Positions 1 through 24,000 of a stretch of 24,000 nucleotides of DNA are shown piece after piece. A program made the translations under genes and the position numbers. The stretch comes from Anaerolineae bacterium (GTDB lineage Bacteria > Chloroflexota > Anaerolineae > Caldilineales > Caldilineaceae), in the NCBI GenBank assembly GCA_030432295.1, contig JAUIHI010000004.1, forward strand, positions 185,706 to 209,705, written 5' to 3'. A model generated the notes under the pieces. The model did not search any database. It was given only the letters and a program-made list of their open reading frames with translations, and was not told the DNA's origin. Within the stretch, counting starts at the first letter, position 1, and each line of letters opens with the position of its first letter.

Positions 1-590
1 ATGTCGTCATCCGCCGACGTATCGTTCTGCAATGTGACCAGAGCGGACTGGGCCTGGGTCAATTTGAGTTGGGCATCAGAGACCTTCGATTGCAGATCGG
101 CCAGGTCTGGGGCCAGGAGGTTGTCCAGCGCGTCCGCGGCCTGCTCATAGGCCAGATCGGCCTGGGCAATGGACAGATCAGCTTGGGCCAGGGCAAGCTG
201 AGTCGGCGGCGTTTGCAGATCAACCAGCGCGGTTTCGGCCTCGTCCAGATCGTTCTGGGCCTGCTCCAGCGCCTGCTCGTAGGGGGTGGGATCAATCGTC
301 GCCAGCACCTGTCCTGCCTCCACCACCTGGCCCGCAGCCACCTCCAGGGTCAGCAGCGTGACGGTACTGTCCAGCCGGTCGAAGGCCAGTTCCTGATTTT
401 GGGGCGCATCCAACTCGCCCACCACACTCAGGACCGCGTTCAGATTGCCCTGCTCCACGGCCACAATCTGGGTGAAGCTGGCGGTAGTGGCATCCGCGGC
501 GGGGAAAAGGGTCTCCCGTTGGAGATAGCCAATCCCGCCCGCCAGGAACAGAATCAGCAAAAGACCGACCCGCAGCCAAATTTTGAACAT
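1..590 (-). CDS. HlyD-family membrane-fusion / periplasmic adaptor protein, N-terminal part (3' end runs off the left edge)
   Basis: Absent from the ORF track because no stop codon lies in the window. My reverse-strand translation from ATG (590-588) reads [126 protein letters not shown]... This gives an N-terminal TM anchor, a lipoyl-like hairpin and a coiled coil, as in HlyD/MFP proteins. The frame stays open to base 1. The start lies 37 nt downstream of the ABC ATPase stop. Confidence 0.8.
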
Positions 591-627
591 TCAAACACTC
601 CTTACGTACCGGAAGTCCGGCGGTGGG

Positions 628-1425
628 TCAAACGATTGTATCTGGCGTTTCCACAAGAATCGCTGGCTTGGCTGTGTCAACGGGAGCGGGCGGCGTGACA
701 ACGGGCAGCGGGTGCTCGGTCTCCCCAGCCCGTCGGGGATTTGCCACGGCTTCGTCGGCGACAATCACCCCGTCCTGCAGGCGCACGATGCGCCGGGTGT
801 GCTCGGCAATGTCCTGCTCGTGGGTGACGAAAATAATTGTGATGCCCTGGCCCTCGTTCAACTCCTGGAAGATGCGCATAATCTCCGCGCCGGAGTGTGA
901 GTCCAGATTGCCCGTCGGTTCGTCGGCCAGAATGATGCTGGGCCGGTTGACCAGGGCGCGGGCAATCGCCACCCGCTGCTGCTGGCCGCCGGAGAGTTCG
1001 TTCGGTTTGTGGTGTACCCGATCGCCCAACCCCACCAGAGAGAGGGCGTCGATGCAGCGCTGGCGTCCATTGCTGATACCCGCGTAGATAAGGGGTAGTT
1101 CCACATTGTCCAGGGCGGAGGTGCGGGGCAGGAGGTTGAAGCTCTGGAAGACAAAACCGATCTTGCGGTTGCGCACATCCGCCAGTTGGCTCTCATCCAT
1201 CCGGCTCACGTCCTCGCCATCCAGCCGGTAGCTGCCGGTGGAGGAGGTGTCCAGCGCGCCCAAAATATTCATCAGCGTCGACTTGCCAGAGCCGGATGGC
1301 CCCATAATGGCCATCAGTTCACCCGGCTGCACCCGCATGGAGACACCGCGCAGGGCGCGCACTTCGATCTCTCCCATCCGGTAGGTTTTCGTCACATCCG
1401 CCACATCGATCACAGCTTCAGCCAC
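628..1425 (-). CDS. ABC transporter ATP-binding protein, MacB/LolD-like
   Basis: Walker [11 protein letters not shown]-loop [12 protein letters not shown] signature [15 protein letters not shown], Walker [13 protein letters not shown] and H-loop FVTHE are all present. GTG start is preceded by GAGAGGAGcaggcc. A Pro-rich C-terminal extension of about 45 aa follows the ATPase core. Confidence 0.93.
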
Positions 1426-1451
1426 GGCCTGCTCCTCTCTTTTCCCTGGGA

Positions 1452-2591
1452 CTAGGGCTGCTGGGATTGGGTCTGATCGCCGCCTCTGCCATCCGTTGGA
1501 GCGCCGCTGGCTCCAGCCCCCGGAAGATTCCCCCCGCCGGGGAAGCCACCGCCCTGGAAGAGGGTCGTGACATCTGCGATTATTTTGTCTCCGGCCTGTA
1601 GCTCTGGCGACTCCACAACCACCAGTTCTCCCTGGGCCTCACCTTTCGTTACAGTGACCCGTGTGGGCTGGTCATCCCGGACCACAAAGAGCATTGCGTT
1701 GCCGTTGCGCTCCTGCACAGCCGTGGCGGGGACAAGCCACCCCGTGCCGGATGGGTCTACACCAGAAGCGGCGCTGGCCGGTGCGTCGCCGGTGGAAAGC
1801 ACCAGCACGGGCGTGCCACCCGCAATCTCTTCGCCCACCTGCACATCCACAGAGAGCACCCTACCGCTGACCGGTGCGGCTATCTGCGTGGCTGCCAGAT
1901 CGGCCGCAGCGGTTTCCAGGGTTGCCCTGGCATCCGTCACCCGATCATTGGCAACGGGCAGGCTGGCCTCATTCTTCACCGGGTCAGCGTTCAATGTGTC
2001 CAGGTCTTCCTGGGCCGCGGCCAGTTCGGCCAGCGCCTCTTCGATTGTCGCCTCCAGGGCAGCGCCGTCCAGGGTCAGGAGCAGATCGCCGGGGGCCACG
2101 GCGTCGCCGACAGCCACTTCAATTGTCTGGATTGTACCCGCCAGCGGAAGGAGAATCGGCTGTTGGTCCACACTGGCAGTCGCGCCCGTTGCTGTCTCGC
2201 CCGCTCCCCCGCTGCTGGCCGGGAGGATTTCTACAAGCTGGTCTTCGCTGATCTCAAAAGCAGGGATGTTGCCCGTCCGGGCGGGGGCATTAGCGGTGGG
2301 TGATGCATTGCCGTCTGCCGGAGCCGCGCTGGTGTCCGCCGGGGCTGTCTCGGCATCTGAGACGGCGGCATCTGTGGTAGTTTGCGCGGCAGTCCCCCCA
2401 TTCCCAGCCTGGGCGCGAACGGCCTGGAATGCTTGGGCCGATGGGGCAGTTGTGCTGCTTGCAGTCGCTGGCAGCAGAGTGTCCAATCCCAATTGGGCAG
2501 CCAAATCGGGCTGGGAGCCGACATAAAAGCCGATACCCAGCAGGCCAACGGCCACGACGAGACTTATCACCACCTGTAAAACTGTTTTCAT
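1452..2591 (-). CDS. HlyD-family membrane-fusion / efflux adaptor protein with a long Ala/Thr/Pro low-complexity linker
   Basis: N-terminal TM helix ([23 protein letters not shown]). An A/T/P-rich spacer of about 110 aa follows. Then comes a lipoyl-like motif ([27 protein letters not shown] ... [29 protein letters not shown]) around a coiled coil, and a Gly-rich tail. The track ORF begins at GTG 2603. ATG at 2591 (MKTVLQ) sits behind GAGGAA and is the likelier start. Confidence 0.8.
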
Positions 2592-3117
2592 TGCATTCCT
2601 CACGCGCTGAACCGGTTAATTGCGACAGGTACAGTATATGTGCCGATTGTGTAGAAATTCTGGAGGTGGCGATAAGAAATAGTTGAGATCACACACAAAG
2701 GGGAAACAGAGCGATTCCACTCATTTGTCTACTGCAAAAAGCCAATTGAGCCACTGATAAATGCTGATGGACACTGATACAAACGGCTCTCGCGTGAGGC
2801 GCTCTTGGAGATTAAGAAATTAATCCAGCAATGCGAGGCTCCCCGCTGGTCCGTGACCAGCGGCGTGACGCGGCAACTGTTACACCTCTCGTTGGGCCGC
2901 CGGGTCACGGACCCGGCTGGAGCGGCGCAACACCGCAACAGTTCCCCGATCATTTATTGAATCTCCAACTGCGCCTGGTATGTTGACATATATTGTTTCA
3001 CCCCTCTCTTTTTGTGGGCAGTGAGGGTGTGCGGATGTGCAGAGAAGCGCGGAATTGTGTAGGATATAGACAGTATGCGCTTGCCCTCGCCCATCTGCCA
3101 CTTCAAAGGAGAGACCC

Positions 3118-4482
3118 GTGCCCCAAACCCAATCCAATCGACCGAATGTGATTGTCTTCTTCACCGACCAGCAGCGCTGGGACAGTACCGGCGTCCACGG
3201 CAATCCCCTGGACTTGACGCCCAACTTCGACCGCATGGCCCGCCAGGGAACCCATCTGCACACGACCGTCACCTGCCAGCCCGTCTGCGGACCGGCCCGT
3301 TCCTGTCTGCAAACCGGGATGTATGCCACCAACACTGGCTCCTGGCGCAACGGCATCCCCCTGCGCCAGGATTTGCAAACGATGGCCCATTTCTTCGCGG
3401 CAGGCGGCTACGACACCGGCTATATCGGCAAGTGGCATCTGGCCGACAACCAGTACGAGGGCGCTGTGCCCCCGGAGCAGCGGGGCGGCTACGACTACTG
3501 GCTGGCCTCCAATCTGCTCGAATTCACCTCCGATGCCTACGATATGGTGATGTATGACAACGACCAGCAGCGGGTGAAACTGCCCGGCTATCGGGTGGAT
3601 GCGCAGACCGACGCAGTGATCCGCTATATCGACAGCCACCAGGAAAACCCCTTCTTTCTCTTCATCTCCTATATCGAACCCCACCACCAGAACCATCTGG
3701 ACGACTACCCGCCGCCCGACGGCTACCGGGAGCGCTATGCGGGCCGCTGGACGCCGCCGGATTTGGCCGCGCTGGGCGGTTCCAGCCAGCAACATTTGGG
3801 CGGCTATTGGGGAATGATCAAGCGGCTGGACGAGGCATTGGGCCGGATGACCGACAGCCTGAAAAGTCTGGGGATGCTGGACAACACCGTCATCCTCTAC
3901 ACGACGGATCACGGCAGCCACTTCAAAACCCGCAACAGTGAGTACAAACGCTCCTGTCACGAGGCGTCTGTGCGTCTGCCCACGGCCATCACTGGCCCAG
4001 GCTTCACCGGCGGTGGCGAAATTCGGGAGATGATCAGTCTGGTCGATCTGCCCCCCACACTCCTGGACGCGGCGGGGCTGCCCATTCCGGAGCAGATGGA
4101 GGGGCGCTCGGTGCTGCCACTGGTCAATCGGCAGGCGGTGGACTGGCCGGAAGAGGCTTTTATCCAAATCAGCGAATCGCAGGTGGGGCGGGCCGTGCGC
4201 ACAAAGCGCTGGAAATACGGGGTCACCGCGCCGGACAAGGGGGGCAGCCAGCACTCCGGCTCGGACGAATATGTGGAGCAGTATCTCTACGATCTGGAAT
4301 TCGACCCTTACGAACTAACCAATCTAATCGGCTGGGAGAGCCACCGCCAGGCCAGCGATGTACTGAAGGCGCGGCTGATCCGCCGGATGGTGGAGGCGGG
4401 GGAAGCTGCGCCGGTCATCCACAACGCGCCCTCTATCCCCAAAGGCCAGCGCAAGGTGAGCGAAGCGGAGGCGTATTCCTAA
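3118..4482 (+). CDS. Cys-type sulfatase (arylsulfatase family), no signal peptide
   Basis: N-terminal PNVIVFFTDQQRWD metal-binding motif. Formylglycine signature C-x-P-x-R is present as VCGPARSCLQTG, with Cys codon tgc at 3286-3288. Also GYIGKWHL and LYTTDHG motifs. GTG start is preceded by AAAGGAGAG. No hydrophobic leader. Confidence 0.9.
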   Translation: MPQTQSNRPNVIVFFTDQQRWDSTGVHGNPLDLTPNFDRMARQGTHLHTTVTCQPVCGPARSCLQTGMYATNTGSWRNGIPLRQDLQTMAHFFAAGGYDTGYIGKWHLADNQYEGAVPPEQRGGYDYWLASNLLEFTSDAYDMVMYDNDQQRVKLPGYRVDAQTDAVIRYIDSHQENPFFLFISYIEPHHQNHLDDYPPPDGYRERYAGRWTPPDLAALGGSSQQHLGGYWGMIKRLDEALGRMTDSLKSLGMLDNTVILYTTDHGSHFKTRNSEYKRSCHEASVRLPTAITGPGFTGGGEIREMISLVDLPPTLLDAAGLPIPEQMEGRSVLPLVNRQAVDWPEEAFIQISESQVGRAVRTKRWKYGVTAPDKGGSQHSGSDEYVEQYLYDLEFDPYELTNLIGWESHRQASDVLKARLIRRMVEAGEAAPVIHNAPSIPKGQRKVSEAEAYS

Positions 4483-4483
4483 A

Positions 4484-4849
4484 ATGGAGCTAACCCCTGC
4501 TTTTGTGGTGATCAATCTGGCCCTGCTCTTCTACACAATCGGTGTGTGGGCCGAACGGCTGGCAGGCCGGCTGAAAGGCTGGCATCTGGCCTTTTTCTGG
4601 CTGGGAATCGTCTGCGACACCTGGGGAACCGGCGCGATGTTCGAGATGGCCGGCGGCATGACCTTCGACATCCACGGAGTGAGCGGTCTGCTTGCGATTC
4701 TGCTGATGTTTGTCCACGCGGCCTGGGCGTCCTGGGTGTTGTGGAAAAAGGACGAACGGCTGATTGTCAGCTTCCATCGCTTCAGCGTAGCCGTCTGGCT
4801 GATCTGGCTGATTCCCTACTTCAGCCCGGTCTTCTTTGGGATGGGCTGA
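4484..4849 (+). CDS. small integral membrane protein (about 4 TM helices), function unknown
   Basis: 121 aa with four hydrophobic segments: VVINLALLFYTIGVW, LAFFWLGIVCDTWGTG, GLLAILLMFVHAAWASWVLW and VAVWLIWLIPYFSPVFF. The ATG begins 1 nt after the sulfatase TAA (4480-4482), implying co-translation. Confidence 0.7.
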   Translation: MELTPAFVVINLALLFYTIGVWAERLAGRLKGWHLAFFWLGIVCDTWGTGAMFEMAGGMTFDIHGVSGLLAILLMFVHAAWASWVLWKKDERLIVSFHRFSVAVWLIWLIPYFSPVFFGMG

Positions 4850-4929
4850 AACGCTCCATTTCGTTTATACTGTGTGGCGTTTCGCCGGGTCAAGCCCGTC
4901 AATTTACCAAGAAGGTGGTGTAGTCAAGG

Positions 4930-7446
4930 ATGTATGCAGTTCGTCATGTGAGGTGGGTTATTCTATGCATCGTCTTTCTGCTGGGAAGCAGGAATTTGGC
5001 TGGTGCCGTTCCGGTGGGTGGCGAAGCCGACGAGTGGGATGACCGCTTCGGCTTTCCATCTATCGAGTATGGCGCTGTGCGCGCCATCACCGGGGATGGC
5101 GAAAATCTTTATGTGGGGGGCAACTTCACCAGCGCGGGGATTCTGCCCGCCAACAATGTGGCCCGCTGGGATGGCCGCCGCTGGCACCCGTTGGGCACAG
5201 GCATCAACGGTTATGTCTATGCCCTGGCGATCTTCGACAGCAAACTCTATGCAGGCGGTGATTTTACCCAGGCCGGAAGCGTCGAGGTCAACGGTCTCGC
5301 GGTCTGGGATGGCCTAGGCTGGTCAGCCGTGGGATATGGGGCGGGGGCCATGCAGGGCGCATACAAAGGCGTTGTGCGCGCCCTGGCCGTAGCCGACGAC
5401 GCCCTCTACATTGGCGGCGACTTCACCTCCTTCAACGACCTGTCCACCCTGGACATTGTGCGCTGGGACGGACGCAAGCTGACTTCTCTGGGCGATGGCC
5501 TGGGGGATGTGGATTACAACGGCACGATGGATGCCTCCGGCTATGGGAGCATCTACGCTCTGGCTGTCGGGCCGGATGGCACTCTCTATGCCAGCGGCGA
5601 TTTTACCTCTGCGGGCAATCAGCAACCGCTGTTGGTCAACAGTATAGCCCGCTGGGACGGTCGCCGCTGGGAAGCGCTAGGCAGCGGTGTCGAGAAGTCG
5701 TATGGCAAAGGCGAAGTGCGTGCCCTGGCCGTGGACGAAGAGGGCGCGCTATATGCGGGCGGCCAGTTCGCGAAGGCGGGCGGTGAGATAGCCACTTCCA
5801 TTGCCCAGTGGGATGGGAAAGGCTGGCAGCCTGTGGGCCGGGGCGTGGGTATCGATTCGGCCTACAGCTATGTGAGCAGCCTGGCGGTGGTGGACGACGC
5901 CCTCTATGCCGGTGGGGGGATGGCAAGCATTGGGGGCAAAAAAGTGGCGGGGTTGGCCGTCTGGCAGAGGCAGAGATGGACAGGCGTGGGCGACGGGCTG
6001 CGGGATAGCTACGACGGCGTGCTGGCCCTGCACCCGGACGGCGCGGGCGGCCTCTATGCGGGCGGGTCATTTACGGGGACAGACGAACTCTTCAGCCCCA
6101 ATCTGGCCCACTGGACTGGTGACGAGTGGGAAGCGCTGGGGCAGGGACTGGGCTACGGCTCGACCAGTGGCCGGGTGGAAGCGCTGGGGCAGGGATTAGG
6201 CCACGGCTCGACCAGTGGCCGGGTGGAAGCGCTGGGGCAGGGATTAGGCCACGGCTCGACCAGTGGCCGGGTGGAAGCGCTGGTTGTGGATGCCGATGGG
6301 CTGGTCTATGCTGGCGGCAGCTTTGACAGCGCCGCGGGCAAACCTGTACAGAATATCGCGGTCTGGGATGGCCGCCAGTGGGACGCATTGGATGAGGGTG
6401 TCAACGGATCGGTCCTTGCCCTGGCCGCGTACGGCTCCAAAATCTATGTGGGCGGATCCTTCACCAAAGCCGGGGGCACAGGGGCCAGGTACATCGCCCA
6501 ATACGACAGAGTCACCGGGCGCTGGAGTAGCCTGGAGAGCGGCGTCAACGGTTATGTGCGCGCCCTGGCTGTGACGGCAGATGGCACGCTCTATGTGGCC
6601 GGGGATTTCACCGCAGCGGGTGCGTCCACTGCCAGTTACGTAGGCCAGTGGGATGGCAAGAATTGGGCTGCCCTCGGCAAAGGCATCGAACCCAACGGCA
6701 GCGTGCGCGCCCTGGCCTGGGATGGGCGCAATCTCTTTTTGGGCGGTTCTTTCAGCACAGTTGAAGAGGGCCACGAGCAGGTGACGGTCAACGGGCTGCT
6801 GATCTGGGACAGCCAGACCGACGAACGCTACTCTCTCAGCCGGGGCGACAACGTGGGCGTGACCCGGCTGGGCACTTTCGCTGAATTCAGTGGAGAAGTC
6901 TATGCCCTGGCCGTGACGGAGAGCGCTCTGTATGTGGGGGGTGTCTTTGACAGCACAGGCGGTGTGGCCGCCCGAGGCGTGGCAACCTTTGACTTTGACG
7001 AGGGCTGGCAGGCATTGGGCGAGAGTGTGAGCAGCACCGACACGCCCTATGTGTACAGCCTGGCCGTGTCGCCAGATGGCCTCTTTGCCGGTGGCGAGTT
7101 CACCGCGGCGGGGAGAGCACAGACATCTTCCCTGGCCCGCTGGGATGGAGAACGGAAGCAGTGGGAAGGGCTGGGCAACGGATTAAGCCCAGGCGCAAGT
7201 GTCAGGGCACTGGCAGTTTTCGGCGACTCTCTCTATGTGGGTGGGCAATTCGTCTCGGCCGGGACTTCCCCCGCATCCGCCTTTGCCCGCTGGGGGCCAC
7301 CTGTGCAGGTGCAACTAACCCAATCCCAGGTTCTGGGCCGCTATGCCATGCCAACACCCACGCCCACCCCCTGTGCTATCCGTCCGGTGACAGGCGGCGG
7401 TGTGGGTGGTCAAGCCGTTCCCTGTGGGCTACCCTCCCGGCGCTAG
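4930..7446 (+). CDS. secreted beta-propeller repeat protein (about 13-14 blades)
   Basis: Sec-type leader MYAVRHVRWVILCIVFLLGSRNLAGA. It contains 13-14 copies of a blade of about 55 aa with pattern (I/V)A(R/Q/V)WDGxxWxxLGxGxxGxVxALAVxxxxLYVGGxFTxAGG. The C-terminal tail is PTPTPTP followed by a Gly-rich stretch. Confidence 0.85.
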   Translation: MYAVRHVRWVILCIVFLLGSRNLAGAVPVGGEADEWDDRFGFPSIEYGAVRAITGDGENLYVGGNFTSAGILPANNVARWDGRRWHPLGTGINGYVYALAIFDSKLYAGGDFTQAGSVEVNGLAVWDGLGWSAVGYGAGAMQGAYKGVVRALAVADDALYIGGDFTSFNDLSTLDIVRWDGRKLTSLGDGLGDVDYNGTMDASGYGSIYALAVGPDGTLYASGDFTSAGNQQPLLVNSIARWDGRRWEALGSGVEKSYGKGEVRALAVDEEGALYAGGQFAKAGGEIATSIAQWDGKGWQPVGRGVGIDSAYSYVSSLAVVDDALYAGGGMASIGGKKVAGLAVWQRQRWTGVGDGLRDSYDGVLALHPDGAGGLYAGGSFTGTDELFSPNLAHWTGDEWEALGQGLGYGSTSGRVEALGQGLGHGSTSGRVEALGQGLGHGSTSGRVEALVVDADGLVYAGGSFDSAAGKPVQNIAVWDGRQWDALDEGVNGSVLALAAYGSKIYVGGSFTKAGGTGARYIAQYDRVTGRWSSLESGVNGYVRALAVTADGTLYVAGDFTAAGASTASYVGQWDGKNWAALGKGIEPNGSVRALAWDGRNLFLGGSFSTVEEGHEQVTVNGLLIWDSQTDERYSLSRGDNVGVTRLGTFAEFSGEVYALAVTESALYVGGVFDSTGGVAARGVATFDFDEGWQALGESVSSTDTPYVYSLAVSPDGLFAGGEFTAAGRAQTSSLARWDGERKQWEGLGNGLSPGASVRALAVFGDSLYVGGQFVSAGTSPASAFARWGPPVQVQLTQSQVLGRYAMPTPTPTPCAIRPVTGGGVGGQAVPCGLPSRR
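6130..6283 (+). repeat. in-frame 48-bp tandem repeat, 3.2 copies, inside the propeller gene
   Basis: Units lie at 6130-6177, 6178-6225 and 6226-6273, with a partial fourth at 6274-6283. Units 2 and 3 are identical over 48/48 nt. Unit 1 differs at 3 nt (CTG to TTA, synonymous; TAC to CAC, Y to H). The encoded peptide is EALGQGLG(Y/H)GSTSGRV, three times. Confidence 0.95.
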
Positions 7447-7560
7447 GAGAGAGGCAGCCTTTGCGGTTGATGCCACATTTCAGAACATTTGTTTCAGCGT
7501 ATTCCTGTGCTACACTACCATTCCGTGCAGATGAAGGAATGGCCGAAAGGAAGAATGGGC

Positions 7561-7974
7561 ATGGCTGAACTGAAAACCCAGAAGAACGATGCCAGCGTGG
7601 AGGCATTTCTCCACGGCGTAGACGAGAAGCGGCGGGACGACTGTTGTGCGCTTCTGGAACTGATGGAGGATGTGACCGGTGCGCCTGCCAAAATGTGGGG
7701 CACGTCGATTGTGGGCTTTGGCGAATACCACTACAAATACGCCAGCGGTCGGGAAGGGGAGTGGATGGTAACCGGTTTCTCGCCGCGCAAGCAGAACCTG
7801 ACCCTCTACATTATGTCCGGCTTTGACCGCTACGACGAACTGCTTGGCAAACTGGGCAAGCACAGCACGGGCGTTTCCTGTCTCTACATCAAACGGCTCT
7901 CCGATGTGGACACGGACGTGCTGCGCCAACTGGTCGAGGCATCGGTCGCCCACATGAACGCCACGAATAGCTGA
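7561..7974 (+). CDS. DUF1801 (YdhG-like) domain protein
   Basis: MAELKTQKNDASVEAFLHGVDEKRRDDCCALLELMEDVTGAPAKMWGTSIVGFGEYHYKYASGREGEWMVTGFSPRKQNLTLYIM... matches the DUF1801 pattern as I recall it. The track ORF starts at 7489. ATG 7561 follows AAGGAAG at good spacing, and ATG 7555 is also possible. Confidence 0.75.
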   Translation: MAELKTQKNDASVEAFLHGVDEKRRDDCCALLELMEDVTGAPAKMWGTSIVGFGEYHYKYASGREGEWMVTGFSPRKQNLTLYIMSGFDRYDELLGKLGKHSTGVSCLYIKRLSDVDTDVLRQLVEASVAHMNATNS

Positions 7975-7994
7975 ACAGAAGGCTGTCGAATCCC

Positions 7995-8038
7995 AGCAAA
8001 GAGCCGAGTTTCTCCTGTGAGAAACTCGGCTCTTTGCT
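7995..8038. terminator. perfect 20-bp stem / 4-nt loop hairpin between convergent genes (bidirectional terminator candidate)
   Basis: agcaaagagccgagtttctc (7995-8014), ctgt, gagaaactcggctctttgct (8019-8038). It lies 21 nt after the plus-strand stop (7974) and 9 nt from the minus-strand stop (8048). The U-tract is only weak (tt after the stem on the plus strand). Confidence 0.65.
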
Positions 8039-8047
8039 TTCCCACTC

Positions 8048-10480
8048 CTATGCCCGTGCGTGTTGCGACTCGACCGGCGGCTGGTAGACGACCGCCAGAT
8101 GGGGCGTCTCCAGCCGCTGGTGCTCCTGTGCTTTGGAGGTCAGGCAGCTTTCCAGCACGCCGCTGACCAGCAGTGTGCGCTCGGCGGGGAAAGGCGCAAC
8201 GCCTGTTGCAAACATCTCCTCTATTTTGCCCACCAGACAGGCCGAGTAGGTGACATTCGGGCCGGGGGTGAGGAAGAATTGGGTGGAGACCGGCTTTTCC
8301 TCACCGGCCAGGCGGGCGGCAAAGCAGAAATCCTTGAGCGCTCCGTTGAGCATCAGCAGTGTGGCCTGCAGGCCGTCGTTGTATTCGATGCAGTAGGCCG
8401 CAGGGTTTTCCACCAGTTTGTATAGCTCACCGCTGCCCAGCAAATCCTGGGTGCGCCCGTCTTCATCGCTCAGTCCCCGGGGCGAATCGCTACGCGAAAG
8501 CGCTGCTTCCAGCAGTTCCATCGACCAGCGCCCCTCCCGTCCCGCCTGCCAGACCGCCTCACCTTCCAGCAGTTGGACAGCCCGCACGCCGCTCTCCCCC
8601 CCGGCCCGCCGCTCCAGCATACACTGCATAGCTTCCAGCGCGTGGTAGTCCATCGGGTCCGAGCCGCCCACGCCTACCATCAGCGCCTCGTCAACTACGC
8701 AGCCCAGAGGCAATTCCACATCGGGCAGCCGCCAGGTGACAGGCAGGGAAGAACCAGCCAGCAATGGGAATCCGAGCCGGTGAGCGTCATCCACCATCTC
8801 CGCGGCCTTTGTGTAACTATACGAAAGATGCTTGTCGTTGTAGATCGGCACAACCCGGCCATCCGCCTCAAAGACTTCCACGCACTGCACGAAGAAGTCG
8901 TGGCGGGGGTAGAGTATCTGGCCCAGATCGTTGCGGGGATAGTCGCCGTGCTCCACTACCAGCATCACCCCATCCACGGCCAGCTTCTCGCCACCACAGC
9001 GCAGGGCCTCGGCAATCGTCGGGTAGATGTCAAAGCCGAACTCCCGTGCCCGGTCGATGCTCTGATCCCCCACCGGCTGCTGGTCCACGTAGAGGGAGAC
9101 GATCTCCACGTTGGGCCGATGCCAGCGCCCATCCACGGGATAGCCGGTCAGCCAGCGGTCGCAGAAGTGCTGGGCGTGGGAGCGCAGGCGGTAGATGGAG
9201 GCGATGACCGCAATGCGCAGGGGCGGCGCGGGCGGGGGTGGCAATTGGGGGCGGGATGATTGGGGCGTGGGCAACAGATGGACCCGATCCTCCCGCCAGA
9301 AGGTGGACTCGGCTGTGGGCTGGTAGGCGATGGCCAGATGGGGCGTCTCGATGCGAGTCTGCTCTGCGTGCAGACTCTCGATGCCCGCGGCATTGAGGCC
9401 AGTGGTGAGCAGTGTGCGTTCCAGCGGATAGGTCGGCTCGCCGGTCAAAAACATCTGCTCCACCGCGTGGACCTGGGGCGAGAAGAAGTTGGCCAAAGTT
9501 GAGCGGGCTGGCGGCATAGGCAGATACATTTGGGTGGAGAAGGGTTCGCTCTGTCCGTCCAGATGCGCGGCAAAATTGAAGTCCTGCACCAGCCCGCTGA
9601 ACAGAATCATCGTGGAACGGAGGCCGTCGTTGTGCTCGTAGTGGTAGGCAACCGGGTCTTTGACCAATTCCCGCATCTCATCGCCGGTGGGGAAATTGTT
9701 GTTGAATCCGGGTCGGCTCGGTGTCAGTGTGTGGCTGCGGCTGAGCGCGGCTTCGAAAAGTTCCCGTGACCAGACGCCTGCGTGATGGGCCTCCCAGAAG
9801 GCGTCGCCCCGGTAGGACTGCACCCAACGCACGCCGGTCTCGCCCCCGACCCGGCGCTCCACCATACATTGCAGGGTTTCCAGGGCGTGAAAGTCGTAGC
9901 TGTCCACCCCGCCGTAGCCGATGACCAGCGCTTCCCGCACAGACGCGCCCAGGGGCATATCGACGGAAGGGGTGCGCCAGGTCACAGGCAGGGAGGAACC
10001 GGCCATAAAGGCAAAGCCCATCGACTGCGCGGTCTCGGCCATCTCTTTGGCCCATTCCCATTTCCAGGAAAGGTGCTTGTCGTTGAAGATGGGGGCCGTG
10101 CGTCCGGTCATGCGATAGACGGCCACAATCTCTTTGAAGAGTTCGTAGCGGGGGTAGAGATGCTGGCCCTTTTCGTTGTAGGGGTATTCGCCGTGCTCGC
10201 CGATGAGTAGTACACCGTCCACAGCCAGGCTCTCCGTGCCCAGAGTCAGGGCATCTGCCACAGTTGGGTAGAGTTGCATGGACGGGAAGCGGCTGCTGCG
10301 CTCCTGGGCTAAATCGTTCTCGCCTATCTGATCCACATAGGCAGAGACCAAATCCATAGGTGGGTGGTGGTGGCGGTTGTCCCAGCCATAGCCTTCCAGA
10401 AAGCGGTCGATGAAGTGCTGGGCGTGGGCGTATTTGCGGACAACTGTGCAGATGATGGCGATTTTCGGTCGTTGCGGCAT
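8048..10480 (-). CDS. uncharacterised two-module protein: tandem duplication of an about 400-aa Gfo/Idh/MocA-like (glycine-motif-less) unit
   Basis: The two halves align end to end at about 45% identity by eye. Half 1 reads KIAIICTVVRKYAHAQHFIDRFLEGY...LAVDGVLLIGEHGEYP...PIFNDKHLSWKW...MAGSSLPVTWR...YDFHALETLQCMVERRVGGETGVRWVQ...ETPHLAIAYQP. Half 2 reads RIAVIASIYRLRSHAQHFCDRWLTGY...LAVDGVMLVVEHGDYP...PIYNDKHLSYSY...LAGSSLPVTWR...MDYHALEAMQCMLERRAGGESGVRAVQ...ETPHLAVVYQP. The halves are joined by a Pro-rich linker, PQLPPPPAPP, at about 9216-9260. The start is moved to ATG 10480 (MPQRPKIAII), preceded by CAGGAGtctccc. The upstream 65 codons of the track ORF look non-coding. Confidence 0.8.
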   Translation of the reverse strand: MPQRPKIAIICTVVRKYAHAQHFIDRFLEGYGWDNRHHHPPMDLVSAYVDQIGENDLAQERSSRFPSMQLYPTVADALTLGTESLAVDGVLLIGEHGEYPYNEKGQHLYPRYELFKEIVAVYRMTGRTAPIFNDKHLSWKWEWAKEMAETAQSMGFAFMAGSSLPVTWRTPSVDMPLGASVREALVIGYGGVDSYDFHALETLQCMVERRVGGETGVRWVQSYRGDAFWEAHHAGVWSRELFEAALSRSHTLTPSRPGFNNNFPTGDEMRELVKDPVAYHYEHNDGLRSTMILFSGLVQDFNFAAHLDGQSEPFSTQMYLPMPPARSTLANFFSPQVHAVEQMFLTGEPTYPLERTLLTTGLNAAGIESLHAEQTRIETPHLAIAYQPTAESTFWREDRVHLLPTPQSSRPQLPPPPAPPLRIAVIASIYRLRSHAQHFCDRWLTGYPVDGRWHRPNVEIVSLYVDQQPVGDQSIDRAREFGFDIYPTIAEALRCGGEKLAVDGVMLVVEHGDYPRNDLGQILYPRHDFFVQCVEVFEADGRVVPIYNDKHLSYSYTKAAEMVDDAHRLGFPLLAGSSLPVTWRLPDVELPLGCVVDEALMVGVGGSDPMDYHALEAMQCMLERRAGGESGVRAVQLLEGEAVWQAGREGRWSMELLEAALSRSDSPRGLSDEDGRTQDLLGSGELYKLVENPAAYCIEYNDGLQATLLMLNGALKDFCFAARLAGEEKPVSTQFFLTPGPNVTYSACLVGKIEEMFATGVAPFPAERTLLVSGVLESCLTSKAQEHQRLETPHLAVVYQPPVESQHARA

Positions 10481-10684
10481 GGGAGACTCCTGGGGGATGG
10501 ATGGCTTTGCGCTAAAAAATGGACACTGATGGCGCGGAAAGGAATGATTGACGCTGATAATCTCTGCGTGATTTGCGTCCCTTCTATCGGGCATACTGGC
10601 TGCGTCGCAGAGAAGTATAGCCAATTGAGGCTGCGAAGGAAAGCCGGGCTTTCGCCAGAATTGGCCGCAGCCCAATTCCTCCGG

Positions 10685-10713
10685 TTGACGAATTCACTGT
10701 TTGAGAATACCAT
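10685..10713 (+). promoter_or_regulatory. candidate sigma70-type promoter for the 10795 gene
   Basis: TTGACG (10685-10690), a 17-nt spacer, then TACCAT (10708-10713), about 80 nt upstream of ATG 10795. This is a sequence match only. Confidence 0.3.
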
Positions 10714-10794
10714 TCAGCAGGCCAAACGACGGCTGCTGCGGTCCGCGTTCCGTCGTCTGCGGTCAACAAAAAATCAACCGAAAGGGTTTGACTG

Positions 10795-11658
10795 ATGAGA
10801 CTTGGCATTGTGGGGATGTTGCCCGGCGACTTTCGTACTTTTCAGCGGGAGCAGATGCAGGCGATTCGCGACCTGAGCTTCACCGGCTTCGGCTTCCACC
10901 TGAACGGGGATGACGTTTTCGCCATCACACAGGCGGAGTGTGCAGCCGGTCGCCGCTTTTTCGCCGACGAGGAATTGGACCTGGCCCAGTTCGCCATCAC
11001 CTACAACGAATGTCTCTTCCATCCCGACCGGGCCGTGCGCGAACGGGTGACGGCGAAGATCGTCCGGGGCACGGAGATTGCGGCCCAATTGGGCGCACAG
11101 GCCTTCCTACTGCGTCCCGGCAGCCTGAACCCGGACGGTCCCTGGACGCCCCACCGGGACAACCACCGACCCGAATGCGCGGAACTGCTGGTGGAGACTC
11201 TGCGCCCGTTGGCCGCCAAAGCCGAAGCCGAAGGCGTCGTCCTGGCGATGGAAACCCACGCGCTTTCGATTCTGGACCTGCCGCCGAAGTGTCGGAGGAT
11301 TGTGGAGGCTGTTGATTCGCCCAACCTGCGCCTGATTCTGGATGCGGTCAACCATTTTCAGTCTATGCACCAGGTCTACAACAGCAGCGATTGGGTCAAC
11401 CACATCTTCGACGAACTGGGGCCGATTGCGCCTCTGGCCCACATCAAAGACCTGAAAGTCTCCAACGGACTGGTGCTGCACATCGACCAGACTGTGCCGA
11501 GGGAAGGGGAGTTGGATTCGGCGCTGGTGCTCCAACGCTTCGACGCACTCTATCCCAACGGCTATGGCCTCATCGAGCATCTGCCCCTGGAAAAGATTCC
11601 CCAGGCCGTCGCCAATGTGCGCCGCATCGCCGCCGAAGCCGGTGTTGTCATCCATTGA
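10795..11658 (+). CDS. sugar phosphate isomerase/epimerase, xylose-isomerase-like TIM barrel
   Basis: 287 aa with family-typical stretches: IRDLSFTGFGFHL, AAQLGAQAFLLRPGS, VVLAMETHA, NLRLILDAVNH and AHIKDL. Confidence 0.8.
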   Translation: MRLGIVGMLPGDFRTFQREQMQAIRDLSFTGFGFHLNGDDVFAITQAECAAGRRFFADEELDLAQFAITYNECLFHPDRAVRERVTAKIVRGTEIAAQLGAQAFLLRPGSLNPDGPWTPHRDNHRPECAELLVETLRPLAAKAEAEGVVLAMETHALSILDLPPKCRRIVEAVDSPNLRLILDAVNHFQSMHQVYNSSDWVNHIFDELGPIAPLAHIKDLKVSNGLVLHIDQTVPREGELDSALVLQRFDALYPNGYGLIEHLPLEKIPQAVANVRRIAAEAGVVIH

Positions 11659-11783
11659 CAAACCTATTCCAGCAGAGATGAAACGTTATTTTTTAACGCA
11701 GAGGAGAACCCATACATCTTTGCATCTCTGCACCTTTGCATCTTTGCGTTGAAAATTTCACCATCATTTTGATCACTACAGAT

Positions 11784-11818
11784 CAATCCGTGTTCCTTCC
11801 TATCCGTGTATACAAAAC
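11784..11818 (+). repeat. 35-bp ATCCGTGT-N10-ATCCGTGT-TACAAA element, copy A
   Basis: caatccgtgttccttcctatccgtgtatacaaaac. It is 29/35 identical to the reverse complement of 14130-14164 and similar to 14174-14208. It lies 43 nt upstream of ATG 11861. Confidence 0.7.
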
Positions 11819-11860
11819 ATAGACACACAAGTTCATCCACCCACGAAAGAGACAATCCCA

Positions 11861-12994
11861 ATGCCCGCAACCGACGACATCTACACCCAACTGGGCATTC
11901 AGCCCGTCATCAATGCCACCGGCCACGTGACGATTCTGGGCGGCTCGGTGCTTTCTCCCGGCGTGCAGGCGGCAATGACCGCGGCCAACCGCTCCTTCGC
12001 CGCGATGGAAGATGTCCACAACCGCACGGGCGCGCTCATCGCCGGGAAGCTGGGCGTGGAAAATGCGGTGGTCACCTCCGGCTGCTACGCTGCGCTGGTG
12101 CAGGGCGCAGCGGGGATTCTGGCCGGCACAGACCCGGAGCGCATCGGTCGCCTGCCCGATACCACCGGCATCCCCAACGAATTTCTGATCCAGGCCGCCA
12201 CCCGCTACCGCTACGACCGCGCGGTGACGACCCCCGGCGGCAAACTGGTGGAGGTGGGGGACAGCAATGGCACAACAGCCGAACAGCTACGCGCAGCCAT
12301 CGGCCCCCAGACCGCGGGTATCCTTTTCTATGCCAAAGGCGAAAGCACGCCCAATACACTGAAACTGGCACAAGTCGTAGAAATCGCCCACGCCGCGGGT
12401 GTGCAGGTGCTGGTGGACGCGGCGGGCGAGGTCTATCCCCTGGAACGGATGCACGGGGTGGCGGGCAGCGGAGCGGACCTGATCTGCTTTGGCGGCAAAT
12501 ATATGGGTGCGGGCAACTCGACCGGCATCCTTTGCGGCAAAAACGAAGCGGTGCTGGCGGCCCGGCGCAACGGCTTTGTCAGCTACGAGACGGAGAACAA
12601 CCGCAGCGTGGGCCGGGGCTACAAAATCGACCGCCAGGAGGTGATTGGCACGACCGTCGCCCTGACCGAGTGGCTGGAAATGGACCACGAACAGCGCTTG
12701 CAGAGCCAGGCCGAGCGCATCGGTTTTCTGGCTGAAGGCCTGGCCGATCTGCCCCACATCTCCGCCCGCAATGTGTGGGACGAGGAGGGTGGGCCGTGGA
12801 TGCGTCTGCGTCTGGAGTGGGACAGCGCCACGGTCGGCAAAAGCGCAGCGGAGGTCTCGGCAGCCCTGCGCAACGGGTCGCCGGTGGTCTGGGCGCGGGC
12901 CGAGGGAGACGTCATTCCCATCTCCGTACATACACTTTCCGAGGAAGAGTTGCCGATCCTTCTGGGCCGCCTGCGCGAGGAATTGGCCCGATAA
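11861..12994 (+). CDS. SelA-like / DgaE-like PLP-dependent enzyme (fold-type I), not a true selenocysteine synthase
   Basis: N-terminus DIYTQLGIQPVINATGHVTILGGS. Candidate PLP-lysine motif DLICFGGKYMGAGNSTGIL, with Lys codon aaa at 12497-12499. At 377 aa it is too short to carry the SelA N-terminal tRNA-binding domain. Confidence 0.75.
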   Translation: MPATDDIYTQLGIQPVINATGHVTILGGSVLSPGVQAAMTAANRSFAAMEDVHNRTGALIAGKLGVENAVVTSGCYAALVQGAAGILAGTDPERIGRLPDTTGIPNEFLIQAATRYRYDRAVTTPGGKLVEVGDSNGTTAEQLRAAIGPQTAGILFYAKGESTPNTLKLAQVVEIAHAAGVQVLVDAAGEVYPLERMHGVAGSGADLICFGGKYMGAGNSTGILCGKNEAVLAARRNGFVSYETENNRSVGRGYKIDRQEVIGTTVALTEWLEMDHEQRLQSQAERIGFLAEGLADLPHISARNVWDEEGGPWMRLRLEWDSATVGKSAAEVSAALRNGSPVVWARAEGDVIPISVHTLSEEELPILLGRLREELAR

Positions 12995-13018
12995 GTGCTG
13001 TAGTTCAGGTAATTATTG

Positions 13019-13080
13019 GTAGGGGCGCTTGCTTGCTGCGCCCGCTGTGGGACACGGGCGCAGCAAGCAAGCGCCCCTAC
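13019..13080. repeat. perfect 25-bp-arm palindrome (REP-like element / strong hairpin)
   Basis: gtaggggcgcttgcttgctgcgccc (13019-13043), a 12-nt loop, then gggcgcagcaagcaagcgcccctac (13056-13080). It lies 25 nt after stop 12994 and 53 nt before ATG 13134. No U-tract follows. Confidence 0.85.
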
Positions 13081-13133
13081 AGGACAAATCGTTGTCGGGA
13101 TAACACTGGCCCACAAGACGAGGAAAATCACTG

Positions 13134-14102
13134 ATGCTGGAAAAAGTACGTGTGGGAATGATCGGCGCGGGGGGTATGGCAAATCGGGTCCACTACCCGT
13201 CCCTGGCCTCTTTTGCCGATGTGGAGATCGCGGCCATCTGCGATCTGGACGAGGCGCGGCTGACTACAACCGCCGACAAATACGGGGTGCAAGGACGCTA
13301 CAACGACTACCAAAAAATGGTCGAGGAGGTCGCGCCCGATGCGGTCTACGCCATTGGACCGCCCCATCTGCTATACGACGTCTGGCAGTGGTGCTTGAGC
13401 CAGGGGCTGAATCTCTGCATCGAAAAGCCGATGGGCATCACTATGCACCAGGCCCGCTCCCTGGCCCATCTGGCCGATCGCCACGGCTGCATCACCCAAG
13501 TCAGCTTCCAGCGGCGCAGTTCGCCGCTACTGGTCCACCTGCACGCCCAGTGTCTGGACAGAGGGCCGATCGTCCACGCCCAGTCTACTTTCTTCAAATG
13601 CGAGATCGATCCGTACCTCCACGCCCGGGACCGGATGCTGGACGACGGCGTACATTCCATCGACACCCTGCGCTGGCTGTGTGGCGGCGAAGTCGTCAAT
13701 GTCCAAAGTCTGACCAAACGGGTGCAGGTTCCCGACATCAACTTCCTCTCCGCGCTGCTCGAATTCGACAACGGCGCGACGGGCATTTTGGTCAACAGTT
13801 GGACCAGCGGACGGCGCATTTTCAAGGTTGAGGCCCACGCGCCGGGTATCTGTATGGAGGCCAACCCGGAGGGCAAAGGCCATCTACACGCGGATGGCGA
13901 CACCACAGGTGTGGAGTACGAGACCCGACAGGTGGCAGGCAGCGACGAATTCTATATTTACGGCGGTTTTCAGGCCAAGAACCGGGAGTTCATCGACGGG
14001 GTGAAGAACCACACATTGCCCCCTTCCCACTTTGGCGATGCGCTGAAAACAATGGAAGTAGCCGAAATCATTCTGGCCCAGGCGTTGCTGGCCGGGCGCT
14101 AG
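13134..14102 (+). CDS. Gfo/Idh/MocA family NAD(P)-dependent oxidoreductase
   Basis: Rossmann motif VRVGMIGAGGMANRVHYPSL, conserved CIEKP motif and a C-terminal alpha/beta domain. The RBS GAGGAA lies 8 nt upstream. Confidence 0.9.
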   Translation: MLEKVRVGMIGAGGMANRVHYPSLASFADVEIAAICDLDEARLTTTADKYGVQGRYNDYQKMVEEVAPDAVYAIGPPHLLYDVWQWCLSQGLNLCIEKPMGITMHQARSLAHLADRHGCITQVSFQRRSSPLLVHLHAQCLDRGPIVHAQSTFFKCEIDPYLHARDRMLDDGVHSIDTLRWLCGGEVVNVQSLTKRVQVPDINFLSALLEFDNGATGILVNSWTSGRRIFKVEAHAPGICMEANPEGKGHLHADGDTTGVEYETRQVAGSDEFYIYGGFQAKNREFIDGVKNHTLPPSHFGDALKTMEVAEIILAQALLAGR

Positions 14103-14129
14103 GCCAAATCGATGACGTGCTCGCTATTT

Positions 14130-14208
14130 CTTTTGTAAACACGGATGAGAAGAAACACGGATAGCTTTGAACCCTATCCATGTTTCTTCTCATCCGTGCT
14201 TACAAATT
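14130..14208. repeat. inverted pair of the 35-bp ATCCGTGT element (copies B and C), forming a hairpin of about 33 bp
   Basis: Left arm cttttgtaaacacggatgagaagaaacacggatag (14130-14164), loop ctttgaacc, right arm ctatccatgtttcttctcatccgtgcttacaaatt (14174-14208). The arms are complementary apart from 2 internal mismatches, plus mismatches at the outer 2 nt. The pair sits between stop 14102 and start 14236/14239. Confidence 0.8.
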
Positions 14209-14235
14209 TCTATCTGATATTGCATAAGGAGAAAA

Positions 14236-14982
14236 GTGATGGTCAAGCAATTGAAATTACGCCTGCGATCCCACGTGCTGGACCACAACGAGCGGGGCTG
14301 GGCCGTCTGGCGGGAAGAGATCGCCGAGCGTTCCCTGCCCGCGGATCGGGTTGCTATCGTCATCTGCGATATGTGGGATCAGCACTGGAGTCGGGGTGCG
14401 GTCGAGCGGGTTGGCGAGATGGTTCCCCGGATGGAGGCGGTGCTGGCCGCGGCCCGGGCGAAGGGCGTCCACATTATCCACGCGCCGTCGGAGACAATGG
14501 AATTCTACACGGATCACTCGGCCCGTCAGCGCATTCTGGCCCTGCCGCCTGTCGAGCCACCGCCCAACCGGGAACTCCCTGATCCGCCCTCGCCCATCGA
14601 CGACCGGGACGGCGGCTCGGATACGGGCGAGCCAGAGATGTCCCAGGTGTGGACCCGCCAGCATGCGGGGCTGACGATTGACCCGGAACGGGATGTGATC
14701 TCGGACAACGGGCGGGAGGTCTACAGCTATCTGCGCCATCACGCCATCGAACAGGTGCTGATAATGGGGGTGCATACAAATATGTGTATCCTGCGCCGCT
14801 CCTTCGCTATCAAACAGATGGTGAAATGGGGGCAAGAAATCGCACTGGTGCGGGACCTGACCGACACAATGTACAACCCGGCCAGCGCCCCGTATGTGAG
14901 CCACGACGAGGGAACCCAACTGGTCATCGGCTATATCGAACGCTTCTGGTGTCCGTCGGTTTCCAGCGGGGAGATAAGCTAA
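14236..14982 (+). CDS. isochorismatase-like cysteine hydrolase family protein with a Pro/Asp-rich insertion
   Basis: VAIVICDMWDQHW (catalytic-Asp region) and VLIMGVHTNMCILRRS (nucleophile-Cys region). An insertion of about 45 aa, LPPVEPPPNRELPDPPSPIDDRDGGSDTGEPE, lies between them. The track start is GTG 14236. ATG 14239 has better spacing to AGGAG (14227-14231). Confidence 0.7.
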   Translation: MMVKQLKLRLRSHVLDHNERGWAVWREEIAERSLPADRVAIVICDMWDQHWSRGAVERVGEMVPRMEAVLAAARAKGVHIIHAPSETMEFYTDHSARQRILALPPVEPPPNRELPDPPSPIDDRDGGSDTGEPEMSQVWTRQHAGLTIDPERDVISDNGREVYSYLRHHAIEQVLIMGVHTNMCILRRSFAIKQMVKWGQEIALVRDLTDTMYNPASAPYVSHDEGTQLVIGYIERFWCPSVSSGEIS

Positions 14983-15035
14983 ACAGACCGCGGACGGCAA
15001 GTAGTTGCCATTGGTTGGACTCCACTGAATCTCAA

Positions 15036-15764
15036 TCAGTCGGCACTTTTCCGCGCCTTCAGCCAGCGGGAAAAGCCCAGCCCCAACAGCAGCATTCCCA
15101 GGGAAAAGCCACCCAACAGCCAACGTTGACTCGCCGTCGAATCGGCACTAAAGACCGAACCGAGCAGCGTAAAGGTCAACGCGCCGGGCAGCACGCCCAG
15201 CAGCGTGCCCGTGGCGTATTGCAGCCAGGGAACCCGCACAAAGCCGCAGAGGTAGTTGACCAGATCGTAGGGCAAATAGATCAGGCGCATGACCAGCACA
15301 GCCTCAAAGCCGTTGCGCCGCAGATTGGACGCATAGCGGGCCACAAAGCCGCTGGCTTCGGCGTCGTCTTCGCTAAAGAGATCGCCGCCAAAGAAGCGTC
15401 CCACAAAATAGGCCAGTGTCCCGGAGAGATTGCCGCCGATCAGCGCATAGCCGGTCCCCAGCAGCGGGCCGTAGAGATAGCCGCTCATCGCCGTCATGAT
15501 TGTAGCGGGGAAGAAGATCAGCGGGCGTAGCGTGTACAGAATGACATACAGCAACGGCCCCCACGCGCTCTCCGCCAAAAAGTCCCGCAGTTGCAGTGCG
15601 GCTTCCTGCGCGGACAGCCCCGTCGAGCGCATATACCAGACGTATCCCCCCAGCAACGCCAGCCAGAAGATGCCTGCACTGAATTTCGTGCCGTGTTTCC
15701 ACACAAAGTCAAAAAAGGTTTGTCGAGGCTCCTGCACGTCAAGTTCCATGCCTTCTCCAGTCAT
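15036..15764 (-). CDS. TVP38/TMEM64 (DedA/SNARE-associated) family membrane protein
   Basis: Multi-TM protein with family-typical PLIFFPATIMTAMSGYLYGPLLGTGYALIGGNLSGTLAYFVGRFFG and RLIYLPYDLVNYLCGF. An alternative start, ATG 15749 (MELDVQ), follows GGAGAAGGC and may be the real one. Confidence 0.8.
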   Translation of the reverse strand: MTGEGMELDVQEPRQTFFDFVWKHGTKFSAGIFWLALLGGYVWYMRSTGLSAQEAALQLRDFLAESAWGPLLYVILYTLRPLIFFPATIMTAMSGYLYGPLLGTGYALIGGNLSGTLAYFVGRFFGGDLFSEDDAEASGFVARYASNLRRNGFEAVLVMRLIYLPYDLVNYLCGFVRVPWLQYATGTLLGVLPGALTFTLLGSVFSADSTASQRWLLGGFSLGMLLLGLGFSRWLKARKSAD

Positions 15765-15804
15765 CTGTCATCGTTACCAGTCCCGCTTGCCAGTCCTAAG
15801 TTCC

Positions 15805-16410
15805 TTACTCCAAATTGTGCCACGCCCACCACACCCGCTGACAAGCGGTGACGACGACCAGCCCAGCCATCACCCCAAAGAGCCAGGGCACGTAGGCGGG
15901 CAGAAGAAAGAAGAGGGTGTAGAAAACAACTGTCTCGGCCCCTTCGATCAGTCCCGCGGGCATCTCGACAGAAGTGAGCCGCCCCACGACCCCGGCCTGA
16001 CGCTTCTCCAGCAGAGAGGAGAGGAGCGTCCACGACAGGCTGTTGATCTGATAGGCGGCCAGCAGCCCAATGATCGTCCACAAGTGGGCAGGCGTGGGCG
16101 TTGCGATGACAAAGGCGATGGGGATGGCCAGATAGACGACGTAATCGAGGAGCAGGTCCAGATAGCCGCCGAAGTCGCTCTGCTTGTCGTGGATGCGGGC
16201 CACCACCCCGTCCAGCCCATCCAGCACCCGGTTGAGCAACCAGAAGCCGATGCCCCAGCCCAATTCTCCCTGCACAATCGCCGCGGCCGAGAGCAAACCG
16301 GGAACCAATGCAACAAAAGAAATCAGATTCGGCGAGACCGATCTAAAGAAAGACCGCGCCAGAGGCTCCAGCACGCGATCTTTTTGTTCGCGCAGCACCG
16401 CATCTTTCAT
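15805..16410 (-). CDS. CDP-alcohol phosphatidyltransferase family protein
   Basis: Signature D-G-x2-A-R-x8-G-x3-D-x3-D is present as DGLDGVVARIHDKQSDFGGYLDLLLD. The protein is 201 aa and polytopic. The RBS is AAGAGGTGAGCA before the ATG. Confidence 0.88.
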   Translation of the reverse strand: MKDAVLREQKDRVLEPLARSFFRSVSPNLISFVALVPGLLSAAAIVQGELGWGIGFWLLNRVLDGLDGVVARIHDKQSDFGGYLDLLLDYVVYLAIPIAFVIATPTPAHLWTIIGLLAAYQINSLSWTLLSSLLEKRQAGVVGRLTSVEMPAGLIEGAETVVFYTLFFLLPAYVPWLFGVMAGLVVVTACQRVWWAWHNLE

Positions 16411-16485
16411 TGCTCACCTCTTGGATTTAGAAGTCCGACTTTTTCTGAAAAGTTGAGCTTCTATGAGGACGGATTGGCAAAGGCA

Positions 16486-16513
16486 GCGCAGGGGCCGAAA
16501 GCGACCCCTGCGC
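16486..16513 (-). terminator. hairpin downstream of serS (possible terminator)
   Basis: gcgcagggg (16486-16494), a 10-nt loop, then cccctgcgc (16505-16513). It lies 84 nt past the serS stop. On the minus strand it is followed by tgcctttgcc, a weak U-tract. Confidence 0.4.
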
Positions 16514-16596
16514 CTGTGTACAGCCATCTTCCTTGCAATGCGCCTGTGCGTCAGTAAGTGGTCCTACGTTAGCGGCGGGTGGTCCGACAGTCCGCG

Positions 16597-17877
16597 CTAC
16601 GCAATCACTTCCAGGCCGCCCATATAGGGCCGCAGCACTTCCGGGACCACCACCGAGCCATCGGCCTGCTGGTAGTTTTCCAGAATGGCGATAATCACAC
16701 GGGGCAGGGCCAGCCCGGAGCCGTTGAGGGTGTAGACAAATTCTGTGCCTTTGCCCTCTTCGGGACGGTAGCGGATGTTGGCGCGCCGGGCCTGGAAGTC
16801 CCGGAAGAGCGAGCAGGAGCTGACTTCCAGCCACTCCTGGCAGCCTCCGGCCCACAGTTCGATGTCGTATTTGATGGCGGCCACGAAGGAGAGATCGCCG
16901 GTAGCGATGGCGACTCGGCGATAGGGCAGTCCCAGCCGCTCGGCCAATTCTTCCGCGTCCCGGGTCAGCTTCTCCAACTCCTCCCGTCCGTGTTCCGGTT
17001 CCACAAACTTCACCATCTCCACCTTCTGGAACTGGTGGACCCGCTTGATGCCCCGCACATCTTTGCCCGCCGACACTTTCTCCCGGCGGAAGCAGGGGGT
17101 GTTGGCCACGTAGGAGCGGGGCAGAGTGCCCGCCTCCAGAATCTCATCCCGGTGCAGATTCGTCACCGGCACTTCCGCGGTGGGGATCAGCCAGTAGTCC
17201 TCCTCCGCGTCCCGATAGAGGACGTCGCCAAACTTGGGCAGATTGCCCGTGCCCAGCATAGCCTGCTCCCGCACCAGAAACGGGGGATAGACTTCGGTGT
17301 AGCCGTGCTCTGCCGTATGCACATCCAGAAACCAGTTGATCAGCGCCCGTTGCAGCCGGGCCGCGGGGCCTTTCAGCACGTAAAAGCGGCTGCCCGCAAT
17401 CTTAACACCCCGCTCAAAGTCGATGATGTCCAGCTTCTCGGCCAGGTCCCAGTGGGCCTTCGGCTCGAAGTCGAAGGTGGGCGGTGTGCCCCATTCCTTC
17501 ACCACCTGATTGCCCGATTCGTCTTCGGCCACAGGCACATCCGGCTCCGGGATGTTGGGGATGCGCAGCATCGCGTCCTCAAAGTAGGCGTCCACTGTGC
17601 GCAACTCGGCGTCCAGCCCGTCGATCTCATCGCCGATGCGCCCCATCTCTTCCTTCAGCGCGTTGGCCTCGGCGGTTTTCTTCTCTCGCATCAGCAGACC
17701 GATGCCTTTGGAGCCGCTGTTGCGCTCGGCGCGTAGAGCCTCTACACGGGTCAGAATCTCCCGGCGGCGTTCGTCCAGGGCCAGGGCCTGCTCCCAGGGC
17801 GCGGTGTTGTCGTTGAGTTTGCGCATGGCCTCGGCCAAAGCGTCCCGGTTTTCACGCATCCATTTGATGTCGAGCAT
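16597..17877 (-). CDS. serS: seryl-tRNA synthetase
   Basis: 426 aa beginning MLDIKWMRENRDALAEAMRKLN (N-terminal coiled-coil arm). Class II motifs include RFYVLKGPAARLQRALINWFLD, TPCFRREKVSAGKDVRGIKRVHQFQKVEMV and YTLNGSGLALPRVIIAILENYQ. The RBS is AGGAGGaacggaca before the ATG. Confidence 0.97.
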   Translation of the reverse strand: MLDIKWMRENRDALAEAMRKLNDNTAPWEQALALDERRREILTRVEALRAERNSGSKGIGLLMREKKTAEANALKEEMGRIGDEIDGLDAELRTVDAYFEDAMLRIPNIPEPDVPVAEDESGNQVVKEWGTPPTFDFEPKAHWDLAEKLDIIDFERGVKIAGSRFYVLKGPAARLQRALINWFLDVHTAEHGYTEVYPPFLVREQAMLGTGNLPKFGDVLYRDAEEDYWLIPTAEVPVTNLHRDEILEAGTLPRSYVANTPCFRREKVSAGKDVRGIKRVHQFQKVEMVKFVEPEHGREELEKLTRDAEELAERLGLPYRRVAIATGDLSFVAAIKYDIELWAGGCQEWLEVSSCSLFRDFQARRANIRYRPEEGKGTEFVYTLNGSGLALPRVIIAILENYQQADGSVVVPEVLRPYMGGLEVIA

Positions 17878-17937
17878 TGTCCGTTCCTCCTAGTGTTGCA
17901 GATTGAAAGTGTCCGGTGTCGGGTGTCGGCCCGTCCA

Positions 17938-17975
17938 TTCACAATTCGCTATTCTCTATTCACCATTCGCTATTC
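17938..17975. repeat. two 17-nt direct repeats with 21-nt period in the serS 5' UTR
   Basis: ttcacaattcgctattc (17938-17954), tcta, ttcaccattcgctattc (17959-17975), identical at 16/17 positions. The pair lies between the T-box terminator and the serS RBS. Confidence 0.8.
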
Positions 17976-17983
17976 ATTACCCC

Positions 17984-18231
17984 AATAAAAAAACCTCCGT
18001 CCCCAATACAGGACGAAGGAAATTCGTGGTGCCACCTGAGTTCGCAGCCGTCCGCATTGAACGGTCTGCCTCAATCTGTCGATAACGGGACAACCCGCCC
18101 GGCCATTGCCTGCCGGTAGCTCGGAAAGTGCTGACACGTCCGGTCTCTGTTGCCTCGCACCACCCGGCAACTCTCTGAAAGAAGACCCTGCCGCGCCCTG
18201 GCTTTCGTCATCGCCATTGCTCTGTTCGTAT
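17984..18231 (-). promoter_or_regulatory. T-box riboswitch leader (Ser, AGC specifier) with intrinsic terminator, controlling serS
   Basis: Read on the minus strand. K-turn/GA motif GGCGAUGACGAAAG pairs with CUUUCCGAGC. AG bulge and distal loop read AGAGAGuugccGGGUGGUGCGAggcaacAGAGA. The specifier loop reads GUC-AGC-A, with AGC at 18132-18130 followed by the conserved purine. The T-box core reads CAGG-UGGCACC-ACGAA (18025-18040 region), a 7-nt bulge whose UGGC can pair with a GCCA acceptor end. The antiterminator helix is ACGAA/UUCGU. It overlaps the terminator CCUUCGUCC-loop-GGACGGAGG (18019-17994), which is followed by U7 (17993-17987). Confidence 0.85.
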
Positions 18232-18237
18232 TGGCAA

Positions 18238-18266
18238 ATCCTAGCACAGGGCGGGAGGGGTGTCAA
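18238..18266 (-). promoter_or_regulatory. sigma70-type promoter driving the T-box/serS transcript
   Basis: Minus strand: TTGACA (18266-18261), a 17-nt spacer, then TAGGAT (18243-18238). It lies 26 nt after the stop of the giant upstream ORF and just 5' of the T-box Stem I. Confidence 0.6.
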
Positions 18267-18291
18267 AATCGGGTATTGGGGATTGGGTATT

Positions 18292-21200
18292 CTATTGGGC
18301 CACCAGCCACAGATTGCGGAATTGGAACTCGTCCTGATCGCTGCCATCTGCAGGAAAAGCCGCACAAATTTTCAGGTGATTGGTTCCGACGCGCAGTGGC
18401 TCGATCACCAACGGCAGGGAGATGCTTTCGCTCCAATAGTTGGGGATGTTTTCCCCCGAACGCAATGCCTGGGGAAGAACAACAGCCACCTGGCGATCGT
18501 TGAGTTCAATCCAATTTTTCTCTTCTGCCCCAAATATCTGCATATGCAAGACCAGACTAGCAGGACGCTTCTTCACCTGAAAGGTGGTGGCCCAGCAAGT
18601 GCCGTAGAGCGAGGCCCAGGCCGACGCGCTGGAGAATTCATCGTTGCCGATGTGAATCTGCTGCTGGTTACAGTAGAGCGCCTGGTCCAGGCCATAGGTC
18701 AGGGAGAGCGCGCGTGCCAAGTTTGCGTGGATGGTATGCAAGTCGAGTTCAGCGTGCCGCCTGGCTAGATTCTCCACACCACATAGGGCTGTCCAAATCG
18801 GCGGTGCATCTGCGGTTGTACTGATGGCAAGCTGGCTGCCGATGTCATAATTGACAACCGCTTTGTCCAAAGCATTGCTTTTGGCGGCAATTTCGGCGGC
18901 GCTGAAGGCAGCATTGCGCTGTTCCGTGAGCGCCTCATTGTCGGCCACCGGTTTATAATAGCGGACCGCTGCTTCATAATCTGACAGAGCAGCCTGGTCG
19001 TCGCCATCTTTTTCAGATTCCCGGGCGCGCAACACATAATACCAGCCCCAACCCCCTTCTTTCAGATAGGTCTGAATCTGGGACGAACCCTCCGTCGCAT
19101 TCAATTCATAGGCTTTGTCGCCGTCGGGGATGGCCACATCCAGTGCCCAACGTGCGCCGGCCTCGTCCCTTTCCAGAAATGCGACCCGGCCCAAGTGAAA
19201 TTTGAACCAGCCCCGATATCGCCAGTAATATCCTTTCTGTTCGAGTTCAGGATGCTCACGCAGTTGTTCTGGCAATTGGTTCTGCATAGCATCGATCAGG
19301 GCAGGGGTGGTGGTGCTGCCACGCACCTGCCAGAGTCTACGCAGGTCTTCGGGCACGGCGCGGAGAAAGCGATACTGTTCGCTATCCGCTTCTGTGCGGC
19401 GAATGCCCTCATTGAACCAGTAGCCCGCCGCGTCGAACTGTTCCAGAATCGTTGCCATCAGGCCGAGTTTGAAGGCGTGATTGGCGTTCTTGGGGTCATT
19501 GGCCGCCGTGAAATCGGGCAGCCGTTGGGCAAATGACGCCAATACCGAGTCGGAAATGACCCCGTTCGTTGCCACCGCCGCGGCCAGCAAATTGTCCGCG
19601 GCGAGTGTCGGATTCGCCTCTTCCACCGCCGCATCCAGCCCCTGGCCGAAGTTGGAACGGGCAGCCTCCACTTCGCCTGCCTTCAACGCAGCCAGGCCCT
19701 TGTCGAAGAAGCCCTGGGCTGTGGCCAGAATTCCGTCCAATTCAACGATCAATCTGGGGTCTGCCACGCCGGGGTTGTCACGGATGTACGCATCCAAAGC
19801 CGCTGCGGCCTGCTGGACCGGTCTGTGACCACCCTCTACCCGGCTCCCCAATTCTGCGCCCAGGGTATAAAGCGTCCTGGCCCGTTCCGGGTCCTGGGGT
19901 AGCGCGATCAAAGCATCGCTAAACACAAATTTTGACAGAAAATGGCGAGTGAACGCGTTGGGCTTATACTCGCCTCTGTCAGTAGGGTCTATGGAAAGTG
20001 CCGACTCCATATCCTCTTTAATCGGTATCAGCCAGTCGGCCAGGGGTGTCTTCCGCCGAAGTTCGTTCCTGTTTACTTCCCAGAGCGCTATACGCAGACG
20101 AGCACGCATATGAAAATAATCCGCCTTATCCGGCACTAAATCAATCGCCTTGTCGTAACTGGCAATGGATTCTTCCAACGTAGCCACGCGGTCCGGGGTA
20201 CAGCGTTTCGACTGCAATAGCCAGAGCAGATTGCCCTCGGTACGATACCAGAAAGCAATTTTGGCGGATGTCTGCCCCTCGACTTGCGAGGCTGTATTCA
20301 GGTACTTGAACGCAGCTTCGTAGTGCTTACACAACTCCGCATCTTCAGTTACGCCGCCCAATTTCCAATGGGCCGAACTGGTCAGGATGAGGGCGGCCAG
20401 GTTGCGCGGCTCCAGAGCCAGCGCCTTTTCTCCCGCCTGGGCTGCATCCTCATATTTGCTCATTCGGTAGTAGACGTTGCCCAGACCGATCCAGGGCTGG
20501 GGGCTGTCAGCCGTGGCCGAAATGGCGGTTTGAAAGAAGTTCAGCGCGCGGTCGTCTTGCTCTTCTCCAAATTTGATCCACCCCAGGGCTGTGCGCGCCA
20601 GCATCTCATCTTCCAGGCTTAGGGCTGTCAAAGTATCTTTGCCCGCTGTCGTCCCCTCCTCACAGGCGGGCAAGTCGGCCACATCCAGCCCCAGCGCTCG
20701 CCGGTAATCGCACTCGGCTTCCGGGGTCCGCTTGGCGGTTTGCAGGGCCAGCCCACGCCACAGATAGAGTTCCGCCCGATCGGGGTTGTCAGCAAGCGCA
20801 CGGCTATACCAGCCGACCGCATCCAATTCTCCGCCGGAAGCAGGCTGTGTGGTCGCATCCGATGGCTGTGCCGATTGTTCCACTCCCTGTGCCGCCGCCA
20901 CCGCCTGGGAAAGCGCGCCGATCTGGGCATAGAGGCGATCCGGGCGACCGCTAACGCCGTCCAGAGATTTGTACAGGGCCAACGCTTGGGGATAGCAGCC
21001 CAGCCGCACCAACAGAGCCGCTTTGTTCTCCACAGCCAGAATCGGGGTCAGACTATCGGGCGCTAGGGTTGTGACCGTACGGGTCAGGGTCCAATCATAG
21101 CTGAACGACCCCGCGGGGCGAGCGGCTATCGCCCTGTCATAGGCGGCCAGCCCGCCTCCGGTGGGGTCATCCGCCGGGGAGGGACAGCCCTGCGGATCGG

Positions 21201-24000
21201 TGGTCTGGGTCTGGGTCTGGTATCTCTCTTGCAGCGAATTGCCCGTTGCCAGGGCGTGGTAGGCAGCGCTCTCTCGCCCCAGCACAACGAGCATCAACAC
21301 GACCACAGCGCAGACGGACAGAGCCACGCCAACGCGCACTACACGGGGATAGAGGAGCACGCTGCTCTCCCTGGCCTGCCAGAGGAAAAAGGCCGCGGCC
21401 AACCCCAAAGCGAGGGTAAGGACGGGCAGGACAAGATTGACGCCGGTGATCAGCGGGCGGAAACGGGCCAACAACTGGACGACCAGCAGCAGCCCAGCCA
21501 ATGCGAGCACCCACCAAGCCCGTTGGCTGGTGGGGTTCTGGAAACGGGCCAGGCGCAGAGGGCGCAGCACAAACCAGTAGAGGGGAGCGGGCAAGAGGGT
21601 CAGGAAGAGATAGGGGTACAGATCAATCGGACGATAAGCGCTGCCGACGATAAAAAGGTTGAGGAAATCCATCCGCCCCCGGACTGCTATTGCCAGGAGG
21701 ACGAAGATCAACAGCCCGGCCAAATAGAGCCAGAGACTCGTGCTGCGGCCCAGCCAGTAGTCTGCATTCACAAGACGCACGCTGGACGACATACGTGTGC
21801 GCAGATGGGCATTGAGACTTGCATACCAGTTTGTGTTGCCATCCACCATAGCCGGGGTGTGGGGTGTGAGCAGCGTAAAAGTGGAGAAGTTGGGGATGGG
21901 TAGAGAGAGAACGCCCAGATTGGCCGAAACCAGCCCGTCAATCTCGGCCAGGGGCAACACCCGCTGGGAACTGCCCGATCCGAAGCGAAGTTCCTGATCG
22001 TCAATCTCGATTTCGAACGTGCTGACATAGCGCTCAATCAGCCAGAGCGGGGTGACGGCAATGAGCAGCAGCCCCAACAGCAGGGAAAAGAGCAGGTACA
22101 AGCCCAGGGCAATCAGACCACCCCACACCCACGCCCGGCCAGAGGAAACATCAACCGTCATCTGGTGGACGGCACTGCGCAGAGCGACGTCATCAAGACG
22201 AGGAAGGGCAAAACCACTGCCGCCATACTTTACATCAATCGTAAAGCCGATGGCTGGCTTCAATTCATAGACTGGATCGATCTGGATGACCAGCAGCGGC
22301 ACGGCAAAAAGAAGGAAGGCCAACAACACAAAAAGGAGGATTTGGGAGAGGCGCCAGAGCGGGTGGCAATAGGCTACGGAATAGTGACGGCGGGGCAGGC
22401 TGGAAATGATTGTATCGATCCGGGGTTGGATGTTCGCGGGCGTCTCCGCCTGGGCGCGCAGACTTGCCAGCCGCTCCACCAGCCCGGTCGCGGCCTCCCA
22501 CTCCTCCCGCCGCTGATACTCGGCCACACTGTCGGCGAACTGCTGAAGGGACTCTTCGCGCTGGCCCAAAGTCCAATAGGCATCGGCCAGCAGAGAACGG
22601 GTGCGCACCGCCAGATCGAAATCTTCAAAATGCACGAGTACGGGAAGGGCGCGGTTGATCTCATCCACCGCCTGCTCCGGCCGCTTGCGCAACAGTTCGG
22701 CCCTGGCCCTGGCTACACGCAACACTGCCCGCGGGTAGATTCCTAGCTCCGCGCCGGCCCCGGCTTCCAACAGATCAATCGTCTCGATAGCTGCTTCGGC
22801 ATCCCCCAAAGTCAGGTAGACCTCCGCCAGCTTGCGGCTCAACGAAAGCCGTTCGGCCCTCTGTTCGCTGCCAGTCAGAGTCTGGTCGGCCTGGCGATAG
22901 AAGCGAACGCCCAGGGCGTAGAGCCGGGTGACCATCCAGTCCATGCCATACAAACTCTCCCCCAGGGCCGTGCGCCAGACCCGCTGCCCCAGGGCAAAGG
23001 AGAGGTAGAGAACCCGAGGTAGGGAGAGCAAAAAAAGAATCGTCCCACGCAGCCGCTGCCACCAATGGGGCGCGTCGGGCAAGTGCTGGGCAGGGGTGCG
23101 CAGAGAATCGGCAAAGGCCACGTGGGCATCGCCCAGGGCTGTCAGCAGCGCGCCCCGCTCTGCCGCCATGTCGGCCACGGCGAAGGAGCCTTTGCCCGCC
23201 TGCTCAAGCCGGTGCAGCCCCCCGTTGAATTCGTTGATGGCGTCCACATATTGCTCGTTGTGGAGCAGGCCATAGCCGCGCAGGCGGGCCACAAAGGGAA
23301 AGATGCCCGGCGGGAGATCCTGGGCGAAACGTAGCCCGCGCAACTCCTCGCCGCGCGCATCCCAGCGACCGCGCAACTGATCCAATTGAATACTGAGCGC
23401 GGTGAGCAACTGCCCCAGGCCGGACGAGGACCCGTCGCCGCCGTTGCCAGGGGATGGGGGCAGCAGGGCCAGCAATGCATGGGCTTCTCTGGCCGCGGAC
23501 AAGAGCCGATCCCCCGCGGCAAAAAAACGGTTTTCCACATAGACGCGGAAGTAGGCGATCAGATCCCCGACGCCCGCCTCGAAATCCACAAAGAGGCGAT
23601 GGTAGACGAGTACCTGTTGCTGGGCAAAGCTATTGGGGTCGGGGTTGGCCTGCCAGAAGGTCAGGCTGTGGGTATGGGCCGCACGAAAGCTGTCAGGCTC
23701 CCGGGCAATCCAATCTTCCAGAATTACCTGCCGCTGGCGAGCGGAAACCGCAATGCCCGGCTGGGTGTGGTTGACGGGGTCAACAGTCTGACTGACAAAA
23801 GGATAGGCTTCCAACCTTTCAATCAGCCCCTCTTCCCGTCTATCTGTGCGATTGCGCAGGGCCGCAAAGAGGGGTACAGGACACCAGAGCGGGAGCGCGG
23901 CCAAACGGAAGGCCTCTGCCATCAAGGGGTGTACGTCCTGCAAAATACCCTTGACCAGAACTTCCACCTGGTGTTGGTAGGAATACGCGGCTTCGCTCAT
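18292..24000 (-). CDS. giant (1,902 aa) TPR-like / 7-TM / TPR-like membrane protein of unknown function
   Basis: Uninterrupted 5,709-nt ORF. Residues 1-540 are a helical, TPR-like region. Residues about 551-908 contain seven hydrophobic helices, for example LSQILLFVLLAFLLFAVPLLVIQ, WGGLIALGLYLLFSLLLGLLLIAV, LWLYLAGLLIFVLLAIAV, AWWVLALAGLLLVVQLLA, LVLPVLTLALGLAAAFFLW and VGVALSVCAVVVLMLVVLG. Residues about 960-1750 are repeated TPR-like helices. Residues about 1760-1902 form a non-helical C-terminal module. The ATG is the last three bases of the window, so the true 5' end cannot be confirmed. Confidence 0.85.
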   Translation of the reverse strand: MSEAAYSYQHQVEVLVKGILQDVHPLMAEAFRLAALPLWCPVPLFAALRNRTDRREEGLIERLEAYPFVSQTVDPVNHTQPGIAVSARQRQVILEDWIAREPDSFRAAHTHSLTFWQANPDPNSFAQQQVLVYHRLFVDFEAGVGDLIAYFRVYVENRFFAAGDRLLSAAREAHALLALLPPSPGNGGDGSSSGLGQLLTALSIQLDQLRGRWDARGEELRGLRFAQDLPPGIFPFVARLRGYGLLHNEQYVDAINEFNGGLHRLEQAGKGSFAVADMAAERGALLTALGDAHVAFADSLRTPAQHLPDAPHWWQRLRGTILFLLSLPRVLYLSFALGQRVWRTALGESLYGMDWMVTRLYALGVRFYRQADQTLTGSEQRAERLSLSRKLAEVYLTLGDAEAAIETIDLLEAGAGAELGIYPRAVLRVARARAELLRKRPEQAVDEINRALPVLVHFEDFDLAVRTRSLLADAYWTLGQREESLQQFADSVAEYQRREEWEAATGLVERLASLRAQAETPANIQPRIDTIISSLPRRHYSVAYCHPLWRLSQILLFVLLAFLLFAVPLLVIQIDPVYELKPAIGFTIDVKYGGSGFALPRLDDVALRSAVHQMTVDVSSGRAWVWGGLIALGLYLLFSLLLGLLLIAVTPLWLIERYVSTFEIEIDDQELRFGSGSSQRVLPLAEIDGLVSANLGVLSLPIPNFSTFTLLTPHTPAMVDGNTNWYASLNAHLRTRMSSSVRLVNADYWLGRSTSLWLYLAGLLIFVLLAIAVRGRMDFLNLFIVGSAYRPIDLYPYLFLTLLPAPLYWFVLRPLRLARFQNPTSQRAWWVLALAGLLLVVQLLARFRPLITGVNLVLPVLTLALGLAAAFFLWQARESSVLLYPRVVRVGVALSVCAVVVLMLVVLGRESAAYHALATGNSLQERYQTQTQTTDPQGCPSPADDPTGGGLAAYDRAIAARPAGSFSYDWTLTRTVTTLAPDSLTPILAVENKAALLVRLGCYPQALALYKSLDGVSGRPDRLYAQIGALSQAVAAAQGVEQSAQPSDATTQPASGGELDAVGWYSRALADNPDRAELYLWRGLALQTAKRTPEAECDYRRALGLDVADLPACEEGTTAGKDTLTALSLEDEMLARTALGWIKFGEEQDDRALNFFQTAISATADSPQPWIGLGNVYYRMSKYEDAAQAGEKALALEPRNLAALILTSSAHWKLGGVTEDAELCKHYEAAFKYLNTASQVEGQTSAKIAFWYRTEGNLLWLLQSKRCTPDRVATLEESIASYDKAIDLVPDKADYFHMRARLRIALWEVNRNELRRKTPLADWLIPIKEDMESALSIDPTDRGEYKPNAFTRHFLSKFVFSDALIALPQDPERARTLYTLGAELGSRVEGGHRPVQQAAAALDAYIRDNPGVADPRLIVELDGILATAQGFFDKGLAALKAGEVEAARSNFGQGLDAAVEEANPTLAADNLLAAAVATNGVISDSVLASFAQRLPDFTAANDPKNANHAFKLGLMATILEQFDAAGYWFNEGIRRTEADSEQYRFLRAVPEDLRRLWQVRGSTTTPALIDAMQNQLPEQLREHPELEQKGYYWRYRGWFKFHLGRVAFLERDEAGARWALDVAIPDGDKAYELNATEGSSQIQTYLKEGGWGWYYVLRARESEKDGDDQAALSDYEAAVRYYKPVADNEALTEQRNAAFSAAEIAAKSNALDKAVVNYDIGSQLAISTTADAPPIWTALCGVENLARRHAELDLHTIHANLARALSLTYGLDQALYCNQQQIHIGNDEFSSASAWASLYGTCWATTFQVKKRPASLVLHMQIFGAEEKNWIELNDRQVAVVLPQALRSGENIPNYWSESISLPLVIEPLRVGTNHLKICAAFPADGSDQDEFQFRNLWLVAQ

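What the first reader, a model, noticed from the sequence alone, without database searches (positions are those of the whole stretch)
8048..10480. Tandem-duplicated, fused, dehydrogenase-like protein lacking a dinucleotide-binding glycine motif
The 810-aa product consists of two full-length paralogous modules joined by a proline linker (PQLPPPPAPP). The modules are about 45% identical by eye along their whole length. Their layout loosely parallels Gfo/Idh/MocA oxidoreductases. There is an N-terminal beta strand plus a His-containing helix (KIAIICTVVRKYAHAQHF / RIAVIASIYRLRSHAQHF). A second strand reads VDGVLLIGEHGEYP. An NDKHLS element sits where those enzymes carry EKP. The GxGxxG motif is absent from both halves, although the bona fide family member at 13134 has GAGGMA. 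This suggests either a cofactor-independent or pseudo-dehydrogenase scaffold, or an uncharacterised enzyme family that works as an obligate pseudo-dimer. It is divergently transcribed from the sugar-type cluster at 10795-14982.
Basis: partly seen in the sequence, partly recalled or inferred. Interest (0 to 1): 0.7.

Follow-up and report, generated by a model that had tools for sequence, protein, structure and literature searches.

The report
Fused heterodimer of unannotated dehydrogenase-fold family
This gene joins the two subunits of a very widespread but completely unannotated bacterial protein family that has the shape of a sugar dehydrogenase yet lacks the signature loop that normally holds the NAD cofactor, so it probably represents an undescribed kind of enzyme.

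Summary
Window 8048-10480 (-) encodes an 810-aa protein made of two full-length modules: A (aa 1-410) and B (aa 421-810), joined by PQLPPPPAPP. The modules are 47% identical (E 6e-131).

It is not an artefact or a recent duplication. The DNA halves are only about 67% identical in patches. The same protein occurs in an independent assembly.

In most other genomes, A and B are separate, adjacent, tightly coupled genes. They have fused at least three separate times, always in the order A then B.

AlphaFold models are confident (pLDDT 88 and 93; full-length pTM 0.92). Every top PDB fold match is a Gfo/Idh/MocA oxidoreductase.

No sequence method (Pfam, NCBIfam, PDB profiles, hhalign) links the family to them. 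The GxGxxG/A fingerprint is replaced family-wide by T-x-[YW]-x3-S-H-A, and EKP by D-K-H. About 20 polar residues are near-invariant in both modules.

The family is large: 3805 clusters at 50% identity, in at least seven phyla. The Planctomycetota branch mostly carries Sec-like signals, which argues against cytoplasm-loaded NAD(P).

Best reading: an active enzyme, an obligate A/B pseudo-heterodimer, with a repurposed dinucleotide cleft, acting on sugar-like metabolites. The substrate and cofactor are unresolved.

The parts
8048..10480 (-). Whole gene: 810-aa fused A-B protein plus stop codon
   Evidence: ORF and translation. The identical 810-aa product is called in an independent assembly. More than 80 full-length fused homologues exist, at 55-91% identity.
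10487..10490 (-). Shine-Dalgarno-like GGAG, 6 nt upstream of the ATG at 10480
   Evidence: Sequence read. It supports the 810-aa start over the upstream TTG at 10675.
9251..10480 (-). Module A (aa 1-410): Gfo/Idh/MocA-like two-domain fold, A-type paralogue
   Evidence: AF2 pLDDT 88.2, pTM 0.88. Foldseek PDB top hits are all of the Gfo/Idh/MocA fold, E about 1e-12. It is 73% identical to stand-alone A genes such as P0092.
9221..9250 (-). Proline-rich linker PQLPPPPAPP (aa 411-420)
   Evidence: Translation. It lies in the second-lowest-pLDDT 10-residue block of the full-length model, value 60. The linker region has no consensus in the alignment of fused homologues.
8051..9220 (-). Module B (aa 421-810): same fold, B-type paralogue
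   Evidence: 47% identical to module A. 73% identical to the stand-alone B gene L001:9401-10576. It has the same secondary-structure order in the full-length model.
10415..10447 (-). Module A beta1-alphaA loop TVVRKYAHAQH, in the place of the GxGxxG/A fingerprint
   Evidence: Family consensus is T-x-[YW]-x3-S-H-A, with no conserved Gly.
9167..9199 (-). Module B beta1-alphaA loop SIYRLRSHAQH
10190..10198 (-). Module A E95-H96-G97 at the end of beta4
   Evidence: 78, 74 and 81 of 88 diverse members carry E, H and G here; 100% in the Planctomycetota subfamily.
8945..8953 (-). Module B E510-H511-G512 (same motif)
10073..10081 (-). Module A D134-K135-H136 at the end of beta5, the position of EKP in Gfo/Idh/MocA enzymes
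   Evidence: Strand 131-134 in the models. The hhalign alignment puts DKH on EKP but is not significant. 100% conserved in the Planctomycetota subfamily.
8828..8836 (-). Module B D549-K550-H551
9833..9904 (-). Module A C-domain helix motif DSYDFHALETLQCMVERRVGGETG. It holds D193, Y195, H198, E201, Q204, E208, R210 and E214.
8588..8659 (-). Module B equivalent DPMDYHALEAMQCMLERRAGGESG
10795..11658 (+). Divergent neighbour: xylose-isomerase-like TIM-barrel protein. This is context, not a conserved partner.
   Evidence: Pfam PF01261, E 1.6e-23. It is also the neighbour in the independent assembly L088. Among the fetched loci it clusters only with one ORF of L079.
11861..12994 (+). DgaE-family-like PLP ammonia-lyase relative
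   Evidence: NCBIfam TIGR01437, E 2e-55, below the curated cut-off. Homologues sit directly downstream of split A-B pairs in Bryobacterales loci L083 and L063, and at the same position in L069.
13134..14102 (+). Canonical Gfo/Idh/MocA oxidoreductase (GAGGMA fingerprint, IEKP)
   Evidence: Pfam PF01408, E 8.6e-22, and PF22725. Sequence.

Best explanation
The gene encodes a natural fusion of the two subunits, A and B, of a large, unannotated protein family.

Fold. Each module has the two-domain Gfo/Idh/MocA architecture: an N-terminal Rossmann-type domain and a C-terminal alpha/beta sheet domain.

Motifs. The family has rebuilt the dinucleotide cleft.
- The GxGxxG/A fingerprint is replaced by a longer, glycine-free loop, T-x-[YW]-x3-S-H-A.
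- EKP becomes D-K-H.
- The TPxxxH and NxR positions are replaced by E-H-G-[DE]-Y-P and G-S-S-x-P-x-x-W-R.

Assembly. A and B arose by an ancient duplication. They normally form a heterodimer encoded by adjacent, often overlapping genes. Here they fold as an intramolecular pseudo-heterodimer with two complete clefts.

Mechanism (inferred). It is an active enzyme, not a scaffold. Its cleft no longer depends on exchangeable, cytoplasm-loaded NAD(P). It most likely uses the invariant His/Asp/Glu/Lys/Arg set, possibly with a divalent metal, to transform a sugar-like or amino-sugar-like small metabolite.

Confidence by step.
- Shown: modular anatomy, fold, motif replacement, the A/B gene pair and its repeated fusion, and the size of the family.
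- Inferred: heterodimer contact, catalytic competence, independence from NAD(P), and substrate class.
- About 0.85 for the structural and evolutionary part. About 0.4 for the NAD-independent catalytic mechanism.
For: Anatomy: 47% identity between the halves, E 6e-131.

Fold:
- AF2 pLDDT 88.2 / pTM 0.88 for module A.
- AF2 pLDDT 92.6 / pTM 0.92 for the full length.
- Segments that are poorly predicted in the isolated module become confident in the full-length model (10-residue blocks from residues 161, 251 and 391: 58, 64, 54 rise to 91, 85, 89).
- The top 50 Foldseek PDB hits are all of the Gfo/Idh/MocA fold.

The A/B pair:
- L001 carries an A gene, then 48 nt later a B gene. That B gene is 73% identical to module B and 46% to module A.
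- Of the loci where my ORF calling placed the family, 49 are split A-then-B on one strand. In 27 of these the gap is -3 to +6 nt.
- The NJ tree shows two deep, mirrored A and B clades. Fused forms appear in at least three separate positions, always A-then-B.

Conservation:
- Family-wide motifs in 88 diverse members.
- 95-100% conservation of H19, D50, Q51, E95, H96, G97, Y99, D134, K135, H136, S162, W168, R169, H198, E201, E208, R210, E214, D285 and R355 in the Planctomycetota subfamily. All are present in both modules here.

Against cytoplasm-loaded NAD(P):
- No glycine fingerprint anywhere in the family.
- 94 of 120 Planctomycetota members have a hydrophobic N-terminal signal without a twin arginine.
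- P0187 fuses the module behind a signal peptide, a PQQ-type GSDH domain and a c-type cytochrome.

Sugar link:
- Fusions to the DUF1080 / 3-keto-disaccharide-hydrolase domain occur in both orders: P0148 at E 1.6e-41 and P0179.
- DUF1080 genes lie next to the family in L001-L003 and L004.
- DUF1080 proteins are 3-keto-glucoside lyases/hydratases (bioRxiv 10.1101/2024.03.25.586180).

Size: 3805 clusters at 50% identity with E <= 1e-3.
Against: - No coordinates were available, so I could not check that the invariant residues cluster in the cleft, form a metal site, or that the pocket is closed to NAD.
- Features compatible with NAD binding persist. There is an acidic residue at the end of beta2 (D/E50) and the Lys of the EKP position. 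Tat-type signals are common in the Acidobacteriota and other branches (Pfam TAT_signal in 11 of 88 members; regex count), as in NADP-carrying GFOR.
- Signal-peptide types were judged with simple rules, not with a dedicated predictor.
- Genomic context is heterogeneous. Neighbours include PhyH, VOC/glyoxalase, DgaE-like lyase, creatininase, M19 dipeptidase, aldo/keto reductase, DUF1080 and canonical Gfo/Idh/MocA genes. It does not define a substrate.
- Planctomycete members have no informative neighbours.
Confidence: 0.55

Rival explanations
1. It is a genuine NAD(P)-dependent sugar dehydrogenase or redox-neutral 'oxidise-then-reduce' enzyme. The dinucleotide is held, probably very tightly, by a non-canonical loop (Thr/Ser/His plus several Arg instead of glycines). 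In this it would resemble GFOR, GH109 or the BT2158-type glycoside 3-dehydrogenases.
For: - Gfo/Idh/MocA fold.
- Acidic residue at the end of beta2 (D/E50, 80-98%) and a Lys at the EKP position.
- Many members carry Tat signals, the export route used by cofactor-loaded periplasmic Gfo/Idh/MocA enzymes.
- Fusions and adjacency to DUF1080, which works with such dehydrogenases.
- Canonical Gfo/Idh/MocA genes nearby in the window and in L092.
Against: - No glycine in the fingerprint loop in any of about 200 diverse members, and the loop is three residues longer than the canonical one.
- Three of the five canonical NAD-contact motifs are replaced.
- Most Planctomycetota members have Sec-like signals, and some are fused to c-type cytochromes. 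Both imply folding in the periplasm, where there is no NAD(P).
- Profile methods find no similarity to the NAD-binding domain PF01408.
Confidence: 0.3
2. It is a non-catalytic pseudoenzyme, meaning a ligand sensor, scaffold or regulator. It would resemble yeast Gal80p or human GFOD1, which have the same fold.
For: - Loss of the cofactor fingerprint.
- GFOD1 is a documented cofactor-deficient member of the fold (PMC11612644).
- Gal80p is among the fold hits.
- The gene is divergently placed next to a catabolic cluster.
Against: - About 20 polar or charged residues are 95-100% conserved across phyla and in both modules. They lie at the C-terminal ends of beta1, beta2, beta4, beta5 and beta6 and on the first C-domain helix. 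That is the pattern of an active site.
- Most members are exported singles with no regulatory partner.
- There is no DNA-binding domain.
- Fusion partners are enzymes.
Confidence: 0.08
3. The two-module gene is an assembly artefact or a very recent in-situ tandem duplication.
For: None beyond the internal repeat itself.
Against: - The halves are 47% identical in protein and about 67% in DNA, in patches only.
- No tandem repeat is detected.
- The identical 810-aa protein is present in an independent assembly.
- More than 80 fused homologues exist in several phyla.
- Each half is closer (73%) to stand-alone A or B genes of other phyla than to its partner.
Confidence: 0.01

Closest known systems
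Gfo/Idh/MocA oxidoreductases (Pfam PF01408 + PF02894/PF22725). Examples: GenD2/KanD2, B. subtilis inositol dehydrogenase, Z. mobilis GFOR.
   Same: Predicted two-domain fold and order of secondary-structure elements. A Lys at the end of beta5 and a His on the first C-domain helix, at the positions of the catalytic EKP Lys and D-x3-H His (weak). Oligomerisation as a dimer-like unit. Some members are exported by Tat.
   Different: No detectable sequence similarity. The GxGxxG/A fingerprint is absent family-wide. EKP becomes DKH. The family has extra conserved motifs of its own: EHG[DE]YP, GSSxPxxWR and ERRxGGETG. It has an A/B heterodimer lineage with repeated fusion. Many members are Sec-exported.
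GFOD1/GFOD2, the human Gfo/Idh/MocA-fold pseudoenzymes (PMC11612644)
   Same: Same fold, with impaired or absent canonical cofactor binding.
   Different: GFOD1 still has a GxSxxA fingerprint and clear sequence homology to GFOR (23.8% identity). It is a homodimer, and its cofactor-contact residues are lost rather than replaced by a new conserved set. That paper calls the GFOD proteins the sole cofactor-deficient members of the family. The family here is bacterial, far larger, and has a highly conserved cleft.
Oxidation-elimination-hydration-reduction glycoside-cleavage clusters. Examples: AL/BT2156-2160, bioRxiv 10.1101/2024.03.25.586180; levoglucosan LgdA/B1/B2/C, PMC7676230.
   Same: The same cast of protein families recurs around and fused to this family. 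These are DUF1080, xylose-isomerase-like TIM barrels and Gfo/Idh/MocA proteins. Many members are periplasmic.
   Different: No member of the present family has been reported in those pathways. The window lacks a DUF1080 gene. The association is recurrent but not universal.

Membership tests
Gfo/Idh/MocA oxidoreductase family | Significant match to the family's sequence models (PF01408 N-terminal NAD-binding domain; PF02894/PF22725 C-terminal domains) | tested here: not met
   No Pfam or NCBIfam hit for the full protein or either half at E <= 1. Of 88 diverse family members, only one touches PF01408, at E 0.03. hhalign of family profile against canonical profile gives probability 1%. A PDB profile search finds nothing.
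Gfo/Idh/MocA oxidoreductase family | GxGxxG / GxGxxA fingerprint between beta1 and alpha1 (as defined in PMC11612644) | tested here: not met
   The loops read TVVRKYAHAQH and SIYRLRSHAQH. Family consensus is T-x-[YW]-x3-S-H-A, without a conserved Gly. The canonical neighbour at 13134 has GAGGMA.
Gfo/Idh/MocA oxidoreductase family | Second consensus GxxVxCEKP at the end of beta5 | tested here: inconclusive
   P-[VI]-[FY]-N-D-K-H-L-S sits at the end of strand 131-134. Lys is retained, Glu becomes Asp, and Pro becomes His. The residue equivalence rests on topology and on a non-significant hhalign alignment.
Gfo/Idh/MocA oxidoreductase family | Two-domain fold: Rossmann domain plus C-terminal alpha/beta domain with a large sheet | tested here: met
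   High-confidence AF2 models. All top 50 Foldseek PDB hits are of this fold, E 2e-12 to 1e-9, TM 0.5-0.67 normalised to the target.
Gfo/Idh/MocA oxidoreductase family | Binds NAD(P) and catalyses hydride transfer | not testable with these tools
   Only indirect arguments are available: motif loss, and Sec-like signals in 94 of 120 Planctomycetota members.
Gfo/Idh/MocA oxidoreductase family | Dimer (or tetramer) formed through the C-terminal sheet domain | tested here: inconclusive
   A full-length pTM of 0.92, and the gain in confidence for segments that were disordered in the isolated module, indicate a fixed A-B packing. The interface itself could not be inspected, because no coordinates were returned.
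GFOD1-like pseudoenzymes | Recognisable sequence homology to GFOR, with loss (not replacement) of cofactor-contact and catalytic residues | tested here: not met
   No sequence homology to the family. The cleft residues are replaced by a new set that is 95-100% conserved.
3-keto-glycoside cleavage clusters (DUF1080 + TIM-barrel lyase + two Gfo/Idh/MocA) | Co-occurrence of all component families in one locus | tested here: not met
   The window has a TIM barrel and one Gfo/Idh/MocA gene but no DUF1080. DUF1080 is fused or adjacent to the family in other organisms only.

The most novel reading that the evidence does not exclude
The family is a new class of cofactor-independent or metal-dependent carbohydrate-active enzyme. 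On this reading it has converted the dinucleotide cleft of the Gfo/Idh/MocA fold into a different active site. It would work as an obligate A/B heterodimer, or as a fused pseudo-dimer, in the cytoplasm, and as exported single-module proteins in Planctomycetota. If so, thousands of 'hypothetical proteins' in at least seven phyla share an undescribed chemistry.
Probability: 0.4. Interest if true: 0.8.

Novelty: new variant of a known kind. Interest (0 to 1): 0.68.

Why it matters
The family is very large: 3805 clusters at 50% identity. Its members span Chloroflexota, Poribacteria, Latescibacterota, Gemmatimonadota, Acidobacteriota and Planctomycetota. It has no Pfam or NCBIfam model, and every public name found is 'hypothetical protein'.

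It shows how a classical NAD-binding fold can lose its fingerprint yet keep a strongly conserved cleft. A 2024 paper held the GFOD proteins to be the only cofactor-deficient members of this fold.

The repeated A-B fusions give a ready-made single-chain construct for biochemistry and structure determination.

Defining its activity would annotate thousands of genes in sponge symbionts, soil Acidobacteriota and Planctomycetota. It may also add a step to oxidative or 3-keto routes of sugar breakdown.

Tried and rejected
Sequence searches that found nothing:
- Pfam, NCBIfam and PDB sequence and profile searches on the full protein, both halves, a 30-sequence profile and 88 individual members. There were no meaningful hits.
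- hhalign of the family profile against the window's canonical Gfo/Idh/MocA protein, and against a 120-sequence profile of it. Neither was significant.

Public names and literature:
- Public names for ten diverse members were all unnamed or 'hypothetical'.
- Literature searches for a description of such a family found only work on canonical family members and on GFOD1.

Genomic context:
- I looked for a universal genomic partner across 88 loci. Only lineage-specific neighbours emerged.
- Cluster 1 of that analysis was an antisense ORF artefact.
- Three Planctomycetota contexts were uninformative.
- The window's own neighbour cluster is mostly not conserved with the family.

Rejected readings:
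- Assembly artefact or recent duplication.
- The longer 875-aa ORF from the TTG at 10675. Homologues and the Shine-Dalgarno sequence favour the ATG at 10480.
Full report
**1. The observation**

The minus-strand ORF runs 8048-10675 from a TTG. Three things support this ATG:
- It is preceded by GGAG six nucleotides upstream.
- It is the start of the 810-aa homologues.
- It is the start of an identical protein called in an independent assembly, with the same two flanking genes (L088).

The protein splits at PQLPPPPAPP (aa 411-420). BLASTP of the two halves gives 47% identity over 393 residues, E 6e-131. At the DNA level only patches align, at 66-84%. Tandem Repeats Finder finds nothing in the gene. 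The duplication is therefore real and old, not an assembly artefact.

**2. No sequence-level assignment**

- Pfam and NCBIfam return nothing for the full protein or either half.
- phmmer and a family profile find nothing in the PDB.
- Scanning 88 diverse members one by one yields only TAT_signal (11 members) and one marginal PF01408 hit at E 0.03.
- hhalign against the canonical Gfo/Idh/MocA protein of the same window, alone or as a 120-sequence profile, is not significant.
- Every public name I found is 'hypothetical protein'.

**3. The fold**

AlphaFold2 on module A with a 30-sequence alignment gives pLDDT 88.2 and pTM 0.88. The full-length protein with 57 fused homologues gives pLDDT 92.6 and pTM 0.92.

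The element order is beta1 (6-11), loop, helix (19-29), beta2 (43-49), beta4 (89-93), beta5 (131-134) and beta6 (158-161). A sheet-rich C-terminal domain follows.

Foldseek against the PDB returns only Gfo/Idh/MocA-fold proteins in the top 50 for both models. These include GenD2, KanD2, biliverdin reductase, inositol dehydrogenases, GFOR, Gal80p, YjhC and NAD-dependent glycosidases. E values are about 1e-12 to 1e-9, TM up to 0.67, and identity 8-16%.

**4. What replaces the canonical motifs**

The family fingerprints are given in PMC11612644: GxGxxG/A between beta1 and alpha1, and GxxVxCEKP.

In this family:
- The first is a longer, glycine-free loop, T-x-[YW]-x3-S-H-A. In the window it reads TVVRKYAHAQH and SIYRLRSHAQH.
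- The second is P-V-F-x-D-K-H-L-S.

Further near-invariant motifs are:
- S-x-Y-x-[DE]-Q at the end of beta2
- E-H-G-[DE]-Y-P after beta4
- Q-x-L-Y-P-[RK]
- G-S-S-x-P-x-x-W-R after beta6
- [DE]-x-Y-x-F-H-x-x-E-x-x-Q-x-x-x-E-R-R-x-G-G-E-T-G in the C-domain

The best hhalign path is colinear, though not significant. It places H19 on the His that follows the glycine loop, DKH on EKP, and H198 on the His of the D-x3-H motif.

Both modules of the window protein carry the whole set. Neither looks degenerate.

**5. A and B are two subunits**

The homologue search shows fused proteins of about 810 aa and single-module proteins of 390-460 aa. The singles are 70-77% identical to one half, which is far more than the 47% between the halves.

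In L001 an A gene is followed 48 nt later by a B gene. That B gene is 73% identical to module B and 46% to module A. The loci of P0103 and P0116 show the same arrangement.

I scanned one genome per species and kept the 80 best loci. With simple ORF calling over all loci fetched by then plus the window:
- 49 carried split A-then-B pairs on one strand; 27 of these had gaps of -3 to +6 nt.
- 12 carried fused genes.
- 18 were unclear.

A neighbour-joining tree of the modules has two deep clades, A and B, with mirrored topology. Fused genes occur in at least three separate positions:
- the Caldilineaceae/Chloroflexota group, nested among split Latescibacterota and Poribacteria
- an Acidobacteriota gene, sister to a split pair
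- a deep Bryobacteraceae plus Fuerstiella branch

The order is always A then B. Repeated fusion in one order, tight gene coupling and co-divergence together argue for a physical A-B complex. The pTM of 0.92 supports this. So does the rise in confidence of three segments when the partner module is present (58, 64, 54 rising to 91, 85, 89). All of this is inference from prediction. I could not inspect the interface.

**6. Size and spread**

A profile search of 1.84 billion representatives finds 3805 clusters at E <= 1e-3 and 928 at E <= 1e-30. They come from Chloroflexota, Latescibacterota, Poribacteria, Gemmatimonadota and Acidobacteriota.

A third, single-module subfamily is abundant in Planctomycetota. 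For it, 7966 of 8000 scored candidates reach E <= 1e-10.

**7. Cofactor question**

For NAD(P):
- An acidic residue at the end of beta2 is retained.
- The Lys at the EKP position is retained.
- Tat signals are frequent.

Against NAD(P):
- There is no glycine in the loop in any member.
- The TPxxxH and NxR positions are also replaced.
- In the Planctomycetota subfamily, 94 of 120 proteins have a hydrophobic signal without a twin arginine, yet keep every motif at 95-100%.
- P0187 places the module behind a Sec-type signal, a PQQ-type GSDH domain and c-type cytochrome motifs.

Proteins exported unfolded cannot pick up NAD(P) in the periplasm. That is established knowledge, but applied here with home-made signal rules.

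I therefore favour a cleft that no longer depends on NAD(P), at about 0.4. The main rival is a non-canonical, tightly bound NAD(P), at about 0.3. The abundance of invariant His, Asp, Glu, Lys, Arg, Tyr and Trp residues fits a sugar-binding, acid-base or metal-assisted site. No metal site was shown.

**8. Functional context**

There is no universal neighbour. Recurrent partners are:
- the DUF1080 / 3-keto-disaccharide-hydrolase domain, fused on either side of the module (P0148, P0179) or adjacent (L001-L003, L004)
- PhyH-type dioxygenase immediately upstream, with a VOC/glyoxalase gene beside it in Poribacteria and in the Caldilineaceae locus L092
- DgaE-like PLP lyase directly downstream in Bryobacterales, and 1.4 kb away in the window
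- creatininase-family amidase, M19 dipeptidase and aldo/keto reductase
- canonical Gfo/Idh/MocA genes and TIM barrels
- other fusions: SDR epimerase, esterase and metallophosphoesterase

DUF1080 proteins are 3-keto-glucoside lyases/hydratases. They work with TIM-barrel lyases and with Gfo/Idh/MocA enzymes carrying tightly bound NAD (10.1101/2024.03.25.586180; compare PMC7676230).

This points to sugar-like or amino-sugar-like small molecules. It does not identify the reaction.

**9. Comparison and verdict**

The protein works within a Gfo/Idh/MocA-like architecture. It fails the family's sequence-defined membership tests (models, fingerprint) and only partly keeps EKP.

It differs from the GFOD1 pseudoenzymes. 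Those retain sequence homology to GFOR and simply lose the cofactor-contact residues.

I class it as a new variant of a known kind: an unannotated superfamily branch with a rebuilt cleft and an A/B heterodimer that has fused repeatedly.

The correction is that the gene is a fusion of two old paralogues, not a local duplication.

Noticed in passing
window 6129-6283 (inside ORF 4930-7446, +): A 48-bp unit is repeated 3.2 times at 97% identity. It encodes near-perfect EALGQGLG(Y/H)GSTSGRV repeats inside an 838-aa beta-propeller-type protein that has an apparent N-terminal signal peptide (Pfam matches to Rax2, DUF5122, Reg_prop and Kelch).
   Followed up: partly
window 18292-24000 (-): An ORF of more than 1900 aa with TPR repeats. 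Its listed ATG occupies the last three bases of the window, so the true gene may extend beyond the window end. There is no other domain assignment.
   Followed up: partly
window 11861-12994 (+); L083:12456-14054, L063:12756-14033, L069:12454-14051: The DgaE-family-like PLP lyase of the window scores below the NCBIfam cut-off. It recurs directly downstream of split A-B pairs in Bryobacterales loci L083 and L063, and at the same position in L069. This is a cross-phylum association that hints at amino-sugar-acid chemistry.
   Followed up: partly
L092:6981-7742, L093:6874-7797; Poribacteria loci L024, L027, L047: A PhyH-type Fe(II)/2-oxoglutarate dioxygenase gene sits immediately upstream of the family gene(s) in Caldilineaceae relatives (87% and 79% identical to the window protein) and in Poribacteria. 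A VOC/glyoxalase gene is beside it in Poribacteria and in L092. The window itself lacks this PhyH gene.
   Followed up: partly
P0086, P0088, P0090, P0095, P0103, P0106 (stand-alone B subunits): Called B-subunit proteins carry a 60-75-aa N-terminal extension that is rich in Pro, Arg and Lys and looks disordered. The fused B module lacks it. It may be a real tail or a mis-called start overlapping the A gene.
   Followed up: no
P0099 (872 aa), P0094 (700 aa): P0099 is a partial A-B fusion followed by an M19 dipeptidase domain. P0094 has a Tat signal, a metallophosphoesterase domain and an A-type module. M19 dipeptidase genes also lie next to A-B pairs in Acidobacteriota (L038, L058, L083) and at the same position in L069.
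   Followed up: partly
P0476, P0479, P0508, P0509, P0512, P0161: Planctomycetota members with an extra N-terminal domain of about 140-320 aa and no Pfam match. The sequence looks propeller-like.
   Followed up: no
window 3118-4482 (+): A sulfatase gene (PF00884, E 1e-52). Sulfatase genes occur within 10 kb of the family in 17 of the compared loci. They are usually several kb away, so this may only reflect the sulfatase-rich genomes of these phyla.
   Followed up: partly
window 15036-15764 (-) and 15496-16557 (+); 16597-17877 (-) and 16579-17736 (+): Long ORFs on opposite strands overlap real genes (a VTT/DedA-domain protein and seryl-tRNA synthetase). The ORFs without a Pfam match are probably high-GC shadow ORFs.
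   Followed up: partly
P0072 and P0098: A fused 810-aa gene and a stand-alone B-type gene are both reported from contigs of the same length (389,349 bp). This suggests that one genome can hold several paralogous sets.
   Followed up: no

Follow-up and report, generated by a model that had tools for sequence, protein, structure and literature searches.

In the oxidative chitin catabolism of Pseudoalteromonas, GlcNAc1A is converted via GlcN1A to KDG and NH3 by OngB and OngC, which were named a deacetylase and a deaminase, respectively (PMC9537276). In haloarchaeal chitinase clusters, a DgaE homologue has been predicted alongside a glucose dehydrogenase and a galactonate dehydratase in a GlcNAc route (PMC12343721). 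The nearest characterised relative of the PLP enzyme analysed here is DGL/DgaE, and a SelA-related PLP family is common to both. Gfo/Idh/MocA dehydrogenases are combined with xylose-isomerase-like TIM barrels, as in the present locus, in the LgdA/LgdB, DgpA/DgpBC, BT_2157-2159 and YcjS/YcjR systems and in the Agrobacterium AtHYD route. To our knowledge, neither a PLP lyase nor an isochorismatase-like hydrolase takes part in these 3-keto-glycoside and levoglucosan routes.

The window, a 24,000-nucleotide stretch of a Caldilineaceae genome, contains an operon-like module of four genes on the + strand (10795-14982) encoding a TIM barrel protein, a DgaE-like PLP enzyme, a Gfo/Idh/MocA dehydrogenase and an isochorismatase-like hydrolase. 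Pfam, NCBIfam and self-comparison recovered the four enzyme families, as well as the protein with the internal duplication, that the preliminary description had reported between 8048 and 14982, and the absence of a transporter, kinase and regulator from this region was likewise reproduced. Over the whole window, no transporter, kinase, aldolase or regulator was found. The enzymes of the four neighbouring genes probably cooperate in the degradation of an amino sugar or amino-sugar acid.

The four genes are probably co-transcribed. Promoter-like sites on the module strand are confined to the region upstream of the TIM barrel gene, where the divergent intergenic region at 10481..10794 carries two of them on the + strand (10520-10548 and 10685-10713). 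None of the three internal intergenic gaps of the module contains a terminator-like site, and the sole such site scanned within the module (11936-11948) falls inside the DgaE-like coding sequence. In same-genus relatives, the genes are spaced by gaps of 8-26 nt, whereas the wider gaps of the window are occupied by dispersed REP-like elements. These comprise a copy of an ATCCGTG dyad element between the TIM barrel and DgaE-like genes (11784..11818), a dispersed GC-rich palindrome (GTAGGGGC...GCCCCTAC) between the DgaE-like and Gfo genes (13019..13080) and an inverted pair of the ATCCGTG element between the Gfo and hydrolase genes (14130..14208). In relatives without this inverted pair, the last gap measures just 8-16 nt. 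The motifs shared between the intergenic regions were considered as operators and rejected because the repeats are dispersed genome-wide, with at least 119 copies of the ATCCGTG dyad and 26 of the palindrome. Beyond 14982, the module is followed by unrelated genes on the opposite strand encoding a DedA-like protein, a CDP-alcohol phosphatidyltransferase and SerRS.

The PLP enzyme (11861..12994, + strand, 377 aa) was assigned to the DgaE/SelA family (SelA/Aminotran_5) based on Pfam and NCBIfam, and is probably a beta-eliminating ammonia-lyase as judged from its relatives. Its PDB matches include 8t7j (E = 7e-41) and DgaE itself (7lc0, full-length alignment, E = 5e-38). As in DGL/DgaE, a lysine occupies the GGK motif where PLP binding is expected, Arg301 and Arg332 are retained out of three distal arginines and the alpha-carboxylate position is basic; Arg226 is replaced by Lys. 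However, the identity to DGL/DgaE is only about 30 %, and the protein scores 188 bits on the DgaE-family model TIGR01437 and 160 bits on NF047797, against cut-offs of 385 and 600. Furthermore, Arg346 is replaced by His, and the His162/His163 pair, which includes the C3 proton donor and is strictly conserved in true DgaE (PMC9529869), is replaced by Gly/Glu. The earlier SelA/DgaE-like assignment holds at the level of the family, without extending to the His-His motif of true DgaE. Unlike DgaE, the gene also lacks a context of PTS, DgaF aldolase and sigma-54 regulator. The substrate may lack a phosphate or have a different anionic group.

Elsewhere, this family is associated with aldonate metabolism, in line with the haloarchaeal prediction (PMC12343721) and with orthologues of 62-68 % identity that directly follow a galactonate-dehydratase-like enolase (174 bits on PRK14017). 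For a paralogue in the same genome, the operon also encodes an ABC transporter, an enolase-superfamily protein, two AXE1 esterases and two amidohydrolases; on a Rhizobium plasmid, RidA neighbours a DgaE-like gene. The resemblance to the predicted haloarchaeal route, in which a DgaE-family enzyme stands beside sugar dehydrogenases or aldonate dehydratases in an amino-sugar context, is one of composition and not of orthology: at E <= 1e-12, haloarchaeal plasmids yielded DgaE-like homologues and no homologue of the TIM barrel protein.

The third gene (13134..14102, + strand) encodes a canonical Gfo/Idh/MocA NAD(P)-dependent sugar dehydrogenase of 322 aa (PF01408, 78.5 bits; PF22725, 42 bits) with GAGGMA and EKP motifs and a Gly-Val-His-Ser-Ile-Asp stretch. 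Its best curated matches lie far under their cut-offs (iolG, 91.5 vs 355 bits; UDP-GlcNAc 3-dehydrogenase, 83.5 vs 450 bits). The fourth gene (14236..14982, + strand) encodes a 248-aa protein of the cysteine-hydrolase fold (PF00857, 36.7 bits), belonging to an uncharacterised subfamily with 5465 family members at E <= 0.001 and just one, marginal PDB sequence match (E = 0.03). It shares PF00857, a nucleophilic Cys and an N-terminal Asp with PncA, RutB, N-carbamoylsarcosine amidase and the biuret hydrolase 6azo, and the corresponding residues D45 (CDMW) and C184 (HTNMC) are invariant in the family. Unlike in these enzymes, the canonical catalytic Lys is missing, with no invariant Lys upstream of C184 in the family, while R141-Q142-H143 and an acidic loop insert (PIDDxDGGSDTGE) are conserved.

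The first gene of the module (10795..11658, + strand) encodes a xylose-isomerase-like TIM barrel protein of 287 aa (AP_endonuc_2, PF01261, 84.2 bits), in which E153, D183, H216 and E261 are invariant among 20 homologues. Searches of NCBIfam and of PDB sequences returned no match. Its AF2 model (pLDDT 93) is closest to ketose 3-epimerases, UlaE, YcjR and AtHYD, with TM scores of 0.69-0.75 at about 15 % identity; these fold matches are generic.

Based on these assignments, the module is best read, with a probability of roughly 0.4, as encoding cytoplasmic enzymes for an amino sugar or amino-sugar acid, in which a 2-keto-3-deoxy acid would arise from an amino sugar or 2-amino-aldonate through oxidation, hydrolysis and PLP-dependent deamination. 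The Gfo enzyme would oxidise the sugar using NAD(P)+, in the most economical version at C1 of a hexosamine, free or N-acylated, giving an aminoaldonolactone. The cysteine-hydrolase-fold enzyme would then act by hydrolysis, with lactone opening and N-acyl removal as the two options. Subsequently, the DgaE-like enzyme would remove water and ammonia from the 2-amino-2-deoxy-aldonate, probably one with a distal anionic group, to yield the 2-keto-3-deoxy acid, and the putatively metal-dependent TIM barrel protein would epimerise or isomerise a keto intermediate. The proposed chemistry is that of the OngB/OngC route, in which deacylation of an N-acetyl-aminoaldonate precedes its deamination to 2-keto-3-deoxygluconate and NH3, as in D-amino-acid catabolism. 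This likeness is functional only and drawn from the described chemistry; unlike the OngB/OngC system, the window contains no LPMO, transporter, KdgK or regulator.

The alternative that survives best, and which is considered somewhat unlikely, is that the four genes share no common pathway. They would then represent a lineage-specific juxtaposition, perhaps co-transcribed for convenience, with the DgaE-like enzyme acting together with aldonate enzymes from other loci and a keto sugar being the substrate of the Gfo-hydrolase pair. The taxonomic distribution is consistent with this, since among 121 genomes of the same family (Caldilineaceae) the four-gene linkage was found solely in the genus of the window. 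Conservation of the neighbourhood in related genomes, which the preliminary description had proposed as a check, fails outside this genus, where only sub-pairs recur and no genome among the 121 has the DgaE-like gene beside that of the hydrolase. The phyletic patterns of the families are also strongly unlike. Genus g185 (32 genomes) has only DgaE-like and TIM-like genes, with the hydrolase and the Gfo orthologue both missing; genus g180 has only the hydrolase and the Gfo gene, without a TIM barrel orthologue; and genus g182 has all four homologues, each on a separate contig. Even within the genus of the window, two genomes lack the Gfo gene both in the module and, at E <= 1e-70, anywhere else. 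In one relative, a 1450-aa ORF separates the TIM barrel and DgaE-like genes. Against this explanation, the order TIM barrel, DgaE-like enzyme, (Gfo), hydrolase and the tight spacing are held in four further same-genus assemblies (L007, L008, L009 and L020/21) despite completely reshuffled, unrelated flanks. This is the pattern expected of a selected unit and agrees with the earlier view of the four genes as a cluster. In addition, all four enzymes are plausible for sugar or amino-sugar metabolism.

Two types of parts that recur separately, namely a Gfo-hydrolase pair and a DgaE-family enzyme, appear to have been joined recently in the module. Gfo and hydrolase genes are adjacent in 5 of the 13 same-family genomes having both, including that of the window, and also in further families of Chloroflexota (L058, and L068, where the gap is 4 nt). 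Elsewhere in the Chloroflexota, the pair is often accompanied by TIM barrels, ThuA, 2-hydroxyacid dehydrogenases or SDRs. The hydrolase adjoins AP_endonuc_2 TIM barrels at 7 loci, 2-hydroxyacid dehydrogenases at 7 and ThuA at 5, and at one locus its neighbours are NagA-like, NagB-like and GNAT genes.

These neighbours bear on the main idea of the preliminary description, a 3-keto-glycoside oxidation-elimination route, which appears improbable for this module. On this view, oxidation at C3 of a possibly aminated glycoside by the Gfo enzyme would be followed by beta-elimination, hydration or epimerisation of the 3-keto sugar by the TIM barrel protein, and the freed aglycone or amino moiety would go to the hydrolase and the PLP enzyme. 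Gfo enzymes, AP_endonuc_2 TIM barrels and ThuA are recurrent companions of the hydrolase subfamily, and ThuA accompanies the 3-keto-trehalose-forming ThuB. Similarly, DgpA and glucuronide 3-dehydrogenase are among the best PDB sequence matches of the Gfo enzyme, and the TIM barrel model superposes (TM about 0.7) on the 3-keto-D-glucoside 4-epimerase YcjR and the 2-hydroxy-3-keto-glucal hydratase AtHYD. However, ketose epimerases score equally well, the TIM barrel gene has no close characterised relative and its true orthologues are restricted to the genus of the window. Moreover, the models for levoglucosan dehydrogenase and glycoside 3-dehydrogenase give the Gfo enzyme only 40-44 bits (cut-offs 650-750), and a DgaE-type beta-eliminase would be left without a clear role.

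A biosynthetic role, in which the module would supply a natural product or a polymer of the cell envelope with an amino sugar, an aminocyclitol or a modified sugar, is very improbable. In its favour, pairings of Gfo/Idh/MocA and PLP enzymes occur in amino-sugar biosynthesis, GenD2 and KanD2 are among the Foldseek/PDB matches of the Gfo-fold proteins and a glycosyltransferase lies close to the hydrolase in genus g180 loci. Against it, the PLP enzyme is a member of the DgaE lyases and not of an aminotransferase family, its paralogue lies in an uptake/hydrolase operon, the window contains no glycosyltransferase, nucleotidyltransferase or exporter, and a LacI regulator, a solute-binding protein and a GH42 glycosidase lie directly downstream of the module in one same-genus relative.

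The reading as an amino-sugar catabolic module is a modest lead, since a single genus has the arrangement and the large duplicated gene beside it is unrelated. The nearby sulfatase (3118-4482) lies outside the module as well. It has a CGPAR formylglycine motif and no signal peptide; the suggested link to the cluster was not supported, as the gene is 1 of 26 matches in the genome and no close copy lies beside the cluster in relatives, the sole nearby match being weak (24 % identity, L010).

The duplicated gene had been counted as part of the cluster, but same-genus genomes carry its fused version on contigs other than that of the module; it is a neighbour of the module and not a conserved member. 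The ORF at 8048-10675 on the - strand, for which Pfam and NCBIfam were both blank, likely begins at the ATG at 10480, which is preceded by GGAG, resulting in a protein of 810 aa (8048..10480). Self-alignment revealed two fused paralogous domains (A and B), the halves being 47 % identical to each other (E = 1e-130). Its AF2 model (pLDDT 95.5) suggests a Gfo/Idh/MocA-like fold without the GxGxxG loop, the top Foldseek matches being Gfo/Idh/MocA enzymes with TM scores of about 0.55 at 9-14 % identity. In other genomes, the two domains are encoded by neighbouring genes (A and B, about 397 aa), to which the N-terminal half (74-77 % identity to A) and the C-terminal half (72-80 % to B) correspond, and this paralogue pair is very widespread and highly conserved.

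The gene content of positions 8048-14982 agrees with the preliminary description, as family searches recovered all four enzyme families and the duplicated ORF. On the plus strand, these searches place an AP_endonuc_2 TIM barrel (10795-11658), a SelA/DgaE-like PLP enzyme (11861-12994), a canonical Gfo/Idh/MocA dehydrogenase (13134-14102) and an isochorismatase-like protein (14236-14982), referred to here as the hydrolase. The duplicated ORF on the minus strand has a likely ATG start at 10480 with GGAG in front, encodes 810 AA and has no family match. Beyond 14982, on the strand opposite to the module, follow unrelated genes for a DedA-like protein, a CDP-alcohol phosphatidyltransferase and SerRS. 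The interpretation that had been placed on the region, a sugar or amino-sugar catabolic cluster to which the duplicated gene and a sulfatase were also assigned, is partly supported: the four-gene module stands, whereas the 810 AA gene and the sulfatase do not hold as members. This calls for caution, since an attractive six-gene "cluster" splits into a genus-specific four-gene module and unrelated neighbours. The evidence favours a module that is real, young and restricted to one genus, and that joins a recurrent keto- or oxidised-sugar pair, the Gfo dehydrogenase and the hydrolase, to an aminoaldonate-type PLP lyase. The module represents a variant among the known types of catabolic cluster for sugars and amino sugars. 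The most unusual objects in the window are the isochorismatase-like subfamily without the catalytic Lys and, separately, the fused family with a Gfo-like fold to which the 810 AA protein belongs. The window, at 185706-209705 of contig C39, belongs to a genome of 6.7 Mb. Its genes have their nearest public relatives in MAGs with the labels Caldilineaceae and Litorilinea (Chloroflexota), and its DNA is also present in biofloc metagenomes.

Within the genus, the order of TIM barrel, DgaE-like gene, Gfo gene (where present) and hydrolase is kept in four other assemblies. The flanks of the module are wholly different in these assemblies and include a STAND NTPase, MFS transporters, a dihydroxy-acid dehydratase and a patatin. 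In one relative, a LacI regulator, a solute-binding protein and a GH42 glycosidase adjoin the module. Two same-genus genomes lack the Gfo gene both in the module and genome-wide at E <= 1e-70. The gap between the DgaE-like gene and the hydrolase is 26 nt in relatives without the Gfo gene, and the gap between Gfo gene and hydrolase in same-genus relatives is 8-16 nt. In one genome of the genus (G415, locus L008:1041-5393), the TIM barrel and DgaE-like genes are separated by a 1450 AA ORF that has no Pfam match and stops 13 nt short of the DgaE-like start.

The internal gaps of the module in the window measure 133-202 nt, and each holds a dispersed REP-like element; the wide spacing is due to these elements filling the gaps. 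One element, an ATCCGTG(T)-N9-ATCCGTG dyad that frequently occurs in inverted pairs, lies at 11784-11818 and 14130-14208. A second dispersed hairpin element, at 13019-13080, is the GC-rich perfect palindrome GTAGGGGCGCT(T)GCTTGCTGCGCCC...GGGCGCAGCAAGC(A)AGCGCCCCTAC with variable loops. The motifs shared between the gaps were considered as cluster-specific operators, and hence as evidence of co-regulation, and were rejected because the genome carries at least 119 copies of the ATCCGTG dyad, spread over its contigs, and 26 of the GTAGGGGC...GCCCCTAC palindrome. A sequence scan detected no terminator-like site in the internal gaps of the module, and plus-strand promoter-like sites upstream of the TIM barrel gene only, which is weak evidence.

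One of the two main rival explanations is that the four genes are merely juxtaposed and share no pathway. The conservation within the genus, amid wholly different flanks, has to be weighed here against the distribution beyond it. All four module proteins were searched in one common set of 121 genomes from a single family. The DgaE-like protein was found in 81 of them, the hydrolase in 42 and the Gfo dehydrogenase, at E <= 1e-70, in 15. True orthologues of the TIM barrel (at least 79 % identity) were confined to its own genus; the other matches are 37-51 % identical, most of them no closer than a paralogue in the same genome. Among these 121 genomes, no adjacency of the DgaE-like gene and the hydrolase was detected outside the genus, where the two genes typically lie megabases apart in complete genomes. 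Of the other genera of the family, g185 (32 genomes) has the DgaE-like gene and lacks orthologues of the hydrolase and the Gfo dehydrogenase, g180 has the hydrolase and the Gfo dehydrogenase and lacks the TIM barrel orthologue, and g182 has homologues of all four, each on a separate contig. Conservation of the neighbourhood is found in the four other same-genus assemblies but not, as a unit, in the other genera of the 121 genomes. Beyond the genus, across these genomes and the neighbour loci, only sub-pairs of the module recur. Of the 13 genomes with both the Gfo and the hydrolase gene, the window's own included, 5 have the two side by side and a sixth has them 2.3 kb apart. The same pair occurs in other Chloroflexota families, at one locus (L068) with a gap of 4 nt and at another designated L058.

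Clustering the ORFs around 30 hydrolase loci yielded as recurrent neighbours an AP_endonuc_2 TIM barrel of another subfamily than that of the window and a D-2-hydroxyacid dehydrogenase (7 loci each), a member of the Gfo cluster (6), ThuA (5) and a short-chain dehydrogenase (3). The Gfo-hydrolase pair travels elsewhere with TIM barrels and ThuA. At one hydrolase locus, NagA-like, NagB-like, GNAT and RpiB genes lie directly upstream.

The commonest neighbour of the DgaE-like genes, at nine loci, is a directly upstream enolase-superfamily gene of the acid-sugar dehydratase branch, which scores 174 bits on a galactonate dehydratase model with a cut-off of 311. Others are opine-dehydrogenase-like, amidohydrolase and 6PGDH-like dehydrogenase genes, and one Gemmatimonadota MAG has another Gfo gene there. 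A sister genus (32 genomes; loci L119-L122, L011, L012, L022 and L024) shows a conserved arrangement: a galactonate-dehydratase-like enolase precedes the DgaE-like orthologue, and genes for an Aminotran_5 protein, a GlcD-like FAD/Fe-S oxidase and a DUF3048 protein follow it. Other contexts agree with these. DgaE-like genes on Rhizobium plasmids lie beside RidA and ABC transporters, and those on Natronococcus plasmids beside heparinase II/III genes. The window's genome also encodes a DgaE paralogue with 37 % identity (G000:C30:10000-24500, locus L098). It is part of an operon with a sugar-type ABC transporter, a same-strand run comprising an amidohydrolase, two ABC permeases, a solute-binding protein, Amidohydro_2, the paralogue itself, two AXE1 esterases and an enolase-superfamily gene. 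This run looks like a better-equipped candidate for acetylated amino-sugar-acid catabolism than the module in the window.

The DgaE-like protein can be aligned from end to end with Salmonella DgaE (7lc0, E = 5e-38) and also with the uncharacterised 8t7j (E = 7e-41), for which a literature search found no paper. It scores far below the cut-offs of both curated DgaE models, with 160 bits against 600 for NF047797 and 188 against 385.3 for TIGR01437. For comparison, the active-site residues of DgaE were taken from the literature (PMC9529869). At the SG(x)K motif with the PLP lysine, FGGKYM stands in place of the YSGAKAF of DgaE in the HMMER alignment, with a one-residue register shift, and the lysine of FGGKYM probably binds PLP. 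The pair His162-His163, strictly conserved in DgaE and including the C3 proton donor (PMC9529869), is replaced by Gly-Glu (AKGEST against KSHHCV in 7lc0), and the carboxylate-binding Arg226 by Lys. At the distal anion site, which binds phosphate in DgaE, Arg301 and Arg332 are kept, whereas Arg346 is changed to His. Unlike the DgaE context, the window contains neither a PTS permease nor the KDPG-type aldolase DgaF. On these grounds, the protein belongs to the DgaE family and is not a DgaE equivalog. It most reasonably reads as a deaminase that works by beta-elimination on a related 2-amino acid, one carrying a distal anionic group.

The hydrolase, whose subfamily numbers 5465 members, matches the isochorismatase Pfam domain with 36.7 bits against a cut-off of 27. 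Its Asp45 and nucleophile Cys184 are invariant. The Asp-Lys-Cys triad is incomplete, with no invariant Lys within about 85 residues upstream of Cys184 and an invariant R-Q-H and an acidic Asp/Gly/Ser loop instead. A PDB sequence search gave one marginal match only, and look-alike clusters were found in Verrucomicrobiota, Latescibacterota, Gemmatimonadota and Armatimonadota. In the TIM barrel protein, which matches AP_endonuc_2 with 84.2 bits (cut-off 31.1), E153, D183, H216 and E261 are invariant and would serve as metal ligands. A PDB sequence search gave no match for this protein, and its confident structure model is about as similar to one as to another of many sugar epimerases, isomerases and hydratases. 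The Gfo enzyme matches PF01408 with 78.5 bits and PF22725 with 42 bits, with GAGGMA and EKP visible; no curated NCBIfam specificity model fits it.

The most economical chemistry for the module comprises four steps, all of which we infer. A hexosamine or N-acyl-hexosamine would first be oxidised with NAD(P) as cofactor, and the lactone or N-acyl group would then be hydrolysed. PLP-dependent loss of water and ammonia would yield a 2-keto-3-deoxy acid, and the TIM barrel would epimerise or isomerise a keto intermediate. The other main rival is a 3-keto-glycoside route. The resemblance of the TIM fold to YcjR and AtHYD (TM ~0.7) is consistent with it. However, the Gfo enzyme reaches only 39.7 bits on the levoglucosan dehydrogenase model (cut-off 650) and 44.3 bits on BT_2158_fam (cut-off 750), and the TIM protein matches no NCBIfam model. 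The amino-sugar chemistry would parallel the route for GlcNAc1A in the Ong pathway of Pseudoalteromonas, where catabolism by OngB and OngC was shown experimentally (PMC9537276). This likeness is functional, with OngB described as a deacetylase and OngC as a deaminase. It would also parallel a published prediction for haloarchaea (PMC12343721). A search of plasmids recovered DgaE-like homologues in haloarchaea but, at E <= 1e-12, no homologue of the module's TIM protein, and we take the resemblance to haloarchaeal gene clusters as one of composition only. Should the amino-sugar chemistry hold, the module would show how some Chloroflexota of aquaculture, sludge and sediment communities gain carbon and nitrogen from amino sugars, for instance those of chitin or glycosaminoglycan origin, along an oxidative route of a D-amino-acid-like kind. 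Three large uncharacterised subfamilies would thereby receive first functions: the DgaE relative without His-His, the isochorismatase-like protein without the catalytic Lys, and the TIM barrel.

A further-reaching reading, to which we assign roughly one chance in five, is that the Lys-less hydrolase subfamily catalyses an undescribed reaction on keto or lactone sugars and forms, with a Gfo enzyme and often a TIM barrel or ThuA, a widespread module that is coupled to a DgaE relative here. This module occurs in Chloroflexota, with look-alike protein clusters in Verrucomicrobiota, Gemmatimonadota and Latescibacterota, and it would be one that is absent from pathway maps. Within the literature that could be searched, no paper combining isochorismatase, Gfo, TIM and ThuA proteins was found. 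The genus-specific coupling to the DgaE relative without His-His may constitute a non-PTS oxidative amino-sugar route to a 2-keto-3-deoxy acid, which would be analogous and not homologous to the Ong pathway.

The 810 AA protein encoded at 8048-10480 had been counted as part of the cluster, a claim that was abandoned. The fusion is kept in 5/5 other genomes of the genus with 86-90 % identity. In all five it lies on contigs other than that of the module, and its own flanks differ as well. We conclude that it is an independent gene and no conserved part of the cluster. Its N- and C-terminal halves are 47 % identical. The family to which they belong has at least 8000 members at E <= 0.001 in a word-index search and 2659 clusters at 50 % identity in an exhaustive search. 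Members from Planctomycetota, Acidobacteriota, Latescibacterota, Poribacteria, Armatimonadota and Chloroflexota have 72-80 % identity to the N-terminal half. In the other genomes examined, the family is almost always represented by an adjacent pair of genes, each of about 397 AA, in the order A then B, for instance at the loci L004:10001-12408, L006:10001-12523 and L070:7001-9387. Since the N-terminal half is 74-77 % identical to gene A and the C-terminal half 72-80 % identical to gene B, the gene is an A-B fusion, which suggests that A and B form a heterodimer.

The AF2 model of the A half is confident (pLDDT 95.5), and its top structural matches are all Gfo/Idh/MocA enzymes (TM ~0.55, 9-14 % identity). 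The likeness to these oxidoreductases is limited to the fold. No Pfam or NCBIfam model matches either half, a conserved T-x-Y-x-x-x-S-H-A stretch takes the place of the glycine-rich dinucleotide loop, and N-D-K-H stands where a profile search of the family reaches the EKP region of a Gfo family member. The neighbours of A/B pairs elsewhere vary and include a Zn-dependent ADH, PhyH, a sulfatase, peptidases and an enolase-superfamily gene; at L004 and L006, an ADH_zinc_N gene adjoins or lies near the pair. A third, unfused copy in the window's genome (G000:C45:134295-135413; L019:9936-11162) has 42-44 % identity to each of the halves, with a Zn-dependent alcohol-dehydrogenase-like gene directly downstream. 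As a Gfo-fold protein from a very large and highly conserved family, the fusion deserves study apart from the cluster.

The sulfatase at 3118-4482, with a CGPAR motif and without a signal peptide, had likewise been linked to the module. This link was rejected: there are 26 sulfatase matches across the genome, and relatives carry no close copy next to the module, the sole nearby match being weak (24 % identity, locus L010). Between the sulfatase and the fused gene, positions 4930-7446 encode an 838 AA beta-propeller protein of the Rax2/DUF5122 type, in which the peptide EALGQGLGxGSTSGRV occurs three times in tandem.

Follow-up and report, generated by a model that had tools for sequence, protein, structure and literature searches.

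The 1,902-aa open reading frame (ORF) that occupies positions 18292-24000 of the minus strand in the 24,000-nucleotide stretch of Anaerolineae DNA analyzed here (the window) probably encodes the receptor subunit of a conflict or cell-death system that is NLR-like (STAND NTPase), consists of three genes and belongs to filamentous Chloroflexota. NLR/STAND receptors are defined as intracellular sensors. Unlike the known NLR-type receptors, the ORF product probably reads signals from outside the cell. Based on a single continuous ORF and on comparison with its homologues, the whole protein is proposed to be the sensor or scaffold subunit of a split STAND system, which would signal to a protease through EAD adaptors.

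The earlier note on this DNA, made from the letters alone, had described a trans-envelope scaffold or sensor, rather than an enzyme, that could not be assigned to a characterized family. Pfam and NCBIfam searches over the whole ORF returned only TPR (repeat/scaffold) matches and no enzyme family. A sensor role fits these results, because the ORF sits in the sensor position of the STAND order and carries no enzyme domain by Pfam or NCBIfam. The sensor half of the earlier description is thus retained, while "receptor arm", as part of a system that signals through NTPase and protease, describes the protein better than "scaffold".

Integrity of the reading frame

ORF calling places the ATG at 24000, the last base of the window, where the earlier note had also put it, and the stop at 18292. 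The start position raised the question of whether the frame continues past 24000. On a longer public contig a separate NTPase gene lies upstream, and the identical protein with the identical start is called on an independent Logan contig and recorded by NCBI (297,539 bp contig). Homologue comparison shows that the ORF and 5/5 full-length homologues share a common N-terminus, and therefore the ORF is not cut off by the window edge; truncation at that point is ruled out because the homologues all start at the same Met.

A chimeric or frameshifted ORF had also been raised at the outset. The reading frame would be an artefact if an in-frame stop had turned a formerly fused gene into a pseudogene, or if the assembly were chimeric, and such an origin could account for the stop codon of the NTPase gene (TAG) lying in one frame with the ORF start codon, 9 nt away, for the existence of a fused relative (P0060), and for the 137 C-terminal residues without a homologue. 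This reading is already largely refuted, and the probability left to it is minute. The split is kept in 22/22 loci, where spacing and frame vary, down to an overlap of 4 nt in L002 and L006, which argues against a pseudogene formed by an in-frame stop; two independent sources give the same sequence; and the codon usage of the C-terminal tip is gene-like in frame (0.33 in the tip vs 0.37 +/- 0.07 elsewhere in the gene).

The NTPase and protease genes

On the longer contig, the ORF is preceded at a distance of 9 nt by the gene for a NACHT-like P-loop NTPase of 416 aa, just past 24000, where a partner or NTPase gene had been anticipated. The gene order on the ORF strand is EAD1-trypsin-like protease, NTPase, ORF. 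In Pfam the NTPase scores 28.9 bits with NACHT (cut-off 26.7) and 26.3 with NPHP3_N (cut-off 24.8); its Walker A motif is ADEGMGKS and its Walker B motif, LLLDSFQD, is of the NACHT-like D-[GS]-x-[DE] type. The protease gene, two positions upstream of the ORF, matches EAD1 (E 6.8e-11) and Trypsin_2 (E 1e-18). The concept of EAD-coupled effectors comes from Kaur et al. 2020 (PMC7159879).

An EAD7 death-like adaptor sits between Walker A and Walker B of the NTPase. Pfam makes no EAD7 call in the NTPase of this genome; the insert, taken from the family alignment, matches stand-alone EAD7 domains in hhalign (98.8%, E 5e-17), and Pfam EAD7 is found inside the NTPases of L002 (E 9e-8) and L004 (E 7e-21). 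The EAD1 domain of the protease is related to the NTPase insert, though at no more than 72% in hhalign (E 3e-5).

The linkage of the two genes is conserved in the family, which comprises about 100-180 sequence clusters. Each of the 22 loci with upstream DNA, every one from Chloroflexota, has an NTPase gene directly upstream of the ORF homologue; the gap can be as small as -4 to 9 nt, and the other flanking genes vary from locus to locus. The NTPase and ORF modules are divided over two genes in every one of these loci, unlike the one-polypeptide STAND proteins. The same modules also occur fused, with N1 and N2 (the two N-terminal regions described below) following the NTPase. The single chain P0060 opens with 290 residues that share 26% identity with the upstream NTPase (E 7e-25) and continues as N1-N2-7TM-C. 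In the P0114 group, single chains of ~1,315 aa run AAA_16/NPHP3_N NTPase-N1-N2-7TM and stop soon after the transmembrane (TM) core; an EAD insert and a protease domain are both absent. P0146 is arranged as CHAT-NTPase-N1-N2-7TM. Of 21 distinct loci, 4 contain the EAD1-trypsin gene, with the same arrangement in L002, L006 and L013, and a CHAT protease gene lies upstream in L022; the effector is therefore not constant.

These data make it very improbable that the ORF encodes a housekeeping protein of the envelope (a TPR scaffold, or a membrane enzyme that is GT-C-like and carries TPRs) to which the NTPase is merely adjacent. TPR-bearing polytopic membrane proteins are, as is generally known, frequent in envelope biogenesis, one face of the membrane core carries four conserved residues (D793, Y795, R848 and H915), and housekeeping genes such as serS are found downstream. 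However, a housekeeping role is hard to reconcile with the invariable and close NTPase pairing, with the NTPase and CHAT fusions, with flanking genes that change between loci, and with the lack of any match to Pfam or NCBIfam enzyme families.

The N-terminal arm, predicted to be cytoplasmic

The first region of the split STAND sensor, N1 (residues 1-300, 23101-24000, minus strand), is modeled as a winged-helix-like unit at about residues 25-85 followed by a helical domain, based on AF2, Foldseek and the fused relatives. The winged-helix-like unit consists of three helices and a beta-hairpin in the AF2 model (H25-35, H42-49, H56-63, E69-72, E82-85). N1 has the highest mean pairwise identity of all regions (46%), and in the fused relatives it comes straight after the NTPase; it is proposed to be the interface with the upstream NTPase.

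N2 (residues 301-545, 22366-23100, minus strand) is a TPR-like arm that is predicted to be cytoplasmic. Pfam gives weak TPR_12/SNAP matches at residues 428-519, AF2 models helical repeats with pLDDT 85-95, and Foldseek finds TPR matches. The AF2 model of residues 1-545 as a whole has a pLDDT of 79.8 and is all-alpha beyond the winged-helix-like unit. Foldseek matched this model to TPR proteins and to one STAND-TPR protein, 6mfv_A, which is the best global match (TMq 0.52 over 524 columns); an N1 profile run against PDB sequences found nothing meaningful. The N-terminal ~540 aa had been called helical and TPR-like, and likened to the helical region that follows the NTPase in STAND proteins. The models agree with the former, and the latter is borne out by the upstream NTPase gene, the fused relatives and the 6mfv_A match.

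At residues 312-337 (22990-23067, minus strand), N2 also contains a helix hairpin that is hydrophobic and conserved, seen in hydropathy and in the alignment. Residues 319-339 were considered as an eighth TM helix and rejected, since AF2 renders them as two short helices (14 and 11 residues) inside the repeat arm, and since the flanking charges of a TM helix here would put the N-terminal winged helix outside the cell.

The seven-TM core and its putative PH-fold insert

Hydropathy peaks occur at residues ~547-580, 618-655, 749-782, 794-816, 825-852, 849-878 and 883-913. All seven are present in the ORF protein, in a 6-sequence alignment and in an 83-sequence alignment, and the AF2 model of the core has seven long helices at the same positions. 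This model was built from the 6-sequence alignment and is of low confidence (pLDDT 59). The seven TM helices that had been predicted from the letters are therefore supported by hydropathy in three data sets and by AF2, and the range found here (21256-22362) is close to the one first given (nt ~21277-22350).

TM1 (~residues 547-575, 22276-22362) is placed by hydropathy, the alignments and AF2, and just before it lies a conserved, predicted cytoplasmic motif, R538-x-Y540...H546-P547. TM2 (~residues 621-652, 22045-22140), with conserved Y635 and G643, is placed by hydropathy, AF2 and the 83-sequence alignment. TM3-TM7 (residues 754-915, 21256-21741; minus strand, like TM1 and TM2) are placed by the same evidence as TM1, and their conserved residues Y789, D793, Y795, R848, Y914 and H915 are predicted to lie at the outer face. 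TM4 holds the conserved residues W809 and P814 and is the weakest segment (hydropathy ~1.6); AF2 renders it as a long helix.

Between TM2 and TM3 lies an insert (residues 653-753, 21742-22044, minus strand) that is predicted to be cytoplasmic and to adopt a PH fold, with conserved S706, G721 and Y726. In the AF2 model it has seven strands and a C-terminal helix (pLDDT 65-77). The leading Foldseek PDB matches are the PH-fold proteins Btk, Rtt106 and SSRP1/Pob3, at weak E-values of ~1e-2 to 1e-1; 3b77, a PH structure from bacteria, ranks 34th in the list, with a poor rmsd. The PH fold is thus supported at low confidence by the structural models. Pfam bPH families gave 0 matches to the window protein at E <= 10, and a profile of TM2 plus the insert found no match among PDB sequences. 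Of 38 family members searched against Pfam, 5 gave a match, one to bPH_6 (E 0.006), two to YcxB, and one each to PH_21 and DUF2244, all of them sub-threshold; YcxB and DUF2244 are families that we take to be PH-related. The suggestion of a bPH-like insert accordingly survives as to the fold and its place behind a TM hairpin, and fails as to membership in a Pfam bPH family.

The C-terminal arm and tip

Following the core is a long TPR-like arm (residues 936-1765, 18706-21195, minus strand), which is identified by Pfam and hhalign and predicted to be extracytoplasmic from the charge bias and from the domains of relatives. Pfam matches to the ORF exceed the cut-off for TPR_11 (43.6 bits), TPR_2 (36.4) and TPR_8 (35.3), and the significant TPRs are confined to residues 1061-1240 (20281-20820, minus strand), the only part of the arm above the Pfam cut-off. 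In hhalign, repeats stand out strongly within block 936-1350 (98%), to which block 1351-1765 is related (83%). The ~800 aa of C-terminal TPR-like repeats described in the earlier note are thus partly verified, by Pfam at residues 1061-1240 and by hhalign as two repeat blocks. The arm is the most variable region of the protein (32% identity, 21% indels), and in this respect the distal arm looks like the sensor end. A Cys pair in the arm, C1224/C1267, is found in 55/65 representatives.

The orphan C-terminal tip (residues 1766-1902, 18295-18705, minus strand), defined by codon usage and homologue searches, corresponds to the distinct module of ~140 aa seen previously; it comprises 137 aa, is coding by its codon usage, and is absent from the homologues. 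Searches with the tip found no match in Pfam (E <= 10), in PDB sequences, or by tblastn and phmmer in all fetched loci and proteins. A word-indexed homologue search with the C-terminal 158 aa also returned nothing, a weak negative because the search missed the protein itself as well. Relatives carry SH3_3, N_BRCA1_IG or PD40 domains at the position of the tip. Read-through into non-coding DNA was rejected as an origin of the tip, because its codon usage is gene-like in frame only.

Membrane topology

The most likely topology, as judged from sequence features, is N-in and C-out, with the C-terminal arm outside the cytoplasm. In the 83-sequence alignment, K+R counts alternate along the protein as 4.7 / 2.1 / 12 / 0.7 / 2.7 / 0.8 / 2.0 / 3.0, with the ~12 in the PH-fold insert. 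A second line of evidence is the relative P0154, in which an LVIVD propeller is inserted in loop 3-4. The third is the SH3b, PD40 and Ig-like tips of relatives, domains found typically, but not exclusively, in extracytoplasmic proteins, and the fourth is the conserved Cys pair. The claim that the two repeat arms lie on opposite faces of the membrane is supported, not proven, by these four indirect lines.

If the weakly hydrophobic TM4 does not span the membrane, the C-terminal arm would be cytoplasmic. The same split STAND system would then have an even number of spans and both arms in the cytoplasm, with the core anchoring the protein in the membrane or sensing the condition of the membrane, and it would detect intracellular or membrane-proximal cues (phage proteins, membrane damage) like other bacterial STAND/Avs proteins. 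Besides the hydropathy of TM4 (1.6), the low confidence of the core model and the near-neutral charge after TM7 (3.0 K+R vs 3.8 D+E) are consistent with such an arrangement, and the characterized bacterial STAND sensors all work in the cytoplasm (general knowledge; PMC13581612). It is nonetheless unlikely: the 83 sequences keep seven segments and an alternating charge bias, TM4 is a long helix in AF2, and the propeller in loop 3-4, the SH3_3, PD40 and Ig-like tips and the Cys pair of the C-terminal arm all argue for an external location.

A model for signalling

The ORF would supply the parts that follow the NTPase in STAND proteins made of one piece, namely the N1 winged-helix/helical module and the N2 TPR arm. 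To these it would add an unusual 7-TM core, whose PH-fold domain would be cytoplasmic, and a long TPR arm with a tip, both variable and most likely outside the cytoplasmic membrane. The sequence data show the gene linkage, the domain content, the fused relatives and the relatedness of the EADs; the topology, and the direction, ligand and outcome of signalling, are inferred. In the proposed signalling pathway, the outer arm or tip would bind a ligand, which could be phage, foreign or neighbor cell-surface material, or cell-wall damage. The resulting change would be relayed via the 7TM/PH core to the cytoplasmic N2-N1 arm, freeing the NTPase for NTP-dependent oligomerization. Clustered EAD7 inserts would then recruit the EAD1-tagged trypsin-like protease, or in relatives a CHAT caspase-like protease or EAD7-tagged proteins, and proximity would activate the protease. 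Proteolytic signalling or cell death would be the outcome.

An improbable alternative is that the 7TM core itself is the effector, with NTPase oligomerization joining the TM bundles into a pore, or an array that disrupts the membrane, so that the cell dies, and the proteases being accessory. The P0114 group, which ends shortly past the TM core and is without EAD insert or protease domain, could be read in this way, and TM effectors are generally known to be common in bacterial abortive infection. However, the core is in the sensor place, C-terminal to the NOD and within the repeat arms, whereas effectors are usually N-terminal; the effector position is held by CHAT or trypsin proteases in P0146, L022 and L001; and the conserved residues cluster at loops and faces, not on a polar pore-lining helix.

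PADLOC-DB 2.0 gave 0 matches to the ORF, a single match to the NTPase (PDC-S20, E 1.4e-3), and weak RT-protease and Avs1b protease matches to the trypsin domain. Since no PADLOC defense model matches the ORF, a role of the receptor system in defense is suggested by analogy only.

Relationship to known systems

The closest counterparts are the EAD-coupled STAND conflict systems (Kaur, Burroughs, Iyer, Aravind 2020, 2021; PMC7159879, PMC8195603), which likewise have a STAND NTPase with TPR, carry EADs on the core component as well as on a protease (trypsin or caspase/CHAT) with its own gene, are linked in operons, and occur in filamentous bacteria. The ORF system differs in that the NOD is split over two genes, EAD7 lies inside the P-loop domain instead of at a terminus, and a 7-TM core with a PH-fold insert breaks the repeat arm. 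No mention of the ORF architecture was found in PMC7159879 or PMC8195603, nor in the wider literature searched.

MalT-type STAND proteins (archaeal STAND-TPR, PDB 6MFV) share the order of NTPase, winged helix and TPR sensor arm. Unlike the ORF system, they are soluble, single-chain, cytoplasmic ligand sensors without TM core, EAD or protease partner, and 6MFV has no sequence-level similarity to the ORF (N1 profile vs PDB). The Avs/bNACHT systems share the tripartite layout of effector, NTPase and repeat sensor; some have protease effectors, and the trypsin domain here has a weak Avs1b match. However, they sense phage proteins in the cytoplasm, their TM segments are reported to be effectors and not part of the sensor arm, and no PADLOC model matches the ORF at all or the NTPase convincingly. 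YdbS/YdbT-type bPH proteins share a two-TM hairpin followed by a cytoplasmic PH-fold domain (predicted here); the ORF lacks a Pfam bPH_2 match, and its unit sits in a 7-TM core inside a STAND sensor. Some STAND/ternary-system sensors have been computationally predicted to have TM regions with a periplasmic sensing domain (Dore et al. 2024, PMC10907252). These DGR-diversified sensors share that predicted placement with the ORF, but have C-type lectin sensing domains and other TM segments, without a 7TM+PH core or TPR arms on two faces.

A conserved 7-TM/PH core with a large, variable, probably external TPR arm at the sensor position would extend NLR-type signalling across the membrane. The fullest version of this reading is a true transmembrane NLR, in which an extracytoplasmic TPR-plus-tip arm governs a NOD/STAND switch through a previously undescribed 7TM+PH transducer to detect extracellular threats or neighbors; this is tentative, somewhat short of an even chance. 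If it is true, filamentous Chloroflexota sense extracellular threats or neighbors and trigger death-fold/protease signalling, and one bacterial system merges roles that animals split between surface receptors and cytosolic NLR/apoptosome machines. The confinement of the family to filamentous Chloroflexota ties it to the proposed link between multicellularity and apoptosis-like conflict systems. The three genes, with clear, mutable motifs, are an object for asking how a NOD switch is controlled across a membrane. Two structural oddities are the division of the NOD module between P-loop core and winged helix, and the death-like adaptor within the P-loop domain. The 7TM+PH core also marks a database gap, as it matched no entry in Pfam, NCBIfam, PADLOC or PDB.

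Downstream of the ORF

An Rfam search of the window gave no match. About 270 nt past the ORF stop, at 17994-18019 (minus strand), is a terminator-like hairpin with a T-run that is no more than a consensus match, where shuffled sequence yields 0.6 such matches; it is possibly the end of the transcription unit. The downstream neighbors of the ORF are housekeeping genes such as serS.

An intact ORF and its NTPase partner

On the minus strand, the ORF opens with an ATG at 24000, the last base of the window, and continues unbroken to its stop codon at 18292, encoding 1,902 aa. The same protein with the same start is called on an independent Logan contig and in the NCBI record (a contig of 297,539 bp), and a word-indexed search gave five full-length homologues (30-47% identity, 1,626-1,794 aa), all five of which share its N-terminus. 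The identical start and the shared N-terminus rule out truncation by the window edge; the long single ORF that the earlier note described is borne out by window, independent contig and homologues alike. The chance that the ORF is an artefact or a pseudogene is very small. Pfam and NCBIfam find TPR repeats only, above cut-off at residues 1061-1240 and weakly at 428-519.

The earlier note had suggested that a partner gene, perhaps for an NTPase, might lie past the window edge. A longer contig with the ORF (L001) extends upstream of window position 24000, and there a gene for a 416-aa NTPase ends 9 nt before the ORF. The product has NACHT and NPHP3_N matches just over the Pfam cut-offs, a Walker A motif (ADEGMGKS) and a NACHT-like Walker B motif (LLLDSFQD). 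Between the two motifs lies an insert of about 100 residues, on which Pfam calls EAD7, an effector-associated death-like adaptor domain, in orthologous NTPases (E 9e-8 in locus L002, E 7e-21 in L004). The family alignment of the insert also matches stand-alone EAD7 domains (hhalign 98.8%, E 5e-17). The next gene upstream codes for EAD1 joined to a trypsin-like protease. The EAD1 of such proteases and the NTPase insert are distant relatives (72%, E 3e-5), in agreement with the likely kinship of EAD1 and EAD7 according to Kaur et al. (PMC7159879).

At L001 7340-7354 the NTPase TAG is followed by GCG AAA CCG (the 9 nt) and the ORF's ATG, all in frame, so that one read-through at the TAG would recreate a fused protein like the relative P0060. 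Because this arrangement is found in this genome and not in the other loci, it is most likely a coincidence.

Conservation of the gene pair and fused relatives

GTDB species genomes were scanned with the TM-core alignment, a single motif that samples the close family only. The scan gave 18 loci, all in Chloroflexota (Ardenticatenaceae, Promineifilaceae, Leptofilum, Litorilinea and Anaerolineaceae), to which the contigs of the first homologues were added. An NTPase gene lies directly upstream on the same strand in 22/22 loci with upstream DNA (21 distinct), so the pairing is kept among homologues; at one extreme the two genes overlap by 4 nt, at the other they are about 370 nt apart. The split between NTPase and ORF is ancestral to the family. 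An EAD1-trypsin gene is upstream in L001, L002, L006 and L013; in L022 a CHAT protease gene takes this place, and the NTPase there has no EAD insert. An HMM of the TM core, searched exhaustively, recovered 177 representative clusters at E <= 1e-3, of which 97 pass E <= 1e-30; most of the clusters are laid out like the window protein.

In at least nine relatives, the chain itself includes an NTPase of the upstream-gene type. The first 290 residues of P0060 (2,186 aa) match the upstream NTPase (26% identity, E 7e-25). With N1 and N2 denoting residues 1-300 and 301-545 of the ORF, proteins of about 1,315 aa form a group that reads NTPase-N1-N2-7TM and ends in a short tail, and P0146 reads CHAT-NTPase-N1-N2-7TM. 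In another group, of about 2,000 aa, an N-terminal AAA_16/nSTAND3-like NTPase is joined to a divergent copy of the core. Gene linkage, domain identities and fusions are direct observations. The fusions show the ORF and the upstream NTPase to be one functional STAND unit, with the protease in effector position and the 7TM core on the sensor side. The existence of a fused group without protease or EAD motivates the idea that the core is itself a pore-forming effector, which the sensor-side placement makes unlikely. A housekeeping role in the envelope is opposed by the conserved NTPase linkage and the fusions, and is highly improbable.

Several observations concern neighbouring genes. In L017 (19807-20583), L019 (20084-20866), L020 (19780-20712) and L021 (20497-21248), proteins of about 250-310 aa with a C-terminal EAD7-type domain are encoded some 6 kb beyond the 3' end of the large gene; their N-terminal 190 aa or so have no assignment. 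Pfam finds EAD7 in the L017, L019 and L020 proteins, and the L021 protein matched the NTPase-insert profile only. These are candidate alternative effectors, for which the EAD7 insert in the NTPase could be the partner. In five Ardenticatenaceae/Leptofilum-type loci, the NTPase gene is immediately preceded by a 248-aa ORF in the same orientation (L009 6172-6918, L012 6184-6930, L017 5518-6264, L019 5518-6264, L023 5746-6492). The L009 and L017 copies are rhomboid intramembrane proteases by Pfam, and the other three are assumed to be so from their equal size and position; the adjacency may have a functional meaning or may simply be synteny. In one Anaerolinea MAG (L014), the orthologue is broken within the PH insert into two ORFs (2165-4240 and 4265-7411), for which a frameshift, pseudogenization or misassembly could be the cause.

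Architecture and topology

AlphaFold2 (AF2) models residues 1-545 well (pLDDT 79.8, pTM 0.76). Residues 25-85 form three helices and a beta-hairpin in a winged-helix-like arrangement, followed by helical repeats. Most Foldseek matches are generic TPR proteins, and the best global superposition (TMq 0.52, 524/545 columns) is on 6mfv_A, a crystallized archaeal STAND protein whose sensor is made of TPRs. The STAND-like, TPR-like character proposed for this region therefore holds. Residues 312-337 (window 22990-23067, minus strand) are a conserved hydrophobic helix hairpin with invariant S326-L327-P328; distant fused relatives also have it, about 230 aa ahead of TM1. In the AF2 model it forms two short helices that belong to the cytoplasmic arm, and it is not counted as a membrane span; the hairpin may dock in-plane on the membrane.

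Seven hydropathy peaks (about 547-580, 618-655, 749-782, 794-816, 825-852, 849-878 and 883-913) recur in the ORF itself, in a 6-sequence alignment and in an 83-sequence alignment of representatives. The AF2 model of 530-935, of low confidence (6 sequences, pLDDT 59, pTM 0.49), places seven long helices at the same positions, in accord with the seven TM helices first proposed. Its best-predicted stretch (pLDDT 65-77) is the 100-residue TM2-TM3 insert, with seven strands and a C-terminal helix. The leading PDB matches by Foldseek are PH folds (Btk PH, Rtt106, SSRP1/Pob3/Spt16), all weak (E 1e-2 to 1e-1). Pfam bPH models do not match the window protein, and 38 family members gave scattered sub-threshold matches only, to bPH_6, YcxB, PH_21 and DUF2244. 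Of the bPH-like insert originally suggested, the position after a TM hairpin and, at low confidence, a PH-like fold are supported, but membership of a bPH family is not demonstrable.

Counts of K+R per segment alternate along the chain in the 83 sequences: 4.7 before TM1, 2.1 in loop 1-2, 12 in the PH insert, 0.7 in loop 3-4, 2.7 in 4-5, 0.8 in 5-6, 2.0 in 6-7 and 3.0 after TM7. The relative P0154 has an LVIVD beta-propeller, a repeat typical of cell-surface proteins, inserted after TM3. The C-terminal tips of relatives contain SH3_3, PD40 and N_BRCA1_IG domains, types that are mostly extracytoplasmic. In the C arm, C1224 and C1267 (window 20200-20331, minus strand) are both present in 55/65 representatives of an otherwise Cys-poor protein, and a disulfide between them would fit. 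Because these four indirect lines agree, an N-in/C-out topology is favored, with the C arm probably outside, as expected if the two repeat arms occupy opposite membrane faces. Against C-out are the weak hydrophobicity of TM4 and the low confidence of the core model; that both arms are cytoplasmic, with the core a membrane anchor or membrane-state sensor, is a minority possibility of some weight.

Block 936-1350 of the C arm has strong internal repeats (hhalign 98%) and is related to block 1351-1765 (83%). The last 137 residues, the tip, are missing in every homologue; no relatives were found by Pfam (E <= 10), among PDB sequences, or by tblastn and phmmer against the fetched loci and proteins. 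The last 158 residues had no match in a word-indexed protein search either, but this is a weak negative, since the search also missed the parent protein, P0001. Codon usage in the tip is normal, in the reading frame only.

A proposed sensing mechanism

In a model drawn from STAND/NLR proteins and from the EAD concept (PMC7159879, PMC8195603), a ligand would be bound by the variable distal arm or the tip, and the change would pass via the 7TM/PH core to the cytoplasmic TPR-winged-helix arm. Nucleotide exchange and oligomerization of the NTPase would follow, and the clustered EAD7 inserts would recruit EAD-tagged proteases, activated by proximity. Ligand, direction of signalling and outcome are all inferred by analogy. 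The conservation pattern fits the proposal: N1 is the most conserved region (46% identity), and the distal C arm the most variable (32% identity, 21% indels).

Kaur et al. described the class of STAND/EAD conflict systems into which this one falls. It differs from the others in that the NTPase switch module (NOD) is split between P-loop core and winged helix, the EAD is inserted inside the P-loop domain, and the sensor arm is interrupted by a conserved 7TM+PH module. Periplasmic sensing has a precedent in the TM-bearing sensors predicted in some DGR-linked STAND or ternary systems (Doré et al. 2024, PMC10907252), but their domains differ. PADLOC has no model for the system, and a literature search of incomplete coverage found no description of the family. 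The interpretation in the earlier note, NTPase partner included, is supported.

Other features of the window

The ORF is separated from serS by 414 nt, which contain, on the minus strand, a sigma-70-like promoter match (18238-18266) and a terminator-like hairpin with a T-run (17994-18019); Rfam gave no match in this spacer, neither a T-box nor any other family. An 875-aa ORF at 8048-10675 (minus strand) has no Pfam match at E <= 1e-5. At 4930-7446 (plus strand), an 838-aa protein carries Rax2/DUF5122/Reg_prop beta-propeller repeats.
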